Origin: an uncultured Gammaproteobacteria bacterium
GTDB lineage: Bacteria > Pseudomonadota > Gammaproteobacteria > CAYNNN01
Length of the DNA: 64,000 bases
Assembly: GCA_964398665.1 (NCBI GenBank)
Contig: CAYNNN010000005.1
Location: 2,025-66,024, forward strand
Direction of reading: 5' to 3'
Shown here one piece after another: positions 1 to 64,000 of the stretch (position 1 is the first letter of the stretch; each line of letters begins with the position of its first letter). Position numbers and translations under genes: made by a program. The notes beneath the pieces were generated by a model, which had not been told where the DNA came from, made no database searches, and was given only the letters and a program-made list of their open reading frames with translations.

Positions 1-2079
1 AATGATGCCAGGGGAATCACCCCGTTGCAGATCATGCAGCAAGGCCCACCACATCGGTGCGGGGTCCAGTTGCCAAATGGCGTTTATTAATTTTAACTCG
101 AAGGGATAGGGGGTTACGGTGGCCAGTAACTCTGGTGGCGTCAAGGCTTCCAGCGTGATGGCGGCTTGCCCCTCGTATTGAATGTGCTCCCGATGACAGC
201 CCAAAGCCGCCGCGACGGCATCAAACAGGCGTCCGCAGGAACTGGTCAGCGGGGAATTGAGGGCGCGGGCGAGCATCGTCGTCAGGGCCGCCAGGGGTTG
301 CTGCTGCAGGAATTGCATGAGTTCGAGGTCGGCGAATGCTGGGGCAATCGGTTCCCAGCCCAGGCGGTGCAACTGCGCCCACAGGTTGCGCCACGGTTGC
401 AGGATGGCTTGGGTCCCCCCTGGCATGGCCACGGGGGTGAAATGCCCCACGCGCTGGTAAGCTGCATAATCTGCAAGGAGAAATTCGCCGCCCCAGAAGG
501 TGCCGTCCGCACCGTAGCCCAGCCCGTCCAGGACAATGCCCAGGACGCTGCCGCCGTCGCGCGGCCAGCCATTTTCTGCCAGGCACGCGGCAACATGGGC
601 ATGATGATGCTGGACTTCGATAAGCGGGATCTGGCGTTCTTGCGCCCATTGTCGCCCCAGTTGCGTGGAGCGATAGCCGGGATGTTGATCCACAACGATG
701 GCCTGCGGCTGATGGTCGAAGAGCTGGTGATACAGGGCCAGGGTGTGGCGATATTCACGCGCGGTGCGGGCGTCTTCCAGGTCGCCCAGATGGGCGGACA
801 GTAGGGCCTGGCCATCCTGAAGCAGGGCAAAGGTGCTTTTGAGTTCGCCGCCCAGTGCGACTAAGGCAGGACTCGTGGCAAAACCTGCGGGTAGCAAGAT
901 GGATGCGGGGGCATAACCTCGGGCGCGACGTAGCAGGCGCGGTTGCTTGGCGACGATGTGCACCACCGAGTCATCGACCCGGTTGATGATGGGGCGGTTG
1001 TGCAACAAAAAGCTATCCGCGATGCCCTGCATCCGCTGGCGGGTTTCGGCTACCCCCAGACATTGAGGTTCTTCGCTCAAGTTGGCGCTTGTCATTACCA
1101 GTGGCGTATCCCACGCCTCCAGCAGCAGCGCGTGTAAGGGCGTGTAGGGGAGCATGAAGCCCAGGGTGCGTTGCTGCGGCGCGATGGCGGCGGGTAGGCG
1201 GGGAGGCGATCGTTGTGCAAGCAAGACAATCGGGGCGTGTTTGCTGTGCAACGCCGCCGTTTCGGCAGGACCAAGCACCCCATATTGCGCCACAACTGCG
1301 CTATCTCGTGCCATGAGCGCCAGCGGTTTTTGGTAGCGCTGTTTGCGTTGGCGCAACGCGGCGACAGCGGTGGCATTGTGCGCATCGCATACCAGATGCA
1401 CGCCACCCAGCCCCATCAGCGCCAGAATCTGGCCGGCACGCAGCAGGCGATTGGCGGTGTCGATGGGGTCGCGTTCGGACGCCAGGGGCGGGATGGGCTG
1501 CCCGTCGGCTGTTTCCAGCCACAGATGGGGGCCACAGACTGCGCAGGCGTTGGGTTGGGCATGGAAGCGGCGGTCGGCGGGGTCTTCGTATTCTCGTTGG
1601 CACGCTGGGCAGAGCGCAAATCCTGCCATGCTGGTATTGGCGCGGTCGTAGGGAATGCCGCACACCATGCTGAAGCGCGGGCCACAGTGGGTGCAATTGG
1701 TGAACGGGTAGCGATAGCGCCGATTCTGGGGGTCGAAAATGTCGGCACGACACGCAGCGCACAGTGCCGCGTCGGGGACCACGCCGGTATGAATGTCCCC
1801 CGTTTGGCTCGCCAGAATGTGAAAATCCGTGTGGGGGCAAGTCGCAACGAGGGGTTCGGCGTGGATGCTGTCAATGCGCGCCAGGGGTGGAACATCATCG
1901 CGCAGTTGTTGCAAGAAGGCGGCGAGGGCGGAGTCACTGCCCCAGGCTTCAATGCTGACGCCGCTGCCGTCATTGCGCACGGTCCCCGCCAGGCCGTGCG
2001 CCTGTGCCAAGCGCCAGACGTTGGGGCGAAAGCCCACACCCTGCACCAGGCCCGTGATGCGGATGCGCTGGCCGGGCAT
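1..2079 (-). CDS. hypF: Carbamoyltransferase HypF (partial, runs off left edge)
   Basis: Own translation from ATG at 2079 (overlapping hypE stop): MPGQRIRITGLVQGVGFRP acylphosphatase domain, zinc fingers (FTNCTHCGPRF, CPACQREYEDPADRRFHAQPNAC), QHHHAH, DGLGYG. Frame still open at position 1; absent from ORF track because no stop lies in the window. Confidence 0.95.
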   Translation of the reverse strand, partial: MPGQRIRITGLVQGVGFRPNVWRLAQAHGLAGTVRNDGSGVSIEAWGSDSALAAFLQQLRDDVPPLARIDSIHAEPLVATCPHTDFHILASQTGDIHTGVVPDAALCAACRADIFDPQNRRYRYPFTNCTHCGPRFSMVCGIPYDRANTSMAGFALCPACQREYEDPADRRFHAQPNACAVCGPHLWLETADGQPIPPLASERDPIDTANRLLRAGQILALMGLGGVHLVCDAHNATAVAALRQRKQRYQKPLALMARDSAVVAQYGVLGPAETAALHSKHAPIVLLAQRSPPRLPAAIAPQQRTLGFMLPYTPLHALLLEAWDTPLVMTSANLSEEPQCLGVAETRQRMQGIADSFLLHNRPIINRVDDSVVHIVAKQPRLLRRARGYAPASILLPAGFATSPALVALGGELKSTFALLQDGQALLSAHLGDLEDARTAREYRHTLALYHQLFDHQPQAIVVDQHPGYRSTQLGRQWAQERQIPLIEVQHHHAHVAACLAENGWPRDGGSVLGIVLDGLGYGADGTFWGGEFLLADYAAYQRVGHFTPVAMPGGTQAILQPWRNLWAQLHRLGWEPIAPAFADLELMQFLQQQPLAALTTMLARALNSPLTSSCGRLFDAVAAALGCHREHIQYEGQAAITLEALTPPELLATVTPYPFELKLINAIWQLDPAPMWWALLHDLQRGDSPGII

Positions 2080-3104
2080 CAGCAAATACGCGGCAACTGT
2101 TCCCCAGGCAGTCTGTCCACGATTCGCTCGCCGCCGAATGCAGTGTGCAAGATCACATGGCCAGCACCCGCTGCCACCGTGCCGATGCGGCGCGTGCCAT
2201 CGCCTTCGGGCATGCACTGCATGGCGGCGATGACGGCATCCGCCGCATCCGCCGGGACAATCGCCACCAACTTGCCTTCATTGGCCAGGTACAACGGGTC
2301 AAGCCCCAGGATTTCACATAAGCCGCGCACCGGGGTGCGGATCGGCAACGCCGTTTCCTGCAAGTGGATATCCACGCCGGAACGTTCGGCAAATTCATTG
2401 AGTATGGTAGCTACCCCGCCTCGGGTCGCATCCCGCAGGCAGTGAATGTCGGGACAGACGGCAAACATCGCGGCAATGAGCCGGTGCAGCGGGGCGCAGT
2501 CGCTGGTAATGTCGGCCTCTAGCGCCAAGTCGCCGCGTGCGTTGAGAATCGCTGCGCCATGATCGCCGAGCCAGCCGTTGACGATGACCACATCACCGGG
2601 CTGAGCGCGCCCGGCAGAAGGATTGAACCCTGCGGGAATCACGCCGACCCCGGCGGTGTTGACGAATAGCTTATCGGCACTACCGCGTTGGACTACTTTG
2701 GTATCACCGGTGACAATGTGGACACCTGCCGCATCTGCTGCGCTGCGCATGGTATGCAGGATGCGGGCAAAGGTTTCCAGCGGCAAGCCCTCTTCCAGGA
2801 TGAAGCCGCAGCTCAGATATAACGGTTTTGCGCCGCCCACGGCCAAATCATTGACCGTGCCGTTAATGGCCAGGGTGCCGATATTGCCACCCGGAAATTC
2901 CAGCGGGGTGACGACGTAGGAATCGGTGGTAAACGCGAGCCGGTCGCCGCAGGCCAGCAATGCGGCCAGCGGGATGCGGGCCTGGTCTTCGCCTTCTGCC
3001 AACAACGGGTTGGTAAAGATCCTGCGGATCAGCTGATCGACCAGCTGGTGCATGGCGGTACCGCCACTCCCGTGGGCCAAGGTGATGGTTGCCCCAGGCT
3101 TCAT
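2079..3104 (-). CDS. hypE: Hydrogenase maturation protein HypE
   Basis: ITLAHGSGG, FTTDSYVV, NGTVNDLAVGGA, RDATRGG, C-terminal LPRIC. Start placed at the ATGA overlap with hypD stop. Confidence 0.97.
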   Translation of the reverse strand: MKPGATITLAHGSGGTAMHQLVDQLIRRIFTNPLLAEGEDQARIPLAALLACGDRLAFTTDSYVVTPLEFPGGNIGTLAINGTVNDLAVGGAKPLYLSCGFILEEGLPLETFARILHTMRSAADAAGVHIVTGDTKVVQRGSADKLFVNTAGVGVIPAGFNPSAGRAQPGDVVIVNGWLGDHGAAILNARGDLALEADITSDCAPLHRLIAAMFAVCPDIHCLRDATRGGVATILNEFAERSGVDIHLQETALPIRTPVRGLCEILGLDPLYLANEGKLVAIVPADAADAVIAAMQCMPEGDGTRRIGTVAAGAGHVILHTAFGGERIVDRLPGEQLPRIC

Positions 3105-4231
3105 GCGACTGCGGCCCGCTGGCGTGCCAGCTTCCCATAACGATGATAGGCTGCACACGAACCTTCAGGCGAGACCATCAGCGCCCCCAGTGGGGTTTGT
3201 GGATTGCAACGCGGACCAAACGCGGGGCATTCCCACGGCTTCAAGACCCCACGCAAGACTTCAGCGCATTTGATATTGTCAGGATCATGGGTACCTGTTG
3301 CGCCCGTCAGGCCAAATTTCTGTTCCGCATCATAGGCGGCATAAGCCGCGCGAATCTGCACCCCGGCATCGCCGATAGCGCCTAGCCCTCTGAATTCGCT
3401 GTTGGCGCGGGTTTCGTAAACTTCCAGGATAGCCTTCAGCCCTGCGGCATTACCCGCAGGGGGTACAATGCGGGCGTACTGGTTTTCAACCACACAGCGC
3501 CCTTGTACCAACTGCCGCACCAGCATCCATAGCGCATGCAGGATGTCGAGCGGTTCAAACCCGGTAATGACCAGCGGCTTGTGGTAATCACGCACGACAA
3601 AATCGTAGGGCGACATCCCGATGACCATGCTGACGTGCCCGGGCGCAAGAAAACCGTCCAGCTTCAAGTCGGGGTCATCCAGGACCGCACGCAAGGTCGC
3701 CGGAGTTGTGATGTGGTTGCAAAACAGCGAGAAGTTGCGCAAGCCCTCCTTATGCGCCTGCAAAAGCGTCAACGCGGTGCTGGGCATGGTGGTTTCAAAG
3801 CCCAGGGCGAAAAATACCACTTCGCGCGCCGGGTGCTTGCGGGCGATCGCAAGCGCGTCGGTGGGAGAATACACCATGCGCACATCACAGCCATCGGCCT
3901 TGGCTTGCAGCAGGCTTTTGCGACTGCCGGGCACGCGCATGGCGTCGCCAAAGGTGGTGAAGATCACGCCGGGCTGTTCGGCAATCGCCACGCAATCATC
4001 AACCCGCGTCATCGGCAGCACGCAGACGGGGCAGCCGGGTCCGTGGATCATCTCGATGCGCGCGGGGAGCAGGGCTTCAATGCCATATTTGAACAGGGTA
4101 TGGGTATGACCACCGCAAAATTCCATCACGTGCAGTGGTGCACCCGGTGGCATCCGGTCGCAGACCCGCCGGATCTCCTGCACCAGGGCCTCTGCCCGCA
4201 CCGGGTCGCGGAATTCGTCCAGATATTTCAT
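3101..4231 (-). CDS. hypD: Hydrogenase maturation protein HypD
   Basis: MEFCGGHTH, GPGCPVC, GFETT, PGHVS, MVSPEGSCAAY motifs. Confidence 0.97.
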   Translation of the reverse strand: MKYLDEFRDPVRAEALVQEIRRVCDRMPPGAPLHVMEFCGGHTHTLFKYGIEALLPARIEMIHGPGCPVCVLPMTRVDDCVAIAEQPGVIFTTFGDAMRVPGSRKSLLQAKADGCDVRMVYSPTDALAIARKHPAREVVFFALGFETTMPSTALTLLQAHKEGLRNFSLFCNHITTPATLRAVLDDPDLKLDGFLAPGHVSMVIGMSPYDFVVRDYHKPLVITGFEPLDILHALWMLVRQLVQGRCVVENQYARIVPPAGNAAGLKAILEVYETRANSEFRGLGAIGDAGVQIRAAYAAYDAEQKFGLTGATGTHDPDNIKCAEVLRGVLKPWECPAFGPRCNPQTPLGALMVSPEGSCAAYHRYGKLARQRAAVA

Positions 4232-4524
4232 GGGGAACCTTTTATGTCGCTCACCAGGCTGCGCATCGCATCCAGTTCGGCCTGCATGTCACCCAGCGCT
4301 GCCAGCAGCGCGAGGGTGCGCGCGGCTTCCGCCTCGTCCAGGCGGCTCATGGCAAAGCCCACATGCACCAGCACCCAGTTACCCACACAACTTTCCGGGG
4401 GGTGTTCATCATCCACCACACAGGTGATGATGACATCACGCCTGACACCCCCGATGTCTACCGTGGCGACGAGATTTTCCCGATCGGTCAGGGCGATGAT
4501 TTGTCCGGGGATGCCTAGGCACAT
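4228..4524 (-). CDS. hypC: Hydrogenase assembly chaperone HypC
   Basis: [10 protein letters not shown]-terminus and WVLVHVGFA. Confidence 0.95.
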
Positions 4525-5297
4525 GCGCATTGCCTCTGGTGTAACCAGCCTAACCACGTCTCCATCCCCGCACCGCTGGTCGCGGAAAGGTGCATGATGT
4601 GGATATCGGGATTGACCTGCCGGGCGTACGCTTCGCACTGCGCCAGATCGAATTTGAGATAAGGCAGCAAGTCGATCTTGTTGAGGATCATCACGTCGGC
4701 GGCATGAAACATATCTGGGTATTTCAGTGGCTTGTCTTCGCCTTCCGTCACGGAGAGCACAACCACCTTATGCGCCTCGCCCAGGTCAAACGCAGCGGGG
4801 CAGACCAGATTGCCCACATTTTCGATCAATAAAATCCCCCCGGCGGACAGCGGCAGCACTTCCAGCGCGTGACCGATCATATGGGCGTCCAGGTGACAGC
4901 CTTTGCCGGTGTTGATTTGCAAAGCCGGTACACCGGTGGCGCGGATGCGATCGGCATCACGACTGGTTTGCTGATCGCCCTCAATGACGGCCAGCGGGAT
5001 GCGCCCACGCAAGCGGGTCAGCGTTTCCGTCAGCAAGGTGGTTTTACCTGCACCAGGGCTGGATACGAGGTTCAAGGCCAGGATGTGGCGCTCAGCCAGC
5101 CACGCCCGGTTCTGGGCCGCGTAGGCATCATTTTGGCCCAGAATATCTCGCTCGATTTGCACCATCCGTGCGGGCGTCAAACCCGGTGCATGGGCGTGTG
5201 CCGGCCCTTGACCATGATCATGCGTATGACCATCAGCACCGTGCGCGTGCGGTTCATGCCGGTGAGTGGGGTCGCCACAGCCGCAGATAGTACACAT
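4515..5297 (-). CDS. hypB: Nickel GTPase HypB
   Basis: MCTICGC N-terminus, His-rich tract, SSPGAGKT P-loop, [21 protein letters not shown]. Confidence 0.97.
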
Positions 5298-5650
5298 TAA
5301 ACCACCTCCAATTCTTTAACACGCAGTTCTGTCCCGCACACTGCCTGGAGTGCGTGCCCGCCGCAGTGAGGGCAGGCATCGTAACGCTGTGCCAGCGCAA
5401 CGTGTTGGGCGCAGTCCAGACACCAGGCCTGCGCCGGAACGACAATAATTTCCAGTTTGGCACCCGCTGCCAGCGAGCGCCGCATGACGGCATCGAAACA
5501 AAAGCGCAGGGACTCGATTTCTACCCCCGCCAGCGCGCCGATTTCCAGCCAGACCGTGCGCACCTGGCAAAACTGCTGCCGCGCCGCTTCTGCTTCCAGG
5601 ATGTGCAAGATACCTTCACACAGGGACATTTCGTGCATATATTCGTGCAT
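5297..5650 (-). CDS. hypA: Nickel metallochaperone HypA
   Basis: MHEMSL motif and two CxxC (CLDC, CPHC). Start could be 5638. Confidence 0.95.
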
Positions 5651-7372
5651 CTACTGGATCAATACCTGGACCAGTTCCGCACCACCGGGGTCGGTCACGT
5701 GTACCGCGCACGCGATGCAGGGGTCGAAGCTGTGGATGGTCCGCAGGATTTCGACCGGCTGCCTGGAATCATGCAGGACATGACCTTGCAGTGCGGCTTC
5801 ATAGGCACCGGGCTGGCCTTGGGCATCGCGTGGCCCGGCGTTCCAGGTACTCGGCACGACGGCCTGATAATTGGCGATCTTTTGGTTCTCGATCACGATC
5901 CAGTGCGCCAGTGCACCCCGGGGCGCTTCCATATAGCCCACACCTTGCGCCTTGGCCGGCCAGCTTGACGGCTCCCACAGGATTTCGTTAAAGGTTCTGG
6001 TATCGCCTCCCTTGATGTTGGCGATGAGATGGTCAAACCAGGTTTGCATCTGGTCGGCGATGATTTTGGTTTCCAAGGTACGCGCTGCGGTGCGCCCAAG
6101 GGTGGAATACAGCGCTGTCACCGGTGCATCCAGCGTTTTGAGCGCGTAATCCACCAGTTCTTTAGTGTGCGCATGACCGCTGGCATAGAGCATCAGCACC
6201 CGCGCCAGCGGCCCGACTTCCATCGCGTGCCCCTTCCAGCGCGGCGATTTCAGCCATGAGTAGGACTGCGCCACATCCAGTTGCGTGTAGGGCGGTTTCG
6301 GCCCGGTGTAGTTGAGTTCAGTTTCGCCTGCGTAAGGATGCAGGCCCTGGTTTTTGCCACCGTGATAGTCATACCACGAGTGAGCGACAAATTCCTGAAT
6401 CTGATCCGCAGCATTGAGATCCACCGGGTGAATCTTGCCAAGATCGCGGTTGAGGATCACACCTGAGGGGATCAGAAACGAGGCCGGGTCGTCCATGCCT
6501 TTTTCGGGGAAGTCGCCAAAGGTCATGAAGTTGCCCAAGCCTTCGCCCTGGGCAAACCAGTCTTTGTAGAAGCTGGCAATCGCCAGGGTATCGGGCACAT
6601 AGACCTGATCCACGAACATCTGCATCTTTTTAATGATATCCTGCACTTGCGCCAGGCGTTTCATGTTGAGGGCAGAATCGGAATTCAGATCGATGGGACA
6701 GGGCACACCGCCGACCAAGAAGTTGGGGTGCGGATTCTTGCCACCGAAAATCGCGTGCAGTTTCACCACGTCACGTTGCCACTGGAGCGCTTCGAGGTAG
6801 TGGGAAACCGCCATCAGGTTCGCCTCGGGCGGGAGTTTATAGGCCGGGTGCCCCCAATAGGCTTTGGCAAAAATGCCGAGCTGCCCGCCGGCAACAAATT
6901 TTTTGAGCTTGGCTTGCTGATCCGCAAAGTACCCGACCGAAGCGTTGGGCCAACGGGGGGAAATTTTCTGGGCAAGTTCGGCAGTCGCTTTAGGGTCGGC
7001 CTTGAGCGCGGACACCACGTCCACCCAGTCCAGGGCGTGCAGGTGATAGAAGTGCATCACATGGTCATGCACATATTGCGCCGCGATCATCAGGTTGCGG
7101 ATCAGTTGCGCATTAGGCGGAATTTTGTAATTGAGGGCATTTTCCACCGCCCGCACGGAGGCAATGCCGTGGACGAGGGTGCATACCCCGCAGATGCGCT
7201 GCGCATATGCCCAGGCATCACGCGGGTCGCGGCCCCGGAGGATAATTTCAATGCCACGCACCATCGTCCCGGCGGAATAGGCTTGCGCGATGGTATTGCC
7301 ATCCATCTGCGCTTCAATGCGCAGGTGGCCTTCGATGCGGGTGATGGGGTCTACAACGACACGTTCAGTCAT
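5651..7372 (-). CDS. hynL: Group 1 [NiFe]-hydrogenase large subunit (HynL-type)
   Basis: VVVDPITRIEGH, L1 RICGVC, L2 DPCIACAVH followed by a 15-aa cleavable extension. Confidence 0.95.
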   Translation of the reverse strand: MTERVVVDPITRIEGHLRIEAQMDGNTIAQAYSAGTMVRGIEIILRGRDPRDAWAYAQRICGVCTLVHGIASVRAVENALNYKIPPNAQLIRNLMIAAQYVHDHVMHFYHLHALDWVDVVSALKADPKATAELAQKISPRWPNASVGYFADQQAKLKKFVAGGQLGIFAKAYWGHPAYKLPPEANLMAVSHYLEALQWQRDVVKLHAIFGGKNPHPNFLVGGVPCPIDLNSDSALNMKRLAQVQDIIKKMQMFVDQVYVPDTLAIASFYKDWFAQGEGLGNFMTFGDFPEKGMDDPASFLIPSGVILNRDLGKIHPVDLNAADQIQEFVAHSWYDYHGGKNQGLHPYAGETELNYTGPKPPYTQLDVAQSYSWLKSPRWKGHAMEVGPLARVLMLYASGHAHTKELVDYALKTLDAPVTALYSTLGRTAARTLETKIIADQMQTWFDHLIANIKGGDTRTFNEILWEPSSWPAKAQGVGYMEAPRGALAHWIVIENQKIANYQAVVPSTWNAGPRDAQGQPGAYEAALQGHVLHDSRQPVEILRTIHSFDPCIACAVHVTDPGGAELVQVLIQ

Positions 7373-7833
7373 GGGAGTGTCCTTTCTGCAAGGGTGTGCA
7401 GAAACTGCATCAATAATTGGTATTGGGCTTCGCTTTCCTGGTGCATGGCAGTACTGGCCGCACTGATGAGGCCGCAGGTGCGTGCCATGCGGGCATTCGC
7501 AGCGGCTTCCCACGCGGGGGATTTGCTGCTTTGCTCAGGCACTACGAGCGCAGCAGCGGCACGGGCGACAAAATAGCCTGCCTGCGTCTGCCAGTCGCAG
7601 TCTGCACCGCAGCGCGTATGGCTTTCCAGCGCCGCTGCCCTGGCATTGCGCAGTGCTTGCGCCAGTTCGTCTTCGGCAGCATGCGCGTTGGCGGCAACGT
7701 CTACGACTTTGGCAATGGCAGGGTCAGCAGTGAGTGCGAGCACATTGCGGACGAACGCGGCACCGATGCGGCGTTGCTGGCCGCAGGTGAGTTTTTCCAG
7801 CGCGCTTTTGAATTCAGCGTCGTTGTTAATCAC
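7369..7833 (-). CDS. Hypothetical Ala-rich helical protein inside hydrogenase operon
   Basis: 154-aa ORF overlapping both isp2 and hynL; no family recognised. Confidence 0.7.
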   Translation of the reverse strand: MINNDAEFKSALEKLTCGQQRRIGAAFVRNVLALTADPAIAKVVDVAANAHAAEDELAQALRNARAAALESHTRCGADCDWQTQAGYFVARAAAALVVPEQSSKSPAWEAAANARMARTCGLISAASTAMHQESEAQYQLLMQFLHTLAERTLP

Positions 7834-9106
7834 CTTGCACCTCCTTTCTGGATGGCAAATGCGCCGCGATCATTTCGGTCAGCCCGACCACCGGAATGTC
7901 CATCTTATTGGCTTCCAGGCCTTCTTCAAGCTGGATGCGGCAGTTGGCGCAGGCCGTGACCAAGGTATCGACCTTAAGGGCATCAAGCTGTTTTTTCTTG
8001 CGCTGAAAGGCCTGCATCCGCACACCTTCCGCCGCTTCGTTGGCACTGACGCCGCCACCTGCGCCACAGCACCAGTTCAACGTGCCATGATCCGCCATCT
8101 CGACAAAATGGGGGGCGACCAAGTTCAGTAGGTTACGTGGTTGTTGCACTACGCCACCGCGTCGCACCAGCTGGCAAGGGTCGTGAAAAGTCATACGCGC
8201 GGTTTCTAAGCCTTCGGTTTGGAGTAGACCTTCTGCCCGCAGTTCATCCAGTACTTCAATGATATGCTTGACGGCAAAGGTGTAAGGGCGACCCATGAGG
8301 TTTGGACCTTCCCAACGCAGCGCCGTGTAGGCATGGCCGCACTCGGGGCTGATCACCGTTTTGACCTTGAGTTTTTCAGCGGCATGGACAATCCGGCTGA
8401 CCAACTCGCGGGCAATATCGGATGACCCAATCTGAATGCCTGAATTGGTCGCCTCAAAACAGTCTGTACTTAAAGTCCAGGTTTTACCGGCCTGAGTGAG
8501 AATTTTGGCTACCGCTTCCAGGTATTCGGGGTAATTCATGATCTCCATCGACGAGAGCATCAGCAGGTATTCTGCGCCCGCTTGGTCGAAGGGGACTTTC
8601 ATGCCAGTGGCTTTTTCCACATGCTTTACCTGGGCCTGCAACGCGGGCAGCTTGACGCCCATCGGACTACCGGTCTGCACGGCGCGGGTGGAGGCACCGA
8701 TCAAGCCTTCCGGCGCATGGCCGGAAGCCACCATACCTTCACGCATCTTGCGGATCATGTAGGTAATATCGTTACCCACCGGACAAACCACCGAGCAGCG
8801 GCCACAGAGCGAGCAGTTGTTGTACACCAGCTCCTGCCACTGGGCGAGTTCAGCATCGCTGACGGGTTTGCTTAAACCCAGCAGGGCCTTGAGCCGGCCA
8901 AACAGCGTGTATTCCTGCTCCCACACCCGGCGCATCGGCTCCAGCTTGTAAATCGGAGTCAGGCGCGGGTCCGGGTTTTCGGTGTAAAACAAACAGGCCT
9001 CGGCGCACATCCCGCAGTGAACGCAGGAACTGAAAAAACTTGCCATCGGGGCGTCGAGTTGTGCCTTGAACGCGTTGATGCCGCGTGCGAGTGTCAGTGC
9101 GCTCAT
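7826..9106 (-). CDS. isp2: Isp2, HdrD/DsrK-like Fe-S protein
   Basis: Two CxxCxxC ferredoxin motifs (CVHCGMC, CSLCGRC), CCG-domain motifs (PECGH, FHDPC, WCCGAGGG, TACANC); sits between hynS and hynL. Confidence 0.88.
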   Translation of the reverse strand: MSALTLARGINAFKAQLDAPMASFFSSCVHCGMCAEACLFYTENPDPRLTPIYKLEPMRRVWEQEYTLFGRLKALLGLSKPVSDAELAQWQELVYNNCSLCGRCSVVCPVGNDITYMIRKMREGMVASGHAPEGLIGASTRAVQTGSPMGVKLPALQAQVKHVEKATGMKVPFDQAGAEYLLMLSSMEIMNYPEYLEAVAKILTQAGKTWTLSTDCFEATNSGIQIGSSDIARELVSRIVHAAEKLKVKTVISPECGHAYTALRWEGPNLMGRPYTFAVKHIIEVLDELRAEGLLQTEGLETARMTFHDPCQLVRRGGVVQQPRNLLNLVAPHFVEMADHGTLNWCCGAGGGVSANEAAEGVRMQAFQRKKKQLDALKVDTLVTACANCRIQLEEGLEANKMDIPVVGLTEMIAAHLPSRKEVQGD

Positions 9107-9762
9107 GCGTTAACCCCCCGTAAGCCCATGGAAGCCCCATTGTAGTAGCGTGCCAGGATCAGCGTGAAGGCGTGGGTAAGTTTGGTGAACGGAAAAATCA
9201 CCAGCAAAAATTCCACGCTCAGGATATGCAGGCCCAACATCATCTGGGGCGAGAGCAGCCAATGGTGATAGGCCATATAGCCCGTCAAGAGCGGCAGAAA
9301 AGTCGCAGCCCACACGACATAATCCCCCGAGGTGGAGAGAAAACGTTTGACCGGGTGCTGGATGCGATGCACCAGCACTGCGACGAGCGTCAGCATCGTC
9401 ACCACGGCGAAGGCATCGACCACCGGCGTCGGCAGATTTGGCCAGCTTAGCCCGATAAAGCTCTTAAACAACGCGATATGCGCTGCGAGCAGGAAAATCA
9501 CCACGAACAGGCCGATATGGAACACGTAACCTGCGACCAGCGTAAACAGTGAGCGCTGGAAGGTGGCCTTATCGGGCACGGAGCGCCGCCAGATTTCCCG
9601 TAGCCCGCCCTGCAATGGACTGCCCTTGGCAACTGCCAGGTTCGCCTTTCTGCCCAGGGAAAGGATTTCCACGAGCCGCAGCGCCATGCCTGCGACAAAC
9701 ACCACGAGGGCGCAGGTAAACGCAGGGCCTTTGACCCAGAGCAAGAAATCAACTTCGTTCAT
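9103..9762 (-). CDS. isp1: Isp1, NarI/DsrM-like membrane b-type cytochrome
   Basis: About five hydrophobic segments with His (YVFHIG, AAHIAL, LGLHIL, KLTHAF), FPFTKLTH motif. Start taken at MNEVDF. Confidence 0.88.
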   Translation of the reverse strand: MNEVDFLLWVKGPAFTCALVVFVAGMALRLVEILSLGRKANLAVAKGSPLQGGLREIWRRSVPDKATFQRSLFTLVAGYVFHIGLFVVIFLLAAHIALFKSFIGLSWPNLPTPVVDAFAVVTMLTLVAVLVHRIQHPVKRFLSTSGDYVVWAATFLPLLTGYMAYHHWLLSPQMMLGLHILSVEFLLVIFPFTKLTHAFTLILARYYNGASMGLRGVNA

Positions 9763-10868
9763 GGTGATACCTTCTGGTTGAGTTCTGCCACGGTCACGGT
9801 CTGGTGCGCATTCACCGCATCTGTTTTGGCGCGCTGATTCATCACGCCTACCGCGACGCCTGCGGCAATGCCGCCCGCAGCGGCATAAACCGCTGTTTTG
9901 CCGGAAGCCCCAGTGGGCAAGGACAGGGCGCGGTAAAAGCCGCCAAAATCCCAGAAATTCGGCTCGGAACAACCGATGCAGCCGTGCCCCGACTCAATGG
10001 GGAAACTCGTACCGTCATTCCACTTGGTGGTGGCACAAGCGTTGTACGTGACAGGGCCTTTGCAGCCAAGCTTATAAAGACACCAGCCCGCTTTCGCGCC
10101 CGCATCGTCGAAGGTTTCCGCAAATAATCCCGCTTCATAAAAGGGCCGGCGATAGCAGCGGTCGTGGATGCTTTGCCCGTAAAACGCTTTGGGCCGCCCC
10201 AAACTGTCGAGGGCAGGCAAGCCAAAGGTGAGAAAATGCGCGATCACGCCAGTAATCACCACCGGAATCGGCGGGCAACCGGGGATATTGATGATGGGCT
10301 TATCCTTGATGAGGTCGGAAACCGAGACCGCACCGGTCGGATTGGGTTTGGCTTTGGGTAAGCCGCCAAATGCAGCGCAAGTGCCGACTGCGATAATCGC
10401 CGCTGCGCCCGCTGCGGCTTCTTGGAGCATCTCCAGGTTACTCATGCCCGCAATGGTCGAGTAACCGGGATTGCCCAGCGGGATGGAGCCATCGACGACC
10501 AACACGTACTTGCCGTGGTGTGCCTGCATTGCGGCTGCGCGGGCTGCCTCTGCGCCCTCACCGGAAGCCGCTTGCAAGGTGTGATGATAATCCAGCGAAA
10601 TCGCATCAAAGATCAGACTTTCGATGCTGGGGCTATGCGCGCGGGTGAGCGATTCCGTGCAGCCGGTACATTCCTGAAAAGACAGCCAGATCACTGACGG
10701 ACGCTGCGCAGCCTCCAGCGCAGCGGCGATCTTGGGGATCATCGCCGGGGCAAGCGCCATGCTCGATGCAAGCAGGCCGCAGAACTTCAAAAAGCCCCGC
10801 CGGGTAATACCGTGTGCCCGCAGATGCGCGCCCAAGGTTTGTGCATAGGGGTGATTAGCGTCATTCAT
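9759..10868 (-). CDS. hynS: Group 1 [NiFe]-hydrogenase small subunit with Tat signal
   Basis: TRRGFLKFC Tat motif, ECTGCTES, GTCAAFGG, PGCPP, HDRCYRR, CLYKLGCKGP, GCIGCSEP. Confidence 0.95.
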   Translation of the reverse strand: MNDANHPYAQTLGAHLRAHGITRRGFLKFCGLLASSMALAPAMIPKIAAALEAAQRPSVIWLSFQECTGCTESLTRAHSPSIESLIFDAISLDYHHTLQAASGEGAEAARAAAMQAHHGKYVLVVDGSIPLGNPGYSTIAGMSNLEMLQEAAAGAAAIIAVGTCAAFGGLPKAKPNPTGAVSVSDLIKDKPIINIPGCPPIPVVITGVIAHFLTFGLPALDSLGRPKAFYGQSIHDRCYRRPFYEAGLFAETFDDAGAKAGWCLYKLGCKGPVTYNACATTKWNDGTSFPIESGHGCIGCSEPNFWDFGGFYRALSLPTGASGKTAVYAAAGGIAAGVAVGVMNQRAKTDAVNAHQTVTVAELNQKVSP

Positions 10869-11278
10869 GCGACTTGTCCTCCACGGCTTATAAGGGTTGT
10901 GGTCATCGCGGCCAGGGCTTCCACAATATCGTCTGCTTGCGCACGCAGCAATTCGGGCACCCGCCCGATTTCGATGCAGTAACCGATACGCCGTTCACTG
11001 AGATCAAAGTGTTCGACCTGCCACACCCCGGCATAGCGGCTCTCCCGGATGCGGGTTTTGCCCAACATGTTGAGCGTGACATCGATCTCGCCTTCACCCA
11101 GAAAGGCATCCAGCGCGGCGAGTTCCTGCGGGGCAAAGGGTAGGTTTTGCAAATCAATGACATGATGGACACCACCCGTCGCCAGTGCTGTTAGGGCATG
11201 GTGAATCTCCCCCAGTATGGGACGCAAGTTCCCCGTAGCAGGCAGGTCGGTCATGACGGGTATCTCAGCAAGCGGCAT
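10865..11278 (-). CDS. HupH/HyaF-like hydrogenase accessory protein
   Basis: IDLQNLPF, LGEGEI, RIRESRYAGVWQV resemble the HupH C-terminal domain; operon position. Confidence 0.75.
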   Translation of the reverse strand: MPLAEIPVMTDLPATGNLRPILGEIHHALTALATGGVHHVIDLQNLPFAPQELAALDAFLGEGEIDVTLNMLGKTRIRESRYAGVWQVEHFDLSERRIGYCIEIGRVPELLRAQADDIVEALAAMTTTLISRGGQVA

Positions 11279-11774
11279 GAGTGACGCCTCCGTGTATGAG
11301 AGGGCGTTGAGCGGCCTGCTGCGCCCATTGTTGCAGCAAGCGTGTGGCGGCCTGACCTGCCAAAGGAATGCTGGCAGCTACTGCCGGGGTAAGCTCGGTG
11401 CCCCAACCAAACACGCCATACTGAACGCCGATCAGGGCGCGGTGCTGGGGTAACTGTCCAGTCAGGCGGCTAATATCCAATAAATCCAGCAAACCCACTT
11501 CGTGGGCACTGCGTTTGGTAGTACCAAGAAAATGATCCATCGCCGTGTTTTCGTAGCAGCACCAGGTACCAGGCGGCGCGTGCAGCTCAACCGCATCCAG
11601 CACCAGCAGATGCTCGTGGGCAGCAATTTCGTCGGCCAGCGTAAAACTCAAGGTGCCGCCATCCAGATAAGTCACGGCGGGCAGCGGCGGGTACTGTTGC
11701 GCCATAAATTTCAGCAAGTGCAAGCCGACCCCTTCGTCTTGCAATAACACGTTGCCAATACCGAGCACGAGCAT
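11265..11774 (-). CDS. Hydrogenase maturation endopeptidase (HyaD/HybD family)
   Basis: VLGIGNVLLQDEGVG, DGGT, LDAV, SAHEVGL. Confidence 0.93.
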   Translation of the reverse strand: MLVLGIGNVLLQDEGVGLHLLKFMAQQYPPLPAVTYLDGGTLSFTLADEIAAHEHLLVLDAVELHAPPGTWCCYENTAMDHFLGTTKRSAHEVGLLDLLDISRLTGQLPQHRALIGVQYGVFGWGTELTPAVAASIPLAGQAATRLLQQWAQQAAQRPLIHGGVTHAAC

Positions 11775-11805
11775 AGCGGCACCACTGTGTCAGGAATACG
11801 CCGAT

Positions 11806-11847
11806 ACTGTACCCGTTACACCCATGGATGCAATTGATCTAGATCAT
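11806..11847 (-). promoter_or_regulatory. FNR-type site (TTGATCTAGATCAT, 11834-11847) with -10-like TACAGT (11811-11806)
   Basis: One mismatch from TTGAT-N4-ATCAA. With TACAGT as -12..-7 the box centres at -41.5, the class II FNR/CRP geometry; directly upstream of the hyn operon. Confidence 0.65.
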
Positions 11848-11952
11848 GACGCAGCCCGTTCAGGACTGCGCTCCCCGGCGCGAGGCTTGGCCGATGGCAA
11901 ACGCGGAGGCTGGTTTGACTACTGATCACCTGGGCAATGGCTTGCTGAATGA

Positions 11953-12225
11953 ACCTTTGTTCTGGCACACTTGCTTCAAGGCACCTTGCAAATTGGCCCG
12001 ATCCAGGATCTCGGCCAGCAACGTGCGGGATAGAATTGACTCCGGTTGCCCTGGCAATCCAGCAACGGGTTCATCCAGCGGTTCAACCGCCGCCAGTTTA
12101 CGCTGGGGGGTCTGATGCGATCTTGAGTGCAAGCCACTGCCTCATGTGCACCTGAGCCCGCCACGCTGCACCCGCCCCGCATGGCGGGGCAGGTGCAAGC
12201 CCTAGTTAAGCCGGTCCGTATTGCC
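11953..12225 (-). mobile_element. Truncated group II intron remnant (start of RT ORF plus upstream structured RNA)
   Basis: Peptide LLAEILDRANLQGALKQVCQNKG matches the usual group II intron RT N-terminus (L.E.IL.R.NL..AL.RV..NKG), then degenerates; GC-rich hairpins lie upstream. Confidence 0.6.
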
Positions 12226-12236
12226 ATCACCCGCTA

Positions 12237-12761
12237 TTATTCAAACTTCCACAACTGACCCGTGACGTTCTGACATTTATCCATAAACGCCGCGCCATTC
12301 ATCGAGCCATTCACCTGGTTGCCCTCAAGACATTCATCTTTGCCTTCGCGGAACTGAGTGGTGAGCTTGAAATATCCATTCCCGGCGGGTGTTGCTTTCC
12401 ACAACTGACCCGTGACGTTCTGACATTTATCCATAAACGCCGCGCCATTCATCGAGCCATTCACCTGGTTGCCCTCAAGACATTCATCTTTGCCTTCGCG
12501 GAACTGAGTGGTGAGCTTGAAATATCCATTCCCGGCGGGCGTTGCTTTCCACAACTGGCCCGTGACGTTCTGACATTTATCCATAAACGCTGCGCCATTC
12601 ATCGAGCCACTCACCTGGTTGCCTTCAAGACATTCATTTTTGCTTTCGCGGAACTGAGTGGTGAGCTTGAAATAACCGTCCGGGAAGCTGGAACCTAAGG
12701 TATTGTTGCTGATTGCAAGGAGAATGATTGCAGCACAAGTCGATTTGGATAGCTTTTTCAT
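12237..12761 (-). CDS. Secreted ricin-B-like beta-trefoil protein with three near-identical 50-aa repeats
   Basis: Signal-like MKKLSKSTCAAIILLAI; three copies of GYFKLTTQFRE..ECLEGNQV.GSMNGAAFMDKCQNVTGQLW, each with QxW and a Cys pair. Confidence 0.8.
   Translation of the reverse strand: MKKLSKSTCAAIILLAISNNTLGSSFPDGYFKLTTQFRESKNECLEGNQVSGSMNGAAFMDKCQNVTGQLWKATPAGNGYFKLTTQFREGKDECLEGNQVNGSMNGAAFMDKCQNVTGQLWKATPAGNGYFKLTTQFREGKDECLEGNQVNGSMNGAAFMDKCQNVTGQLWKFE
12247..12680. repeat. Three tandem 150-bp repeats
   Basis: 12247-12389 is identical to 12397-12539; the third copy from 12541 differs at fewer than ten positions. Confidence 0.97.
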
Positions 12762-12837
12762 GAGAGAAACCCCTGTGAGGAATATAAAGAGCTGCTTTAC
12801 AATTTTCACGTTATTGCCGCAGATCATTCACAACAAC

Positions 12838-12941
12838 GCCTGACGGACCGCAGTTGAGCGGCCCCCCGAGAAAAATTGAGCCACGCAGAGTGTAGCTCAT
12901 TTTTCAAGGGGCGACAGCCGCGCGCAGCAGTGCAGTCGGCC
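12838..12941 (-). other. Degenerate attC-like site
   Basis: Minus strand ends GCTCAACTGCGGTCCGTCAGGC (R' GTTAGGC-like); internal inverted repeat ccccgagaaaaattgagc/gctcatttttcaagggg; shares an 18/20 match with 14567-14586; lies just upstream of the trefoil gene. Confidence 0.55.
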
Positions 12942-13014
12942 TGAATGAGGGGTGCTGCCGCTTTGCGCCGTCCCCGCGTTCGCACAACTCACGTATGTGC
13001 TTCAGTGCAAAGCG

Positions 13015-13116
13015 CCGGAGAGCGTTTGAGCCAAGTCGACACCCGCCGGCACAACACCCGGAGCCAAACCAAAAAAGCCCGATGGCGGGTGGTCGGCCCT
13101 GAGCGATAAGTCAGAA
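13015..13116 (-). other. Degenerate attC-like site overlapping the HAD-gene stop
   Basis: Minus strand TCTGAC TTATC GCTCAGG GCCGAC ... GTCGACTTGGCTCAAACG with paired core cacccgcc/ggcgggtg; the stop codon sits in the R'' box as in integron cassettes. Confidence 0.6.
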
Positions 13117-13479
13117 GGTGCTGTATCTTCGCTTGGCTGAATATCTGTAAATGAATTCACTTACAGTAATTGCCCTAATCCCTTTGTTCAAGCAAGCCAG
13201 TACTACATCAGAATCATCATCGAACATGATATCGACTTTATGAGCCAAACATATGTTGGCTTTCCAGTCCTGATACTTCTCTATGCTATCAGGAGGACAT
13301 ATTTCAACGGTTATTTTACTAATATCAATATGCAAAGTTGATGATGCCAGCTCCTGAGTGATTTCGTCATTTACAGTGATGATAACGCATCTTGAAAATA
13401 GGCTGGCCAAGAACGAAAAACTGTCGGGATAATCAGAGATAGTACCATCCCAATCCAAGCCAATAACATGCTCTTTCAT
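13111..13479 (-). CDS. Small HAD-superfamily-like protein
   Basis: GLDWDGT (DxDGT) and MFDDD motifs; lower GC than flanks. Confidence 0.7.
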   Translation of the reverse strand: MKEHVIGLDWDGTISDYPDSFSFLASLFSRCVIITVNDEITQELASSTLHIDISKITVEICPPDSIEKYQDWKANICLAHKVDIMFDDDSDVVLACLNKGIRAITVSEFIYRYSAKRRYSTF

Positions 13480-13503
13480 GCTGTAAGTCTTCTTGAGCCT
13501 ATC

Positions 13504-13620
13504 TCACTCTCTGCCGCGCTTGGGTGTGCGACGGCGCCTTGGATTGGGGGTGATGAGGGGCGAGATGCCGCGTTGACGTAATCGGGCACACAGTGCAGCA
13601 ACGTCATAACCAGTTATTGG
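13504..13620 (-). pseudogene. IS5-family transposase fragment
   Basis: GYDVAALCARLRQRGISPLITP resembles the IS5 C-terminal DKGYD...LR.RGI.P.IP segment; rest of enzyme absent. Confidence 0.55.
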
Positions 13621-13627
13621 GATAGAT

Positions 13628-14461
13628 TCATGGCTGATGTTCTGAAAGCTCATCTTCAATTCGCTTGACTGCAAGGTCAAGATAATTTTTATCAATGTCA
13701 AAACCCACGAAGCGCCGCCGAAGGCGGGCGCTGAGTACTCCGGTCGTGCCACTACCGCAGAAAGGATCAAATACTAAATCTCCAGGATTTGAGGACGCAC
13801 GAATAACGCGATCAAGCAAAGCCTCGGGCTTTTGCGTTGGATGCTTGCCGAAACGCTTTTCGCGCGGCGCGGGCGGTGTGATTGACCACAACGATTGCAT
13901 TTGCTTGCCGTGATTATCACGTTTCATCTCGTCGTAATTAAAGAGGTGCTTTGCTTTCTCGCCTTTACGCGCCCACAAAATTGTTTCGGTGGCGTGCGTG
14001 AAATAGCGACAGGCCAAGTTTGGCGGTGGGTTTATTTTGAACCAAGCAATATCGTTAAGAATCTTGTAGCCGAGAGTTTGCATCGCAAACCCGACGCTGT
14101 AGATGTTGTGCGCTGTGCCAGAAACCCAAATGGTTCCGTTTGGCTTTAACAGACGATAGCACTCGCGCAACCAATCTGTATTGAAACTGTGGATTTCTTC
14201 GAGTGAAGGAGCTTCATCCCACTTTCCTTTATTAACACTCACCATCTGGCCGTTTTGACAAGTGATCCCACCGTTTGACAAAAAGTAGGGCGGATCGGCA
14301 AAGATTACGTCGAATTTTTCGCTGCGCGATTGGCGCAGCATTGCAAGTGCGTCCCCTTGATACAAGCGAATGCCGCGCTCTTCATTCACGAAGAAAGGTT
14401 TTGGCGTGGATTCCAAAACCGCTGTGATTTTCCATTGGGTATCTTCCGTTAATTCAAGCAT
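13628..14461 (-). CDS. Beta-class N6-adenine DNA methyltransferase, DpnA (M2.DpnII)-like
   Basis: DVIFADPPYFLSNGGITCQNGQMVSVNKGKWD, HPTQKPE, DPFCGSGTT with motif IV before motif I. Confidence 0.9.
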   Translation of the reverse strand: MLELTEDTQWKITAVLESTPKPFFVNEERGIRLYQGDALAMLRQSRSEKFDVIFADPPYFLSNGGITCQNGQMVSVNKGKWDEAPSLEEIHSFNTDWLRECYRLLKPNGTIWVSGTAHNIYSVGFAMQTLGYKILNDIAWFKINPPPNLACRYFTHATETILWARKGEKAKHLFNYDEMKRDNHGKQMQSLWSITPPAPREKRFGKHPTQKPEALLDRVIRASSNPGDLVFDPFCGSGTTGVLSARLRRRFVGFDIDKNYLDLAVKRIEDELSEHQP

Positions 14462-14561
14462 AGTGACTTTCTGGGAACCAATAGTGATTCTATTCTATCC
14501 GAAAGTACACCTTAATTCGATCGTACATCTGCCGCGCGAGTACTTGCCACATCGCGCATCG

Positions 14562-14676
14562 GCCCAACGGGCCGCAGTTGAGCAGCTGCGTCATTTTGCT
14601 GGGGCAACATACTGGCAGCCAACAGCTAGCAAACGCATTGCAGCTTTGGAGTCTAGCTGCTATCAAGAAAGTGCGC
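14562..14676 (-). other. Degenerate attC-like site
   Basis: Minus strand ends GCTCAACTGCGGCCCGTTGGGC (GTTRRRY); internal pairing agctgc/gcagct and tttgct/agcaaa. Far end poorly defined. Confidence 0.5.
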
Positions 14677-14730
14677 GAAGGTGCGCACGGTTCTTTTCCT
14701 GCCCCGACGTGTCTTGCTGACCACATTCGT

Positions 14731-14795
14731 ATCTGACAGGCGTCACTTCCCCGGCTGCAACAGGAACCATTCCTGTTGCAGCGCCGCCGTTACTG
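14731..14795. other. attC-like hairpin with perfect 13-bp stem
   Basis: gctgcaacaggaa (14754-14766) / ttcctgttgcagc (14770-14782), flanked by ATCTGAC and GTTACTG. Confidence 0.4.
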
Positions 14796-14862
14796 GTCGG
14801 ACTCGCCACGGGTAGAGCAGTTACGGTTGCCAGCCGTTTTAGGTTCAGCGCTGCATTGTGGA

Positions 14863-14928
14863 GCCCAAGCGCCCGCGTTGCGCCAACGCGTTAGCTCAGT
14901 GCGGTCGCCCCTACAGCGAGTTGTTATG
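14863..14928 (-). other. Degenerate attC-like site
   Basis: Minus strand starts GCATAAC AACTC GCTGTAG GGCGACC (typical R''/L'' arrangement) and ends CGCTTGGGC. Confidence 0.55.
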
Positions 14929-14956
14929 CGCGAACACACCGTGACACGCCAGCCCG

Positions 14957-15067
14957 TTTATTGCCACGTACTGCATTGAGAACAAATGCCCGCTGCTGTT
15001 TCAGGATAAGGATTTCCTGCCTTTCGTTGAGCACATGGGCCTCCTGCCCGCCATCAAGATCGCATGA
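14957..15067 (+). pseudogene. C-terminal fragment of a PIN-domain (VapC-type) toxin
   Basis: Own translation FIATYCIENKCPLLFQDKDFLPFVEHMGLLPAIKIA* resembles VapC C-termini (IAT.CIE...LL..D.DF.PF..HLGL); no N-terminal part or start. Confidence 0.6.
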
Positions 15068-15149
15068 CGCTGGAAGTGAGCCACAGACCCACCGCAGGCG
15101 GGGCTGTTGGCTCACTGGGGTGGTCATATCCATCCCGATGGATTTGGGG

Positions 15150-15527
15150 TCATATTTCGGCCACAATGCCCCAGATTTCCAGCGTGGGGGGTAGCAGCCC
15201 CAACGCTGCACCAAGCGCCAGCGCTTCGGCTACGCCGATACCGTGGGACGAGGTGGGTGTAGCCAGCAGCGCCAGCTCCTCGCGCTGGAGTTTGAGCCAG
15301 GTTCCGGGAGGATACTGGGGGGCGATGACCGCATCCAGTAAAATCGCGTGGTCCACACCCTGAAAATGCTCAAGCAAGGTCATACCGGGACGGTCGAGCT
15401 TGATCAGCGTCAGATCCCCACGCGCAAGGGCTGCCCGCACGGATGGTGCCACAGGACAGTCCGTCGCCTGCCAACCCAACAGGTCGGCACCAAAGGGCGA
15501 GCCAACGGCGATAAGTATGCTTTTTAT
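15150..15527 (-). CDS. Hydrogenase maturation protease (group 3b associated); start codon appears to be ATA
   Basis: ILIAVGSPFGADLLG, ILLDAV, SSHGIGV. The in-frame ATA at 15527-15525 overlaps the large-subunit TAA. Confidence 0.8.
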   Translation of the reverse strand: MKSILIAVGSPFGADLLGWQATDCPVAPSVRAALARGDLTLIKLDRPGMTLLEHFQGVDHAILLDAVIAPQYPPGTWLKLQREELALLATPTSSHGIGVAEALALGAALGLLPPTLEIWGIVAEI

Positions 15528-16822
15528 GTGCGCGTTACCTTCAGCCGCAAAAAATGGGTTGCGCAGGAAATGCACGGGTCATAGTTGCGAATGACCTGTT
15601 CGGCCCGTAATTTTATCTCGATATCACTGCGATCCAGCCCAAGCGCATGGATCGCGTGGTGTAAATCCTGTTCCATCCGCGCCTGATTCTGGCTGGTGGG
15701 AGGAACGATCCGGGCAGCGCCTACCGTGCCATCTGCATTCAATTCATAGCGGTGCCAGAGGGTTCCGCGTGGCGCCTCGGTACAGCCAAAGCCAGTGGCA
15801 GCACGCGGGGTGACCGGCAGGTGCGGCTGATCTGACGGGGTATAGGCGTCCAGAAGCCGGATAGCTTCTTCAAGGCTATAGGCAAGTTCCAGCGCTCTTG
15901 CCGCCATGCTGTGAAACATGTTGCGACTGGGAAAGCGGATGCCCTGATCTTCCAGCAGCGCCAACAAGCGCGGCGGTAATTGGGCGTGGCACAGATTCAC
16001 CCGCGCCAGCGGCCCGACCAGATAGGGTCTGCCCTGCAAATGCGCGTGCAGTGCGGTGGAATGCGGTACTTGAAATTCATGGAAATGCTGTGCGTAAGCA
16101 TTGATGGGGATATCCAGGCCGTCGCTGGAGATGATCCGACCTTCATTGAGCGGATATTCGTTGGGGTGGGCCAGGGCAACGGAGACAAAATCTTGTTGAT
16201 CCGTCGGCACCGGGAGACGTGCAACCCAGCATACGAGATCATCGGCATCGGCTTGTGCCGCCGCCAGGGCCTGCCGCAATGCCCGCATTTCATTCAGCGC
16301 GGGCGCAGCGTAAAACCCACCCACACAGGCATTGACCGGATGCACGGAGCGCCCGCCGATCACATGCATGATGCGGTTGCCCAACCCCTGCAATTTCAGT
16401 CCACGCTTAACCACCTCGGGAAAGGCTTGCGCCAGGGCCAATGCAGACTCAAACCCCAAAAAATCTGGTGCAGCCAGAAGATGGATGTGCAGCGCATGGC
16501 TTTGCAGCCACTCACCGCAGTACAACAGCCGGCGCAACGCCCGTACCCACGGGCTGATGGGCACATCAAAGGCCATTTCCGCCGCCTGTACCGCGCTCAT
16601 TTGATAAGCCACCGGGCAAATCCCGCAAATACGGGCGGTAATATCCGGCACTTCCTGGAAACTTCGCCCTTCCAGCAGCTTCTCGAACAACCGGGGCGGC
16701 TCAAAGATATGCAACTTCAGCTGGGTGATGTCCCCATTGCTGATCTCAAGCGCCAGCGCACCTTCACCTTCCACACGTGCCAGCACGGGAATCTGAATGC
16801 TGACATTACGCGCTACCGGCAT
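15524..16822 (-). CDS. hyhL: Group 3b [NiFe]-hydrogenase large (alpha) subunit
   Basis: ARVEGEG, L1 RICGICPVAY, EWLQSHALH, L2 YDPCISCATH plus short extension. Confidence 0.92.
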   Translation of the reverse strand: MPVARNVSIQIPVLARVEGEGALALEISNGDITQLKLHIFEPPRLFEKLLEGRSFQEVPDITARICGICPVAYQMSAVQAAEMAFDVPISPWVRALRRLLYCGEWLQSHALHIHLLAAPDFLGFESALALAQAFPEVVKRGLKLQGLGNRIMHVIGGRSVHPVNACVGGFYAAPALNEMRALRQALAAAQADADDLVCWVARLPVPTDQQDFVSVALAHPNEYPLNEGRIISSDGLDIPINAYAQHFHEFQVPHSTALHAHLQGRPYLVGPLARVNLCHAQLPPRLLALLEDQGIRFPSRNMFHSMAARALELAYSLEEAIRLLDAYTPSDQPHLPVTPRAATGFGCTEAPRGTLWHRYELNADGTVGAARIVPPTSQNQARMEQDLHHAIHALGLDRSDIEIKLRAEQVIRNYDPCISCATHFLRLKVTRT

Positions 16823-17465
16823 AAATGACCCCCCGAGGTCCGTAACAACCATAGCAACCACGGCCAAAAGCCGGGCAAATGGCCCCACATCCGCCCTGCG
16901 TCACCGGTCCCAGGCAAGGCGCGCCGGCAGCAACCACCACGCACACATTGCCGCGCCGCTTGCATTCTGCGCAGACTTTTTCCTGTAATGCCGGTGGATG
17001 GGTTCCGTGGAGCAAGCTGGCAATCGCCTGCAACACCTGTTGGGTACTGACCGGGCAGCCCCACAATGCCAGGTCAACCCTGACCTGTGAAGCAATAGGT
17101 TTGGCCGTTGCAAGACTGTCAAGATAGTGCGGCTGGGCATAAATGGCCTGATGCCAGGCGCCTGCATCGTGGAGATTGCGCAGCGCCTGCACCCCGCCTG
17201 CGGTGGCGCACGCACCGATGGTGATCAGGTAGCGGCTGTTGGCGCGGACCTGCTGGATGCGCACCAAATCATGCGCGGTATTGAGACTGCCTTCCACAAA
17301 AGCGAGGTCCACCGGCGCTGTTTCGGCCAACAGCCCGGCTTCGGCAAAATGCACGATATCCACCCGTGCGGCCAGTTGCAGCAAGTCCATCCCTGCATTC
17401 AGGAAGGCGAGCTGGCAGCCATCGCAGGAGGAAAATTTATGAACTGCAACCGTGAGTTTGCCCAT
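16806..17465 (-). CDS. hyhS: Group 3b hydrogenase small (delta) subunit, short C-terminus
   Basis: KFSSCDGCQL, VEGS, GACATAGG, WGCP, CAECK, CLGPVTQGGCGAICP, CYGCYGP. Confidence 0.9.
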   Translation of the reverse strand: MGKLTVAVHKFSSCDGCQLAFLNAGMDLLQLAARVDIVHFAEAGLLAETAPVDLAFVEGSLNTAHDLVRIQQVRANSRYLITIGACATAGGVQALRNLHDAGAWHQAIYAQPHYLDSLATAKPIASQVRVDLALWGCPVSTQQVLQAIASLLHGTHPPALQEKVCAECKRRGNVCVVVAAGAPCLGPVTQGGCGAICPAFGRGCYGCYGPRGVIYAGSA

Positions 17466-17466
17466 A

Positions 17467-18300
17467 TTAAAAGCCTTTGACGCCCAATAGCGCGCTTATT
17501 TCAGGCAAGGGAAATACCGGGCCGTCCTTACAGACGAACCGACTACCCAATTGGCAGTGGCCGCAGTGCCCGACCGCGCAGTGCATATTGCGCTCCAGGC
17601 TCAACCAAATCCGCGCGGCAGGCATTTGGCGGGCGAGCAGGCGCTGGCTGGCAGCATGCATCATCACCTCCGGTCCACACAGCAGCGCCACCGCATTGGC
17701 CGGGTCAAAATCCGCCTTGGCCAGCAAATCAGTCACAAAGCCTACATCGAACGCCCAATGCGGTGCCGCTACATTCGCCGCCAGGAGGACTTGGGTATCG
17801 GGCAAGCGCCGCCAGGTCTCATAGCGGGCACGCCAGATGAGATCATTAGCCTGTTTGACACCTTGCAAGATGACCAGACGTTTGAACTCCGCACGGCGCT
17901 GGAGCACATAGTTGATCACGGACATGACCGGCGCACAGCCCAGCCCGCCGGTAATCAGCACCAGATCACGATTTGCTGCGGCGTGCAGCGGCCAACCCCG
18001 ACCAAATGGCCCGCGCACCCCCAACCGGTCACCGGGTTGTAACGCCGCCATTGCCGTCGTGACCCGCCCGACCCTGCGGATCGTATGTTCAAAATATGTA
18101 GCCTGTGCAGGGTCGGACACGATGGAAACAGGGACTTCGCCCACGCCGTACTGATACAGCATGTTGAACTGCCCCGGCGTGAATCGGTAGCTGTCTCTTA
18201 TTTCAGGATCAGTGAATTGCAGCCTCAAGGTAAAAATGTCGGGCGCTTCCTGGGTGTACGCCACGATCCCGGCTTCCCGGGGCAGATAGGCGTTGTTCAT
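17467..18300 (-). CDS. hyhG: Group 3b hydrogenase gamma subunit (FAD/NAD(P)-binding, 2Fe-2S)
   Basis: PGQFNML, GEVPVSI, RGPFGRG, GGLGCAP, LCGPE, ERNMHCAVGHCGHCQ, VCKDGPV. Confidence 0.92.
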   Translation of the reverse strand: MNNAYLPREAGIVAYTQEAPDIFTLRLQFTDPEIRDSYRFTPGQFNMLYQYGVGEVPVSIVSDPAQATYFEHTIRRVGRVTTAMAALQPGDRLGVRGPFGRGWPLHAAANRDLVLITGGLGCAPVMSVINYVLQRRAEFKRLVILQGVKQANDLIWRARYETWRRLPDTQVLLAANVAAPHWAFDVGFVTDLLAKADFDPANAVALLCGPEVMMHAASQRLLARQMPAARIWLSLERNMHCAVGHCGHCQLGSRFVCKDGPVFPLPEISALLGVKGF

Positions 18301-19421
18301 ATGTCCCCGCCGCAGATGGCTTGCACTTCTGCGGTCAGATCAATACCGACCGGACACCAGGTGATGCAACGTCCGCAGCCGGTACAGCCACTGCGGCCAA
18401 ACTGTTCGTGCCAGCCCGCCAGCTTATGGGTCAGCCACTGCCGATAATGGTGCGGGTGGTTATCCCGCACCTGCCAGCCGTGCAAGTAGCTATGACCCTG
18501 CTGGAAACAAGAATCCCAGCGCCGTTCGTGGACGCTGCTCAGACCATCGAGGCTGGGCTGGGTTATTGCCTGATGGCAGAAACAAGTCGGGCAGACGCTG
18601 GTGCAGTTGCCGCAGGCGAGGCAGCGTGCGCCTACCGTCTGCCATTGGGGATGTTCAAGGTGGGCAAACAGCGGCGGCTTGCTGGGTAAACTGCGCTGCT
18701 GTTGGGTGGCAGCCTGCATCCGCTGCTGCGCGTCTGCATACTGCTGCGGGGTTGCAGGCGTCAACGGCAGCAAGGCAGCAAGCTGTTGCCCCGCCACGGA
18801 ACCGGTTCGCACCACGAATCCTGGGGCAATTTCGCTCAACAGCAGATCATAACCTGCGCGGATTTCCGGCCCATCCCCGGTCGAGACGCAAAAGCAGGTC
18901 GCTGCGGCGTGGGTGCAATTCACCCCGATGAGCAGCAGGTTGGCGCGGCGCGCCTGGTAATGAGGGTCGCACTGTGCGCCCTGTAAAAAATGCTGGTCCT
19001 GCAAGGCCAGGGCCGCAAGGTCGCACGCCCGCACACCAAGCAGGGCGATTTTGGGCGCGACAGGGTCGGTGGCCTGGAAGTGCAGGCTGGCTTCAGCGCG
19101 GTGGGCGGTCCACAGCGTTTCCTGGGGCGCAAAAGTGTAAGGCTTGATGGCGGAAGCACCGTTTGCCCAATCAAACCAATAGGGTGTACCCGTCTGGTGT
19201 AGGCGGTAACTACCTGGCTGCTGGGTATCCTGCCAGCCGGCGGGTAGCTGAGTGCTATCGGTCAGCGGCGCAAAGACGATGGTACCGTGGCAGATTTGCG
19301 GGCCAACGCAGGCATATCCGCTGGTATGCAACGCAGCCAGCAGGGCAGGAAAATCCGCCCTGGCAAGGAAATGCAGGGCGTTTGGGACGATCTCGGGCGG
19401 CAATTCCACGCAGTACCCCAT
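18297..19421 (-). CDS. hyhB: Group 3b hydrogenase beta subunit (4Fe-4S)
   Basis: GVRACD, CFC, CLACGNCTSVCPTCFC, RRWDSCF, YRQWLTHK, CTGCGRCITWCPVGID. Confidence 0.92.
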   Translation of the reverse strand: MGYCVELPPEIVPNALHFLARADFPALLAALHTSGYACVGPQICHGTIVFAPLTDSTQLPAGWQDTQQPGSYRLHQTGTPYWFDWANGASAIKPYTFAPQETLWTAHRAEASLHFQATDPVAPKIALLGVRACDLAALALQDQHFLQGAQCDPHYQARRANLLLIGVNCTHAAATCFCVSTGDGPEIRAGYDLLLSEIAPGFVVRTGSVAGQQLAALLPLTPATPQQYADAQQRMQAATQQQRSLPSKPPLFAHLEHPQWQTVGARCLACGNCTSVCPTCFCHQAITQPSLDGLSSVHERRWDSCFQQGHSYLHGWQVRDNHPHHYRQWLTHKLAGWHEQFGRSGCTGCGRCITWCPVGIDLTAEVQAICGGDI

Positions 19422-19481
19422 CGCTCGACGTTCAGGTTATTCAGCGCGCGCTCAAGCTGGACGTTCTCACACCACGGTGAG

Positions 19482-19524
19482 AGTGTACACAATACCTGAC
19501 TCATCGCGTGATGATCGGGATCAA
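19482..19524 (-). promoter_or_regulatory. FNR-type site (minus strand TTGATCCCGATCAT, 19524-19511) with -10-like TACACT (19487-19482)
   Basis: One mismatch from TTGAT-N4-ATCAA; box centre about -42.5 relative to the hexamer; upstream of the group 3b operon. Confidence 0.6.
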
Positions 19525-19565
19525 CGCCGCCTATACATGATCCGAGCGGGAAGCGCGCGATCGTT

Positions 19566-20360
19566 TCAGGGCACTGCGGGGGCGAGTAACTGAATCTCCC
19601 AGCCCTGCTGTTGCAGGCGCAGTTGTAAATCCAGGGCCGTAGCCCGATCCGGCAGCGGGCCAACCCGCAGGCGCCACAGCCCGGCCCCGGCAGTCAGGCG
19701 GGCTTGCCAGGGCGGCGGCAATTGCATCTGGAGTTGCGTCTGCAAGGCCGCAGCCCGACCACGGGCACCGAAGGCCCCGGCCTGCAAATACCAGCCGTCA
19801 TCTGCTGCCAGCATCGTGTCAGCGCGTTCCCCCTGCGGAGAGGCCAGCGGTACCACCCCGCTTTCCGGCACGGTCAGGGCCTGCACCTCGACAGCACCCG
19901 TCCCGGTGATGCCCAGCTTGGCGGCGGCCACATAGGACAGATCAATCAGGCGATCTGCGACAAACGGTCCCCGGTCATTGACCCGCACCACCACCGCCTT
20001 GCCGCTCGCCAGGTTGGTCACACGCACATAGGTCGGCAGGGGCAAGGATTTATGTGCAGCCGTCATGCCCAGCATGTCGTAGGGTTCGCCGCTGGAGGTG
20101 GGCTTGCCATGAAACGCCTTGCCATACCAGGAGGCAGTGCCGCGTTCGACATAACCGACGGCACTGGGCATGACTCGATAGGCTTTGCCCCAGACTACAT
20201 AATCCTTGTTGCCGTAACGGCTCAGGGGTTCTGCCTTGGGGACAGCATCGGGGATTGCGGCCAGGTCTATCGGATCACTGGGCGGGCCATCACGCCCGCC
20301 CGACTGCGGTCCGGCACAACCGGCCAGACACACGGCCAACAGGAGGCTAGTGCCCCGCAT
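19566..20360 (-). CDS. rlpA: Septal ring lytic transglycosylase RlpA (lipoprotein, DPBB plus SPOR)
   Basis: Lipobox LAGC, GTASWYG, TAAHKSLPLP, VRVNDRGPF, RLIDLSY, C-terminal LQAGAF SPOR domain. Confidence 0.93.
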   Translation of the reverse strand: MRGTSLLLAVCLAGCAGPQSGGRDGPPSDPIDLAAIPDAVPKAEPLSRYGNKDYVVWGKAYRVMPSAVGYVERGTASWYGKAFHGKPTSSGEPYDMLGMTAAHKSLPLPTYVRVTNLASGKAVVVRVNDRGPFVADRLIDLSYVAAAKLGITGTGAVEVQALTVPESGVVPLASPQGERADTMLAADDGWYLQAGAFGARGRAAALQTQLQMQLPPPWQARLTAGAGLWRLRVGPLPDRATALDLQLRLQQQGWEIQLLAPAVP

Positions 20361-23300
20361 ACTCCAGCGCCTGCAAGGCCACCGTCCCAATCTGGTAGCC
20401 CTGCTGTTGCGCCAGATTGCGGATGAAATCCACCTGCTGCTTGGTCATTTCTCCAAACGAGAAATGTTGCGCGTAACCCGATACGCCCAGCAGGGTGGTC
20501 TCGGCCACGCAACCATAAACATGATCCACCGGTAGCCGGGTACCCTGCAATTTCAGGCCCTGAGCACCCGGCAACCGGGCCAGTCCCCCCGAAAGAATCT
20601 GGATGTGCGGATAGGCGTCAAATACGCTGTTGGCCACGTCCTTGGGCGTGGCAATATCGCAGATCACCACCACGCGCCTGGACAGATGCTGGGGGTAGAT
20701 CACCGGCCGAGCCGAGTTGGTACACGATACGATCACCGGGCAATCGGCCAAGTCAGTCAACTGGTCGGAGAGCTGAACCCAGCGCGCCCCGCCCAGTTCG
20801 GATTCGACCTGGGCGCGCAGGAAGGCCCCGATGGCCTCGGGCGGCGTGGCCTGCTGCATGAGCCGGGCATATGTCTGGGTCGTCGCCAAGGCTGCTGCCA
20901 GCCCGGATACCGGACCGCCGCGCTGCAAGGCCACCCAGGCATCGGCATACAGGGTATCCGCCACTTCACGCAGACCCTCGTCCTGCGCATTGCGACCGAA
21001 CAACCGGATCAGCGGCGAGTATTCAGCCAGGACCCGCGCACAGATCGAGCCAATGTTACCCTTGGCACCCACAACGGCAATAGGTGTTTCAGCCAGGATC
21101 AGGCCCTGGGCCTGTGCTGCACTGAGCGCCCCTTCAATGCCCAATGCAGCGGTGTAGGCATTGCCGGAAGTGAGGGCCAGCCCCGTTTCCGCGACAGCGG
21201 TGCAATTGAGGGTGACGATGGAGGTGTAGCCGCCAAAGCCGACCACCTTGCAACCGTGCTTGTGCGCCAGTTGCACGGCCTCGTCGATCTTGTACAGCAG
21301 CAGCTCGCGCTCTTCGGTGCGCATCATGGCCTCAAACAGCGCCCCGGTCAGCGGCAGGCCGATGATGGACAGATGCACCTGCGCTCCCGTGGCGGTGGTA
21401 ATGCGCATCTGCTGGGCGATGGCAATTTTGGAATACGGGAATAACTGGCGCAACAAAGGTTCGCGCAGGGCTTCCGGCACTTCGGCAAAGGAAGGTTCCA
21501 GTTGCAGCAGGGCGTCCAGATCTTCCAGGTGTCCGATATGCGCCACCCGAGGTTCATCACCGGGGGTCGTGTCGGTGTTAGGCGGCTGGCGGTCGCGCCA
21601 ATCCTGCACCGGCTCGCCTGGGTCGGTCTCGGCACCCACGACATAGCGCAACAACCGCCCGGCATTGGCATGACGGAAGATTTGGCACACATCGGCAAAT
21701 GCCGCAATGACCCGCTCCATTTCAGCCTCGGTAATCAACGCCGAGGGCAGGAAACGAATGGTGTTGCGGGTTTTGGTTGGTGCGATGCGGATTTGCTTGA
21801 CATTGAGCAAATAACCTGCAATCAGCATGTTGACCATTTCCATGCCATGCTGGGCGATCAGGCGCAGCATGAACGAGGGCGAATGTTGCTGGGGCGCCAG
21901 CTCAACACCCAGCATCAGGCCGGCCCCGCGCACTTCACGGATCACATCGGGATAATCCACGGCCAGTTGCCGCAATTTACCCAGAAACAACTGGCCACTG
22001 CGGGCACAGGTGGCCAGGATGTCTTCTTCTTGCAACAATTCCAGGGTACGCAGCGCCATCAGACAGCCCAGACGGTCTTCGGCAAAGGTTGAGCCGTGCA
22101 TATAGCCAAAATCGTCCTGATAACGACGTTCGCTGACCATCATGGCACTGACTTTGGTCAAACCACCGCCCAGACTCTTGGAAAAGGTGTAGTAATCTCC
22201 CCGCAGGCCAGAGAGTTCCGCTGCCGTGAAGGTACCCGTCCGGCCCATGCCGCACTGGATTTCATCCACCACGATGGGAAAACCGTACTCGTCCGCCAAC
22301 TGGCGTGCCGCCTGTAAAAACTCCGGCTTGACCGGGTGCATCCCGCCCTCGCCCTGAATCGGCTCCAGAAACAGGGCAGCGACCGGGTACCAGGGCTTGG
22401 CAGTGAGCGTGACGGCCCCCGCAGCATCCAGGGCAAACAGATAGATGGTCTGGCGCTCCGCCTCAATGGCTGCCTGCAAGGCGCCTGGCTCATGTCGAAT
22501 CCAGCGGGTGCGCAAGCCCATCCAGTGGAAAGGATGGCGGAAATCCGGGGACGCGGTCATGCTCAGGGCGCCGGTGGTCATGCCGTGGAACGCATGGGTC
22601 AGGGCCAGAAACAGCGGTTCCTGAGCCAGCACCTGACCATTGTGCGCCACCACGGCCTGATAGACTGCGGCCAGATCGGCACAGACCACGCCCAGCAGGG
22701 CAGCGGCTTCGGTATACAAGGTCGGCTGCACGGCTACCTGCCCCTTGTGATACTGGTCCAGCATCAGGGCGGCGAGGTTGTCCAGGTATTTTTCCTGCTG
22801 CAAGCCCTTGTTGCGCAGTTCCAGCTTGGCATGTTTGACCGCTGCTTCGACGGCCTCGGTGCCCGTGCTGGCCAAAGTGGCCACAAAGTGCTGCCCGGTC
22901 GCCTGATGCAGGCGCTCCGACAAGGCCCGGCCCAACTTGCCAGCGGCAATATTATTGCTGTGCTGCGCATTGATCGGCACCCCTTCGGCCAACAGCATCT
23001 GCATGTGCTGCACCAGCTCCGGGTGATTGTGACCCAGAATGGTGGAACCATAACCACCAACCATATCGAGGATTTCAACCTCCTGTCCCTGGATTTCGTA
23101 GTACAGATAATTCCCCTGGGCACGGGTATAGTGCTTGTCGGCCCCAATCACGGCGATGCGTCCGGCAATACCCCGACGGGCATAATGGCCATACAGCGCG
23201 GTATCGGGCAGCAATGCGGCTGCATCCGCTGTTGGCAGCGTCACAGTGCCCAGCAACTGGCCGATGCGTTCGGCCAGTTGGGCAATGGTTGGAGTTTCAA

Positions 23301-26300
23301 ACAGGGCACGGATCGGCAGTTCCACACCCAACTTGTCGCGCAGCTCGACGATCAGCCGGACCGCCAATTGTGAATACCCCCCGATTTCAAAGAAGTTTTC
23401 ATCAATGCCGATGTGATCGTTTTTCAGGATGTGCTGCCAGATGGCCAGAATGCGCTGCTCCAGGACATTACGCGGTGCGGCCAGGGCCTGAGGCCGGGTG
23501 GTCGTCACCGCAGGCAGGGCACGCCGGTCCACCTTGCCGTTGGAGGACAACGGTAAATTTTCCAGCAGCATGTAGAACTTCGGCACCATGTAGGCGGGCA
23601 GGCGCGCTTCCAGGTAACTACGCAGCTGGGTCAGGGTGAACTGACTGACCTGCGGCCCGCTGGCCCGGCGCAGGTAATGCACCGAATCCTGCAAGGCAGC
23701 AGCATACTGCGGGCTATGGAACTGCACCCCGCTGCGTTTGCCGCTGCGCCACAGCAGCTGGCTTTCCAGGCGGATAATCTCGCTCCCAATGGGCAGACGT
23801 ACACTGAGCGCAAACCGCTGGCCGGGTACCAGGTCGGCGGGTAAATCCAGTAGCTGTGCCCCGGCAGGCGCCAGACTGAGCAGCAAAGCTTCCGCTTCGC
23901 CCCCATCCCAACGCACCCGGCAGGGTTCCTGAGCGGGCAGACTCACGCTGTCCGGGTCAGCCAGCGGTCCACCCATGACCACACCGGCCTCGCTTTCCAT
24001 GACATAGGCCAGACTACGGCGCAGGTCGGTCAGCGCTGCTTCACCCTCCAGCTGCACGCACAACTGTTTTTGGGCCACCCAAAGAATTTCACCGTGATAT
24101 TCCCCCTGGGCCTCCAGCCCCGGCAAGTGCAGGCGCAGGCGCACATATTGGCGCGAATGCCACTCGCACAATTGCGTAGTCAGGGTCAGCGTCTGGGCCG
24201 AGAGCGCAGTCGCCTGCGCGGCAAACCAGGCCCCGGCATGGTCTTCCAGTTCACAGGCCACGGCGATTTCAGCCCGGGCCAGGTCCAGCAGGGAGACCAC
24301 GTAAGCCACCAGCTGTTTTTCGCCTGCCGCTTCGGTAACGGAAACCACGCATTCCTTGACCGCCGGATGCTGGGACAACACCGCCTCGATTTCGCCCAGT
24401 TCAATCCGGTAGCCCTGGATTTTGACCTGAAAATCTTCCCGGCCCAAAAATTCGATATTGCCGTCGGGCCAATAGCGGCCCAAATCTCCGGTGCGATATA
24501 GACGTTCCCCAGTATGGGGATTGCAGATGAAGCGGGCAGCGGTTTTCTCCGGATCGCGCCAGTAGCCCAGCGCCACCCCTACCCCGCCAATGTACAACTC
24601 ACCGGGCACCCAGGTCGGACAGGGCAAATACTGGCTATCCAGCACGTGGAAAGTCTGATTCACCATCGGGCGGCCATAAGGAATGCTGACCCAGTGCGGC
24701 TCCACCCGGGTTACATGATAGGCGATCGACCAGATCGAGGCTTCGGTGGCCCCACCCAAGCTGAAGAATTGCACCTGCGGAGCCAGCGTCCAGAGCGTGT
24801 CAGGCAGCTTCAGCGGAATCCAGTCGCCACTGAGCATCACCAGCCGCAACGAAGGGGGCAGGCTCAGGCGATGACCCTGGACATACTCCAGCAGGATCTT
24901 CATCAGGGCCGGGGCGGTGTTCCAGACGGTCACCTGATGCCGGACGGCCAGTTCCAGCCAATGGGCCGGATCACGCTGCCGCTGCGGGTCGGGCAGTATC
25001 AAGGCCCCGCCTGCGCCCAGGAGTCCGAAAATGTCGTACACCGACAGGTCAAAGGACAGCGAGGACAGGGCCAGCACCCGGTCGCTGTCCTGGACCCGGA
25101 ACCGGGTATTGACATCCACCACCGTGTTGATGGCACCTTGATGGTCGATCATCACGCCTTTGGGCGTGCCGGTCGAACCCGAGGTGAAGATGGTATAGGC
25201 CAGCGCATCCAGCCGCTGAACCGGCTCCAGCTCATCCCCCAGCTCTGCGGCAAACGGGTGAGCGTCCAGGGCAAAGACCTGCACCGTCTCGGGCCAGGTC
25301 AGCCGGGAAACCACCCAGCTCTGGCTCAGGACAAAGCGGGTATCGGTATGGGCCAGCAGATAATCGATCCGGGTCTGAGGCAGGGCCGGATCGATGGGTA
25401 AATAAGCCCCGCCGGCTTGCAGAATGCCCAGGACGGCGACAATCTGCTCCCAACCTTTTTCCGTGACCACGGCCACCAGTTCACCCGGCACCACCCCGCG
25501 CGCCCGCAAGGCCCGCCCAATCCGGTTGGTCTCCTGCCACAACTCCCCGTAACACCAGGTGCGATCGGCGGCAATCACGGCAATCTGGCTCGGGCGCAGT
25601 CTCGCCTGCAAGCCGACGCCTTCCTGCAACCGCAGGCCCGGTAGCGGCGCAGCCGTGGCATTGACCTGCGCCCGCTGCTCCAGTTGAGCAAGCGGTGTCA
25701 GTTGTGGCAGGGACTGCCAGCGGGCTTCATCCTGAGCCAGCCGGTGCAGGTAAGCCTGATAGGCGGCAAACATTTCATCCAGCAAACCCGCCGGGAACAA
25801 GGCTTCCACCGCATCCCAGCTATAAACCAGGTCAGCGCCGTCTTCCAGCACCTGATGATCCAGCCAGACTTGCGGGGTCTGGGACACGCTGTACACCCGC
25901 TGGCCCAGCCAGTCCACCGCTGAATCTGCCCCGGTCTGTAACCCCAGGGCACTGGTGAACACTACCGGCAGACTGACGTTCTGACGGCCCTCCAGGCGCG
26001 CCCATTCTTGCAGGATGCTCAGGCCATTGACCTGGCGATGCGCCAAATCCTGCCACAACTGCCGCTGTACCCGCTCGGCCCGTTCTTCAAAACTGGCCGC
26101 ATGACGCAAATCCACCGCCAGCGGCAGCAGGGCGGTAAAATCACCGACCAGTTGCTCCACTTCGGGATGGGCCGGAATCCGGTTGAATGTGGTCAGATTC
26201 AGGGTAAAGTGCGGGCGTTTGCTCCAGGTCGCCAGCACACAGGCAAACGCCGTGGCCAGCAACACCGAGGGCGTGAGATTGCCCTGCTGCCCACGCTGTT

Positions 26301-29300
26301 TCAGCGCCTGCCACAGCGGCGCGGCCAAGCGGCCCTGGCGTCGGACAAAGTGAGGCTTGCCTACGGTGGCCGGTGGACGCGCCAGCGGCAGTTCCGGCGC
26401 AGGTGGCAATTCTGCCAGCCGGGCGCGCCAGTATGCCAGCGCCGTCTGGTAGTCTGCCCGGCCCTGCCAGCTCCGCTCGGCCAGCACATAGTCACGAAAG
26501 CTCAGGCCCAGCGGCGCCAGCGCCTGGGTCGGGTTGGCATATAGCTCGCCCCACTGGCGAAACAGCAGTAACAAGCTCCAGACATCTGCAATCAGCAGGT
26601 CGATGCTGACATGCACCCGGGTCAAATCCTCGGGCAGGATGCTGGCACGAATTTCAAACAGCGGCCACAAGGCGGTGTCATAAACCTGATGCGACATCCG
26701 CGTCCGCACCGCTTCCAGGGCGGTGCTGCGTACCGCCCGATCGGCGTGGCGCAGATCGGCCACTGCTATCGCGTAAGGCGCAACTTCCGGCAGCATGCGC
26801 TGCTGGCCGTGGGCGTCCACCACCAGGCGCAAGGCCCCGTGGTGTTGAATCAGACGCTGCCAGGCCGCTTCCAGACGTGCGACATCAAGACCGGCGTGCT
26901 CGAATTCCGCATAAAAATGGCAGGCGACTCCACCCAATTCCAGGCTTTCGACCCGCCCCAGCCAGTAAGCGGTCTGGATTTCGTTGAGCGGAAACGGTTG
27001 CGCCTGCTGCGCCCGATCAGGCTGCAAGGTCAGTGCCTGACGCTCGACACCACTGGCCGCCAGGGCCTGCGCGGCCAACTCCCCTATCGTGGCAGCATTG
27101 CCCAGCAAACTCACCGGCAAGGTCCGGCCCAGATGCTGTTCCAAATCGCCCAGCAGCCGCAGGGCCGTCACTGAATCCACCCCCAGCGCCCCCAGCACGC
27201 TGCTGGCCTGCACCGTTGCAACCGGTACGTGCAGGCGCTCTGCGACTCGGCCCACAAGCCAGGCAGTGAGCTGGCCTGCGGCGGTCTCCAGTGCAGCCTG
27301 CACCGGTTCTGCGTCAGGTCCGGCCGACGTGGCCGGGACATCCCAGGCCCAGGCCAGATCCAACTGGCCCTGAAGATAGTCCTGCCTGGCACGTTGCCGT
27401 TGCACCTTGCCACTGGAAGTCTTGGGCAGGCCGCCAAAATTCAGCAGGACCAGTTGCTGGAGCTGCAATTCATGTTGCTCGGCCACTGCCCGGCGTACCG
27501 CCGTCAGGAGTTCTTCCGGATGTGGGGCCAGGGCGCTGCTGCTATCGCCGACCGCACGAAACTGACGCTTTTTCAAATCGCGCTGATAACGCCGATCCAC
27601 CTCGGCGACCATGATCAGTTGCGGTTCTCCGGCCGCACTGTCCACGGCAAAAGCAATGCTGTTGCCCACACCAATGGGCAGATAGCCACTGCTGCCCACC
27701 AATTCGCGCAGGGTCTCGTCCAGCGTCCATTCCAGATCCTGGGGATAATGATTGCGGCCCCGGATGATCAGCACATCTTTCAGGCGCCCGGTGATGAACA
27801 GCTCCCCGTCATGGATGAAACCCAGATCCCCGGTGCGCATGAACGGCCCTTCCCCGGTATCGCTCAAGTGCGCCCGGAACGTGCGTTCGGTCTCATCCTC
27901 ACGGCCCCAGTAGCCCTGAGCGACATGGCGGCCCTGCACCCAGATTTCCCCCACCCGGTTGCGCGGGGTGCGGGTCCGTTCCTCCGGATCGGCCAGGACA
28001 ACCTGCTCAAACCCCAAGGCACAGCCATTGCCCACAAAAGTCTGGCTCCCGCTGCTCAGGGTCGTCAGCATGACCTTGCCGGCCCGCAAGCCATCAGCCA
28101 CCACACCCTGATGCACTGGCCCCGCGCCCGGTTTACCCCCCGTCACCAGCAAGGTCGCTTCGGCCAGCCCATAGCTGGGATAGAACGCTTCCCGGCTAAA
28201 ACCCAAAGGCGCGTAAGTCTTGGCAAAGCGATCCAGACTCTTGGGATTGACCGGCTCGGCACCGGTGAGCAAAAAGCGCCAGGTCGACAAGTCCAGGCCC
28301 GCCTGGGCAGCCGGGTCTATTTCATCCACACACAGATCAAAGGCAAAATTGGGGGCGATAGAGGCCGTGGCCCGAAACCGGCTCATGGCCGTCAGCCAGC
28401 GCAGCGGTTTTTGCAAAAAGGCAGCCGGGGGCATGAAGATACAGCGCATGCCCCGGTACAATGGGAATAGCAACAGGCCAATCAGGCCCATATCGTGAAA
28501 CAGGGGCAGCCAGCCGCACCCGACATCCTGTTCGGTCAGGCCAAAACCGTCCTCCATCATCCGCAGGTTGGTCAGCAGATTGGTATGACTGACCATCACG
28601 CCCTTGGGCGCCCCGGTTGACCCCGAGGTGTATTGCAGCAAGGCTAGGTCATCACCTTGCAGCCTGGGCATGGCCCAGCGCTCGGCATCCGTCAGGACAA
28701 CCTGATCCGTCACCAGCCAGTGCAGGGCCTTGAGCGCCGGCACTTCATCCAGCATCGGCTCCAGGGTTTGTTGAATGCCACGGGTAGTCAACACGGCCGC
28801 CGGCCGGGCATCCTGAATGATGGCACTGAGGCGGCGCAGATTGCGGTTCCGCCGGGGTGGATAGGCCGGAACGGCGATCACGCCGGCATATAGACAGCCA
28901 AAGAACGCACTGATGAACTCCAGTCCGGAGGGGTAAAACAGCAGGGCACGTTCCCCTGCCAGACCCAGACCCTGCAATTGCGCAGCGATGGCGCGGGCCT
29001 GCTTGTCCAGCAATGCATAATCAATCGGCTGGCCATCCCCCTCACCGTCGGGCAGGAACCGGTAGGCTTCCGCTTCGGGACGCAATTTGGCCCGAGTGCG
29101 CAACACATCCACCAGGGTCTCGTAAGCCAGGCCCTTGTTGCCATACTCAAACAGCATCAGACGGACTTTGGGCAGGAAGCGTTCCTGCGGCGGATACACC
29201 GGCTTGTCGATAAAGGCATCCACCCGCGCCTGGGTGATGGCATTCTTGACCAGTTCCACATCCTGGCCATAAGCCGTCACCAACACCCGTTTGGTGCGCG

Positions 29301-29547
29301 GGTAATGCTCATAGACATGGGCCAGCAATTCGATACCCTGAATGCCGGGCATGCGCTGGTCAGATAGCACCAGGGCTATTTCAGCCGTATCCGTACTCAG
29401 GTAGGTGAGCAGCTCCAGGGCCTCTTCCCCGCTGGCGGCGGTGACGATTTGATAATCCTCAGCGAAATGTTCGGTCAGAATGCGGGCCAAGGATTCCCGC
29501 ACCCCCTCTTCATCGTCCACCAGCACGATATAAGGCTGATTGTCCAC
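20347..29547 (-). CDS. 3066-aa hybrid megasynthetase: REC - FAAL - ACP - Cy - A(Cys, with PilZ-like insert) - PCP - class III aminotransferase - acyl-ACP-reductase-like
   Basis: REC (VLVDD, SDQRMP, VTAY, DKP); FAAL (LQYTSGSTG, WLPLFHDMGL, YGLAEATL); ACP (GVDSV); Cy (FPLNEIQTAY, DLLIAD); A (FDLSVYD, LSGDWIP, GGATEASIWS, GKVDR); PCP (IGGYS); PLP enzyme (VDEIQCGMGRTG, FSKSLGGG); Rossmann reductase (GFGGYTS, TSGN, VVGAKGNIG). Confidence 0.9.
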   Translation of the reverse strand: MDNQPYIVLVDDEEGVRESLARILTEHFAEDYQIVTAASGEEALELLTYLSTDTAEIALVLSDQRMPGIQGIELLAHVYEHYPRTKRVLVTAYGQDVELVKNAITQARVDAFIDKPVYPPQERFLPKVRLMLFEYGNKGLAYETLVDVLRTRAKLRPEAEAYRFLPDGEGDGQPIDYALLDKQARAIAAQLQGLGLAGERALLFYPSGLEFISAFFGCLYAGVIAVPAYPPRRNRNLRRLSAIIQDARPAAVLTTRGIQQTLEPMLDEVPALKALHWLVTDQVVLTDAERWAMPRLQGDDLALLQYTSGSTGAPKGVMVSHTNLLTNLRMMEDGFGLTEQDVGCGWLPLFHDMGLIGLLLFPLYRGMRCIFMPPAAFLQKPLRWLTAMSRFRATASIAPNFAFDLCVDEIDPAAQAGLDLSTWRFLLTGAEPVNPKSLDRFAKTYAPLGFSREAFYPSYGLAEATLLVTGGKPGAGPVHQGVVADGLRAGKVMLTTLSSGSQTFVGNGCALGFEQVVLADPEERTRTPRNRVGEIWVQGRHVAQGYWGREDETERTFRAHLSDTGEGPFMRTGDLGFIHDGELFITGRLKDVLIIRGRNHYPQDLEWTLDETLRELVGSSGYLPIGVGNSIAFAVDSAAGEPQLIMVAEVDRRYQRDLKKRQFRAVGDSSSALAPHPEELLTAVRRAVAEQHELQLQQLVLLNFGGLPKTSSGKVQRQRARQDYLQGQLDLAWAWDVPATSAGPDAEPVQAALETAAGQLTAWLVGRVAERLHVPVATVQASSVLGALGVDSVTALRLLGDLEQHLGRTLPVSLLGNAATIGELAAQALAASGVERQALTLQPDRAQQAQPFPLNEIQTAYWLGRVESLELGGVACHFYAEFEHAGLDVARLEAAWQRLIQHHGALRLVVDAHGQQRMLPEVAPYAIAVADLRHADRAVRSTALEAVRTRMSHQVYDTALWPLFEIRASILPEDLTRVHVSIDLLIADVWSLLLLFRQWGELYANPTQALAPLGLSFRDYVLAERSWQGRADYQTALAYWRARLAELPPAPELPLARPPATVGKPHFVRRQGRLAAPLWQALKQRGQQGNLTPSVLLATAFACVLATWSKRPHFTLNLTTFNRIPAHPEVEQLVGDFTALLPLAVDLRHAASFEERAERVQRQLWQDLAHRQVNGLSILQEWARLEGRQNVSLPVVFTSALGLQTGADSAVDWLGQRVYSVSQTPQVWLDHQVLEDGADLVYSWDAVEALFPAGLLDEMFAAYQAYLHRLAQDEARWQSLPQLTPLAQLEQRAQVNATAAPLPGLRLQEGVGLQARLRPSQIAVIAADRTWCYGELWQETNRIGRALRARGVVPGELVAVVTEKGWEQIVAVLGILQAGGAYLPIDPALPQTRIDYLLAHTDTRFVLSQSWVVSRLTWPETVQVFALDAHPFAAELGDELEPVQRLDALAYTIFTSGSTGTPKGVMIDHQGAINTVVDVNTRFRVQDSDRVLALSSLSFDLSVYDIFGLLGAGGALILPDPQRQRDPAHWLELAVRHQVTVWNTAPALMKILLEYVQGHRLSLPPSLRLVMLSGDWIPLKLPDTLWTLAPQVQFFSLGGATEASIWSIAYHVTRVEPHWVSIPYGRPMVNQTFHVLDSQYLPCPTWVPGELYIGGVGVALGYWRDPEKTAARFICNPHTGERLYRTGDLGRYWPDGNIEFLGREDFQVKIQGYRIELGEIEAVLSQHPAVKECVVSVTEAAGEKQLVAYVVSLLDLARAEIAVACELEDHAGAWFAAQATALSAQTLTLTTQLCEWHSRQYVRLRLHLPGLEAQGEYHGEILWVAQKQLCVQLEGEAALTDLRRSLAYVMESEAGVVMGGPLADPDSVSLPAQEPCRVRWDGGEAEALLLSLAPAGAQLLDLPADLVPGQRFALSVRLPIGSEIIRLESQLLWRSGKRSGVQFHSPQYAAALQDSVHYLRRASGPQVSQFTLTQLRSYLEARLPAYMVPKFYMLLENLPLSSNGKVDRRALPAVTTTRPQALAAPRNVLEQRILAIWQHILKNDHIGIDENFFEIGGYSQLAVRLIVELRDKLGVELPIRALFETPTIAQLAERIGQLLGTVTLPTADAAALLPDTALYGHYARRGIAGRIAVIGADKHYTRAQGNYLYYEIQGQEVEILDMVGGYGSTILGHNHPELVQHMQMLLAEGVPINAQHSNNIAAGKLGRALSERLHQATGQHFVATLASTGTEAVEAAVKHAKLELRNKGLQQEKYLDNLAALMLDQYHKGQVAVQPTLYTEAAALLGVVCADLAAVYQAVVAHNGQVLAQEPLFLALTHAFHGMTTGALSMTASPDFRHPFHWMGLRTRWIRHEPGALQAAIEAERQTIYLFALDAAGAVTLTAKPWYPVAALFLEPIQGEGGMHPVKPEFLQAARQLADEYGFPIVVDEIQCGMGRTGTFTAAELSGLRGDYYTFSKSLGGGLTKVSAMMVSERRYQDDFGYMHGSTFAEDRLGCLMALRTLELLQEEDILATCARSGQLFLGKLRQLAVDYPDVIREVRGAGLMLGVELAPQQHSPSFMLRLIAQHGMEMVNMLIAGYLLNVKQIRIAPTKTRNTIRFLPSALITEAEMERVIAAFADVCQIFRHANAGRLLRYVVGAETDPGEPVQDWRDRQPPNTDTTPGDEPRVAHIGHLEDLDALLQLEPSFAEVPEALREPLLRQLFPYSKIAIAQQMRITTATGAQVHLSIIGLPLTGALFEAMMRTEERELLLYKIDEAVQLAHKHGCKVVGFGGYTSIVTLNCTAVAETGLALTSGNAYTAALGIEGALSAAQAQGLILAETPIAVVGAKGNIGSICARVLAEYSPLIRLFGRNAQDEGLREVADTLYADAWVALQRGGPVSGLAAALATTQTYARLMQQATPPEAIGAFLRAQVESELGGARWVQLSDQLTDLADCPVIVSCTNSARPVIYPQHLSRRVVVICDIATPKDVANSVFDAYPHIQILSGGLARLPGAQGLKLQGTRLPVDHVYGCVAETTLLGVSGYAQHFSFGEMTKQQVDFIRNLAQQQGYQIGTVALQALEYAGH

Positions 29548-29578
29548 GTAAGCACTCCCCCTAATACTAATAATGAAT

Positions 29579-31081
29579 TCAACGCCCGCCGTGCGCTATC
29601 AGCGGCAAGGTCAGAACAAACCGGGTTTCACCAGGACGAGAACGCACCTGCAGACTGCCCTGATGACCCTCCTCGATGATGCGCTTGGCATCGAACAATC
29701 CCAGCCCCGTGCCCTTCTTGCCGCTTTTGGTCGTGACAAACGGCTTGAAAATTTCCGCCTGCAAGGCGGCCGGAATGCCTTCCTTGCCGTTGTCCAGAAT
29801 TTCTGCGCTGATCTGCCCGGAACCCGCCTGGGTCGTCAGGGTGATTTCCCCCCCTTCCCCAACGGCATCAATGGCATTTTCGATCAAGTAGACAAAGCAG
29901 TACATCAGGTCCACCGGGAACCCCGACAGCGGCGGCAATTCGGCAAATTGCGAGTTGATCTTGATCCCCTTGAGCCGAAAGGACAGCATGTCCAGGGCAC
30001 TGCCAATCACCTGATTCAGGTTGATATGATCGGAGGGTTTGGCACGCTCCGGCTGGGCGGCATTCAGCACCATGAAGATTTCCTTGGAAAGCTGGGTCGC
30101 ATTGCTGCCCGTGTTACGCAACTGCGCCCCCACCTGCACCACCACGCGCACCAGCTCCAGCCAGCGGTCCAGCGGCCCCAGCAATTCCGCCAGCATCTGC
30201 AACTGGGGGGCCGTGAGCAAATGTCTGGCCGCCAGACTGTAATGCTCCCGCTTCAACCCCAGGCCCGCGCCCTGCGCAGCCGCCTGCAACCTGGCAGCCG
30301 CCTGCAGGATTTCCAGCGAAGTCGGCAGACGCTGAACCAGGGCTTGTTCAAATACCGCCTGCAATACTGCCAATCCCGCCTGCAACTCGGTCTCAGTCTG
30401 CGTGCCCAGCCACGGGATACCCGTCGTGAGCAGCCAACGCACATCCTGGGTCAGATTGGGCTGGGCGCTTTCTATCGCCACTGCCGGATTCTTCAACCGG
30501 TGGGACAGGCTGGACAGCAGGCGGCTGGTGATGGTGGCACGTTCACTCTGAATCAGCTTGACCTGCGTTTCCCGCAGGCTGGCCAAGGCCTGGGAAAGTT
30601 CGCTGGTGCGTTTTTCCAGATCACGTTTGTATTGCTGTTCCTTGCGCTGATAGAAATATTTCTCGCAGGCATGTTTGACCTTGAGGCGCATCTCCATTTC
30701 TGGCGCCCCCTTGACGATATAAGACTCAAACCCGTAACTGACGATCTCGGAAATGTTGTGTTCATCATCATGGCCGGTGTGCATGATGATGGGCACGTGC
30801 GGGAATTTGCGCCAGATGCGTCGGGAAGCCTCAAAGCCTGACATGGTGGGCATTTTGGCATCCATCACCACGCAGGCAATGTCGTCAGTCATGCTGTCTA
30901 GGGCTTCCTCGCCGCTGGAGGCCAGGGAGACCTCGTAATCCTGGAAGACCTTGCGCAAAATGGCCAGGGCTGCATCCGAATCATCCACCAGCAGCAACCC
31001 GACCCGTGTTTCACCCTCGGGCAAAAACGCCGCCGCCGCAGGGGCCGGATGTCCTGCTGCGCAAGGCGCTTCAGTTACCAT
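29579..31081 (-). CDS. Hybrid REC-histidine kinase (cytoplasmic)
   Basis: REC LLVDD, VMDAKMP, HTG, VKG; H-box SHRLKNP; N-box LIENAIDA; DNG; FKPFVTTK; GTGLGL. No hydrophobic segment. Confidence 0.88.
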   Translation of the reverse strand: MVTEAPCAAGHPAPAAAAFLPEGETRVGLLLVDDSDAALAILRKVFQDYEVSLASSGEEALDSMTDDIACVVMDAKMPTMSGFEASRRIWRKFPHVPIIMHTGHDDEHNISEIVSYGFESYIVKGAPEMEMRLKVKHACEKYFYQRKEQQYKRDLEKRTSELSQALASLRETQVKLIQSERATITSRLLSSLSHRLKNPAVAIESAQPNLTQDVRWLLTTGIPWLGTQTETELQAGLAVLQAVFEQALVQRLPTSLEILQAAARLQAAAQGAGLGLKREHYSLAARHLLTAPQLQMLAELLGPLDRWLELVRVVVQVGAQLRNTGSNATQLSKEIFMVLNAAQPERAKPSDHINLNQVIGSALDMLSFRLKGIKINSQFAELPPLSGFPVDLMYCFVYLIENAIDAVGEGGEITLTTQAGSGQISAEILDNGKEGIPAALQAEIFKPFVTTKSGKKGTGLGLFDAKRIIEEGHQGSLQVRSRPGETRFVLTLPLIAHGGR

Positions 31082-31093
31082 CGCAACCCCCGC

Positions 31094-32365
31094 CTAGAAG
31101 TGATAATTCAGACGGAGCTGAACCAGACTGTCATCGCGGGAGCTATAGAGGTAATCAATCTCGTCCTGGTTAAAAAACAGCAGGGCATCCAGATTCAGTT
31201 TCCAGGCTTCGCCCAGGCGCCGGCTACCTTCCAGCTTGATCAGATCCCCATGCCCGTCGAGGTCATGCCCCCAGGCCAGCAATGCGGAAGTATCGGCCGC
31301 ATCATTCAGACCCAGACGCAGGCCGACAAACAGATCGTTGGCAAAAGCCGAATTGGCCAGTTCATCGCGGTCATCGTACAAATATTCCACCAGCAGGTTC
31401 AGTTCGGCCCCGGCGATCCCGGCATCGCTGAAGGCATATTCAAAGCCCCCGGTGAAGGCGAAATAATCATTTTCCAACCCCAACAAATCTTCCTGACCAC
31501 TCCGGTGGATGGCTTCCAGCTTCCACAGCCAGCTCTCGTTGGCCCAGAGTACCTCCAGCCCGGTCTGGTCAATCTGCTCGTAATAAGGCGCCAGCACAAA
31601 GCGTGCATCGGGGGTGACGGCAATACGGAAACTGGGGTCGCGGCTGGTGCCGCTAAAATGCGACAACGCCAGTTCCAGATCGCCCAGCAGCAGGTGATAG
31701 CGAGCAGCAAAATCCACATGCTGTTGTTTGTCAGGATCTTCATACTGGGTCAGGTCGGTGTCCACGTACGGCTCAAACCGTAGCCGACCCTCGGCGCCCG
31801 GAAAGGTGCGTTCCCGGAAATAAGGCAGGACAAACAGGCTCAAGGTACCCGACCCCTGCGCCCAGTCCAGGCGCACCATCGGCTGGCCCAGCTTGTCCTC
31901 GCCTTCCGGAAATTCAACCAGATCAGTCTGGTTGACGATATCCACCAGATGCTGAAACTCCGTGACGCCCCAGAAAACCTTCCCGACCCCAAGCTGAAGA
32001 TTCAGATCACTACCCAGCGCCCGACTCCAGCTCAGTTCCCGGATATCGGCATGACTACGTTCGGAATCAGCGCTATCCAGACGCACAAACGGTCTGAAGA
32101 CCCAGCGACCCGAGGCAGCCGTATATTGATATTCCGGCTCGGCCTGAAATCCCAGGCTGTGCTCTTCTTGATCCGGGTACAGCGGGTCTTCAAAGAACAG
32201 CCGACCTTCCAGCCCTACATAACCCGACCAGCCCGACTTGGATGCCGCATCATCGGCAACCCGCTTGTCCTTGTGCGCGACCTCAAGCGCATCAGCCCAA
32301 ACGGACCCGGCCCCCACCAGTAACCCAAGCGCCAGCGCCAGCCAGCCCCCCTGTCGTTGCAACAT
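31094..32365 (-). CDS. Outer-membrane beta-barrel of the MMPL/LolA-like-associated type
   Basis: Signal peptide, DIREL, GVGKVFWGVTE...LVDIVNQTD, alternating beta-strands, terminal LNYHF. Confidence 0.75.
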   Translation of the reverse strand: MLQRQGGWLALALGLLVGAGSVWADALEVAHKDKRVADDAASKSGWSGYVGLEGRLFFEDPLYPDQEEHSLGFQAEPEYQYTAASGRWVFRPFVRLDSADSERSHADIRELSWSRALGSDLNLQLGVGKVFWGVTEFQHLVDIVNQTDLVEFPEGEDKLGQPMVRLDWAQGSGTLSLFVLPYFRERTFPGAEGRLRFEPYVDTDLTQYEDPDKQQHVDFAARYHLLLGDLELALSHFSGTSRDPSFRIAVTPDARFVLAPYYEQIDQTGLEVLWANESWLWKLEAIHRSGQEDLLGLENDYFAFTGGFEYAFSDAGIAGAELNLLVEYLYDDRDELANSAFANDLFVGLRLGLNDAADTSALLAWGHDLDGHGDLIKLEGSRRLGEAWKLNLDALLFFNQDEIDYLYSSRDDSLVQLRLNYHF

Positions 32366-32418
32366 GACACACTCCCCCAAGCATTTTAATTATCATTGCA
32401 AATTGGCATGCAGACCGA

Positions 32419-33825
32419 TCAGGAACCGCGTTCCAGCGCATTCGGGCTGAATTGCTCCGCTGTCAGGCCGGAACGGAACTGATAGTTTTTCCACAGCAGC
32501 CGCGTGGTCTTGCTATTCTGGCGATTTTGCATCAGATATTCCTCAGCCCGCCAGTAACGCCCCAGATATTGTTGATATTTATTGATTTCCAGAGTCTTCA
32601 GCAAGTCGCCCTTGCGATCATAGTAGCTGACCTTGCGCAGCAACAGATCCTGTTGGTCGATCCAGCGTTCCTGCCGGGTATAACCCGACTTGGCATCTAC
32701 CGGATAGGCATCCACCACAAAGCAGGTCCTGTCACCACACGCCTCCTCACGCAAGAATTTATATTGATATTTTTCGACTTCCTGAGTGCTCAGATCCTCA
32801 TAGGCAAATTCACTGCCCACAAAGGAGCCGGATTTATTGGCTGAGCTGATGCGCTTGACCCGCTTCAGGGCCGGCAGGTACAGCCACTGGTCATCAGCGT
32901 CAGTCTTGTGGCTATGCGTCAACAGGGCTGTTCCGGCAATGTCCGCCGGGCGGTTGAACAACACCAGGCTTTTATCGCCATCACCGGCAGCCTCCAGCGT
33001 GCTGTAGCTGATATAGCGCGTAACCTCATCGCCATTGGGATTACTCAGAACCATGATGATGTCGGCACGAAAATCTCCAAACCCGGTATCGCGGCGGTCG
33101 GCCTCCTGCACGATGGCCAGGCCCTTGGCTTCGGGGTCCATCCCCGGCGTCAATACCTGTGCCAGGGCCGTGATCGGCGGCGCCGCCACCGCAGCCGCCG
33201 TGGCTACGGCGGGTACTGGCTCAGGCGCCGGTTTTTCCACCGGCTGCTCAGCCACCCGTTCTGCGGGTTTGGGTTTGGCCACAACCTCCGCCGGCTTTTC
33301 CACCACTGACTTTTCCACCGCTGGTGTGCTCACAGGCACCGGGTCAGCAGTCACCGTGCGCGGGGCCGGCTTAGGCTTGGGTTTGGGCTTGGCGCGCACA
33401 GGCTCGGGGGCCACTTCGGCGGCTTCAACCGCTTCCTCTGCCACTGGCTGCGCCTTGGGCTTGACCCGCGATTTTTGCGCCTTGGGCGTTTTGCTCGCCG
33501 GCGCCACTGCCTCAAATTGCACCGCCAGGGTATGGGCCTTGTTCACCGCCTGAAAAGTGTAACTGGTGACTGCGCCGACTTCAGCCCCGTCCACCGACAC
33601 CGACTGCACCTGATAACCAGGGTCAGGCAATATCACGAAAGCCCGGTCATGACCCGCCTCGACGGGAATATCCCCTTTAGGGGTCACACTGCCCCCGGCG
33701 CCCGCCACAGCGGTGATGACATGCGTTCTGGCCGGCGCAGCTTCCTTGACCGGTTCCGAAGTACAGGCCACCAGACCCAACAGGGCGCCGGCCCAGAAAA
33801 GCTGTCGTAGTTTGTCATACACCAT
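32419..33825 (-). CDS. Lipoprotein: InlB-B-like repeat, Pro/Ala/Lys linker and LolA-like (lipoprotein-sorting) domain
   Basis: Lipobox LVAC; C-terminal GTALL, DDQWLYLPALKRVKRISS, SFVGSEFAYEDL, YYDRKGDLLK. Confidence 0.82.
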   Translation of the reverse strand: MVYDKLRQLFWAGALLGLVACTSEPVKEAAPARTHVITAVAGAGGSVTPKGDIPVEAGHDRAFVILPDPGYQVQSVSVDGAEVGAVTSYTFQAVNKAHTLAVQFEAVAPASKTPKAQKSRVKPKAQPVAEEAVEAAEVAPEPVRAKPKPKPKPAPRTVTADPVPVSTPAVEKSVVEKPAEVVAKPKPAERVAEQPVEKPAPEPVPAVATAAAVAAPPITALAQVLTPGMDPEAKGLAIVQEADRRDTGFGDFRADIIMVLSNPNGDEVTRYISYSTLEAAGDGDKSLVLFNRPADIAGTALLTHSHKTDADDQWLYLPALKRVKRISSANKSGSFVGSEFAYEDLSTQEVEKYQYKFLREEACGDRTCFVVDAYPVDAKSGYTRQERWIDQQDLLLRKVSYYDRKGDLLKTLEINKYQQYLGRYWRAEEYLMQNRQNSKTTRLLWKNYQFRSGLTAEQFSPNALERGS

Positions 33826-33864
33826 AATTCACCTGCTCCCCGCTGTTCTACAGTCTAATCAAAA

Positions 33865-36800
33865 TCAGCCCACCTGGGGTCTGGACAGCCATTTGGCCTG
33901 GGTCGCTTCCAGCCACAGCACCAGAGGTGCCAGCATCAGCATATCCAGGGCCAGTGCCAGAACGAACGTCATGGCCGTCAACATGCCCATATCAGAGTTC
34001 ACGGCGAAACCGGAACTGGCGAGAATCAGGAAGCCCCCGGCCAGAATGATGGAGGTAAATAACATGGATGGCCCGACATGCAGGAAAGTCTCGCGGATGG
34101 CCTGATGAGCGGCCAGACGGCGGCGCCGGGCGGCAGCATAATGGGCCATGAAATGTACGGAGTCATCCACCACGATACCCTGCGTCATGGAAAACACCAC
34201 GGCACTGGCCAAACCGACCTGCCCGACCAGATAACCCCAGATGCCAAAGGCCAGCAAGGCCGGGAAAATATTCGGCACCAGGCTGACCAGCCCCAGGGAA
34301 ATGCTGCGCAAGGCAATCAGCATGATCCCGGATACCAGGAACAGGGCCAGAACGTTGCCGTTGAGCATGCTGTTGATGTTGCGTTCGGATATCTTGGCAA
34401 ACATCAGGGACGGGCTGGCACCTCGGGCGTGCATGATCGGCGGGACATTCTCCTGGAGCCATTCATAAGCGCGCTGCTCCAGGGCAATGAGCTGGGCATT
34501 GCTGACATTGCGCAAGGTGACGGTAAAACGGGTGGCGGACTCATCCAGATTGATCTGGTTATTTAAATCCAGTCCACGGGGCAATGACAGCTTGTACAGC
34601 AGCAGATACTGCGCGGCGGTATTGCGATCTTCGGGAATCCGGGCATAAAACGGGTCGTTATTGTGCATGTTGGCGTTGAGACGCTTCACGATATCCGTGA
34701 TGGCGCTGACGTGCATGACGCCTTCCTGCTTGCGATACCAGGTAGCAAACTGCTCAATCCGGTTGAGATACAAGGGGTCGTTGATTCCACCCGGTTCACC
34801 GGTTTTCAGCGAATACTCAATACTGTCCATGCCGGTGAGATTATCGCGGATGAAATCCGTCTCGACCCGAAACCGGTAGCTGTGGTCAAAGTATTCGACA
34901 AAATTGTCATCCAGGACGATCAGCATGACGCCGGCCGCCACCAGCGGCATCAGGGTCAGGGAACCTACCAGGATGGGCCGCTGACGCCGGATGGTAAAAT
35001 CGGCCCAACGGTTCAATTGCCTGTCCAGCCAGGGCTGCTTGCGCGGATTCCTCGGGGGCCGAAATGGCAGCAACATCATCAGAGCCGGCAGGAACAGCAT
35101 GGAATAAATCAGGGCGTACGCCACGCCGACGGCAACGATGTTGCCCAAATCCCGCAGCGGTGGGGCATCGCTGTAGTTCATGCTGAGAAAACCGATGGCA
35201 TTGGTCAGGGTGGTCAGAAATACCGGCATCAGATTCAGACGCATCGCGGTGATCAGGGCTTCGCGCTTGCTGTCCCCCTGACGCAATTGATGGAAGAATG
35301 CGGTCAGAAAGTGCAGGCTGTCACCCACCGCCACGGTCAGGATGATCGTGGGGGCCGCCGCAGAAGGGGTGGACAAGGCCGCGCCAAACCAGCCAAAAAT
35401 CCCCATCGCACTGAGCGAGGCCGCTGCGATAATCACGCAGATCGCAAGCACACCGGTCACCGAACGCAGCAGCACCCCGGCCAGCAGGACCACAAACAGC
35501 AGCATGACCGGATACAGATGCTCCATATCCCGCAAGGTGGCCTCCAGAAAGGCCGCATCCTGCATCACCATGCCACTCAGATAGATCGGGATGTTAGGAT
35601 ATTTAGCCTGAAACTGACGCACCAGTTGCTGGGAGTATTCGACGATCTGGCGGTTCTCGTCTGTGGATTTGCCCGGCAGTTGCAGGCTGACATTAATCCC
35701 GGTGACATGCCCAGACGGTGAAACCAGCCGATTCAGCAGCAGCGGTTCGGCCAGGGCAATTTTCCGCGCTGTATCAAGTTGCTCCGGGGTGAATTGAGCA
35801 GCACCCGAGGCCAGATCCCGGACGATCAGCTCATCTTCACGGGCCTGGGTATGCTGGAAGTTGGTCACGGAGTCCACCCGACTGGAATAGGGTATCTTCC
35901 AGGCCGCCTCCGTCAGCCACTCTACGGCGGTCAGCGTTTCCTGAGTAAATACATCGCCCTGAGGCGCCTTGACCACAAACAGGGCGTTGTAGTTTTTTGC
36001 ATAGGTATGTTCCAGGGCATCAAAAGCCCGCAATTCGGGGTTGGCGTCGCTGAAATAGACCCGATAATCATCCGTGAAGCCGATGTAATGCAAGCCGGCA
36101 ATGCTGCCCGCACCCAGGGCCAGGGTCAGCAACAAAAATAGCCAGGGATACGCTGTCACCCAGCGGCCCAGCCACTCACCCCAACTGACGCCGGGTATTT
36201 CGGGCACGGGCGTAGTACCGTGCGTGGCCGTGGTCGAACTGCGTTCTGACGCAAGTTCCGATGTTGTCGCAGGTGACGTGGACACAACCGGCGCAGTGTC
36301 GGTTCTGGAGGCTTCGCGTGGCTTGACGGTGGGCAGTACCTGCGGGGTGGCCTCGTTGACCGCCTTTTGCAGCGAAGCTTCAAACTCGCGTTTGACCTGG
36401 ATGAGATTGCGCAGGCGGGCCACCAGTTCCAGCGGACGCACCGGCTTGATCAGATAATCGTTGGCCCCGGCTTCAAAGACGCGCAACAGGGTCTGTTCGT
36501 CCTGGTCGGAAGTGATGACCACGATGGGCAGACGCTGACGTGCCGGGTCAGGCAACTGACGCACGGTCGCAGTCAGCACATCGCCATCCATGTTCCCCTC
36601 CAGTCGCAAATCCGTCAGGATCAGGTCATAGGGTCGCGCCTTGATCGCAGCCAGCGCGCTGAGGGCATCGGTGAAATGCTCCACCGTATAATGCTGTTCC
36701 TTCAGGGCCTTCTGAATGGCATACGCATAAGTGCGGCTGTCTTCCACCAGACAGATCAGACCCTGACTTTCTTGTGCCGCCCGCGTTTGAGACAGGCTGT

Positions 36801-37230
36801 CATAAGTGCGCTTGATCCGCAGCAGATTATTGACACGGGCAATTAATTCCTGGGTATTGGCCGATTTGGCCAGATGGTCGTTGGCACCAGCTTCAAAGAC
36901 CCGCACCAGGGTTTCCCCTTCACGGTCTCCCGTCAGCACCAGAATCGGCAGGCGACGTACCGCATCATCACGGGCCGCGCGTACCATCTTGATCAGGTCA
37001 TCACCCTGCTCGACGCCGGGGGCCAGCCCCAGGTCCGTCACCAGCAGGTCAAAGCGGCTCAGACACAAGGCCGCATAGGCTTCACGGGCATCGGTAAAAT
37101 GTTCAACCGTCAGCCCGAGCATACGCAATGTCTGCGTGATGGCGTAAGCGGCCGTCTTGCTGTCTTCGACCAGGCAAACCCGTCCGCCGGTCTGGGAAGG
37201 TTGCGCAGTCGCATTCCGGGAAGTATTCAT
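33865..37230 (-). CDS. MMPL/RND-family transporter with two N-terminal receiver domains
   Basis: REC1 (LVEDS, VTDL, LTG, LAK) and REC2 (LVEDS, LTDL, ITS, IKP), then a 12-TM MMPL pattern with two periplasmic loops and TM4/TM10 motifs VAVGDSLH and GIVVDDSVH; one open frame. Confidence 0.88.
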   Translation of the reverse strand: MNTSRNATAQPSQTGGRVCLVEDSKTAAYAITQTLRMLGLTVEHFTDAREAYAALCLSRFDLLVTDLGLAPGVEQGDDLIKMVRAARDDAVRRLPILVLTGDREGETLVRVFEAGANDHLAKSANTQELIARVNNLLRIKRTYDSLSQTRAAQESQGLICLVEDSRTYAYAIQKALKEQHYTVEHFTDALSALAAIKARPYDLILTDLRLEGNMDGDVLTATVRQLPDPARQRLPIVVITSDQDEQTLLRVFEAGANDYLIKPVRPLELVARLRNLIQVKREFEASLQKAVNEATPQVLPTVKPREASRTDTAPVVSTSPATTSELASERSSTTATHGTTPVPEIPGVSWGEWLGRWVTAYPWLFLLLTLALGAGSIAGLHYIGFTDDYRVYFSDANPELRAFDALEHTYAKNYNALFVVKAPQGDVFTQETLTAVEWLTEAAWKIPYSSRVDSVTNFQHTQAREDELIVRDLASGAAQFTPEQLDTARKIALAEPLLLNRLVSPSGHVTGINVSLQLPGKSTDENRQIVEYSQQLVRQFQAKYPNIPIYLSGMVMQDAAFLEATLRDMEHLYPVMLLFVVLLAGVLLRSVTGVLAICVIIAAASLSAMGIFGWFGAALSTPSAAAPTIILTVAVGDSLHFLTAFFHQLRQGDSKREALITAMRLNLMPVFLTTLTNAIGFLSMNYSDAPPLRDLGNIVAVGVAYALIYSMLFLPALMMLLPFRPPRNPRKQPWLDRQLNRWADFTIRRQRPILVGSLTLMPLVAAGVMLIVLDDNFVEYFDHSYRFRVETDFIRDNLTGMDSIEYSLKTGEPGGINDPLYLNRIEQFATWYRKQEGVMHVSAITDIVKRLNANMHNNDPFYARIPEDRNTAAQYLLLYKLSLPRGLDLNNQINLDESATRFTVTLRNVSNAQLIALEQRAYEWLQENVPPIMHARGASPSLMFAKISERNINSMLNGNVLALFLVSGIMLIALRSISLGLVSLVPNIFPALLAFGIWGYLVGQVGLASAVVFSMTQGIVVDDSVHFMAHYAAARRRRLAAHQAIRETFLHVGPSMLFTSIILAGGFLILASSGFAVNSDMGMLTAMTFVLALALDMLMLAPLVLWLEATQAKWLSRPQVG

Positions 37231-37323
37231 GAGTTGGACGCCAGACTCGCAGCGGTGATGGGCGAATATACCCGGAAGCCACGTCTTGTTGCTAGTATGC
37301 CCCGAGATTTCAGGTTCAATTGC

Positions 37324-38016
37324 TTATACTGTATCATAAAAACAACAAGGCCAGGATTGACGGGACAGGGATACGCTGGCGACCTCAGTCCCCTGCACCG
37401 CCACAGCCCCCGCGTAGCCCGGTGGCATATCCAGCGTGTGCAGGGTCCAGGGCTGCACCTGACCGGCGCTATCCGCCTGGACACAGGTAAACCCGGTACC
37501 GGGTCGGTGCAGGGGCCACGTCAGTCGGGACTCGACTCCGGCCCAACCCACGCCCGCCGCTTTCAACAGCGCTTCATGCCAACACCAATACTGGTAAAAA
37601 GCATGCCGGTCCGGTGGCAGCGTCTCGGGCATCCACAAGCGCCGTGCCAACGGCAACCAGTCCAGCTGCCCATCGACCATTTCCACATCCACACCCACCG
37701 CCCGATCCGGGCTGACTGCGGCCAGCAGCACTGCCCCGGCATGGGATACATTGAAATGCAGCGCCTGCGGACTGGCCAGACCCGGTTTGCCATAAGGCCC
37801 ATACACCAGCGGCACGTCCTGCGGGGCACAGTGCAGATAACCTGCCAGCAAATGTCGCACGTAGGCCCGTGCCACCGCATAGCGCCACTGGTCGGAGGCC
37901 CGGCGCAGCCGCGCCAGATGCAGCCGTTCCGCAGGCACCAGCCAGGGCCAGGCCCAGGCAGCCTGATCGGCGGTATAAGCCAGCGTGGCCAGCCAAAGCT
38001 GCACAGTGGCCATCAC
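37324..38016 (-). CDS. Sfp-type 4'-phosphopantetheinyl transferase
   Basis: YGKP, FNVSHAG, VGVDVE, YWCWHEALLKAAGVG. Confidence 0.9.
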   Translation of the reverse strand: MMATVQLWLATLAYTADQAAWAWPWLVPAERLHLARLRRASDQWRYAVARAYVRHLLAGYLHCAPQDVPLVYGPYGKPGLASPQALHFNVSHAGAVLLAAVSPDRAVGVDVEMVDGQLDWLPLARRLWMPETLPPDRHAFYQYWCWHEALLKAAGVGWAGVESRLTWPLHRPGTGFTCVQADSAGQVQPWTLHTLDMPPGYAGAVAVQGTEVASVSLSRQSWPCCFYDTV

Positions 38017-38753
38017 AGGGTGGCCAGTTCGGCACGCAGGGCGGCCAGCACCGCCGCCTCTGAATCATGGAGGAAAAAATGCCCTCCGGCAAATCGACGC
38101 ATTTGCAACGGCATCTGGGTTTGTACCTGCCAGGCCGCCAATTCTGCCCCGGTCACCTTGGGGTCAGTTTCCCCGCCCCAGGCGGTGATGGGTATTGCCA
38201 GCGGGGGTTCGGCACGATAGCCGTAGGTCTCACATAGGGCAAAATCGGCCCGCAGCATGGGCAACAGCAACTGCATCAGTTCGGCGTTGGCCAGCACGGC
38301 CTCCGGTGTCCCGGCCTGGGCGCGCAAATCGGCGATGAACTCTGCATCCGGCCAGGCGTGAACCATCGGGGTACGTTGGGGCAGTTGCGGGGCACGCTGG
38401 CCCGAGACGATCAGCTTGAGCATCTGGGTGTGGCGCAGACGACGCAGGTAACGGGCCACCTCGAAGGCAACAAAAGCCCCCAGGCTATGACCATAAAATA
38501 CCAACGGTCCCAAAGGCAGTAGTGCCGTTGCCAACGGGGCCACCACCCGCTCCAGCTGCCGCACGGGCAATTCCGTCAGGCGTCCCCCCCGGCCCGGCAA
38601 TTGCACCACCCGCATTTCCACATCGGCAGGCAACTGCGCTTGCCAGGTGACAAAGGCACTCGGCCCACCGCCGGCATAGGGAAACACGATCAGGCGCAGG
38701 CGCGGTCTGGGCAAGGCCTGACCCACCAGCCAGCGGGACTGGGTCGTGCTCAT
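38013..38753 (-). CDS. Type II thioesterase
   Basis: FPYAGG, QLPGRG, GHSLG nucleophile, LRADF, GGHFF. Confidence 0.92.
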   Translation of the reverse strand: MSTTQSRWLVGQALPRPRLRLIVFPYAGGGPSAFVTWQAQLPADVEMRVVQLPGRGGRLTELPVRQLERVVAPLATALLPLGPLVFYGHSLGAFVAFEVARYLRRLRHTQMLKLIVSGQRAPQLPQRTPMVHAWPDAEFIADLRAQAGTPEAVLANAELMQLLLPMLRADFALCETYGYRAEPPLAIPITAWGGETDPKVTGAELAAWQVQTQMPLQMRRFAGGHFFLHDSEAAVLAALRAELATL

Positions 38754-39373
38754 CGCTCTGACCGCGTTTCAGCAAACAAACCCAGCAGCATGGCCTGCTG
38801 CACCAGCTCGGCAACGGAACTGGCCTGCATTTTGTGCATCACCCGTCCCCGATGCACTTCCACCGTCTTGGCACTGACGTTGATGCGCTCGGCCATCTCC
38901 CGATTGCTCAAACCCTGACAAACCAGCTGCATGATCGTCACTTCACGTTCCGTCAGCTCCGCATGGCGTTCTGCCAGCACCTGCCGTTGTACTACCGACT
39001 CCCGCAGGCTGGCATCCCGATGCAGGGCTGCTGCCACGCGCGCCAGCAATTGTGCGGAATTGGCCGGCTTTTGCAAAAAATCGAAGGCACCTTGTTTCAT
39101 CAACTCGACTGCCACCGGCACATCGCCATGCCCGGTCAGAAAAATGACTGGTAACGTATAACCGGCAGCCTGCAAACGTTGTTGCACCTGCTGGCCATCG
39201 AATTCCGGCATCCGCAAATCCAGAACCAGGCAACCGGCGGCTGTGGGGGGCACAGCCGCCAGAAAGGCGACTCCACCCGGAAAGGCCAGGGCCGTGAAGC
39301 CGGAGGATTCCAGCAAGAAACACAGCGAGCTTCTTACTTCAGGCTCATCATCAATAACATATACTGTAGCCAC
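38750..39373 (-). CDS. FixJ/TtrR-type REC-LuxR response regulator
   Basis: YVIDDE, LDLRMP, LTGHG, LQKP, LTERE, KTVEVHR. Start taken at GTG 39373. Confidence 0.9.
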   Translation of the reverse strand: MATVYVIDDEPEVRSSLCFLLESSGFTALAFPGGVAFLAAVPPTAAGCLVLDLRMPEFDGQQVQQRLQAAGYTLPVIFLTGHGDVPVAVELMKQGAFDFLQKPANSAQLLARVAAALHRDASLRESVVQRQVLAERHAELTEREVTIMQLVCQGLSNREMAERINVSAKTVEVHRGRVMHKMQASSVAELVQQAMLLGLFAETRSER

Positions 39374-39386
39374 GGTCGGATTAGCC

Positions 39387-39824
39387 CTATTGCCAGCGTG
39401 CCATCGCCGCGCCATCACCTGACCGGGGTTCCAGCCAGGTCCGGCCCTCGGCCGTGATGGCCTGTTTCCAGAAGGGCGCCTCGGTTTTCAACGCATCCAC
39501 AAGGAACTCGCAGGCCGCAAAGGCTTCCGCCCGATGCACCGCACTCACCCCCACCCAGACGATCGGCGCTCCCACGGCCAGGGTCCCCACCCGATGAATC
39601 AGCCGAACGGCCAGTAATGGCCAACGCTGCCGGGCCGCAGCAACCAATTGTTCCAAAGCTTGTTCGGTCATGGGTGAGTAATGCGCCAGATGCAGCGCCT
39701 GCACGGGCGGGTGGCCATCCGCCCGCACCACGCCGACAAAGCTGGCCACTGCACCCCCGCCGGTTTGCAGCAGGGCCTGCCATTCTGCATTCAGATCAAA
39801 CGGCTCTGTCTGAACACGCACCAT
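39387..39824 (-). CDS. moaE: Molybdopterin synthase catalytic subunit
   Basis: SFVGVVR, IHRVGTL, HRAEAFAACEFLVDALKTEAPFWK. Confidence 0.92.
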   Translation of the reverse strand: MVRVQTEPFDLNAEWQALLQTGGGAVASFVGVVRADGHPPVQALHLAHYSPMTEQALEQLVAAARQRWPLLAVRLIHRVGTLAVGAPIVWVGVSAVHRAEAFAACEFLVDALKTEAPFWKQAITAEGRTWLEPRSGDGAAMARWQ

Positions 39825-39842
39825 CACAACCTCCCGCAAGGC

Positions 39843-40094
39843 TCAACCACCCGTAAAAGGGGGTAACCAGGCAATTTCGTCCCCCGGTTGCAAGCGGGTT
39901 TCCGCACCGGCAACGGCATGATTGACGGCAACCCGCACCCCCCGCTCCGGGGCCAGCGCCGCCTGCCAGGCCGCACCCCGTGCCGATAACCAGGCACGCA
40001 ACGCGGCCACATCGCTGATTTCCGCAGGCAGCCAGACGGTTTCATCCGGATGTAACTCGCCGAGTCTGCCGAGATAACGCAATTGAACCTGCAT
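39843..40094 (-). CDS. moaD: Molybdopterin synthase sulfur carrier
   Basis: VAVNH, GDEIAWLPPFTGG ubiquitin-like GG end; next to moaE. Confidence 0.9.
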   Translation of the reverse strand: MQVQLRYLGRLGELHPDETVWLPAEISDVAALRAWLSARGAAWQAALAPERGVRVAVNHAVAGAETRLQPGDEIAWLPPFTGG

Positions 40095-40349
40095 GGACTG
40101 ATAATCATGGGACAACGGGCTGATCATAGCGCAGCCCTGGCATTTTGATGCAGGGCTGAACGGGCAGCGACAGCATCAATAAATACAACACACTGAAATA
40201 GAAAGATTAACAGCTTGGTCAACTGCTTCAGCACGTCAATCGCACCCATCAGGCCTTCGGGTTTCTCGATGACGGATTAGGGAACCGGTCCAGACGCCGG
40301 CCACACCGGTCGTCAGCCGGGCAGGTGTGGCATCGGGTAGTCCTGACGG

Positions 40350-40529
40350 CTAGCGCACCGGCCCGCGCTCATCAAACAGGGGGGTCTGCGCTTCCGGCGG
40401 GTGGTCATCACGCCCGCTACCGAACTCCAGCGTGGTGGCCGTCAGATACAGGGCGACGAGGACGGCAGCCAAAATGCCCCACTTGGCCAGGGTGACCAGA
40501 CTCTGGATCAGTTTTCTGACCGTGTGCAT
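40350..40529 (-). CDS. Possible small single-pass membrane protein (59 aa)
   Basis: [29 protein letters not shown] hydrophobic segment; otherwise unsupported. Confidence 0.4.
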
Positions 40530-40679
40530 GACGAAACCTCGGATGACGGTGACAGCAGGCGCAGTGTAAGCGAAGCAACCTGCCCTGTCATGGACGGGGC
40601 GACGAGTTGTATCCGAGCGCCGCCCGCAGGTGCAGGCGGGCACATGGTAGGATACGGGCTTTACCCCAAGGAATCGCGC

Positions 40680-42098
40680 ATGAGTTTTGAGGCCAGACCC
40701 ACCGATGCCAACCCTGCGGCCAAGCTGTGGGGCGGACGGTTCAGCAGCGCCACGGCGGCCAGTGTCGAGCGTTTTACGGCTTCGGTCAGCTACGACCGTC
40801 GCCTGGCCACCTATGATATTCAAGGTTCTCTGGCCCATGCGGCGATGCTGGCGCGGGTGGGGGTCCTGACCCAGGATGAGCTGGATACCCTGACGCAAGG
40901 TTTATATGCCATTGCAGCCGAGATCAGCACAGGTCAGTTTGTCTGGGATGAAGCCCTGGAAGATGTCCATATGAACATTGAGGCACGGCTGACGGAACGT
41001 GTCGGTGCGGTGGGGAAAAAACTGCATACGGCCCGCTCGCGCAACGACCAGGTGGCCACGGATTTGCGCCTGTATGTGCGCGCCGAACTGGACGCCCTGC
41101 GGACGGAACTGCGCCATGTGCAAGCCGCCCTGCTGACATTGGCTGAACGGGAGGCCGAAACCCTGATGCCGGGGTTCACGCATCTGCAACCAGCGCAGCC
41201 GATCACGGTCGGCCATCATCTGCTGGCCTGGTTTGAAATGTTCCAGCGCGATCAGGAACGCCTGGGCGACTGCCGCAAGCGCGTCAATCGCTGCCCATTA
41301 GGCGCGGCAGCGCTGGCCGGGACGCCGCATCCCATCGACCGCTGGCATACTGCTGCGGCTCTGGGCTTTGAACAACCGGCAGAAAATTCGCTGGATGCCG
41401 TCAGCGACCGGGATTTCGTCATCGAATTCACTTCCGCACTGGCACTGATCATGATGCACCTGTCACGCTGTGCCGAAGAACTGATTCTCTGGAATTGCCC
41501 GCTGTTTGGCTTTGTAGAGCTGCCGGATGCCTTTTGTACCGGGTCTTCCATCATGCCCCAGAAGAAAAATCCGGATGTGCCGGAACTGATCCGGGGTAAG
41601 GCAGGCCGCGTGTTTGGGCACCTGATGGCATTACTGACCCTGATGAAAGGCCAACCGCTGGCCTATAACCGCGATAATCAGGAAGATAAGGAAGCCCTGT
41701 TTGATGCTGTGGATACCACGCGGGCATGCGTGCAACTGTATGCCGAACTGGTGCCAGCGCTGCGGTTTCGCCCGGAACGTCTGGAAGCAGCGCTGAGTAT
41801 GGGCTATGTCACCGCAACGGAGCTGGCCGATTTTCTGGCCACCCAGGGCATACCCTTTCGTCAGGCTCATGAGATCACCGGGCAGATTGTCCGCCACGCC
41901 ATTGCAGCCGGGCAACCGCTGGAGGCGCTCACGCTGGAGACCCTGCGCCAGTATGCCCCGCAACTGGGGATGGAAGTGTTTGCCCACCTGACGCCCAGGG
42001 CCGCCGTCATGGCACGCGACCACTATGGCGCCACCGCACCTGGTCAGGTGCGGGCAGCCCTGGTGCGGGCACGGGAGCGGCTTGAGGCTCATCCGTGA
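40680..42098 (+). CDS. argH: Argininosuccinate lyase
   Basis: [45 protein letters not shown]. Confidence 0.97.
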
Positions 42099-42997
42099 AT
42101 CTGGTTTGGACCCTGGTGCTGGGCTACGCGCTGCTGATGACCGGGCTGGCCGCAGCACTGGCCTGGCTGTGCTGGCGGACCTGGCAACGCCTGAACGCAG
42201 AACGGCTGGAGCTGAAAGCGCGCCTGACCGCCTATATCCGGGAACGCGGTCAGGCCGAGATGGCGGCCTTCAAACAGCATCAAAGCGCGCTGGGACATTT
42301 ATGGCATGCCAATCTGCTGGGCGAACTGGCCTGTCAGCTGGCCCATGAAATCACCCAGCCACTTTCGGCAATCGTAAACTATACCCAGGGTTGTGTCCGG
42401 CGCCTGAATCAGCCGGAGGCCCGCCCGGAGGCCCTGATCTGGCCTTTGGAACAAGCAGCGCGGCAAGCAGAACTGGCCGGGGAAATTCTGCAGCAATTTC
42501 GCCAGCGCCTGCAGCGCCAACCCGCAGAGCTGCAACGCATGGACCTGAACTATATCAGTTGTCAGGTGGCAGTGCTCATGGAAACCAGCTTGCAGGCCCA
42601 TCCGGGGGTTTACCTGAAGCTGGATTTGACCGGACGACTACCCGCCGCCTGGGGTGATCCTCTCCAGGTACAGCAGGTGGAAATCAATCTGGTGCGCAAC
42701 AGCTTGCAGGCCCTGGCGACCCGTCCGGCAGGACAGCCCGGCATCATTACCCTGCAAACCCTGCGCACGCCGGAAGGCTTGCAGGTACGCATCAGTGACA
42801 ACGGGCCGGGGCTACCGGCAGACCTGACTGCCGAACAATTATTTGAAGCCTTTTTTAGCACCAAGACCGGGGGTCTGGGCCTGGGTCTGACAATCAGCCG
42901 CAGCCTGATCAAGGGCTTGGGTGGCCAACTCTGGGCCGAACCGATGCCCAGCGGCGCCTGTTTCTGTTTCACCCTGCCGCTGGCACCCGTCGAGTAG
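42095..42997 (+). CDS. FixL/TtrS-type histidine kinase with one TM and no evident sensor domain
   Basis: [35 protein letters not shown]. Confidence 0.85.
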
Positions 42998-43072
42998 TAC
43001 CGGCTGGCATTTGCCCGCAGGCTGGCGCATCATAGCGGCATCCGTTTAGCCAGTGATTAGTTGATTCCTGCG

Positions 43073-43966
43073 ATGCAATACCGAGACTATTACCAGATCA
43101 TGGGCGTGGCCCGTGATGCCAGTAACGACGACATCAAGCGTGCCTATCGCAAGCTGGCGCGCAAGTATCACCCGGACGTCAGCAAGGAACCGGATGCCGA
43201 AACCCAGTTCAAGGCTGTCAATGAAGCCTATGAAGTGCTGAAGGATGCGCAAAAACGTGCAGCCTATGACCAACTGGGCAATCAGTGGCAGTCCGGGCAG
43301 GATTTCCGGCCCCCGCCGGACTGGCAGACCCGCGCCGGCCAGCAGCATTGGCGTTTCAATCCGGAAGAGGCTGGTGGCTTCAGCGATTTTTTCTCCAGCC
43401 TGTTTGGTCAGGGCACAGCTGGTGCCGAACCTGCCGGGCCGCAGTACCGGGGCCAGGTGAGCCTGAGTCTGGAGGAAGCCTATCAGGGTACGACCCGGAC
43501 CCTGGAAATTCCCCAGCACCACCGTGACGCAAGCGGTCGGCGCAGTACCCGGACGCTACGGGTCAAGATTCCGGCGGGCGTCATGCCGGGGCAAACCATC
43601 CGGGTGGGCAGCGGGCCCGAGGAAGTCCATCTGGAAGTCCAGCTCCAGCCCCATCCGCTGTTTACCCTGGAGGGCCGGGATGTCTCCCTGACCCTGCCGG
43701 TAACGCCCTGGGAGGCGGTGCTGGGTGAAACGGTGCCGGTGCCGACCCTGGGCGGAACCGTGGAACTGAAGTTGCCTGCCAACGCCCAAAGTGGGCAGAA
43801 GTTGCGTCTCAAGGGCCGGGGCCTGCCGGGCAAGACGCCCGGCGACCAGTACCTCACGCTGCAAATCATGACCCCGCCCGCTCTGGACGAAGCCGCCCGC
43901 GAGCTCTATCGCAAGCTGGCAGCGGCCTTGCCGTTCAACCCACGTAGCCATTTGGCGCGCTCTTAA
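43073..43966 (+). CDS. cbpA: Curved-DNA-binding DnaJ-class co-chaperone
   Basis: J domain with HPD, no zinc finger, C-terminal PVTPWEA and LRLKGRGLP. Confidence 0.85.
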
Positions 43967-43979
43967 GCAGGTCAGATCC

Positions 43980-45104
43980 ATGCAGATCATCGCTGATGAA
44001 CAGATTCCCCTGGTTGCCGAAGCCTTCGCCAGTCTGGGCACCGTCACGCAGGTGCCACACCGGGCTCTGACTGCGGCCTTGCTGGCCCAAACGCAGGCAG
44101 AAGTGTTGCTGGTACGCTCGGTAACATCCGTGGATGCGCGCTTGCTGGCCAATACGGCGGTACGCTTTGTCGGCACTGCCACCATCGGCACGGATCATCT
44201 GGATACGGATTATTTACAACAGCAGGGCATCCATTATGCCAGCGCGCCGGGCTGCAATGCCGAAGCCGTAGCCGAATATGTGTTAAGCGCCCTGTGTGTG
44301 CTGGCAACCCGGCAGGGCTTTGAACTGCCCGCCCGCACCGTGGGCATCGTCGGTTATGGCAATACCGGGCGTGCCCTGGCTGCCAAGCTGGCGGTACTGG
44401 GGGTGCAAGTCTTGCGCAATGACCCGCCCCTGGCCCAGCGTCACCCCGAAGCGGCCGGTTTTTGTGATCTGGACACGCTGCTCAAGCAGGCCGATATCAT
44501 CAGCCTGCACGTACCCCTGACGCGCCAGGGACCACATCCGACCTACCATCTGTTTGATGCCGAACGCCTCAGCGCCATGCGGCCGGGCAGCATGCTGATT
44601 AATACCTCACGGGGAAGCGTGGTGGACAATGGCGCCCTGCTGACCCAGTTGCAGCAGCATCATCTGCGCGCCGCCGTGCTGGATGTCTGGGAGGGTGAAC
44701 CCAGACCCAACCCGGCCCTGCTGGCAGCCGTCACCCTGGGTACGCCACACATCGCCGGTTACAGTCAGTTGGGCAAACTCCGGGCTACCGCCCAGTTGTA
44801 TCAGGCCCTGGGCGCATTTCTGGAACAACCGCCCCAGTGGCACCTGCCGCCCTTGCCAGTACAAACCCTGAGTTTTTCAGACCCCCCCGCGCTGGAAGCG
44901 GTGCTGGGAGCTGCGTATGACATCAGCGCCGATGACCGGCGTCTGCGCGCAATGCTGACGCTGCCAGAAGCCGAACGCGGCGCGGCCTTTGAGCAGTTGC
45001 GCAAAAGCTATCCGTTTCGGCCCGAGTACAGCGCGTTCAGGGTCACGGCCCGGGGTGCGCTGCGCAATACCCTGTTGCGGCTGGGCTTCCTCAGTCAGAT
45101 GTGA
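43980..45104 (+). CDS. pdxB: Erythronate-4-phosphate dehydrogenase
   Basis: IIADEQIP, LVRSVT, TATIGTDH, APGCNA, GIVGYG, ADIISLHVP, TPHIAGYS. Confidence 0.93.
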   Translation: MQIIADEQIPLVAEAFASLGTVTQVPHRALTAALLAQTQAEVLLVRSVTSVDARLLANTAVRFVGTATIGTDHLDTDYLQQQGIHYASAPGCNAEAVAEYVLSALCVLATRQGFELPARTVGIVGYGNTGRALAAKLAVLGVQVLRNDPPLAQRHPEAAGFCDLDTLLKQADIISLHVPLTRQGPHPTYHLFDAERLSAMRPGSMLINTSRGSVVDNGALLTQLQQHHLRAAVLDVWEGEPRPNPALLAAVTLGTPHIAGYSQLGKLRATAQLYQALGAFLEQPPQWHLPPLPVQTLSFSDPPALEAVLGAAYDISADDRRLRAMLTLPEAERGAAFEQLRKSYPFRPEYSAFRVTARGALRNTLLRLGFLSQM

Positions 45105-46320
45105 GCGCCAGACGTTCAGCCAGCAATTCTATCCAGTGCCGTACCGGGCGCGTCGTCCCGCTTTGCAGATGGGTCAGGCAGCCGATATTGGCCGTTACGA
45201 TGACCGCTGGATCATGTGCTTGCAAGGCGTCCAGCTTGCGTCGCTGCAAGGCGCCGGCCAATTGCGGTTGCAGCAAGGCATAAGTCCCTGCCGAACCACA
45301 GCATAGATGTGCGTCAGCCACAGGAACCAGCGTATAACCGGCCTGGGTCAGCAACGCTTCAACCACACCGCGCACTTTCTGGCCGTGTTGCAGGGTGCAG
45401 GGTGGGTGCCAGGCAACGCGTACCGGTTGGGCCAGCGGGCGTAACAGCGGCCAGAGCTGCTGCTGGCGGGCGCTGATCACCTGAGCCAGATCCTGGGTCT
45501 GGGCTGCCACCGCATGAGCCGCTTCCGTGCCCAGCAGATGGCCATAATCCTTGACCGTCACACCGCAACCGGACGCAGTGCTGACGATGCCGACCGCACC
45601 CGCCTGCAGGGCCGCTTGCCAGCGCGTGACGTTGGCCTGCATGGTGGCTCGCCCGGCCGCTTGAAAATTCAGGTGAAAACTGACTGCGCCACAACACCCT
45701 TCGGCAGGCAGGCATTCAATGCCCAGCGCGGCCAGGACACGGGTGGCTGCGGCATTGATGTTGGGTGCCAGCGCATCCTGCACGCAGCCGCGCAACAGCA
45801 ACATCCGGGTCTGGGGAGCCGTGGGCGGAGCCACGGACGGGGGTTTGGGGACATAGGCCGGGATTTTACGGCTGAGCACGCTGCTGTGGGGCAACCCGCT
45901 TCGCACCGCTTGGCCCAGACGTAGCAGCGGGGTAAAGCGGCGTGGATAAGGCAAAAGCGCACTCAGGGCCGCCCGCTGCATCCAGGCCCAGGGGCTGCGG
46001 CCGACCTGACGTTCCACAATATCACGGCCAATATCCAGCAATTGCCCATAGCGTACCCCGGAAGGGCAAGTGGTTTCACAATTGCGACAGGTCAGGCAGC
46101 GATCCAGATGCTGTTGGGTTCTGACAGTGGCCGGCTGGCCTTCCAGGACTTGCTTGATCAGGTAAATCCGGCCTCGGGGTGAGTCCAGTTCGTTGCCCAG
46201 CAGCTGATAAGTCGGGCAGGTAGCCAGGCAAAAACCGCAGTGGACACAACTGCGCAGGATGGATTCGGCCTCCTGGCCGGCCGGGGTCGTGCGAAATTCG
46301 GGGCTGAGCTGGGTCTGCAT
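45091..46320 (-). CDS. glcF: Glycolate oxidase Fe-S subunit
   Basis: MQTQL, CVHCGFC, ELDSPRGRIYL, CLTCRNC, CCGA, HPPCTLQH, CCGSAGTY. Confidence 0.93.
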   Translation of the reverse strand: MQTQLSPEFRTTPAGQEAESILRSCVHCGFCLATCPTYQLLGNELDSPRGRIYLIKQVLEGQPATVRTQQHLDRCLTCRNCETTCPSGVRYGQLLDIGRDIVERQVGRSPWAWMQRAALSALLPYPRRFTPLLRLGQAVRSGLPHSSVLSRKIPAYVPKPPSVAPPTAPQTRMLLLRGCVQDALAPNINAAATRVLAALGIECLPAEGCCGAVSFHLNFQAAGRATMQANVTRWQAALQAGAVGIVSTASGCGVTVKDYGHLLGTEAAHAVAAQTQDLAQVISARQQQLWPLLRPLAQPVRVAWHPPCTLQHGQKVRGVVEALLTQAGYTLVPVADAHLCCGSAGTYALLQPQLAGALQRRKLDALQAHDPAVIVTANIGCLTHLQSGTTRPVRHWIELLAERLALTSD

Positions 46321-46413
46321 GGGCCATGCGCATCAGGAAGAACCCCGCTAGGGTGCCCAAGCTTTGCGGCCAGTGCAAGGCCAGCACTGCTGGGGCTTTC
46401 CCGGTTACCCGGC

Positions 46414-47700
46414 TCAGGGCGTGCTGAATGACCAGGCGCTCAGGTCGCCGGACTCAAAGCCATCACCAAAAAGGGTGGGCACTGTAACAAAGTCGGCCGC
46501 AATGGCCGTGGTGCCGGTGCCACTGTCACCCTCGCGCAGGGTACGCGCATTGTCACGCTGGCTGGCAATACCGGTGGCCTGACCGTTATAGGTGATGCTG
46601 GGGTTGGAAAAATGGGCAACGCGGGTACAGCCCTGGGTACATTGGCTGGAATAGGACATCACGGTGCGAAAACTGCCATTGACATAATGGCCAAATGACC
46701 AGGGATAGGAAGCACTGCCCGCCGCCGGACCGTTGGCCGGGTCGTGTTCCAGGCCGAGATTATGGCCATGTTCATGCGCATAGGTAAGGTTGCCCACCGC
46801 ACAACCGCGCGCGGTCACCTGAAAGGCGCTGGCAGCAAAACTGGTGCTGGGATTACGCATCACGTAGCCCACGCCGCAAAAGCCACCCCCATCCTCCACC
46901 AGCAGACTGACCAGATCGGCCCCGACATTGGCGCGCAGGGTAGCCACGGTACCGTCATTGGCTACCCAGGTCAGGTCGGTGCTGGTATTGCCGCTGTCGT
47001 CATGGTCGGCCAGCCCGGTGTACACCAGATTGAACTGGGCGGGGACGTTACTGTTGCCAAAGGCAGTGTTGGCATTGTCCACCGCTGCCTGGGCAGTGGC
47101 TTCGATATTGGCCACCCCACCGGCCGCATCCCGCGCCTGCGGGGTATACAGCACCATGACATCAATCAGGGCATTGGCCGCCCCGACCCGGCTGGTTCCG
47201 GAAGGGGTCATGGCAGAGGCGGCATGATCAGGGTCAGGGGCTTCCAGGGCGCCGCCACAGGTGGGAAATTGGGCCTGATCCAGTTGCCGCAACTGGTAGC
47301 CGCCGGTAACCGGAAGCAGCTCATAGACATGCTTCGGGGCCAGCAGCAGCCCGTACAGCACACCTTTCTTGTAGGTCAGCGTCACCTGCCCGGTCTGGTC
47401 CTGGGCGGCGGGGTACTGACCACGCCAGACATAATCCCCACCACTGCGGGCCTGGACTGTTTGCCGCAAGGCGCTCAGGACAGTGCCATCGGGCAGGGGC
47501 AGCTCGATCCGGGCGCTGTTGCCGGCCGCCAGCGCCGTAGCCGCATCCACCTGTAGGCTATGGGCGCTGACGACGGCCGGGGCCAGTTGGGGATTGAGAT
47601 CGGCTGCCCCGACGATGTGATACAACGCATCGGCCCCGGCGGGGCGCAACAACCCGCTGATCAAGCCAAAACCGATAGCACCAGGACCCAGGCGTCGCAT
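46414..47700 (-). CDS. Secreted M12-type (reprolysin-like) metzincin with C-terminal FxDGFE tail
   Basis: HEHGHNLGLEHD zinc motif, RTVMSY Met-turn, prodomain-like N-terminus, ends LFGDGFESGDLSAWSFSTP. Start uncertain. Confidence 0.85.
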   Translation of the reverse strand: MRRLGPGAIGFGLISGLLRPAGADALYHIVGAADLNPQLAPAVVSAHSLQVDAATALAAGNSARIELPLPDGTVLSALRQTVQARSGGDYVWRGQYPAAQDQTGQVTLTYKKGVLYGLLLAPKHVYELLPVTGGYQLRQLDQAQFPTCGGALEAPDPDHAASAMTPSGTSRVGAANALIDVMVLYTPQARDAAGGVANIEATAQAAVDNANTAFGNSNVPAQFNLVYTGLADHDDSGNTSTDLTWVANDGTVATLRANVGADLVSLLVEDGGGFCGVGYVMRNPSTSFAASAFQVTARGCAVGNLTYAHEHGHNLGLEHDPANGPAAGSASYPWSFGHYVNGSFRTVMSYSSQCTQGCTRVAHFSNPSITYNGQATGIASQRDNARTLREGDSGTGTTAIAADFVTVPTLFGDGFESGDLSAWSFSTP

Positions 47701-47764
47701 ATTCAATGATTCCACGATGGCAGAAGGGAAACTGTAACGTGAACGGCGCCAGGCGGCAAGCCAC

Positions 47765-49936
47765 TTACGGGTATAGCTCTCGCAGCGGGCTGGGCAGGTT
47801 GATGCCATAGCCTTGGGCATAATCAATACGCATGGTCTGCAATTTCAGGATGATGTCGGTATTCTCCGCATACTCGGCGATGGTCTTTAGCCCCATCAGA
47901 TGCCCTATCTGGTTGATGGCCTCGACCATGGCACAATCCACATTGTCATCCAGGATGTCGCGCACGAAACTGCCGTCAATTTTCAGGTAATCTACCGGCA
48001 GGTTGCGCAGATAGCTGAATGAGGACAATCCAATGCCGAAATCGTCCAGCGCAAAGCTACATCCTAGGGCGCGCAGTTGCTGCATGAACAGGCTGGCGCG
48101 GGCCAGATTGCCGATGGCGGCCGTTTCGGTAATCTCGAAACACCAGCGGGCGCCGGATAACCCAGCGTCCCGCAATTGATCCTGAATGAACTCCAGCATC
48201 CCCTCGTCACTGATGGAAGTGCCGGAAAGATTTACCGCACACAGCGGCGGCACCTGACCCAGTTGGAGCAATCGGCGCTGAAACTGGGCGACCTGGCGCA
48301 CCACCCAGCGATCAATCTGGGGCATGAGCCGGTAGCGTTCCGCCGCAGGAATGAAGCTGTCCGGCGGCACCATCCGCCCGTGGTCATCCCGCAGACGCAA
48401 CAGGATTTCATGGTGATGAGGCCGGACCCCCTTTGGCAGGGCGAGATCAAGAATGGACTGATAATAAAGTTCAAATTCGTTGCGCTCCAGCGCACCGGAA
48501 ATGCGGGAGGCCCAGTCCATTTCCCGGCGCCGGCGCAAGCTTTCATCGCTGCTTTCCTGATAGACATGAACCCGGTTCCCGGTTTCCTTGGCGGTATAGC
48601 AGGCCACATCAGCAGCGCTCATGAGTTCGGAGAGGCTGCTGCTATGGGGATTGATCAGCACAAAACCAATGCTGACGGCGACTTCAAAGCGCCGTTCCTT
48701 CCAAGTAAAGCGAAATTCCCGCACCGCGCTGCGCAGGTTTTCCGCCACCAGCAGGCCCTGCTCCTGCGGGCAATGATCCAGTAACACACCGAACTCATCG
48801 CCGCCCAGGCGGGCGACCAGGTCACTGTGCCGCACTTTGGCCTGAAACAGGGCGCTGAGCTGACAGAGCAGGCGGTCGCCCGCGATATGACCGCAGGTGT
48901 CATTGACAATTTTGAAATAATCCAGATCCAGATACAACAGACTATGGGTTTTGCCATCACGTTGCGCGCCGCCCAGGGCCAATTCTACCCGGCGTTCAAA
49001 CTCACGCCGGTTGGCCAGGCCCGTGAGCGGGTCATGGGTCGCCTGCCAGGCCAGCCGGTTGGCCATATCGCGGGCCAGAGTGACATCGTGGAACGCAAAC
49101 ACCGCACCGGTGATTTGGTGATGCGCCGTGTGGATGGGCGCTGCCGAACCTTCGATGGCAAGTCGGTCACCATCCTGGCGGACCAGGGTCAACTGATGCA
49201 CCCGGCGCAGCAGGCGACGTTCCCGCAATACCTGAGTCAGCGGGCATTCCAGTGGCTGACCGGAGCTTTCATGGAGTAAATGAAACGCTTGATCCACCGA
49301 CTGACCCAGCAGTTCGGCGGCGGTATAGCCCAGCATCTTCTCGGCGGCCGGGTTCAGATAACTGATACGGCCTTCCAGGTCGGCACTCACAATGCCCTCG
49401 GCGATGGCTTCCAGGGTAATGCGGGATTTTTCCTTTTCCTCAAACAGCGCACGCTCGGCCTGATAGGAACGCAAGGCCGTAACCAGTGTGGAAAACAGCT
49501 TCTGGGCCGTCAGTTCGGTCTTGGCCTTGTAGTCGTTGATGTCGTACTGGATGATGACCTGCCGTTCCGGGGCCTGGCCGGGCTGCCCGGTACGCAGAAT
49601 GATGCGGACAAAGTTATTTTTCAACTCGTTGCGGATGAATTCCACCAGACGCAGGCCCGCATCGTCACGATCCATGACCACGTCCAGCAGGGCTACGGCC
49701 AAATCGGGATGGGCCCGCAACAAGGTTTGTGTCTCGGCCATCGAGTGCGCACTGAGCAAGTCCAGCCCGCGCCCGGCGAATTGAAAGCCATGCAGGGCCA
49801 GCCGGGTGACGTGATGGACATCCACCTCATCGTCTGCGATCAGAACCTTCCAGGGGCTGAGCGGGGCAGTGGCCGTGGGTGCTGGCGCCTCTTCATCGGC
49901 AAACAGGTTTTCTTCGTCGGGGTTATCAGGCGTCAT
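47765..49936 (-). CDS. REC-PAS-GGDEF-EAL c-di-GMP enzyme
   Basis: REC LIADDE, LLDVVM, LRTG, KAK; PAS NPAAEKMLGY; RHSD I-site and GGDEF; EILLRL, EITE, DDFGIG, KIDGSFV, AEY, QGY. Confidence 0.92.
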   Translation of the reverse strand: MTPDNPDEENLFADEEAPAPTATAPLSPWKVLIADDEVDVHHVTRLALHGFQFAGRGLDLLSAHSMAETQTLLRAHPDLAVALLDVVMDRDDAGLRLVEFIRNELKNNFVRIILRTGQPGQAPERQVIIQYDINDYKAKTELTAQKLFSTLVTALRSYQAERALFEEKEKSRITLEAIAEGIVSADLEGRISYLNPAAEKMLGYTAAELLGQSVDQAFHLLHESSGQPLECPLTQVLRERRLLRRVHQLTLVRQDGDRLAIEGSAAPIHTAHHQITGAVFAFHDVTLARDMANRLAWQATHDPLTGLANRREFERRVELALGGAQRDGKTHSLLYLDLDYFKIVNDTCGHIAGDRLLCQLSALFQAKVRHSDLVARLGGDEFGVLLDHCPQEQGLLVAENLRSAVREFRFTWKERRFEVAVSIGFVLINPHSSSLSELMSAADVACYTAKETGNRVHVYQESSDESLRRRREMDWASRISGALERNEFELYYQSILDLALPKGVRPHHHEILLRLRDDHGRMVPPDSFIPAAERYRLMPQIDRWVVRQVAQFQRRLLQLGQVPPLCAVNLSGTSISDEGMLEFIQDQLRDAGLSGARWCFEITETAAIGNLARASLFMQQLRALGCSFALDDFGIGLSSFSYLRNLPVDYLKIDGSFVRDILDDNVDCAMVEAINQIGHLMGLKTIAEYAENTDIILKLQTMRIDYAQGYGINLPSPLRELYP

Positions 49937-52900
49937 GGCGCACCGCGTGCAAGGGTAAGGGAATCTTCAGCGTAAAGTGGGTGCCCAGGCCAGGCTGGCT
50001 GCGGCAGGCAATTTCGCCGCCCAGCGTCCGGGTGACCAGATTATAGGTGATATGCAGCCCCAGGCCGCTACCCCCCGTGCCACGGCGGGTGGTGAAGAAT
50101 GGCTCGTAGATGCGTTTGAGATGGGCGTCCGCAATCCCTTTGCCGTTATCACTCACCTGCAACACCAGCCGTTCTTCGGGACGACGGCGCACCAGTTCAC
50201 GCGGGCCGGTACCGGGTTGCGGCACAGGATAGACATTGCGCACCCAATCCTCTTCAAAGCCCACTTCAATCTGGATCTGGCGCGGGGGCGGCTGGTCTTC
50301 AAAACCGTGCAACACGGCATTGGAAATTAAATTGGTGAGGATTTGGGCAAATACCCCCGGATAACTGGTGATGTACAGGGGTTCCGGGCAAGTGAGCATG
50401 ACCTCAACCTGATTTTTCCGCAGCAGCGGACTCAAGCTGAGCAGAATTTCTTCCAGATAGGGCTTGAGACCAAATTCCCGCTGCGCCTCGCTGGACTGAT
50501 CCACGGCCACCTGCTTGAAACTATGCACCAGATTGGCCGCCCGCTGCATATTGTGTTGCAACATCTGGAAACCTTCCTCGGCCAGTTTCAGGAATTCCTC
50601 CAGCTCGGAGCGCTTCATTTTCCCGGCATTGAAGCTGCCCGTCAGGGTCAGAATGCGCTCATGCAGAAAGCTGGCGGTAGTCACGGCATTACCCAGCGGG
50701 GTATTGATCTCGTGGGCCACACCGGCCACCAGCCCCCCCAGGGAAGCCATTTTCTCGGACTGAACCAGGCGCTCCTGCGTTTCTTTCAACAACCGCAGGG
50801 CATTGCTCACCTCCTCCTTTTCCTTGCGCAAGGCCAGGGTACGTTCGGAAACCTGCAAGTTCAGAAAATTGCTGGCATAGCCGAGCGTAAAGGGCAGATC
50901 CACGGCCCAGCGCAGCAGCAAAGGCAGCAAAAAGAGCGCGGTAAAGACGCTGGTCAGAATCGCCACGCTGGTATACATCGCCAGACCCCAGATATTCGCC
51001 AGATCCGTGAGAAACAGCGGCAACAGGCTCAACAGCAGGACCACCACGGCCAGGACCACGCCGGAACCGGTGGTGCTCAGGGTTTGCTTCAACGCTTCAT
51101 TCAGGTCTTCGCTACGTTCGTATTCAACCCGAAAGCGGGCAGCCAGATAGATGCAGTAATCCACACCCAGCCCCATGGCGATGCTGAGCGTGACCAGATT
51201 GCCAAAATGCAGGTTGCCGCCCCAGTTGCCAACACTGCTGAAATAACCGCCCAGGCCGTATTGGGTAATCAACGTGATGCTGACCATCAGCATGATCAGG
51301 GTTGCCATGAGCAGAGAACGAAACATCCAGGTGATCACACCCCCGACCAGCAAGGCGGTCAACAAGGGATTGAGCAGCCAGTTTTCGGCGCTGATTTCGC
51401 GGCTGGCTTCCGTGGTACCGGCAAACCCGCCGATGCCGACTTCAGGCCGCAGTTGGGGCAAACCCAGCGCCACCGGGCGAAACTGGGGGTCGTCCCGGTG
51501 GAGCTTGATATAGGTCCGGATCCGCTCCAGGGTCGCATGGACGGACTTCGGGTCCAGGGTTTTGATATAGCCGATGATCTGGGCATTGCCATAGTCATAG
51601 TCCACTACCGAACTGAAATCACCCGAGTCCGCACCCATGGCGTAGGTAAAAATATATTGCTCGACCAGCTCAGGATCGTCCGGCAGGCGCCAATAGGCCG
51701 GATCGTTGTTGTGCAGGCTCTGATTCAGCAGGCGCAGATACTGGCTGAATGACACCGTATACCCGACATTGGGGTCCTGATGCAGAAAACTTTCCAATTC
51801 ATCAATTGCTTGTAGCACTTCAAGCCGCTTGAATGCGCCGGGTTCCCTGCCCAGAAGCGGGATGTTGAACGACACCACGCCCGGCATCATCCGGTTGAGC
51901 TGATTCAAGTCCTGAATCAGCGGACTGCTGGGCTTGAAGGCCGCCTCCGGGTAATGAATGCCCAATTCCAGGCGCGGGATGAACAGCGCTGAAACGCCAA
52001 CCAAACCCAGGCTCAAACCGACCGGCAGCCACTTCCAGGGCCCGGTCAGCAACTTCAACACACCCTGCCCCAGACGGGCCTCCCAGGTGCGTACCGTGTG
52101 ATCTGCGGGTAACGGTTTGTGGGACACCCACATGACCAGCAGCAGGGGCAGCAGGGTGGTGGTGGTCAACAACAGGCTGAACATGCCGAACATGCCGAAG
52201 TAGGCGTAATCCCGGTAAAAGGAAATGTCCACCCAGGCGAGACTAAAGAAGCCTACCACATCGGTCAGGATGGCCATGCTGGCCGGGAACAGGGTATGCC
52301 GGATCGCCCGTTGCGCAGCCAGTTGCGGGGGCTGGGTATGCAGCTCATCACCATAACGGCGCATGATCTGCACGGCATGACCAATGCCGATGGCAAAGAT
52401 CAGCACCGGAGTCAGCACCATCATGGTGGTCAGCTCAAAGCGGGTCAGTCCCATCAGGCCCAGGGTCCAGAGGATGCTGATGCTGACTGTCAGCACCGGC
52501 AACAAGGCCAGCCGCCAGGAACGGGATTCGGCATACAACACGGCCAGGACCAGCAGCAGGGAGAGCAGGAACCAGTGCCAATGCTGGGCCAGATTGACCA
52601 GCATTGAAGCCAGAAAATAAGGTTCTCCGGAAACATAGACCTGCAAGCGATCATCGGCACGCGTCTGGGCCAGCAAGGCCTGAAAGGCCAGCACCCAGGT
52701 ATAATACTGGTTCTTGATGCTGCTATCGAAGTCGGCAATGATGAAAGTGGCTTTACGGTCTTCTGAAAGCAGCATGGGCCGCAGGATGGGGTTGGTTTCC
52801 AGCCCCGTACGCAACACCGTCAAAGCTGCTTCGGCTGCCACCGGATCATCGGGCAGACCCTCGCGGGGCAGCAGGCGGCGGATATCCAGACCATCCTCGG

Positions 52901-53282
52901 TGCCCCGGATATAGCGCACCTTCTTGGCGGCGATGGAAATGAAATTCTCTGGCCGGGCGCCGGGCAGGGCCGCCAGGTGCTGATGGAGCTGGCGCACCGC
53001 ATTGATGAACCAGGGCTGATAGATATCCCCTTCACGCACCGCCAGGCCAATGACCACCAGGTTACCCATGCCAAAAGTCTGTTCTACATAATTGTTGGTC
53101 TGCACATGGGGGTTGCGTAGCGGGAGCAGGGAATCCGGATCGTTGCGGATGATGATCCGGGGAATCTGGGTCAGCGCCAGCCCGGTCAGGATGATGACCA
53201 GCCCCAGCAACCAGAACCGTCCCCGCACCGCAGCGGCCGCGTAGCGTTCTGGCCAGGCCGGGGTCGGCGCACTAGAAGGCAT
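49926..53282 (-). CDS. MMPL/RND-family membrane protein fused to a C-terminal histidine kinase
   Basis: About 790 aa MMPL-like (TM motifs AIGIGHAVQ, GLGVDY), then QVSERT coiled coil, SEKMASLG, VAHEINTPLG, NLISNA, DNGKG, EPFFTT, GSGLGL; one open frame. Confidence 0.9.
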   Translation of the reverse strand: MPSSAPTPAWPERYAAAAVRGRFWLLGLVIILTGLALTQIPRIIIRNDPDSLLPLRNPHVQTNNYVEQTFGMGNLVVIGLAVREGDIYQPWFINAVRQLHQHLAALPGARPENFISIAAKKVRYIRGTEDGLDIRRLLPREGLPDDPVAAEAALTVLRTGLETNPILRPMLLSEDRKATFIIADFDSSIKNQYYTWVLAFQALLAQTRADDRLQVYVSGEPYFLASMLVNLAQHWHWFLLSLLLVLAVLYAESRSWRLALLPVLTVSISILWTLGLMGLTRFELTTMMVLTPVLIFAIGIGHAVQIMRRYGDELHTQPPQLAAQRAIRHTLFPASMAILTDVVGFFSLAWVDISFYRDYAYFGMFGMFSLLLTTTTLLPLLLVMWVSHKPLPADHTVRTWEARLGQGVLKLLTGPWKWLPVGLSLGLVGVSALFIPRLELGIHYPEAAFKPSSPLIQDLNQLNRMMPGVVSFNIPLLGREPGAFKRLEVLQAIDELESFLHQDPNVGYTVSFSQYLRLLNQSLHNNDPAYWRLPDDPELVEQYIFTYAMGADSGDFSSVVDYDYGNAQIIGYIKTLDPKSVHATLERIRTYIKLHRDDPQFRPVALGLPQLRPEVGIGGFAGTTEASREISAENWLLNPLLTALLVGGVITWMFRSLLMATLIMLMVSITLITQYGLGGYFSSVGNWGGNLHFGNLVTLSIAMGLGVDYCIYLAARFRVEYERSEDLNEALKQTLSTTGSGVVLAVVVLLLSLLPLFLTDLANIWGLAMYTSVAILTSVFTALFLLPLLLRWAVDLPFTLGYASNFLNLQVSERTLALRKEKEEVSNALRLLKETQERLVQSEKMASLGGLVAGVAHEINTPLGNAVTTASFLHERILTLTGSFNAGKMKRSELEEFLKLAEEGFQMLQHNMQRAANLVHSFKQVAVDQSSEAQREFGLKPYLEEILLSLSPLLRKNQVEVMLTCPEPLYITSYPGVFAQILTNLISNAVLHGFEDQPPPRQIQIEVGFEEDWVRNVYPVPQPGTGPRELVRRRPEERLVLQVSDNGKGIADAHLKRIYEPFFTTRRGTGGSGLGLHITYNLVTRTLGGEIACRSQPGLGTHFTLKIPLPLHAVRHDA

Positions 53283-55197
53283 AACGCACCCCCAGGGTCA
53301 AGCCGGAACCGCGCCCGGCAAATTGACCCAGCAGACTGTCCTCGGTGCCAAAATATAGATTACTTTCCAGGGTATAGGTCAACTGGTCGCTGCTATCATA
53401 ACTGAGCTGGAACTGATCCCAGTAGCCGCCATCGGCATCAGCCAGCAACAGATTGCTCAGGCGCAGGCGTTCATTCAGAGCGCTGGTGGCCAGATACAGG
53501 CTGAAAAAATTCTGATACCGGGCGCCGGCCCGTAACCCGTTGCTCAGATTCACGGTTGCAAAATCGGCGCTGACCCGGCGATAAGCCTCCCCCGTCACCG
53601 GATTGAGCACGGTAGCCCCCAGGCTGTCCTGGGCGGCGCTGGGGGCATCCACATAGTCCAGGTTGATGAACTGGATAAACTGCACGCTGGTAAACAGGTT
53701 GCGCAGAAATGTCCTGTCCAGGCCAATGACATAACGCAAATAATCTGCCGGTTCCTGACGCAGGCCCGCCGCCAGGTCGCCCACTGCCGCGTAACCAAAA
53801 TCCACCACCGGCTGGCGGTCATCCAGGTTCAGCAGTACCTCACCCCGCAGCACGACCGGCCCCCAGCGCGTTTCCAGTTGGCTGTCGAAACTGCCCCCCA
53901 GGCTGTGAACCCGGTGCAATCGCTCGGTAAATACCAGACTGAGCGCATCCCCTGCGGGCGTCTGGTCTGAGGCATTGCTGGGATGAGCCGGGCTACCCGA
54001 GTAAATCTGCCCATCCGCGCCCTGAAAGCCGGTGATGGACAGCGGCGCACCGCTGGCATTGGGCTGGCGGGCATAAACCGGCGTCACGGGCTGACCGCCG
54101 GCCTCGTAGTGCAGGCCGACCTGAGGGTCGTTACTCCAATGATAATAATAATTCAGGGAATAACGGGTGGGGCCGGATTTACCCTTCCAGCGCAGACCCA
54201 GATTGCTGGCTTCCAGGGTCAGGGAATTGGGGTAACGGCGCTGATAACGGCTGGTCAGCCCGGCAAAGTTCAGATTGGTCTCAAAGGTAGCCAGGGCCGT
54301 TATTTCAAAGAGAGAGTCCGTCCGGCCATCTCCAGCGCTGAGCAAGGCCGCTTCATAGGCAGCGCTGGGCAGTTTGAGCTGACCGATGGCCTGGGTAATG
54401 GCCGGATTCAACCCGACGCCCGGCATCAGCACCCCGGTGTTGAACACAGTCTGGGCGGCCCACTGGCCGGGGGCAGGCTGACCCAATTGCTGGCTCAGAC
54501 CGCTGGCCAGCGTACCCAGACGGCCCGCCAGCGGCGCAAACCCGTAAACCGGGCCGGTGATGGCATCTATTCCCTTGAATACAAATGGATGACCTACATC
54601 ACCCCCGGCATCCAGCCCCGGATATTGGTTAGCCTTGACATCCGGGACCCAGACCCATTGCAGCGCCTGTTCCTCACCCAGACGCCACTCGCCTTTGGCC
54701 ATCCAGAGCGTGACCCGAAAATCTTCAAAGGTGTTTTGATAGAATTCCCGAAAATCACTGGGATTAATAATATCCAGCAGCTTGATCCCGTCTGCCGTGC
54801 CCCAGACGACCTGCTGTTTGCCCAGGCGCAGGCTGAAGTTCTCCTGCGTCCAGTCCAGATAGGCTTCCCGCAATGGATCGGCGGTCGTGCCCCGGCGCGG
54901 ATAGGCGTAACGCTGCGCCAGCGCTTGGTGGGGACATACCCGCTTGCTCAGTGGGTCGTCATCCTGACAATAATCCCAGGTCGCATCGTAGTAGAGCCGG
55001 GGTTGCAGATGCAGTTGCAACTGTTCGTTGAAGGTATAGTTGGCAAACAGGTCCAGGGACCACTCGCTGCGGCTGAGGTCTCGGCCCGCTTGCCAGCGCA
55101 TGGTGGTCTCGTTGCGGGCCAGACCCGTCAGCGCCCATTCGCCCGCATGACCATCCGCAGCAACCAGCAGGGCACAGCTCAATATCAGCAGTCGCAT
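53272..55197 (-). CDS. DUF1302-like outer-membrane beta-barrel
   Basis: Signal peptide, LREAYLDW, LGKQQVVWGTADG, DIINPSD, terminal VRYAF. Confidence 0.78.
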   Translation of the reverse strand: MRLLILSCALLVAADGHAGEWALTGLARNETTMRWQAGRDLSRSEWSLDLFANYTFNEQLQLHLQPRLYYDATWDYCQDDDPLSKRVCPHQALAQRYAYPRRGTTADPLREAYLDWTQENFSLRLGKQQVVWGTADGIKLLDIINPSDFREFYQNTFEDFRVTLWMAKGEWRLGEEQALQWVWVPDVKANQYPGLDAGGDVGHPFVFKGIDAITGPVYGFAPLAGRLGTLASGLSQQLGQPAPGQWAAQTVFNTGVLMPGVGLNPAITQAIGQLKLPSAAYEAALLSAGDGRTDSLFEITALATFETNLNFAGLTSRYQRRYPNSLTLEASNLGLRWKGKSGPTRYSLNYYYHWSNDPQVGLHYEAGGQPVTPVYARQPNASGAPLSITGFQGADGQIYSGSPAHPSNASDQTPAGDALSLVFTERLHRVHSLGGSFDSQLETRWGPVVLRGEVLLNLDDRQPVVDFGYAAVGDLAAGLRQEPADYLRYVIGLDRTFLRNLFTSVQFIQFINLDYVDAPSAAQDSLGATVLNPVTGEAYRRVSADFATVNLSNGLRAGARYQNFFSLYLATSALNERLRLSNLLLADADGGYWDQFQLSYDSSDQLTYTLESNLYFGTEDSLLGQFAGRGSGLTLGVRYAF

Positions 55198-55206
55198 CCG
55201 GCCCCC

Positions 55207-56190
55207 CTAACGCTCGGTCCGTTCCAGATGGGCGATACTCCAGGTATCGTCCGGTAAATCGGCATTCCAGGCACTGGTCTCGGGTGGAATGACCGCCATG
55301 CTTTCATGGCCACTGGCCAGCGTTTTGCCATACCACATCACCCAGTACACAGCGCGGAGGTCAGCCACATCCGCACTGCCGGGATGCTGGCGCATCGGGC
55401 GCCAATCCCGGTCGATGATCTTGACCAGCTGGCCGTTTTTGTAGCTCAGGGTGCGATAATCGGCAAAGCTTTCCTGATCCACCCAGGAAATCCGGTAGTC
55501 GTACCAATAATCCTTGAAGGTGGTCGTACTCTTGATGACATAACAGGGCCGGGGTGCAAAATCCTCGTGTGCCTGCGGTTGATAGGCCATGAAAACCTGC
55601 TGTTGCTCCGGCGGAATGCTGATGACATGCAGACGCCCGCCCCCTTCCTGCGCCTGCGCAAACGGCTCGACCCGCAGTAGTTCATGGGTCTCATGCTCCG
55701 GGCGGCGCAAGGATACATCATCAAAGTTCCAGTCGGTGCCCGCATAAGCATCATCATGATTAGGCTGGGTAAATCGCCTTGGCTTGCGTAGGGCGGGCAA
55801 CCAGACGACCAGCTCCTGGCTACGGCTGCTGTCCAGAAAATCCGAGATTAAAAATGCCGTCCCGTTGACGGCTGCCGGATAGCGGAAGATGGCGATATCC
55901 TGCGCCAACAACGGGGAATTTTCCGGAAACGCATTGCGCAGGAAACGCTCCAGGGTACGAAACCGGTATTTGCCTTCGCCGTTACGATAGACCAGATAGG
56001 GAATGCTGGCGCCCTGTTTGCGGATGGCATAATTGCGCACGGCCCGGAAGTGGTTGACATACCAGACCTGGGCCATGATGTTGGCTGGACTGGGCGCAGC
56101 GTCAGGATAGGCCACATCCACCGCAGGCGCCCCGTTGGCAACCCCGCTGCCCAGCCACAGCAACAGGGTCATCATGAGAATGGCTTGCAT
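55207..56190 (-). CDS. LolA-like / DUF1329-type periplasmic lipid-carrier-like protein
   Basis: Signal peptide, GTAFL, WLPALRKPRRF, GTDWNFDDV, YKNGQLVK. Confidence 0.78.
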   Translation of the reverse strand: MQAILMMTLLLWLGSGVANGAPAVDVAYPDAAPSPANIMAQVWYVNHFRAVRNYAIRKQGASIPYLVYRNGEGKYRFRTLERFLRNAFPENSPLLAQDIAIFRYPAAVNGTAFLISDFLDSSRSQELVVWLPALRKPRRFTQPNHDDAYAGTDWNFDDVSLRRPEHETHELLRVEPFAQAQEGGGRLHVISIPPEQQQVFMAYQPQAHEDFAPRPCYVIKSTTTFKDYWYDYRISWVDQESFADYRTLSYKNGQLVKIIDRDWRPMRQHPGSADVADLRAVYWVMWYGKTLASGHESMAVIPPETSAWNADLPDDTWSIAHLERTER

Positions 56191-56486
56191 AATAATTCCC
56201 CCACACTCCAAATAGCTTAGTCGCTTTGGGCGTAGTTGCAAGCCAGGGTGGACCGGTCATCATGCCGCGTGGCGGCCCGATTCCAGGGCCAGACACCACC
56301 CGGGATGGTGGCGGCCACAGCCAACGCACCGCAAGGCACGCGGGCGGGGCTACGCCGGGACTTGGCATAACCGGCAGCCGGGTGGTCAGCCGGGGCGCAT
56401 CTCACGTCCCCCGTGTTGACTTGATGGTCACCCTGAGTCAGGCAGGCGGGCACCTCCAGGATCGGGGGACTTGCTGCCGGTCCGGC

Positions 56487-57671
56487 TCACGGCATTGAAC
56501 GCAGCCGTTCAACTTGCTGACGGCGTTTTTGTTCCTGCTTCTCGCGCTTGTCCTTCTTCTGGCCGGGGTCACCCCAGCCGATGGCGTCATAAATGCGCGT
56601 GAGCAAGTCCGCCACGGCCAGACGCTCCGCCGAGTCAGCACCCGCCTGTTGAGCCTGTTCCAGCAAGCCATTTATTTTGCCGATAAACTCACTGCGCTTG
56701 TTTTTTTGTGCCATCTCATCCTGTTGCTGATAGCGGGTAAACGCCTCCTCCAGTTGTACCCGTTGCCGACCCAGCGGGGACAAGGTAGCGAGTAGGGCCT
56801 GTTTTCGCGCCTCTTCGGCCTGCTGATGCTTCAGTTCGGCTTGGCGTTGTTGTTGCGCGCGCAACTCCGCGAGCTGCTTCGCCAGGGCCTGTTGCTGCGT
56901 TTCGTCTTTATGAAACAGCCCGTAACCGGCCCGGGTTTTCGCGCCAATCCCGTCTATCGTCAGGGCCGCAACCAACATTTGTTTGGCTAACGGCAACCAG
57001 TCGGCAGGGCCTTCAAGCACAAACAAAAAGCTGCCCTGCACCGCGATTTGGGCGTTCGGAATGGGGCTGTCTAAATCACTGGCCGGTACCGCACCTTCTT
57101 TGCCGTAGTAATCCAGATGATGGGTAGTCACGACCTCCTCGACAAAGGGCTTGTTGCTGTTGGTAGACTGCGGCACCCACCAGGCATCGTGAAAGCTGAT
57201 CAAACCCGCCAGACCATCCGGATCATCTTTGCTGGGCGCGGCACCGAACAGCTCATCGCAGTGGTCGGGATAGTGTTGGCCAAATGCACTGCGCCGCACC
57301 TGGGCATTGACCACGCCTTTGACACTGGAACCGGGGATGTAGGGCATCCCGTAGCTATGGCTGATGGCACAGCCAGTTTCCAGCATCCCGCCGCCGGTCA
57401 GGCCGATGAACAACCGGGTTTCCAGCGTTAGCACCACCGTTGCAAAGCGCTGGCAGTCAGCGGCTTGGGTTAGCCACCGATTATAAGCCTGCTGGTAAAA
57501 CTCACTGGCCTGGATCTTGCAAATGTCCTGGATGTGCTGGGTTTTAAGCTCCTTATTCTGTTCATCGTGCTGACTCAGCCCGCGCTGAATCAACAAGCCG
57601 GGGTGGGCATCTTTGGCATCTTTGGCCTTTGCATAATGGTGACGTAGCGCTTGGCGCATTAACTCGGTCAT
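56487..57671 (-). CDS. cmr6: Type III-B RAMP Cmr6 with helical C-terminal extension
   Basis: PYIPGSSVKG, FHDAWW, VVTTHH, PIP, GIGAKTRAGYG glycine loop. Confidence 0.92.
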   Translation of the reverse strand: MTELMRQALRHHYAKAKDAKDAHPGLLIQRGLSQHDEQNKELKTQHIQDICKIQASEFYQQAYNRWLTQAADCQRFATVVLTLETRLFIGLTGGGMLETGCAISHSYGMPYIPGSSVKGVVNAQVRRSAFGQHYPDHCDELFGAAPSKDDPDGLAGLISFHDAWWVPQSTNSNKPFVEEVVTTHHLDYYGKEGAVPASDLDSPIPNAQIAVQGSFLFVLEGPADWLPLAKQMLVAALTIDGIGAKTRAGYGLFHKDETQQQALAKQLAELRAQQQRQAELKHQQAEEARKQALLATLSPLGRQRVQLEEAFTRYQQQDEMAQKNKRSEFIGKINGLLEQAQQAGADSAERLAVADLLTRIYDAIGWGDPGQKKDKREKQEQKRRQQVERLRSMP

Positions 57672-58075
57672 GATTGCACCCCGTTTGCAGTCTCACCGGT
57701 AGCACCCACCCGCAACACGCCTTGGGCGTAGCGCTTGAGCCAGCCGCTGGCTTCCAGGGCGCGGCGGGTCAGCAACAGCGTTTGCGCCAGATCCGCAGCA
57801 ATAACAGCTTGATGTAACAGCTCAGCGCTGGCTGTGTTTGTAACGCCGGTTGCTTGCAACACTTGGCGCAGGTCATCAAGCACTGCCCGATGCGCGTCTG
57901 TGCCTTTGCTTTTAGCCAGCAAAAACCCGGTTGCTTGCGCCAGGCCATTTTGCAAAATCATGCCGGGCAGCTTGTGCAGCAGGGCCCCATATTCTTTTTT
58001 GAAGGTCGCATCTTCGCGGGCACTGACGCGCTGGTACGCCGCCTGGGCAACCCGATGGGTACGAATCTTGGGCAT
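57668..58075 (-). CDS. cmr5: Type III-B small subunit Cmr5
   Basis: LPGMILQNGLAQATGFL, WLKRYAQG; between cmr4 and cmr6. Confidence 0.9.
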   Translation of the reverse strand: MPKIRTHRVAQAAYQRVSAREDATFKKEYGALLHKLPGMILQNGLAQATGFLLAKSKGTDAHRAVLDDLRQVLQATGVTNTASAELLHQAVIAADLAQTLLLTRRALEASGWLKRYAQGVLRVGATGETANGVQS

Positions 58076-58076
58076 G

Positions 58077-58949
58077 TCACACCCCCTGCGGCAAGTAGCG
58101 CACCAAGCCTCGGCCTACCCCGGCTTTACCGCCCAATTGCAGCAGGGTGCCGCTTGCGGGTAGGGCCTGAGCCAACTGAGTCGCTGGATGGGTATCTTTG
58201 GGATTGCGGGATTCCGTTAGGGCATAAACCCCCCACAACACCGATTCGGCAGGCAGATTTTCCTCATACCACAAAGCACTGCGCTTGACTGTGCCGGTAT
58301 TATGGTCAATCGCAATCCGGGTGCGGATTTCGGTCGCGGTTTCGGCTAAAAAGCCCAAAATCTCGTCAGAAACTACGGCAAAGCGCTCCTTGAGTGCGGC
58401 TTGCGCCTTGACATCATCGGGATAAACCATTTGGGCAACGTGCTGTGCCCAGGCGGTCACAATCCCGGCGGGCTGGGCGGTCAGATCCAGGTCTTCCAGC
58501 ACCAGCGTCTGGTTCAATAAATTCACCGAACCTTCGGCCACTTGCGCGCCGTTCGCAGGCGGCGTGGGCAAGGTCGGCGGCGGTGTCTGGCCTGCCAGCC
58601 TCAAGTCTTGGGCATAATGGCGCAAGATAAATGGCGACGTGACAAAGCACACCACGCCCGCCAGGCTGCGCACCGGCAACAGCAACAAATGCGCATCGCC
58701 CACTGCCAGCGCCCCGGCGAAAGCGTCTTCATTACTGTTGATGAATTCCGGGCCAAAGAGCGTGTGAGCTTCCTTTGGGCTAGTCGTTGTCACTTGTTGG
58801 CGCAACACCCCGCGCAGGCTGGATCCCGGCACGATGGGCAACTGCGTGGCCCGTGCGCGGGCAATCGGTAAATCTACGACTCCGGCAGATTGCCCGGTGC
58901 CGCAATGCAGCGCTGAAAGCGCATGAAGATGAAATAATTGAGCTTGCAT
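58077..58949 (-). CDS. cmr4: Type III-B RAMP Cmr4
   Basis: LHCGTG, VDLPIAR, PGSSLRG, DAHLLLLPVRS, LWYEENLP, QLGGKAGVGRG. Confidence 0.95.
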   Translation of the reverse strand: MQAQLFHLHALSALHCGTGQSAGVVDLPIARARATQLPIVPGSSLRGVLRQQVTTTSPKEAHTLFGPEFINSNEDAFAGALAVGDAHLLLLPVRSLAGVVCFVTSPFILRHYAQDLRLAGQTPPPTLPTPPANGAQVAEGSVNLLNQTLVLEDLDLTAQPAGIVTAWAQHVAQMVYPDDVKAQAALKERFAVVSDEILGFLAETATEIRTRIAIDHNTGTVKRSALWYEENLPAESVLWGVYALTESRNPKDTHPATQLAQALPASGTLLQLGGKAGVGRGLVRYLPQGV

Positions 58950-58956
58950 AACCATC

Positions 58957-60126
58957 CTATTTCGAGTCAGAAGAAAGCACCGGCTTCCAGGCGGCTGGCA
59001 ACACCAGCCCGAAACCATCTAGGCGGTCTTGAGCCGCATCACAGACACTGCCCAACCACAGCCGTTGCAGGACTGCCGGTTCCGGGTCATTCAGACATTC
59101 AAACCAATAAACCGCCCCCGCAGGCACCAGCTTGCGGGTCTGACGCGGTGCCCAGGCCGCCAAATCCCAGCCCGATTGCGGCTGCCAACGTTCCACCGCC
59201 GCCGCCACCAGCCGCAGCTGCACTTCGGGCAGGCCGGGTGGACTGCCACACCCCTTCGCATCCAGCCAAGCAGGCCGAAACCCCGCTTCAAACAGCCCCG
59301 GCGTCAGCAAGGTCAGACTCAACCCCCCTTGCTGCACAATGGCTTCCAGCCAACCATCAGGCGGCGTGGGCCACAGCGCGTCCGCTTCAGGGTGCAAAGC
59401 CGCCAGCCGTTGTTCACCGCCCAAACGCACCAGATCGGGCGCTAAGGGCTGACCAAAACAGGCCAGCAATTGCACTGCGGGTCGGGCAGGTTCCTTGGCC
59501 GCTTCGGGTTTAGGCCATTCTGCGGCCAGATCCAGGCCCTCGGTTTGAAACAGGCGGCCCTCAAGCGCGGCCCGCCGCTGCGCGTCCAGGGCTACGTGAG
59601 TCCGTCGGTCGCCAGGGGGTGGGGTATAGCCTTGTTTCAAGTCGGGCGCCTGTCCTCGCCGCCAGGCCAGCAGGTCTTGCCAGCGCCACCAGGTCGGGCC
59701 TTTGCCGCTTTTTTCACGTTCGTCCTGCACCAGGCGCACCGGGAGCAGGCCCTTGGGGAGATCACAGCCGCAGCCTGCGGGTAAGCCTTGCGGCTGGGCA
59801 CGCACACAACGCACGGTATCCCCTTGGCCAAAATACAGCGCATCCGCCGGTTTAGGCACCAGCACGTCCTGGCCTCGCAAGAGTAACGGCCCCGCCACCG
59901 ACAGTTGCAGCAATTCCGGGCTAAAGGCTTGCGCGCGGGCACGTGCCCACGCGGTGCGTAAACACCCTGCAATTGTGGACGGTGGCGGCAACCGGGCCGG
60001 GTCGGCGCGGGTCTGGCCCACGCTGGGCTTGCCCGAACGCACGATGACGGGTGCCAGGGGCGCCAAACTCACCACCGAGTGGGATGCCACTTGCTTTAGT
60101 ATTTCGCTAATCGCTTGCTGATTCAT
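58957..60126 (-). CDS. cmr3: Type III-B RAMP Cmr3
   Basis: PPPSTIAG, RTHVAL, GRLF, LGGEQR, LLTPG, SGWD, VPAGAVYW, GFG. Confidence 0.92.
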   Translation of the reverse strand: MNQQAISEILKQVASHSVVSLAPLAPVIVRSGKPSVGQTRADPARLPPPSTIAGCLRTAWARARAQAFSPELLQLSVAGPLLLRGQDVLVPKPADALYFGQGDTVRCVRAQPQGLPAGCGCDLPKGLLPVRLVQDEREKSGKGPTWWRWQDLLAWRRGQAPDLKQGYTPPPGDRRTHVALDAQRRAALEGRLFQTEGLDLAAEWPKPEAAKEPARPAVQLLACFGQPLAPDLVRLGGEQRLAALHPEADALWPTPPDGWLEAIVQQGGLSLTLLTPGLFEAGFRPAWLDAKGCGSPPGLPEVQLRLVAAAVERWQPQSGWDLAAWAPRQTRKLVPAGAVYWFECLNDPEPAVLQRLWLGSVCDAAQDRLDGFGLVLPAAWKPVLSSDSK

Positions 60127-60127
60127 C

Positions 60128-61948
60128 TTACCCCCGTCCTTCCAGATCGCTGGCGGTGCGGGCCGACAGCCAGCGCGCCAGGATCAACATATCGGCCAAC
60201 GTATTCAAGCCCTGTTGCCGGGCGCGTTTAACCAGCCGCTTGTGTAAGTCTTCATTGATTTTTTGCCCCTGAGCGCGGGCACGATCCAGCATCCGCAGTA
60301 ATTCCGCATTGCGCATCCCCTGGGCCATCTCAGTTTTCTCCTCACGCAGCCACGCCAGACGCAAGTCAATGGCACGCAGGTCGTAGGCCACCCGGCTAGG
60401 TAGTTCCTCGTTGGCAAACGCCTGGGTAAAACTCGCCAGATCTTCCAGGGCCACGCTGTCACCCCATTGGGTGCGCCACCGCAACTCGCCGCCAGAGCGG
60501 ATACCTAACTGAATGGCCAGGGCATTGCGCTGCTGGCTTTCAGGCAGGCTATTGCCTTTGGCCAATTTTTCGGCGCGCTCGGCGCGATCCCGCAAGCTCC
60601 AGAACGGCTCGATGATGTGGCCTATCCCGATACCCACCGACAAGGTCGGTTGTTCCGCGTCGGCTACGCCCAAATCGGTTGCCACTGCGCGCAAGTCTTG
60701 CTTGAACGCATCGGCCAGGGCCTTGGCGCACGCCTGCGCCGATTGCAGCGGCACGAGTGCCAGCACATCATCGCCCCCGGCGTAAATCGCATGGCCGCGA
60801 TGCTTACGCACAATCGCCCGCACCTGACAGGCAAAGCCATGCAGGTCGCGGGAAATGCGCTGCGAATCCTGCGCCGTTTTGGCCTGGGTCAGCAACTTGC
60901 CCATGCGGTCGCCATCGGCCAGCAACACCGCCGCATACGGGACTGGATTACCCACTTGCTCACCCCAGCGGTTGCGTTCTTGGGCCAGGTTTTTCAGGGT
61001 ACGCTGCAACAACGTGATCGCATCGCTGGCTTCTGCGTCCTGATCAAGATGCGCTTTACTCAGGGCGTTGGCCAAGCGAAAATCAAACAACAGCCCGCCA
61101 TCGTAGGGGAAATTTTTATAGCTGCCTTGATTACCCTGGACGCGGGTTGCCAGCTCCAACCCTACCAGCGGCTCATAAACTTCACGGAGTTGCGCAAGCT
61201 GCGACGCCAGGAGTGTTTCCAGCCAGCTATCGGCAGCGATGCGGGTATAAGCAGTAAATTGCTCACTCTCCCCCGCCAAGCGCTTGATAAGGCCGAGTGT
61301 ATCCAACCGTTCACCGTCGGATAAACCCAATTTGCGCCGGGCGCGGTGGCGCTCACACCACTCGGGCAGGACGGTTTCCAAGGCCCCGTCCAGCGAAGAT
61401 TTGGGCAGACCAAACTCCACCGGCTGGCATGCCTCAAAGTCACGGGTCGCTTTACGGGCAGCCAACACACTCCCCAACTGCTCGCTTTGCCGGGGATAGT
61501 CGGCTGCTGATGCGACTTCGACCCAGGCGGCAAAACTTTCCAGAATGTCATGGATTTGCGCGCCCCAAACATCATCACGCAACCCGCTGGGCAAGTTGCG
61601 CCGCGCTTCCTCGCCCAACGCATGGATGCGCACAGCCGCCGCCTGCTGGGCGCGTTCACACAAAGCCCGCACCGCTTCAGCATCCGGCAAGGGCAGTATT
61701 GCACGCAAGATATTGGCAATATTGGCGTCATCATCCCGGATATGTTCCTGCGGCACTAAATCCTGATCAGGATTGGCCAAATGCGGAAAAATCAGACAGC
61801 CGGGTGCCTGTTGATGCAGCACCCGCGCAGCGGCGCGTGCCGCTTCAGACAACAGCCAGGAACCGCACCATAAATCCCGGGTGCGCCGCGCAGCAGCAAT
61901 CAGGCTTTGCACCGGCCCCAAGGCCAGCGTGACCAGATAAGTAGGCAT
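60128..61948 (-). CDS. cas10: Cas10/Cmr2 without HD domain
   Basis: Starts directly with LGPVQSLIAAARRTRDLWCGSWLLS; ADGDRMG and YAGGDD palm motifs; 606 aa. Confidence 0.95.
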   Translation of the reverse strand: MPTYLVTLALGPVQSLIAAARRTRDLWCGSWLLSEAARAAARVLHQQAPGCLIFPHLANPDQDLVPQEHIRDDDANIANILRAILPLPDAEAVRALCERAQQAAAVRIHALGEEARRNLPSGLRDDVWGAQIHDILESFAAWVEVASAADYPRQSEQLGSVLAARKATRDFEACQPVEFGLPKSSLDGALETVLPEWCERHRARRKLGLSDGERLDTLGLIKRLAGESEQFTAYTRIAADSWLETLLASQLAQLREVYEPLVGLELATRVQGNQGSYKNFPYDGGLLFDFRLANALSKAHLDQDAEASDAITLLQRTLKNLAQERNRWGEQVGNPVPYAAVLLADGDRMGKLLTQAKTAQDSQRISRDLHGFACQVRAIVRKHRGHAIYAGGDDVLALVPLQSAQACAKALADAFKQDLRAVATDLGVADAEQPTLSVGIGIGHIIEPFWSLRDRAERAEKLAKGNSLPESQQRNALAIQLGIRSGGELRWRTQWGDSVALEDLASFTQAFANEELPSRVAYDLRAIDLRLAWLREEKTEMAQGMRNAELLRMLDRARAQGQKINEDLHKRLVKRARQQGLNTLADMLILARWLSARTASDLEGRG

Positions 61949-61960
61949 CAGGCAAGCTCC

Positions 61961-63214
61961 TTAAAAAAACTGCATGAACGCTGATAGGACATCTTCGCCC
62001 CGACCCTGCATCGGCTTGATCAACTGCGCTAGCCGTTGCTCCTCAGTCTGATTGGCAGGCCAAGCCATTGGTCGTGTCGGCTGGGTTTTGAACTTCAGCG
62101 GCTGGCTCAAGGCTTGTTCCCACCCCGGCAATAACAAGGCTGCCGGACACCATTCCTGACCATTCCAGTAGGATCGCAGGATCAAGGGGCTGGCCATGCG
62201 ATCCACAGCCCCAGCCGGTTCCAAGGTGTGATCGGTTGGGTCGCTGTTGCTTTGGAAATGAAACACGATGGGCAAGCCAAATGCGGCCCGAGGAAACACA
62301 TTCCCCGCAGGATGTGTGGGCGCATGTAGGGGCGCGTTTATGGCCGACAGCCGTCGAATCGCATCGGCTTCGGGCCAACGGCTCCGGCCCGGTCGATTCG
62401 CACTCTGCCCCGCATTACGGCCCTCGTTCACACCTTGCCGGAAGATTTTCAGCCGGTTGACTGCTGTCCGCCAGGCGGCATTGGCTGAAGTCTCAGCCCG
62501 TCGCAACACCAGCCATCCGCCCCGATCTTCCACTTCCTCAGGCGTCACCCGCTCCAGACCCATAACCTGCACTGCACCCAAACCGCGCCGCGTCCGGGCA
62601 CCCAAACCGCCAAAACTCGCCCACCAGCGTAGGGCTTTTTGAACCCCCTGGCGTTGCTCATCCGTCAGGCAATGATCCAGTTGTAGCAACAAAGAAAACT
62701 TTAGCACTCCTTTCCCTTCGTCTTTTTCAATGGCCAACTGATTGGGCGCGACATCCACACTGCGCTTGTCCGCAGTGAGCTTACCTTGCGCCGAAAATAG
62801 CGCGTAGGCATTGGCCCAACCAGCATTATCAGGGATCGTTCTAAACTGACCATGCTTATCAGGCCGACTATCACGCTTGTATGTGAATGCCGGTTCTAAC
62901 GTAATGTTAGATACATCCGCCACCCTAACCCGCACCCGGCTGGCCGTCGGCTTTTTAGCCCCAATCCCACCCCAAATCGCTATTTCATCCGCAAACATTG
63001 CTCGTGGCGACTCAAACGGCCCGCAGGCCACACGCCACCAAAACCGCAACTGGCCGCGAAGCGCGGAAGGCCGGATCGGCAACGCGGTATCCACCTTCCC
63101 AGCTTGCACCCCGCCGCCATACAGCGGTGTTACCAGCGTGCAGTCATAAGTGGTCGCCGTTGCCTGGGGCGGCTGATAGTGCTCTTCCGGCACCTGTAAC
63201 CGTGGTTGTCTCAT
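61961..63214 (-). CDS. cmr1: Type III-B RAMP Cmr1
   Basis: VTPLYGGG, LRGQLRFWWR, FGGLGARTRRGLG, RAAFGLP, RMASPL. Confidence 0.92.
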   Translation of the reverse strand: MRQPRLQVPEEHYQPPQATATTYDCTLVTPLYGGGVQAGKVDTALPIRPSALRGQLRFWWRVACGPFESPRAMFADEIAIWGGIGAKKPTASRVRVRVADVSNITLEPAFTYKRDSRPDKHGQFRTIPDNAGWANAYALFSAQGKLTADKRSVDVAPNQLAIEKDEGKGVLKFSLLLQLDHCLTDEQRQGVQKALRWWASFGGLGARTRRGLGAVQVMGLERVTPEEVEDRGGWLVLRRAETSANAAWRTAVNRLKIFRQGVNEGRNAGQSANRPGRSRWPEADAIRRLSAINAPLHAPTHPAGNVFPRAAFGLPIVFHFQSNSDPTDHTLEPAGAVDRMASPLILRSYWNGQEWCPAALLLPGWEQALSQPLKFKTQPTRPMAWPANQTEEQRLAQLIKPMQGRGEDVLSAFMQFF

Positions 63215-64000
63215 GATTTTCCTCCTTCATACAAATCCATGCGCACAAAGGGCGCATATTTTTTCGCCCGGTCGCGCAACAACTGACCCACAACATCACC
63301 GCTGCGCTGACGCTGGAGTAATGCCTCGTATTCAGGCTTATCCGCAATCTGCCAGACCAGCAGGCGCCAGCCCTCGACCGACACCAGATAGCGATCCCGG
63401 GTATGCGCCCCCGGTTTGAGCCAGTAAAACCCCTGCCCCCAGTTGTCGTGGATGCCGATTTGCAACTGCGCGGGGCTGGCCGCCACCCGCGCCAGGTACG
63501 CATCGGGCTTGGTCCCCTCAATGCCGCGCATCTGCACCAGGTCCTCCAGGGCAAGCCGTGATAGATAAGGCACCAGCGCCGTGGGCTTGTGCAATTCTTC
63601 CCACAATAATAGACCGACCGGCGACAGCGTGACTTCGGCGCCCTCACGCTCAAACAGCGGCTCCAGGGCGGTCCGTGCATCGTAGGGAATCGCCTTTTCC
63701 CAGTCCGCCAATGGCATGGCCGAATCGCGCTGAATCACTTCAAAGACCGCCCGATGCGTTTCCAGCGGGGTACGGGCAAACTCGACGGGCATCATTGGCA
63801 AGGCAATCAGTGCGGTAGATTGCTCAAAAATGTATTTCGCCGGGACATGCTTCAGCATCCCGATCAACACGGTATAAGGCACTAAGCTCTTGAAGCCCCC
63901 GGTCGGGTTCAACACGCACTGCGCCGGGCCGTGACTATCAATTTCGTGGAGCACCTTCTGGGTAAAATTCAGCACCCCGGCACGTCGGAACTTCGCCGCA
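63211..64000 (-). CDS. CARF (APE2256-like) protein with probable C-terminal RelE-like domain, Cami1-like (partial, start beyond right edge)
   Basis: LNPTGGFK and YIFE CARF motifs; frame open to 64000 (AAKFRRAGVLN); C-terminal YWLKPG...RYLV...LLVWQI resembles a RelE-type fold. Confidence 0.65.
   Translation of the reverse strand, partial: AAKFRRAGVLNFTQKVLHEIDSHGPAQCVLNPTGGFKSLVPYTVLIGMLKHVPAKYIFEQSTALIALPMMPVEFARTPLETHRAVFEVIQRDSAMPLADWEKAIPYDARTALEPLFEREGAEVTLSPVGLLLWEELHKPTALVPYLSRLALEDLVQMRGIEGTKPDAYLARVAASPAQLQIGIHDNWGQGFYWLKPGAHTRDRYLVSVEGWRLLVWQIADKPEYEALLQRQRSGDVVGQLLRDRAKKYAPFVRMDLYEGGKS

Follow-up and report, generated by a model that had tools for sequence, protein, structure and literature searches.

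The window, by which we mean the whole stretch of 64,000 nucleotides analysed here, carries on its minus strand a co-oriented gene set headed by the gene for a REC-LuxR/GerE response regulator (38750-39418), and because this regulator heads the set, transcriptional control is probably also present. The other genes, all on the same strand, encode a type II thioesterase (38013-38753) and an Sfp-type phosphopantetheinyl transferase (37324-38016), both recognised, like the regulator, by Pfam; a REC-REC-MMPL transporter (33865-37230; Pfam MMPL and two Response_reg matches, 140.6 bits); a LolA-like protein that is a candidate periplasmic lipid carrier (32419-33825; Pfam LolA_like, 213.8 bits); a 428-aa protein without a Pfam match (31094-32380); a REC-controlled histidine kinase of 500 aa (29579-31081; Pfam REC and HATPase_c); and a synthetase of 3066 aa, encoded by 3066 codons in one continuous frame (20347-29547). 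The set comprises five receivers, two of which are on the exporter, and Pfam detected no Hpt protein in it. Counterparts of the REC-MMPL gene are found in the related loci L005 and L002; L005, L002 and L212 all keep the LolA-like gene beside that for the MMPL protein, and the position of the 428-aa protein is kept in L005 (415 aa). A scan with ArgH places the source organism only loosely, its matches, mostly from Gammaproteobacteria, being 60-63% identical.

The domains of the synthetase follow in the order REC-FAAL-ACP-Cy-A(Cys, PilZ-like insert)-PCP-aminotransferase-acyl-ACP-reductase-like (AAR/PigE-like) domain, and Pfam reports Response_reg, AMP-binding/FAAL, PP-binding, Condensation, AMP-binding, PP-binding and Aminotran_3 in that order. 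Translation starts at a GTG codon (29545-29547), 7 nt after a Shine-Dalgarno motif that was read from the sequence (GGGGGAG, 29555-29561, minus strand), and the orthologues have their N-termini at the same point (MDKQP, MDHKP, MDNKL). The FAAL starter domain (27343-29115, minus strand, about aa 145-735), identified by phmmer and Foldseek, matches the olefin-synthase FAAL 7r7g with 542 bits and the Legionella FAAL 3kxw with 414 bits, compared with 326-347 bits for FadD32 and no more than 100 bits for acyl-CoA and 4-coumarate ligases. The Foldseek comparison of the modelled domain gives a TM of 0.94 and an rmsd of 2.6 A with 7r7g, and a TM of 0.82-0.85 with the FadD32 structures. The FAAL of the Synechococcus olefin synthase (PDB 7R7E-G) is 45% identical to that of the window over the aligned part, and in both enzymes the ACP lies in cis.

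Judged by alignment and residue counts, the FAAL-specific insertion of about 20 residues is present in the N-terminal domain: counted on the translation, 67 residues lead from YGLAEAT to GEIWV in the FAAL and 44 from GGATEAS to GELYI in the A domain of the same protein, and the insertion segment aligns to 7r7g with gaps of just 1 and 2 residues. This insertion is said to have been described by Arora et al. 2009 as the defining mark of FAALs. The acyl carrier domain for the fatty acyl group (27028-27270, minus strand, about aa 760-840) is one of the two stretches that match Pfam PP-binding, and its counterpart in the orthologue P0123 spans aa 761-825. An ACP placed in cis after the FAAL and followed by a condensation-type domain is the layout that would be expected for acyl transfer to a carrier and not to CoA. 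The translation contains the Cy motif DLLIAD and the A-domain pocket residues DLYNMSLIWK, and the enzyme is predicted to be a synthetase of the lipo-thiazoline type that couples cysteine to a fatty acid. The reductase and class III aminotransferase of PigE in prodigiosin biosynthesis (PDB 4PPM) are of the same two types as the C-terminal domains of the synthetase, where, however, their order is reversed and they are fused to an NRPS module; by analogy, this pair suggests aldehyde release followed by transamination, which bears on the product and not on the REC.

The receiver domain and its junction with the FAAL

The REC domain of the synthetase occupies aa 1-135 (29143-29547, minus strand), scores 60.8 bits for Pfam Response_reg (PF00072) over aa 7-119, where the cut-off is 30.2, and matches 62 PDB receivers at E<=1e-3. 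The first-pass annotation had placed an intact receiver at this N-terminus, and all of the residues that it named are indeed there: the acidic pair D11-D12 of the Mg2+ site after beta1 (VLVDDEE), the acceptor D63, with which the predicted beta3 ends (LSDQRMP), T91 (LVTAYG) and K115, followed by P116 (FIDKP), to which F112 can be added. The range given for it, 29180-29547, corresponds to aa 1-122; the full domain with alpha5 extends over about 29143-29547. The receiver quintet has been defined in the literature, and a conserved beta5 aromatic is typical of terminal, not relay, receivers (PMC9981736). A hub receiver of the FATGUY type was also considered and rejected, as beta4 of the synthetase REC reads LVTAYG.

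In the AF2 model (overall pLDDT 85.8, pTM 0.73), the domain is predicted to adopt the canonical (beta-alpha)5 fold over aa 6-135, with DSSP assigning beta1 to 6-10, alpha1 to 14-28, beta2 to 33-37, alpha2 to 40-52, beta3 to 57-63, alpha3 to 71-81, beta4 to 86-92, alpha4 to 97-105, beta5 to 111-115 and alpha5 to 120-135. The pLDDT is 85-97 at aa 1-90 and just 66-79 over aa 91-140, which comprise the output face and the linker. The linker itself, GNKGLAYET (29116-29142, minus strand, aa 136-144), is a coil in the model between alpha5 of the REC and the first FAAL helix (aa 145-155), and the alignment to 7r7g opens at residue 7 of that structure, which corresponds to aa 142 of the window protein.

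A stop or frameshift between the REC and the FAAL, which the first-pass annotation had named as an observation that would speak against a fusion, is absent, and Logan contigs from two studies (activated sludge 2021; sludge 2024), one of which is possibly the source sample of the window itself, have 0 differences and 0 gaps across 28800-29800. The window stems from a metagenome-type assembly and is contained in activated-sludge runs, so that the erroneous joining of a single-domain receiver gene to a synthetase gene during assembly or sequencing might be suspected; the identity of the junction in both studies, the same in-frame fusion in P0007 (56% identity, from another sample) and in P0123 (about 80%, from another assembly), and the spacing of about 9 residues between the domains with no internal start that has a ribosome-binding site make such an artefact extremely improbable. 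An internal start yielding a REC-less FAAL is likewise unlikely, as Met131 lacks a Shine-Dalgarno sequence at a usable distance.

Conservation and distribution of the fusion

D11, D12, D63, T91, F112 and K115(-P116) are invariant in the 4 known homologues, among which REC identity is 51-86%, and relatives whose RECs are 86%, 54% and 51% identical to that of the window keep all six residues. Between the window and L005, its closest relative, the REC shows 88.8% amino-acid identity and a dN of 0.078, compared with 78.4% and 0.16 for the FAAL and dN values of 0.35 for the ACP and 0.28 for Cy; since dS, at about 1.9 or above, is saturated, dN/dS is only a rough guide, and we rely on dN and amino-acid identity. 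Of the four domains compared, none is as well conserved as the REC, and this points to a working receiver and not a relic. The fusion, the intact residues, their conservation and the gene neighbourhood are direct observations.

The nearest sequence relatives of this REC sit on enzymes (REC-GGDEF, REC-kinase and REC-oxidoreductase proteins), and the best genome matches reach 35-44% identity. The idea that it was copied recently from a receiver nearby was rejected, its identity to any other REC of the window being at most 29%. Among PDB receivers, HupR1 (2jk1) and the REC-HD proteins 3hv2 and 2rjn come closest. HupR, which is reported to act unphosphorylated, counts against a phosphorylation switch and, together with the moderate pLDDT of the alpha4-beta5-alpha5 region, would fit a REC that works without phosphorylation, be it as a ligand-binding pseudo-receiver or in a constitutive role in structure or dimerisation. 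Receivers that are independent of phosphorylation usually lose some of the residues concerned, whereas here all residues for Mg2+ binding, phosphoryl transfer and switching are invariant in homologues down to 51% identity, and we regard this explanation as quite improbable.

In relatives without a REC, the FAAL begins within about 10-20 residues of the N-terminus, which suggests that the REC is an addition that replaced nothing. No REC precedes the FAAL in any of the 118 other FAAL-headed megasynthases listed, nor in the other ranked matches, and most of these FAALs start at the N-terminus. Scanning GTDB genomes, JGI metagenomes and a set of 1.84 billion representative proteins brought up no other REC-FAAL protein; in the GTDB and JGI scans with an alignment of 4 REC sequences, only receivers of at most 44% identity were recovered, none with a FAAL within 10 kb. 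A word-index search with the REC alone, length-gated to megasynthases, returned the window protein and two hybrid kinases only, and as it missed P0007 it is uninformative on absence. No description of REC-FAAL, REC-NRPS or PilZ-NRPS proteins was found in the literature searched, a body that most papers of subscription journals lie outside. On the sequences compared, the REC-FAAL fusion is rare, not unique, and extends the known range of REC-enzyme fusions.

One relative (L003/L004) has the homologous REC fused to the C-terminal half of the A domain, with the FAAL encoded by a separate gene, which means that a covalent tie to the starter domain is not obligatory and that the target of the REC need not be the FAAL. 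The FAAL of L003 carries an inserted PilZ domain with intact c-di-GMP motifs, RQHAR (RxxxR) and NLSPTG (NxSxxG), while the PilZ insert is in the A domain in the window, where it is degenerate, and in L001. A PilZ domain inside the FAAL of a relative indicates that signal domains have been recruited to the loading module more than once, and the motifs of this related synthetase lend independent support to protein-level control of the family by signals.

The neighbouring kinase and candidate phosphodonors

As the first-pass annotation had noted, a gene for a REC-kinase lies upstream of the synthetase gene at a distance of exactly 31 nt, its stop codon being at 29579-29581. Pfam recognises the REC (70.6 bits) and HATPase_c (66.1 bits, aa 391-494) and does not detect HisKA in this protein. 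Its layout is that of an N-terminal REC with an intact phosphorylation site, a DHp histidine and a CA domain, with neither a sensor nor a membrane domain, and D33, D34, D74, T102 and K124 of the REC as well as H194 in the H-box (SLSH194RLKNP) are invariant in 5 orthologues. Alignment of the H-box to its counterpart in ZraS is weak, and the CA domain matches ZraS as well as LvrB (8vc9, 52.6 bits). LvrB of Leptospira, the prototype of REC-controlled kinases, has the same arrangement of an N-terminal REC, a helical linker, a DHp histidine and a CA domain, from which the window kinase differs in that its CA domain follows the H-box only after about 130 extra residues. In LvrB, phosphorylation of the REC frees the catalytic domains (PMC13269768).

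In both loci where the flank belongs to the cluster, the window and L005, the REC-kinase gene is directly upstream of the synthetase gene, the L005 orthologue being 75% identical and 20 nt away in the same position; the genes upstream of the REC-synthetase in L001 do not encode a kinase. Kinase orthologues at 42-43% identity lie between MMPL and LolA-like genes (L212 and L213) or beside a single REC (L215), on short contigs without a synthetase gene, and a GTDB scan with the kinase alignment recovered no orthologue. As the orthologues travel with genes of the MMPL/LolA-like export machinery, the kinase may primarily serve the exporter. Furthermore, alpha1 of the synthetase REC is closer to that of the REC-LuxR regulator than to that of the MMPL receivers, so another kinase may be the phosphodonor.

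The association of the kinase with the export module on other contigs and the number of receivers per kinase in the locus would also fit a REC that serves as a phosphate sink or relay intermediate for a kinase controlling the exporter or the LuxR regulator, with the attached enzyme unaffected. For such a role, the REC would have to be neither fused to an enzyme of 3000 residues nor better conserved than the catalytic domains; the gene set is without an Hpt protein, and the invariant F112 and T91, in a domain whose beta4 (LVTAYG) lacks a FATGUY-type motif, are terminal allosteric features. We therefore consider a sink or relay very improbable.

A possible phosphorylation switch of chain initiation

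We put at about even the chance that a functional, phosphorylatable terminal REC sets the activity of the loading module, with the neighbouring kinase as the likeliest donor. That phosphorylation takes place, which donor serves it, which step it controls and in which direction are matters that we infer here, and the first-pass proposal that chain initiation is switched by phosphorylation is upheld in part: the REC is intact, in frame, invariant in its key residues and the best conserved of the domains compared, but, as L003/L004 shows, its linkage to the FAAL is not obligatory. Under this proposal, the first 135 residues would form a working receiver, open to phosphorylation and of the terminal allosteric type, and phosphorylation of D63 would change the alpha4-beta5-alpha5 face, with T91 and F112 as the switch pair. 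This face ends in alpha5, which would pass the change through the 9-residue linker to the first FAAL helix, and the phosphorylation state would decide on fatty-acid adenylation and transfer to the ACP by the loading module. The likeliest phosphodonor would be the LvrB-type kinase encoded 31 nt upstream; being itself switched by another kinase, it could time synthesis with the REC-REC-MMPL/LolA-like export machinery. Taken together, this suggests that, besides control through gene expression, the assembly line may have a switch in the protein itself.

Two routes from receiver to enzyme can be envisaged. In the REC-methylesterase CheB, which like the synthetase has an N-terminal receiver, a short linker and a catalytic domain, the REC obstructs the active site for as long as it is unphosphorylated, and its phosphorylation lifts the block. 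By analogy, CheB may be the simplest model for gating of the FAAL, where a steric or allosteric block could be released or imposed; unlike in CheB, the output domain of the synthetase is not a hydrolase but an adenylate-forming loading domain that heads an assembly line of 3066 residues. Alternatively, the REC could drive dimerisation, as in PleD and WspR. PleD and WspR (REC-GGDEF) and RpfG (REC-HD-GYP), which have the nearest receivers by sequence and have the DQ.MPG.G and KP motifs in common with the synthetase REC, are of a type that is activated via phosphorylation-driven oligomerisation, but their output domains are different and the synthetase makes no nucleotide second messenger. Control of a FAAL by phosphorylation has a precedent in mycobacterial FadD32, whose activity at the entry of a lipid assembly line is lowered when Ser/Thr kinases reversibly phosphorylate it (Le et al. 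2016, as cited in PMC12845086). In that case, however, eukaryotic-type kinases act on the FAAL itself and there is no fused two-component receiver.

The REC could instead be a phosphorylation-dependent docking or assembly domain. Once phosphorylated, it would form dimers or bind to the kinase or to the receivers on the exporter, and so bring the soluble synthetase to the membrane exporter for direct hand-over of the lipid product, with FAAL catalysis unchanged. Coupling of a synthase to an MmpL protein is known in mycobacteria (MmpL7-PpsE). The five receivers of the co-oriented set with two on the exporter, the kinase family that travels with MMPL/LolA-like genes, and the REC of L003, which is on a fragment of a split A domain that needs its partner fragment, all fit an assembly role. 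With the MMPL receivers, from which it was not derived, the synthetase REC shares only 20% identity, and the very short linker in the AF2 model favours intramolecular coupling; docking without an effect on catalysis appears unlikely to us on balance.

The reading in which the REC sets the activity of the loading module can be extended, tentatively, to a synthetase family gated by two signalling currencies, namely the REC on the loading module and the PilZ inserts, in which a single REC-controlled kinase would phosphorylate the REC-REC-MMPL exporter together with the synthetase. A lipid signal or surfactant would then be made and exported under one common switch, which would act within seconds and independently of transcription. 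We consider this possible, with the balance tilted against it. No description of such gating of assembly lines by two signalling currencies was found in the literature searched.

To our knowledge, NRPS and polyketide assembly lines are generally regarded as regulated by transcription, and the protein-level control that we know of mainly concerns carrier priming and MbtH-like partners, while some adenylate-forming enzymes are subject to lysine acetylation or Ser/Thr phosphorylation. A REC in the loading module would, if the proposal is true, connect chain initiation directly to a two-component pathway, and the REC-FAAL-ACP part, of about 845 residues, is small enough for direct testing. If the switch is confirmed, the census of response regulators would gain an output class that is new to it, and the engineering of lipopeptide synthetases a portable on/off module; the switch would also help to explain how the synthesis of a lipid product is coupled to an MMPL/LolA-like exporter and to c-di-GMP signalling in this uncultured gammaproteobacterium of activated sludge.

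A receiver domain at the head of the synthetase

The synthetase is encoded on the minus strand by a frame of 9201 nt (20347-29547, 3066 aa), whose 5' end is the REC region of the first-pass annotation. The frame opens with a GTG codon (29545-29547), 7 nt upstream of which lies a GGGGGAG Shine-Dalgarno sequence, and the start falls at the equivalent residue in three homologues (MDKQP, MDHKP, MDNKL). In the Pfam annotation, Response_reg (aa 7-119; 60.8 bits, cut-off 30.2) is followed by AMP-binding and a DIP2-like C-terminal part, which together make up the FAAL, and then by PP-binding, Condensation, a second AMP-binding, a sub-threshold PilZ (1871-1946), PP-binding, Aminotran_3 and a Rossmann-type domain. 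The REC carries D11-D12, D63 (LSDQRMP), T91, F112 and K115-P116, which make up the complete receiver quintet of PMC9981736. In an AlphaFold2 model of aa 1-745 (mean pLDDT 85.8, pTM 0.73), it is predicted to adopt the canonical strand-helix order from beta1 (6-10) through alpha5 (120-135); the domain described earlier as an intact REC is thus borne out by profile score, residues and predicted fold.

In the same model, a 9-residue coil (136-144) connects the REC to the first FAAL helix (145-155). The FAAL aligns from residue 7 of the crystal chain of the Synechococcus olefin-synthase FAAL (542 bits), on which its model superposes with a TM of 0.94 and an rmsd of 2.6 A. Since the FAAL of REC-less relatives starts no more than about 10-20 residues from the N-terminus, the REC is a clean N-terminal addition with a very short tether. 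No chain in the PDB spans both REC and FAAL.

In the translation, the condensation domain contains the heterocyclization motif DLLIAD, and the pocket residues of the A domain read DLYNMSLIWK, which we take to be the Stachelhaus code for cysteine. The C-terminal domain (aa about 2650-3066, window 20350-21600) gives matches to the PigE reductase part (4ppm) and to cyanobacterial acyl-ACP reductase (6jzq), and is preceded by a class III aminotransferase (21710-23130), an arrangement with the look of PigE-type reduce-then-transaminate release but with the domain order reversed. From these features, the product is likely a 2-alkyl-thiazoline carboxyl thioester that leaves the enzyme as an aldehyde and is then transaminated.

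Integrity, conservation and rearrangement of the fusion

The region 28800-29800 is spanned, with 0 differences and 0 gaps, by Logan contigs from two studies (activated sludge 2021 and sludge 2024), although one of the two samples may be the source sample of the window itself, and fragments from 2 further studies agree. P0007, a homologue of 3113 aa from another sample (56% full-length identity), carries the same fusion in frame, as does P0123, from GCA_973639405.1 (about 80% identity over aa 1-745). No stop or frameshift separates REC from FAAL, and given the identical junctions and the two fused homologues, an artefact is extremely improbable.

The six functional REC residues are invariant across four homologues (86%, 54% and 51% REC identity to the window). 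Compared with the closest relative, the REC is the most conserved of four domains (88.8% amino acid identity, dN 0.078, versus 78.4% and 0.16 for the FAAL, 57% and 0.35 for the ACP, and 66% and 0.28 for the Cy domain; dS is saturated, so that dN/dS ratios are rough). Against P0007, the REC (55%) is level with the FAAL (57%), and the PilZ-like insert is far lower (30%); this insert, located inside the A domain of the window protein (aa about 1776-1995), has degenerate motifs. The invariant residues and the conservation pattern argue for a working phospho-switch rather than a decaying or merely structural appendage, and make a phosphorylation-independent structural role rather improbable.

A different arrangement is found in the related locus L003/L004 (L003:2579-10208), seen in two samples. 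Its first gene (P0137) joins a homologous REC (53% identity) to a stretch corresponding to window aa 1589-2093, which comprises the latter half of the A domain plus the PCP, and to a thioesterase; the second gene is phosphatidylserine-decarboxylase-like, and the third (1565 aa) is the exact complement, comprising FAAL-ACP-Cy and the first half of the A domain (window aa 143-1589). The break, at the equivalent of aa 1589, lies just ahead of the SLGGATE motif; either the A domain is split by nature, or the locus has been rearranged and may be inactive. Because the REC of P0137 keeps its phospho-site though it is not attached to the FAAL, the REC target may be the whole module or module assembly; that the REC is a phosphorylation-dependent docking or assembly domain is an unlikely but credible alternative. 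In the third gene (L003:5511-10208), the N-terminal FAAL domain contains an inserted PilZ domain (product aa 117-200; 22.2 bits, cut-off 22.5), with both c-di-GMP-binding motifs intact, RxxxR (RQHAR) and [D/N]xSxxG (NLSPTG). This gain of a second, unrelated signaling domain by the loading domain of the family independently supports protein-level signal control.

The adjoining kinase and candidate phosphodonors

The synthetase belongs to a co-oriented set on the minus strand, consisting, in this order, of a REC-LuxR regulator (38750-39418), a type II thioesterase (38013-38753), an Sfp-type PPTase (37324-38016), a REC-REC-MMPL protein (33865-37230), a LolA-like protein (32419-33825), a 428-aa protein without a family match (31094-32380), the REC-kinase (29579-31081), the synthetase and an RlpA-like protein (19566-20390). 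The REC-kinase gene is thus directly upstream of the synthetase, as had been noted before, and its N-terminal receiver is intact. Gene order is the same in L005, the locus of P0123, where the REC-kinase ends 20 nt ahead of the REC-synthetase. The synthetase frame of L005, the closest relative, has an in-frame TAG (L005:13115-13117) at the position of window Tyr1039, beyond which it stays in register (76% identical); the TAG arose either from a recent nonsense mutation or through an error in sequencing GCA_973639405.1. Directly downstream of the window synthetase is a NiFe-hydrogenase-related cluster (15524-19421: large subunit, Oxidored_q6 small subunit, NAD-binding/FeS subunit and 4Fe-4S protein); an Oxidored_q6 gene also adjoins the REC-synthetase of L001. 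Elsewhere in the window are a second export-and-signaling set (47765-56241), comprising a REC-PAS-GGDEF-EAL protein (47765-49936) overlapping an MMPL-histidine-kinase-core fusion (49926-53282), a DUF1302 barrel (53272-55197) and a LolA-like protein (55207-56241), and a type III-B CRISPR effector set (56487-63975, all minus strand) with Cmr2/Cas10, Cmr3, several RAMP proteins and a Cas_APE2256 (Csm6-type) accessory.

His194 of the REC-kinase is part of SLSHRLKNP, a stretch with weak alignment to the H-box of ZraS, and the CA domain is ZraS/LvrB-like. The layout, with REC ahead of the kinase core, is that of LvrB, in which REC phosphorylation releases the catalytic domains (PMC13269768), and implies that a further kinase acts upstream. 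The family is tiny, its five clusters showing identities of 75%, then 43%, 42% and 42%, before a drop to 26%. Orthologues of 42-43% lie between MMPL and LolA-like genes on the short contigs L212/L213 (L212:12-3852) and, on L215, next to a lone REC and a FecR-like gene, without a synthetase on any of these contigs; on L214, the orthologue has no informative neighbors. Upstream of its REC-synthetase, L001 has genes for a hydrogenase small subunit and an aldose epimerase, and L002 encodes a synthetase of the same architecture lacking REC and PilZ, together with a thioesterase, REC-MMPL, a LolA-like protein and a hybrid kinase. Because orthologues occur by MMPL/LolA-like genes without a synthetase, and L001 has no upstream kinase, the REC-kinase looks like primarily a dedicated regulator of an MMPL/LolA-like export module. 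That it adjoins the synthetase REC is consistent with a common phosphodonor without proving one. Helix alpha1 of the synthetase REC (29143-29547; EGVRESLARIL) is closer to that of the REC-LuxR regulator (38750-39418; PEVRSSLCFLL) than to those of the MMPL receivers (TAAYAITQTL, TYAYAIQKAL), a weak hint that the synthetase and this transcription factor might share a kinase.

The reading we favor, with even confidence, is that the REC is terminal and allosteric: its phosphorylation, probably by the upstream REC-controlled kinase, would act through alpha4-beta5-alpha5 and the short linker to set loading-module activity, in coordination with the REC-REC-MMPL exporter. The analysis establishes the fusion, its residues, predicted fold, conservation, rarity and gene context; phosphorylation, the donor, the controlled step and the sign of the effect are what we infer here. 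That the REC instead serves as a phosphate sink or relay is quite improbable.

Rarity and kinship of the receiver

Among the best 150 of 60,454 HMMER matches to synthetase aa 1-260 in 1.84 billion representative proteins, only P0123 has a REC ahead of the FAAL, and P0137 has one otherwise arranged; among the best 120 FAAL-headed megasynthases of a 5.8-billion-protein collection, PF00072 occurs only in the window protein and P0007. When GTDB species genomes and JGI metagenomes were scanned with the REC, the matches were all receivers of at most 44% identity, none with a FAAL within 10 kb. These nearest receivers carry GGDEF, kinase and thioredoxin-reductase-like output domains, and among solved structures HupR and REC-HD proteins come closest. 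The REC belongs to a receiver subfamily usually attached to enzymes. An origin as a copy of another window receiver was rejected (at most 29% identity to any). The sequence evidence confines the fusion to just a few metagenomic lineages of an uncultured, probably gammaproteobacterial, activated-sludge organism.

REC-enzyme fusions are well known from CheB, PleD/WspR and RpfG. Control of a FAAL by phosphorylation has a precedent in FadD32, which is controlled via Ser/Thr kinases (Le et al. 2016, cited in PMC12845086), whereas the FAAL considered here is fused to a two-component receiver. The literature searched yielded no description of a receiver as part of the loading module of an NRPS or FAAL. 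What appears to be new is not the REC-enzyme fusion as such but a receiver in an NRPS/FAAL loading module, which would surprise specialists and is directly testable.

Follow-up and report, generated by a model that had tools for sequence, protein, structure and literature searches.

Tandem receiver domains leashed to an MMPL/HAE3-type RND pump suggest phospho-control of export in an uncultured gammaproteobacterium

RND/MmpL pumps are important in drug efflux, in the export of envelope lipids, and in the secretion of natural products. To our knowledge, transcription accounts for nearly all that is understood of their control, a few small-protein modulators aside. Can such a pump also be controlled directly by phosphorylation? 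The question is raised by a gene in the window, the whole 64,000-nucleotide stretch of DNA analyzed here, whose predicted product (P0001) carries two receiver (REC) domains ahead of a transporter. An earlier note had read it as an exporter gated directly by phosphorylation, possibly by two inputs. The gene originates from an uncultured gammaproteobacterium of activated sludge, whose ArgH shares no more than 63% identity with that of any species representative, the top matches being Gammaproteobacteria. The parts of the gene are as follows.

33865..37230, minus strand: whole gene, REC-REC-leash-MMPL/HAE3 RND predicted exporter (P0001), 1121 aa (ORF list, Pfam, NCBIfam, AlphaFold2)
36787..37182, minus strand: REC1, residues 17-148 (Pfam Response_reg; (beta-alpha)5 fold in the AlphaFold2 model)
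36349..36759, minus strand: REC2, residues 158-294 (Pfam, best stretch 159-273; AlphaFold2 model)
36184..36348, minus strand: leash, Thr/Ser/Pro/Ala-rich and disordered, residues 295-349, about 55 residues (pLDDT, composition)
33868..36183, minus strand: RND body, residues 350-1121 (MMPL Pfam, HAE3 alignment, AlphaFold2 helices, Foldseek, column counts)

From N to C terminus, P0001 thus consists of REC1, REC2, the leash, and an MMPL/HAE3-type RND body with 12 transmembrane (TM) helices. In the AlphaFold2 model, which has a mean pLDDT of 85.5 and is confident outside residues 297-346, the body is made of an amphipathic helix before TM1, the 12 TM helices (TM1, 362-382; TM2-6, 554-720; TM7, 750-770; TM8-12, 940-1116), and two large periplasmic domains (383-553 and 771-939), placed between TM1 and TM2 and between TM7 and TM8 as in RND transporters. 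We used this model in place of a hydropathy scan, which picked up 9 of the 12 helices, and the N terminus was assigned to the cytoplasm from established RND topology. The Pfam MMPL family (PF03176) matched P0001 in two stretches (E value of 5e-29; 101.7 bits versus a cutoff of 20.5), and Patched/sterol-sensing matches were also present. The NCBIfam HAE3 model (TIGR00921) spanned residues 366-1103 from end to end (model positions 8-730 of 733) at 140.6 bits, below its curated cutoff of 351.9, so we describe P0001 as HAE3-like, not as a curated HAE3 member. By Foldseek, the RND body resembled MmpL4/5/3 at TM-scores of 0.76-0.81 (target normalized) and also HpnN, the solved HAE3 structure, which was the only transporter matched by sequence in the PDB.

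Proton-coupled transport in this family calls for charged residues in TM4 and TM10, and the aspartates reported there by the earlier note are indeed present. In the model, D637 (35320-35322) lies within TM4 (helix 626-650) and D1022-D1023 (34162-34167) within TM10 (helix 1007-1036). Across the family members compared, both TM10 aspartates and the histidines H640 and H1026 never varied (56/56). One refinement concerns the TM4 relay position, which is not always Asp: 42 of the 56 members have Asp there, 13 have Asn, and 1 has His.

The fusion itself withstood our checks. Run X3, a sludge metagenome from a different study, contained a single 27.6-kb contig that covers 33600-37500 with 0 differences, one contig of run X1 crossed the REC-TM junction, and five more REC-MMPL proteins (45-76% identity) were found in independent samples. 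The independent single contig and the five independent homologs rule out an assembly artifact or chimera. Chance domain matches were likewise ruled out for P0001, by E values of 1e-29 to 1e-41. In a tree of the transporter domain only, the six REC-fused proteins formed one side of a branch (support, 100/98), with 50 REC-less homologs on the other, a grouping that fits a single old fusion that was retained. Because the internal branches of the fused group are long, the fusion appears to have been kept over deep divergence. The REC-MMPL architecture is real, rare, and conserved.

We then considered the receivers. Pfam Response_reg (PF00072) matched P0001 in two stretches (combined E value of 2.8e-41; 140.6 bits versus a cutoff of 30.2), and both modeled domains show the strand/helix alternation of the receiver fold at a pLDDT of about 90. 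Each has a full catalytic quintet, composed of E22, D23, acceptor D66 (37033-37035), T100, and K122 in REC1 and of E163, D164, acceptor D207 (36610-36612), T240, and K262 (followed by P263) in REC2. In REC1 of P0001 and P0002, the usual Pro after the conserved Lys is replaced by Ser. The description of two similar receivers with an acidic pocket, acceptor Asp, Thr, and Lys is thereby confirmed, the two being 52% identical, and both look competent for phosphorylation.

The two receivers differ in conservation. The five catalytic residues of REC1 are invariant in 4 aligned fusions, and the set is complete in every fusion possessing REC1. REC2 is canonical in P0001 and P0002 but degenerate in P0003 and P0004, where the acidic pair, Thr, and Lys are lost, and it is missing from P0124. 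Between P0001 and P0002, identity is 87% for REC1 and 75% for REC2; between P0003 and P0004, the values are 81% and 38%, so that REC2 is evolving faster than REC1. A tree of REC domains, drawn to tell an ancient duplication followed by decay of REC2 in P0003/P0004 from a recent copying of REC1, favored neither origin: most of its forks had less than 80% support, and there were long branches. The top PDB and NCBIfam matches of the tandem receivers (residues 17-293) were PleD. REC1 is the conserved putative acceptor and REC2 possibly an accessory domain, as in PleD.

The pump receivers form a distinct REC subfamily: RECs fused to export proteins share 37-56% identity, versus 20-30% with the other four RECs of the window. 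In an exhaustive profile search with the receivers, covering 1.84 billion representatives, every one of the top per-domain matches stood at the N terminus of an MMPL pump, a TM-anchored LolA-like protein, or the HlyD adaptor of a MacB-type pump. In the LolA-like and adaptor fusions, 90-355 residues and one TM helix lie between the REC and a periplasmic protein, and the subfamily fusions carry from 1 to 6 REC copies.

How could such receivers act on a pump? The Thr/Ser/Pro-rich linker noted earlier ahead of TM1 was borne out by composition (T12, S9, P8, and A7 among the 73 residues from REC2 to TM1). AlphaFold2 predicted residues 297-346 to be disordered (pLDDT of <50), and the leash is 61-98 residues long across the MMPL fusions, with a sequence unconserved among them. 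The sequence reveals no physical coupling path through a leash so disordered and variable, and the same REC subfamily is also leashed to periplasmic adaptors and carriers; rigid cis-allosteric gating is therefore unlikely. The variable leash argues instead for a tethered switch on the pump complex, and a tethered switch at the cytoplasmic face of that complex fits all the fusions.

The genes around the pump point to what may be exported and what may control it. The features of the neighborhood are listed below.

38750..39418, minus strand: FixJ/LuxR-type response regulator (Pfam Response_reg and GerE), with a 4-nt overlap with the thioesterase start
38013-38753, minus strand: type II thioesterase (Pfam), upstream of the PPTase; same order in L001
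37324-38016, minus strand: PPTase (Pfam), directly upstream of the pump; same order in L001
32419..33825, minus strand: LolA-like (PF17131) lipoprotein, 468 aa (Pfam E value of 2e-63), 39 nt downstream of the pump
31094..32380, minus strand: 428-aa signal-peptide protein with C terminus ...NYHF, no Pfam match
29579..31081, minus strand: soluble REC-histidine kinase, 500 aa (Pfam Response_reg and HATPase_c; H-box-like SHRLKNP)
20347..29547, minus strand: 3066-aa megasynthase (Pfam, REC-FAAL-ACP-C-A(PilZ-like insert)-PCP-class III aminotransferase-C-terminal domain)
49926..53282, minus strand: MMPL with C-terminal histidine kinase, 1118 aa (Pfam MMPL, 1.7e-39; HATPase_c, 3e-21)

The row thioesterase, PPTase, pump, LolA-like lipoprotein, outer-membrane barrel, REC-kinase, and REC-NRPS has an operon-like spacing of -4 to 93 nt, and much of it is seen again in two other genomes. 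The gene order is repeated in L001, L009 groups NRPS, thioesterase, REC-MMPL, LolA-like, barrel, and hybrid HK-REC-Hpt kinase genes, and in L002 the pump adjoins a PKS. A promoter/terminator scan of positions 20100-40000 gave counts no higher than chance, and no RNA run containing the P0001 gene was found. The lipoprotein, whose N-terminal hydrophobic stretch ends in Cys (LVAC), is the probable periplasmic carrier; its orthologs (41-63% identity) come after the REC-MMPL gene in L001, L004, and L009. The 428-aa protein, conserved behind the LolA-like gene in the same three loci (46-68% identity) and weakly similar to the DUF1302 protein of the window, is probably an outer-membrane barrel, weakly DUF1302-like. 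The megasynthase has an ortholog beside REC-MMPL in L009 (49-53% identity) and one in L001 (74-78% over the part present there), and it probably makes the exported product, a lipid-tailed compound that would be the substrate of the pump.

Several kinases are encoded nearby. The REC-histidine kinase, of which a 75% identical ortholog occupies the same position in L001, is a candidate phosphodonor named solely for the proximity of its gene. A possible alternative donor is the MMPL-histidine kinase, which is only 21% identical to P0001 and is accompanied by its own DUF1302 barrel, LolA-like protein, and REC-PAS-GGDEF-EAL gene; a further histidine kinase is encoded at 42095-42997. No kinase was found within 10 kb of P0003 or P0004. 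The FixJ/LuxR-type regulator is possibly the transcriptional arm of the same control. Ordinary members of the family do appear to be transcriptionally controlled, as the earlier note had stated: the nearest two REC-less homologs sit in a cassette TetR-MMPL-LolA-like-barrel, with MMPL directly behind TetR, an arrangement indicative of transcriptional control. The neighbors of the fused pumps are kinases and megasynthases, not TetR.

Architecture, gene context, and the attachment of all the closest subfamily members to export parts together make direct phospho-control of export likely. We hold with moderate confidence that P0001 is a phospho-controlled, proton-driven exporter whose leashed receivers serve as a tethered switch, its substrate, kinase, phosphorylation, and the effect on transport all being predictions. 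The claim of direct gating by phosphorylation is in this way partly upheld, by the architecture, the competent-looking receivers, and the relay residues; its rigid form is unlikely. In the mechanism that we propose, the HAE3/MMPL-type pump would use protons to move what the neighboring FAAL-NRPS megasynthase makes, probably a lipid-tailed compound, and would pass it to the LolA-like lipoprotein and the outer-membrane barrel. The tandem receivers would be held at the cytoplasmic N terminus by the leash, and a kinase of the cluster, the best candidate being the REC-kinase three genes downstream of the pump, would transfer phosphate to D66 of REC1 and perhaps also to D207 of REC2. The phosphorylated module would alter REC-REC packing or oligomeric state, in a PleD-like manner, and would bind to the pump complex at its cytoplasmic face or come away from it, switching export on or off. 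Export would thus be coordinated post-translationally with synthesis by the REC-bearing megasynthase. Such coordinated phospho-control of synthesis and export would not be general, as the L009 megasynthase is without REC and without the PilZ-like insert.

Alternatively, the pump could merely be an anchor, the leashed receivers being a membrane docking module that recruits the megasynthase or a kinase, or a phosphate sink or relay, with the transport rate unchanged. The long, disordered, variable leash agrees with this, as do the attachment of the same subfamily to proteins of periplasmic function (LolA-like, HlyD), for which direct allostery is implausible, the variable REC copy number, expected of a sink or multivalent scaffold, and the three other REC-bearing proteins that the cluster holds besides the pump. 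Cytoplasmic partners are also known to bind MmpL pumps, as seen in MmpL5-AcpM structures and in the reported MmpL7-PpsE interaction (PMC6463170). However, a sink or scaffold needs no attachment to export parts, yet every top member of the subfamily has it, and we judge this alternative unlikely, though worth serious consideration. Recruitment of the megasynthase through REC-REC contacts with its own REC is unlikely to be general, because that REC belongs to a different group (identity of ≤25% along its length) and the L009 enzyme lacks it.

A less probable alternative is that different kinases act on REC1 and REC2, so that the pump integrates two signals, as the earlier note had suggested. The intact quintets of both receivers in P0001 and P0002 and the several kinases nearby are compatible with two inputs, but the degeneracy of REC2 in P0003/P0004, its absence from P0124, and its faster divergence speak against them. 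Moreover, two receivers that are so similar and of one subfamily favor one kinase or a PleD-like acceptor-plus-adaptor pair, and the idea of two inputs is left weak. Very improbable is reverse signaling, in which the pump is a sensor whose loaded or idle conformation sets REC (de)phosphorylation and reports export flux to kinase and synthase: the MMPL-kinase fusion of the window, where the MMPL body is evidently the input domain, and the sterol-sensing-type segment of the RND body would suit it, but the disordered leash offers no route for conformational transmission, the proton-relay residues, together with dedicated partners in the periplasm and outer membrane, point to a working transporter, and we are aware of no other receiver that is read out in this reverse sense.

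The preferred reading, a tethered phospho-switch on an exporter, has partial parallels in known systems. We know of no described HAE3 cassette member with a signaling domain. AmeABCD of Castellaniella defragrans combines an HAE3-type RND protein with LolA-like periplasmic and outer-membrane proteins (PMC6394551). Such cassettes share with the P0001 locus the order of an HAE3/COG1033-type RND body, a LolA-like protein, and an outer-membrane protein, and REC-less homologs at about 50% identity have this three-gene cassette too. Of the four Ame components (RND protein, DUF1302 outer-membrane protein, DUF1329/LolA-like protein, and COG4447 protein), the P0001 locus has the RND protein, the LolA-like protein, and a barrel that lacks a Pfam match and is weakly DUF1302-like, but not the fourth, COG4447 protein, for which the cassette and its flanks contain no candidate gene. 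An NRPS cluster surrounds the P0001 cassette, in place of a catabolic island or a preceding TetR gene.

The mycobacterial exporters MmpL3, MmpL4/5, and MmpL7 secrete lipid-tailed products of megasynthases whose genes neighbor their own. MmpL4/5/3 are the best structural matches of P0001 (TM-scores of 0.76-0.81), yet their sequence identity to it is only 12-16%. For MmpL3, MmpL7, and MmpL11, phosphorylation has been put forward as a means of control after translation; in mycobacteria it is carried out by Ser/Thr kinases on cytoplasmic tails or loops, with no demonstrated effect (PMC6463170). P0001, in contrast, has a complete His-Asp receiver module built into the pump. PleD likewise has two N-terminal tandem receivers ahead of its output domain, the second being a degenerate adaptor, as in P0003 and P0004 only; that of P0001 is fully canonical. 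The PleD output is a soluble GGDEF enzyme behind a short linker, whereas that of P0001 is a 12-TM transporter behind a disordered leash. LacS offers a case of secondary transport modulated after translation, through a fused IIA-like domain phosphorylated by HPr (PMC10710835). It shares with the proposed control of P0001 a phosphorylatable cytoplasmic domain fused to a transporter but belongs to a different superfamily and is phosphorylated on His by the PTS. The same 2023 review names the small proteins AcrZ, YajC, and WatS1 as the RND modulators known so far and is silent on receiver domains (PMC10710835). Our literature search, of incomplete coverage, returned no description of a REC-MMPL, REC-RND, or REC-adaptor fusion; architecture databases probably list such fusions uncommented.

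A receiver built into the pump would, if the preferred reading is true, be the first two-component signaling to act directly on an RND transporter. The occurrence of one REC subfamily on three parts of export machines also supplies natural constructs for testing how a cytoplasmic phospho-signal is transferred to a trans-envelope pump. Some biosynthetic gene clusters may carry their own fast post-translational circuit coupling synthesis to export, which would be relevant to the heterologous expression of silent clusters. More tentatively, and as a possibility short of probable, the subfamily may serve trans-envelope export machines in general as a plug-on phospho-switch, placed on pump, carrier, or adaptor and often in natural-product clusters; in this organism, a cluster phosphorelay of REC-kinase, REC-megasynthase, and REC-REC-pump would then switch synthesis and export of the lipid metabolite jointly, in a matter of seconds and with no need for new transcripts. 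Among the adaptor fusions, one REC-adaptor gene comes directly after genes for an OmpR regulator and a PhoQ-like kinase, and another, on the contig that carries P0004, lies within an NRPS-type cluster.

The window derives from activated-sludge metagenomes, and the earlier note had named an assembly artefact as one thing that would refute its REC-REC-MMPL ORF (P0001; 33865..37230, minus strand, 1121 aa). A single 27.6-kb contig from a run of another study covered positions 33600-37500 with 0 differences, and one contig from a second metagenome run crossed the junction between the receiver domains (REC) and the first transmembrane helix (TM1). Furthermore, word-indexed searches among 5.8 billion proteins returned five more REC-MMPL proteins, which stem from independent samples:

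P0002, REC-MMPL, 76% identity to P0001
P0003, REC-MMPL, 47% identity to P0001
P0004, REC-MMPL, 45% identity to P0001
P0121, REC-REC-MMPL
P0124, single REC-MMPL

The independent contigs and homologs rule out an artefact and establish that the fusion is genuine. The same searches yielded hundreds of receiver-less homologs of ~770 aa with ~50% identity.

Pfam recognized two Response_reg domains (2.8e-41) in P0001 and, after them, the two halves of MMPL (5e-29); Patched/sterol-sensing profiles matched over TM2-6. In NCBIfam, residues 366-1103 aligned with nearly the whole HAE3 model, at a score below the curated cutoff, and PleD-type tandem receivers were the best match of the N-terminal 290 residues, in agreement with a PDB sequence search. 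The AlphaFold2 model, which rests on 56 homologs, was confident (mean pLDDT, 85.5) and delimited the following parts:

residues 17-148, REC1, followed by a short hinge
residues 158-294, REC2
residues 297-346, disordered stretch (leash), pLDDT <50
residues 350-360, pre-TM1 helix
RND body, 12 TM helices and two periplasmic domains

REC1 and REC2 share 52% identity, and the catalytic residues described in the earlier note are present as complete quintets in both (E22, D23, D66, T100, and K122; E163, D164, D207, T240, and K262). Its Thr/Ser/Pro-rich linker is the leash, which is also rich in Ala, and its TM4 and TM10 aspartates correspond to D637 and D1022/D1023. In an alignment of 56 family members, the TM10 Asp-Asp pair, H640, and H1026 were invariant (56/56). 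The TM4 Asp, usually counted in the RND proton relay, was replaced by Asn in 13/56 members, among them the fused P0003 and P0004, and by His in 1/56. By homology, P0001 is predicted to have a working RND core with relay residues. The nearest folds to its body are those of mycobacterial MmpL4/5/3 (TM-score, 0.76 to 0.81), which export megasynthase-made lipids, and also HpnN.

The pump gene lies in a minus-strand row with intergenic spacings of -4 to 93 nt, in this order:

FixJ-type regulator
type II thioesterase
PPTase
33865..37230, REC-REC-MMPL
32419-33825, LolA-like lipoprotein
428-aa protein with a signal peptide and the end NYHF (called barrel)
REC-histidine kinase, soluble
20347-29547, megasynthase (3066 aa), REC-FAAL-ACP-C-A-PCP-aminotransferase

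The entire gene order is preserved around P0002. The P0124 locus contains a thioesterase, the REC-MMPL pump, a LolA-like protein, a barrel, a hybrid HK-REC-Hpt kinase, and a megasynthase ortholog (49-53% identity); the P0004 locus keeps the LolA-like and barrel genes, and the P0003 locus borders a trans-AT-type PKS. The barrel shows weak similarity to the DUF1302 protein encoded in the window; the module therefore resembles AmeABCD, an HAE3 cassette in which an RND pump likewise occurs with a DUF1302 protein and a LolA-like protein (PMC6394551). Homology assigns P0001 putative dedicated periplasmic and outer-membrane partners. The conserved context suggests that its substrate is the lipid-tailed product of the neighboring megasynthase and that a cluster kinase phosphorylates its receivers. 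In the two nearest REC-less homologs, the cassette is TetR - MMPL - LolA-like - barrel, which is classic transcriptional control.

The megasynthase has an N-terminal receiver of its own (Pfam, 1.7e-16) and, within its adenylation domain, an insert of ~220 residues that weakly matches PilZ (E, 6e-4). The synthase of the P0124 locus lacks both, which are therefore lineage-specific regulatory add-ons. The LolA-like lipoproteins measure 468-539 aa beside REC-fused pumps versus ~260 aa beside REC-less pumps, the extra N-terminal part including an InlB B-repeat-like domain as well as a linker rich in Ala, Pro, and Lys.

Receivers from the fused proteins share 37-56% identity among themselves, versus 20-30% with the window's four other receivers. 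We built a profile from twelve of them, searched 1.84 billion cluster representatives exhaustively, and scanned the best per-domain matches with Pfam. In all of them, the receivers were fused N-terminally to a component of envelope export: an MMPL pump, a LolA-like protein with a single TM anchor (P0122 and P0240), or an HlyD-type adaptor, with one to six receivers per adaptor (P0125, P0147, P0237-P0239, P0241, P0306-P0309, P0362, and P0373). Generic multi-receiver hybrid kinases ranked lower and were listed only through summed domain scores. In every case, 61-355 residues of disorder-promoting composition separated the last receiver from the first TM helix. Genes for MacB-type ABC pumps come after the adaptor fusions. 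One of these fusions belongs to an NRPS-type cluster (MbtH, FAAL, thioesterase, PPTase) located on the 357-kb contig that also carries P0004, and a second comes immediately after genes for an OmpR regulator and a PhoQ-like kinase.

P0122 (locus L007, 10001-12973) and P0240 consist of two receivers, a disordered stretch of ~270-350 residues, one TM helix, and a periplasmic LolA-like domain; the P0122 gene adjoins genes for a TolC-like OEP and an AcrB-type RND pump. P0237 (1572 aa), P0238, P0239, and P0241 carry three to six tandem receivers. The 357-kb contig (ERZ25043462 NODE_5; L096 8001-9935 and L004 10001-13384) represents one organism with a REC-adaptor/MacB/OEP pump in the NRPS-type cluster and a REC-REC'-MMPL pump ~100 kb off, so the REC subfamily can be used more than once per genome.

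In an unrooted maximum likelihood tree of the transporter domain alone, with a limited REC-less sample, a branch supported at 100/98 separated the six fused proteins from 50 REC-less homologs. Branch lengths were 0.5-1.1 changes per site, and this topology is compatible with one fusion event kept over deep divergence. A REC-domain tree gave no resolution of receiver history. REC1 catalytic residues did not vary across four aligned fusions. REC2, which changes faster than REC1 in both lineages, keeps the canonical residues in P0001 and P0002; in P0003 and P0004 it retains the Asp but no longer has the acidic pair, Thr, or Lys, and it is missing from P0124. Two independent inputs, a possibility in line with the two inputs raised in the earlier note and one that could coexist with direct phospho-control, appear improbable.

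Disorder and variability mark the leash, and these receivers also occur on proteins with periplasmic working domains; therefore, judging from anatomy, the receivers most likely act on the cytoplasmic side of the pump complex as a tethered switch. Such a switch could operate by docking and undocking of the receivers, or phosphorylation might drive a REC-REC rearrangement and dimerization, as in PleD; either is favored over rigid transmission through the linker. We lean toward direct phospho-control of export of the tethered-switch kind. That the receivers serve as a scaffold or sink, leaving transport unaffected, seems unlikely to us, and reverse, flux-reporting signaling is very improbable.

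A review from 2023 on how bacterial transporters are controlled post-translationally gives small proteins as the known RND modulators and nowhere mentions receiver domains or two-component systems (PMC10710835). An MmpL review considers phosphorylation only as a proposed Ser/Thr type, its effect not demonstrated (PMC6463170). Full-text searches of the literature turned up no account of REC-MMPL or REC-adaptor fusions. Receiver domains, RND pumps, and plug-on regulatory domains are each of a known kind; their combination in a REC-bearing RND pump and the export-dedicated REC subfamily appear undescribed.

Another operon-like row in the window contains a second MMPL fusion:

47765-49936, REC-PAS-GGDEF-EAL protein
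49926-53282, minus strand, full MMPL body with a C-terminal histidine kinase
53272-55197, DUF1302 barrel
55207-56241, LolA-like protein

This fusion is a transporter-like sensor kinase, and its body shares only 21% identity with that of P0001. It could conceivably be a phosphodonor or a sensor for the exported lipid, its link to P0001 being proximity only. After a RAMP-superfamily protein (56487-57671, minus strand; Pfam, 2.8e-14) come several large ORFs, likewise on the minus strand, as far as 64 kb; this may be a type III CRISPR-Cas locus or a related one. The G+C content is 0.51 at 12001-14000 versus ~0.60 elsewhere in the window.

What the first reader, a model, noticed from the sequence alone, without database searches (positions are those of the whole stretch)
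49926..53282. MMPL/RND membrane domain fused to a histidine kinase: a Patched-like transceptor candidate
Seen: a full 12-TM MMPL-like region runs without a stop into a signalling helix (QVSERT...QERLVQSEKMASLG) and a complete kinase core from about 50880, in an operon with a barrel and LolA-like carrier. Known: transporter-kinase fusions exist for solute:sodium symporters (CbrA/CrbS); I know of none characterised for MMPL/RND proteins. Inference: substrate binding or passage in the MMPL domain controls the kinase.
Basis: partly seen in the sequence, partly recalled or inferred. Interest (0 to 1): 0.88.

Follow-up and report, generated by a model that had tools for sequence, protein, structure and literature searches.

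The report
RND lipid-transporter fused to histidine kinase
One 1118-residue gene joins a complete 12-helix MMPL/RND-type membrane transporter to a complete histidine kinase, a rare but conserved fusion that probably lets the state of a lipid or hydrophobe transporter control cyclic-di-GMP signalling directly.

Summary
ORF 49926-53282 (-) encodes 1118 aa: an MMPL/RND domain with 12 TM helices and two periplasmic loops, an 8-residue break, an S-helix with the invariant ERT signature, then DHp (His857) and an ATPase domain with intact N, G1 and G2 boxes.

It is not an assembly error. Contigs from two independent studies cover the whole ORF without a difference. Fifteen homologues of 50-55% identity from other metagenomes have the same fusion and form one clade, sister to unfused MMPL genes that end just after TM12.

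The gene sits in a translationally coupled operon: LolA-like protein, DUF1302 barrel, MMPL-kinase, then REC-PAS-GGDEF-EAL. That regulator follows the fused gene in 5 of 8 loci where the downstream side is visible.

There is no other sensor domain. The S-helix is the most conserved segment, and the TM4 His and TM10 Asp-Tyr are kept. The best reading is therefore that the conformational or transport state of the RND domain sets kinase activity, which controls c-di-GMP turnover. This is inferred, not shown.

I found no paper describing an RND-kinase fusion. The family is very rare: one full-length cluster at 50% identity among 1.84 billion representatives. I class it as a new variant of the known transporter-kinase ("transceptor") kind.

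The parts
49926..53282 (-). Whole MMPL/RND-histidine kinase fusion gene (P0001, 1118 aa)
   Evidence: ORF and translation. Pfam MMPL + HATPase_c. 15 full-length fused homologues. Contigs from independent runs are identical across it.
50898..53282 (-). MMPL/RND transporter domain, residues 1-795: 12 TM helices and two periplasmic domains (about 42-230 and 437-635)
   Evidence: Hydropathy scan. AF2 helices at pLDDT mostly >90. Foldseek to MmpL4/5/3, TM-score normalised to the target 0.75-0.77.
52377..52379 (-). TM4 His302 in the motif GIGHxxQ; occupies the place of the TM4 acidic relay residue of other RND proteins
   Evidence: Invariant in fused homologues and in all unfused relatives examined. 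Codon checked.
51156..51161 (-). TM10 Asp708-Tyr709 (GLGVDY), relay-type pair
   Evidence: D708 nearly invariant and Y709 invariant. All 10 TM10 positions conserved in unfused relatives are kept in the fused clade. Codons checked.
50874..50897 (-). Short non-helical linker after TM12 (residues 796-803, LPFTLGYA)
   Evidence: AF2 secondary structure, low pLDDT at 799-804. Translation.
50748..50873 (-). Signalling helix (S-helix), residues 804-845, with invariant E813-R814-T815
   Evidence: Part of the single AF2 helix 804-885. The ERT signature defines the S-helix (PMC1592074). Most conserved segment of the family, mean column identity 0.82.
50493..50747 (-). DHp helical hairpin, residues 846-930, with phospho-acceptor His857 (codon 50712-50714) in AHEINTPL
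   Evidence: H857 invariant. AF2 helices 804-885 and 891-930. Weak Pfam HisKA hit. Codon checked.
49926..50492 (-). Catalytic ATP-binding (CA, HATPase_c) domain, residues 931-1118, plus stop
   Evidence: Pfam HATPase_c 3.3e-21. Invariant N988, D1045/G1047/G1049 and G1070/G1073/G1075. PDB sequence matches to ZraS, CckA and other kinases.
53272..55197 (-). DUF1302 outer-membrane barrel protein (P0002, 641 aa); its end overlaps the start of the fusion gene by 11 nt
   Evidence: Pfam DUF1302 8.9e-13. 53% identical to the barrel beside fused homologue L001 and 34% to the barrel of the unfused cassette L007. Overlap sequence.
55207..56241 (-). LolA-like / DUF1329-like periplasmic protein (P0004). 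Likely true start is the ATG at 56190, followed by a signal peptide
   Evidence: Pfam LolA_like 1.7e-17. Start region read. A LolA-like gene lies directly upstream of the fused gene in 7 of 8 loci where that side is visible.
47765..49936 (-). Cognate response regulator REC-PAS-GGDEF-EAL (P0003, 723 aa); its start overlaps the end of the kinase gene by 11 nt
   Evidence: Pfam. Orthologues directly downstream of the fused gene in L003, L004, L006 and L010. REC D35/D36/D85/T116/K137 and the EAL catalytic residues are invariant. Overlap.
56242..56486 (-). Non-coding gap between the upstream Cmr6-like gene and the LolA-like gene; probable promoter region of the operon (inference only)
   Evidence: ORF map. 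Sequence read. The sigma-70 scan found nothing convincing there.

Best explanation
The gene encodes a single-polypeptide sensor in which an MMPL/RND (HAE3-like) membrane domain serves as the input module of a class I histidine kinase.

Shown:
- The domain order is 12-TM RND domain, 8-residue break, S-helix (ERT), DHp with His857, then the CA domain.
- There is no PAS, HAMP, GAF or other sensor domain.
- The fusion is conserved and arose once.
- The gene is translationally coupled to a LolA-like periplasmic protein and a DUF1302 barrel upstream, and to a REC-PAS-GGDEF-EAL regulator downstream.

Inferred mechanism:
- With the LolA-like carrier and the barrel, the RND domain handles a hydrophobic or amphiphilic envelope compound, using the proton-motive force through TM4 His302 and TM10 Asp708-Tyr709.
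- The occupancy or cycling of that domain (a flux signal) moves TM12.
- In a dimer, this movement is passed through the S-helix coiled coil to the DHp bundle and switches the enzyme between kinase and phosphatase states.
- The phosphoryl group goes to Asp85 of the adjacent regulator. That changes its EAL (and here also GGDEF) activity and so the cellular c-di-GMP level.

The cell would thereby tie biofilm and motility decisions to the load on an envelope lipid/hydrophobe transport route. I commit to the version in which transport is retained (a true transceptor or flux sensor).
For: - Architecture and structure model.
- Kinase competence: invariant H857, N988, D1045/G1047/G1049 and G1070/G1073/G1075.
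- Coupling element: the invariant ERT S-helix directly follows TM12 and is the most conserved segment of the family (0.82, against 0.76-0.78 for the TM domains and 0.60 for CA).
- Retained transporter features: TM4 GIGH and TM10 GVDY are identical in the fused and unfused clades. All 10 conserved TM10 positions are kept. TM-domain identity within the fused clade (mean 0.64) equals that within the unfused clade (0.656), so there is no sign of relaxed constraint.
- Ancestral cassette: LolA-like + barrel + MMPL in the unfused relatives, with an orthologous barrel here.
- Single origin of the fusion: SH-aLRT 93.
- Cognate regulator: adjacent in 5 of 8 loci, with an invariant acceptor Asp and invariant EAL residues.
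- Not an artefact: independent contigs are identical.
- Precedents for transporter-fused kinases: CbrA (PMC13022988) and Ks-Amt5 (PMC5764959).
- Precedents for the cassette as a hydrophobe transport system: AmeABCD (PMC6394551) and TOL_3187/3188 (PMC6304351).
Against: - There are no experimental data on any member, and all members come from metagenomes.
- No RNA run holds the gene.
- The substrate is unknown.
- TM4 carries His rather than the Asp of MmpL3/HpnN-type relays, in the whole subfamily.
- An Asp in TM12 that is at least 95% conserved in unfused relatives is Ser in the fused clade (position 778). The fused clade has also lost two Cys-containing periplasmic insertions, and its C-terminal periplasmic domain is the most diverged part (35 of 62 conserved positions kept). 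These changes could mean altered or lost transport.
- The barrel gene is missing next to the fused gene in most homologous loci, and the LolA-like gene is missing in one.
- The regulator is not adjacent in 3 of 8 loci.
- Kinase function needs a dimer. The oligomeric state of this RND domain is unknown, and the monomer model has low confidence at 799-850.
Confidence: 0.55

Rival explanations
1. Receptor only. The RND domain has been co-opted as a ligand-binding sensor and no longer performs net transport, as reported for the Amt domain of Ks-Amt5. The LolA-like protein delivers a hydrophobic signal molecule to it, and binding alone switches the kinase.
For: - The TM12 Asp conserved in unfused relatives is replaced by Ser in the fused clade.
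- Two periplasmic Cys-rich insertions are lost, and the C-terminal periplasmic domain has diverged strongly.
- The barrel gene is absent beside most fused homologues.
- Precedent: Ks-Amt5 (PMC5764959).
Against: - TM4 His and TM10 Asp-Tyr and the rest of the TM core are kept as strictly as in unfused relatives.
- The window's own locus and L001 keep the complete barrel + LolA-like + MMPL cassette.
Confidence: 0.25
2. Reverse direction or mere anchoring. Either the kinase part responds to a cytoplasmic cue, or none, and the RND domain is only a membrane or dimerisation anchor. Or the kinase/ATP-binding module regulates the transporter rather than reporting on it.
For: - The same window holds a second MMPL protein with two N-terminal receiver domains (33865-37230). 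In this organism, phosphorylation may therefore also act on RND transporters.
- The kinase core is a common plug-in module, 46-50% identical to kinases attached to many different sensor types.
Against: - No cytoplasmic sensor domain exists between TM12 and DHp.
- An 800-residue RND domain conserved at transporter-like levels is far more than an anchor needs.
- The S-helix, which Anantharaman et al. describe as a transmitter between an N-terminal sensor and a C-terminal output, is the most conserved part.
- A dedicated response regulator is co-conserved.
Confidence: 0.1
3. Artefact: two separate genes (an MMPL transporter and a soluble kinase) joined by an assembly or sequencing error at about 50800-51000.
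For: None found. The closest unfused relatives do end right after TM12.
Against: - Contigs from runs of different studies cover 49800-53400 with 0 differences and 0 gaps, and short contigs of two further runs cross 50491-51217.
- 15 homologues at 50-55% identity from JGI, ENA, Logan and NCBI data carry the same continuous fusion, with the junction as the best-conserved part.
Confidence: 0.01

Closest known systems
CbrA / CrbS-type transceptors (SLC5/sodium-solute-symporter domain fused to STAC-PAS-histidine kinase)
   Same: A complete secondary-transporter fold at the N-terminus and a DHp+CA kinase at the C-terminus of one polypeptide. The transporter is proposed as the signal input. Described as 'rare' (PMC13022988).
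   Different: The transporter superfamily differs (13-TM LeuT-fold SLC5 against 12-TM RND/MMPL with large periplasmic domains). CbrA couples through STAC and PAS domains, whereas here only an S-helix lies between TM12 and DHp. The output here is a c-di-GMP enzyme, not an NtrC-type transcription factor.
Ks-Amt5 (ammonium transporter domain fused to a histidine kinase, Kuenenia stuttgartiensis)
   Same: A transporter-fold membrane domain fused to a kinase and used as a sensor (PMC5764959). The kinase core of P0001 is 47-50% identical to kinases of Amt-PAS-GAF-kinase proteins (PF00909 hits).
   Different: Amt fold, trimeric, and reported to sense rather than transport. Here the fold is RND, and whether it transports is unknown.
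AmeABCD and related DUF1302 / DUF1329(LolA-like) / HAE3-RND cassettes; MMPL-LolA fusions such as TOL_3187
   Same: The same module of outer-membrane barrel, LolA-like periplasmic protein and MMPL/HAE3-like inner-membrane RND protein. These cassettes are linked to hydrophobic compounds: monoterpenes, Tween/fatty esters and C28 alkane (PMC6394551, bioRxiv 10.1101/2020.07.04.188060, PMC6304351).
   Different: None of those carries a kinase. AmeABCD also has a Ycf48/BNR-like fourth protein that is absent here. P0001 scores far below the TIGR00921 HAE3 cut-off (109 against 352 bits), so it belongs to a separate subfamily.
MmpL3/MmpL4/MmpL5 (mycobacterial lipid and siderophore exporters) and HpnN
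   Same: Best structural matches (TM-score normalised to the target 0.75-0.77) and best PDB sequence matches for the membrane part. The TM10 Asp-Tyr motif is as in MmpL3.
   Different: About 13-16% sequence identity. TM4 has His instead of Asp-Tyr. None has a signalling enzyme domain; the C-terminal extensions of MmpL3 and MmpL4/5 are not kinases.
Patched / NPC1 / SCAP sterol-sensing-domain proteins of eukaryotes
   Same: RND-type fold with a sterol-sensing-domain-like TM2-6 region (Pfam Patched SSD and Sterol-sensing hits above cut-off; Foldseek hits to PTCH1, NPC1, NPC1L1 and Dispatched). An RND-fold lipid handler that acts in signalling.
   Different: Patched signals indirectly, through sterol availability to Smoothened, and has no fused enzyme. 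Here a kinase is covalently attached. The similarity is remote (12-15% identity) and the relationship is analogy in function, not orthology.
BceAB-BceS flux sensing and other transporter co-sensors
   Same: A kinase without a sensor domain of its own reads the activity of a transporter.
   Different: Those are separate proteins, and the transporter is an ABC type.

Membership tests
RND superfamily, MMPL-type (Pfam PF03176) | Pfam MMPL match above the gathering score | tested here: met
   136.1 bits against a cut-off of 20.5, two stretches.
RND superfamily, MMPL-type (Pfam PF03176) | 12 TM helices as two 1+5 repeats, with large periplasmic loops between TM1-2 and TM7-8 | tested here: met
   Hydropathy and AF2 helices. 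Loops at 42-230 and 437-635.
RND superfamily, MMPL-type (Pfam PF03176) | Overall fold like solved MmpL structures | tested here: met
   Foldseek E 3e-23 to MmpL4, TM-score normalised to the target 0.75-0.77 to MmpL3/4/5.
RND superfamily, MMPL-type (Pfam PF03176) | Charged proton-relay residues in TM4 and TM10 | tested here: inconclusive
   TM10 Asp708-Tyr709 is present and conserved. TM4 has His302 in place of the Asp-Tyr of MmpL3, as in all close unfused relatives. Whether His/Asp forms a working relay cannot be decided from sequence.
RND superfamily, MMPL-type (Pfam PF03176) | Proton-motive-force-driven substrate transport | not testable with these tools
   Needs reconstitution or genetics.
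HAE3 family as modelled by NCBIfam TIGR00921 | Score above the curated subfamily cut-off | tested here: not met
   109.4 bits against a cut-off of 351.9. HAE3-like, but not a member by this model.
Class I sensor histidine kinase (DHp + HATPase_c) | HATPase_c domain with N, G1 and G2 boxes | tested here: met
   Pfam 76.2 bits against 26.4. N988, D1045/G1047/G1049 and G1070/G1073/G1075 are invariant in 16 sequences.
Class I sensor histidine kinase (DHp + HATPase_c) | Phospho-acceptor His in an H-box on a helical hairpin | tested here: met
   H857 in AHEINTPL is invariant. AF2 hairpin 804-885 / 891-930. The Pfam HisKA model itself scores below its cut-off (18.6 against 26.9), so the DHp is of a non-canonical subtype.
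Class I sensor histidine kinase (DHp + HATPase_c) | Homodimerisation and autophosphorylation | not testable with these tools
   Only a monomer model could be made.
Signalling helix (S-helix; Anantharaman, Balaji & Aravind 2006) | About 40-residue coiled-coil segment between a sensor and an output domain, with the central ERT signature | tested here: met
   E813-R814-T815 invariant. Part of one continuous predicted helix. Definition read in PMC1592074. The best heptad register puts hydrophobic residues at a/d with a mean fraction of only 0.61.
Two-component system with a cognate regulator | Adjacent, co-conserved response regulator with acceptor Asp and acidic pocket | tested here: met
   P0003 overlaps the kinase gene by 11 nt. 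Orthologues follow the fused gene in 4 other loci. D35/D36/D85/T116/K137 are invariant. Phosphotransfer itself was not tested.
Transceptor (a transporter that both transports and signals) | Transporter fold and signalling output in one protein | tested here: met
Transceptor (a transporter that both transports and signals) | Demonstrated transport and demonstrated substrate-dependent signalling | not testable with these tools
   No experimental data for any member. No paper found.

The most novel reading that the evidence does not exclude
This is the first RND-superfamily transceptor. A working proton-driven lipid/hydrophobe transporter has its transport cycle read out in real time by a covalently attached histidine kinase (flux sensing) and converted into c-di-GMP turnover. 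It would be a bacterial, enzymatically readable counterpart of Patched/NPC1/SCAP-type signalling by RND-fold proteins.
Probability: 0.4. Interest if true: 0.8.

Novelty: new variant of a known kind. Interest (0 to 1): 0.62.

Why it matters
Transporter-kinase fusions are regarded as rare, and only SLC5 (CbrA/CrbS) and Amt (Ks-Amt5) types have been studied. An RND-type member would add a third, mechanistically very different transporter superfamily.

RND proteins work by large proton-driven conformational cycles that are hard to follow. A covalently attached kinase gives a natural biochemical read-out of those cycles, namely phosphorylation. It also offers a simple bacterial model for how RND-fold, sterol-sensing-domain proteins such as Patched, NPC1 and SCAP pass information to the cytoplasm.

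Biologically, the system would link envelope lipid or hydrophobe trafficking directly to c-di-GMP, and so to biofilm and floc formation, in bacteria of activated sludge. It could also help assign a function to the widespread but uncharacterised DUF1302 / LolA-like / MMPL cassette.

Tried and rejected
- **Assembly or frameshift artefact at the junction:** rejected.
- **Independent RND-kinase fusions elsewhere:**
  - A search with the S-helix+kinase part alone found MMPL-bearing hits only from this same family. The other close kinases carry PAS, GAF, dCache, HAMP, CHASE, SBP or Amt inputs.
  - A profile search of 1.84 billion representatives gave one full-length fused representative and one fragment.
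  - Long hits that might have hidden an RND domain turned out to be hybrid kinases, or MMPL-LolA fusions.
- **Genome collection:** the scan found only 2 fused loci (L009, L010) among 290 relatives.
- **Literature searches:** MMPL/RND + histidine kinase + fusion, MMPL + HATPase_c, RND + sterol-sensing domain + sensor kinase, and transceptor all found no description of this architecture.
- **Transcription evidence:** no RNA run holds the gene.
- **Promoter and terminator scans:** uninformative, with counts at or below the shuffled expectation.
- **Relaxed selection on the membrane domain in the fused clade:** not seen.
- **Earlier notes of this scan:** no other RND-kinase fusion is recorded.
- **Membership in the TIGR00921 HAE3 model:** rejected on score.


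Full report
**Observation**

The minus-strand ORF 49926..53282 is open for 1118 codons. Pfam finds the following:
- MMPL: 1.7e-39, two stretches.
- Patched-SSD and Sterol-sensing matches, weaker but above their cut-offs.
- HATPase_c: 3.3e-21, residues 979-1110.
- HisKA: sub-threshold, residues 849-909.

A hydropathy scan and an AlphaFold2 model (77-sequence alignment, mean pLDDT 86.5, pTM 0.71) agree on 12 TM helices. The layout is the RND 1+5/1+5 arrangement, with periplasmic domains at about 42-230 and 437-635.

TM12 (762-795) is followed by an 8-residue break. One continuous helix then runs from 804 to 885, followed by a return helix (891-930) and an alpha/beta ATPase domain. The quoted motifs and the TM10 Asp-Tyr pair are all present.

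**Not an artefact**

Logan contigs from two different studies (activated sludge 2021, sludge 2024) cover 49800-53400 with no differences and no gaps. Short contigs from two further studies cross 50491-51217.

Fifteen proteins of 1095-1126 aa (plus one truncated) from JGI, ENA, Logan and NCBI metagenomes share 50-55% identity over 97-99% of the length and have the same architecture. In their alignment these positions are invariant:
- The H-box His857 (AHEINTPL).
- N988.
- D1045/G1047/G1049.
- G1070/G1073/G1075.

On a tree of the membrane domain, the fused proteins fall on one side of a single branch (SH-aLRT 93). They are sister to 77 unfused relatives, so the tree needs only one origin of the fusion. 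The window's protein is the deepest and longest branch.

**What was fused to what**

The nearest unfused relatives are about 900-930 aa and 40-45% identical. They come from Chromatiaceae, Sedimenticolaceae, Thiodiazotropha, Thioalkalivibrio, Magnetococcales, Sulfurovum and Sulfurimonas. They end a few residues after TM12, so the kinase was appended to the C-terminus.

Those relatives sit in a three-gene cassette of LolA-like protein, about 720-aa barrel and MMPL. The window's barrel is 34% identical to that barrel and 53% identical to the barrel beside fused homologue L001. The transport cassette is therefore ancestral.

Related cassettes are known but poorly understood:
- AmeABCD (DUF1302 + DUF1329 + Ycf48-like + HAE3 RND) gives monoterpene tolerance in Castellaniella (PMC6394551).
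- DUF1302/DUF1329 genes show co-fitness with an RND gene on Tween and fatty esters in Pseudomonas (bioRxiv 10.1101/2020.07.04.188060).
- An MMPL-LolA fusion and a porin-like neighbour are induced on C28 alkane in Thalassolituus (PMC6304351).
- MMPL-LolA fusions also turned up among my hits (P0099, P0217, P0221).

The kinase part is a very common module. Kinases attached to PAS, GAF, dCache, HAMP, CHASE or Amt inputs are as similar to it (46-50%) as the kinase parts of its own orthologues are.

**The operon**

On the minus strand the order is:
- LolA-like gene, 55207-56241 (likely start at the ATG at 56190, followed by a signal peptide).
- 9-nt gap.
- DUF1302 barrel, 53272-55197.
- 11-nt overlap.
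- MMPL-kinase.
- 11-nt overlap.
- REC-PAS-GGDEF-EAL, 47765-49936.

Counting the window itself, a LolA-like gene precedes the fused gene in 7 of 8 loci where that side is visible. The barrel is present only in the window and in L001. A 719-726-aa REC-PAS-GGDEF-EAL orthologue (44-56% identical) follows directly in 5 of 8 loci where the downstream side is visible: the window, L003, L004, L006 and L010.

In these regulators the receiver residues D35/D36/D85/T116/K137 and the EAL catalytic residues are invariant. GGDEF is intact in three of them (including the window, which also has an RxxD site) but reads GSDEF or GADEF in two. The conserved output is therefore most likely phosphorylation-controlled c-di-GMP hydrolysis, with cyclase activity as an addition in some members.

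**How it most likely works**

Four points argue that the RND domain is the input:
- No other sensor domain lies between TM12 and the kinase.
- The connecting helix carries the invariant ERT signature that defines the S-helix. This coiled-coil element has been proposed to transmit signals from an N-terminal sensor to a C-terminal catalytic domain, and ERT mutations lock kinases or cyclases on (PMC1592074).
- The S-helix is the best-conserved part of the whole family: 0.82 mean column identity, against 0.76-0.78 for the TM domains and 0.60 for the ATPase domain.
- The membrane domain is constrained as strongly as in the unfused relatives (mean TM identity 0.64 against 0.656). TM4 GIGHxxQ and TM10 GVDY are unchanged between the two clades, and all 10 conserved TM10 positions are kept.

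My best explanation is that substrate load and proton-driven cycling of the RND domain move TM12. In a dimer, this is relayed by the S-helix to the DHp bundle. The resulting kinase or phosphatase balance sets the phosphorylation of the REC-PAS-GGDEF-EAL protein, and hence c-di-GMP. The anatomy is shown; the coupling, the dimer, the substrate and the direction of the response are inferred.

**Points against, and rivals**

Some features fit a receptor-only domain. An Asp in TM12 that is at least 95% conserved in unfused relatives is Ser in the fused clade. Two Cys-containing periplasmic insertions are missing. The C-terminal periplasmic domain has diverged most. The barrel gene is often absent from the locus. 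I give that rival 0.25.

Anchoring only, or regulation of the transporter by the kinase, gets 0.1. The main hint for it is a second, distantly related MMPL protein in the same window (21% identity). It has two N-terminal receiver domains, its own LolA-like neighbour and a REC-kinase, so phosphorylation may also act on RND proteins in this organism.

**Comparison with known systems**

The membrane part is an MMPL-type RND domain by Pfam, topology and fold. The closest solved structures are MmpL4/5/3 (TM-score normalised to the target 0.75-0.77), followed by NPC1, NPC1L1, Patched and Dispatched. It fails the curated HAE3 model TIGR00921 (109 against 352 bits).

The kinase part meets the sequence criteria of a class I histidine kinase, except that its DHp is below the Pfam HisKA cut-off.

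Functionally the closest precedents are the transporter-kinase fusions CbrA (SLC5-STAC-PAS-kinase, called a rare transceptor; PMC13022988) and Ks-Amt5 (PMC5764959).

'Patched-like' is a fair analogy, since an RND-fold lipid handler is used for signalling. It is not a membership claim.

**Novelty**

I found no paper describing an RND or MMPL domain fused to a histidine kinase. Automatic JGI annotation does name some members 'predicted RND superfamily exporter protein / nitrogen-specific signal transduction histidine kinase', so the architecture sits unremarked in databases.

It is very rare:
- About 16 clusters at 90% identity among 5.8 billion.
- One full-length representative and one fragment at 50% identity among 1.84 billion.
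- Two species genomes among 290 relatives in the genome collection.

All members are from uncultured bacteria. Where they are named, they are Gammaproteobacteria or Ectothiorhodospiraceae. I class it as a new variant of a known kind (transporter-fused sensor kinases).

**Verdict**

The mechanism remains untested.
- Interest: 0.62.
- Confidence in the input-domain mechanism with retained transport: 0.55.

Noticed in passing
window 29579-37230 (-): A second RND system fused to two-component domains lies in the same window. It comprises a 1121-aa protein with two N-terminal receiver domains followed by an MMPL domain (33865-37230), a LolA_like protein (32419-33825), a 428-aa protein without Pfam hits (31094-32380) and a REC-kinase (29579-31081), next to a PPTase, a thioesterase and an NRPS. 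Its MMPL domain is only 21% identical to P0001. Cross-talk with the MMPL-kinase is conceivable but untested.
   Followed up: partly
window 56487-63975 (-): A type III-B CRISPR-Cas effector module lies directly upstream of the operon: Cas_APE2256/Csx1-like, RAMP (Cmr1-like), Cas10/Cmr2, Cmr3, RAMP (Cmr4-like), Cmr5 and RAMP (Cmr6-like). It appears unrelated to the finding.
   Followed up: partly
window 46414-47826 (-): A reprolysin-like (M12B) secreted metalloprotease gene lies about 65 nt downstream of the GGDEF-EAL gene on the same strand. It is not found next to the fused gene in any homologous locus, so it is probably not part of the system.
   Followed up: partly
loci L011-L088 (genome-contig scan): The unfused LolA-like / barrel / MMPL cassette most related to this one occurs almost only in sulfur-oxidising lineages: Chromatiaceae, Sedimenticola, Thiodiazotropha and other symbionts, Thioalkalivibrio, Thiovulum, Sulfurimonas, Sulfurovum and Magnetococcales. 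This raises the untested idea that its hydrophobic substrate is connected with sulfur metabolism.
   Followed up: no
P0099, P0217, P0221: MMPL proteins with a C-terminal LolA_like/DUF1329 domain (about 1045-1052 aa) exist as a related family, like TOL_3187 of Thalassolituus. This supports a direct physical partnership between the MMPL and LolA-like proteins.
   Followed up: partly
L003, L004, L005, L006 downstream of the fused gene: Four fused loci share a conserved opposite-strand neighbourhood (DoxX, Glu_synthase-domain protein, aldehyde dehydrogenase, TPP enzyme, HvfC, MbnB/TglH-like). This suggests they come from one related lineage. This neighbourhood is not next to the window's operon.
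   Followed up: no
window residue 778 of P0001 (TM12; codon 50949-50951): Asp is conserved in at least 95% of unfused relatives at this TM12 position and is Ser in 93% of fused proteins. It is the only clearly non-conservative clade-specific change inside the TM core, in the very helix that leads into the kinase.
   Followed up: partly
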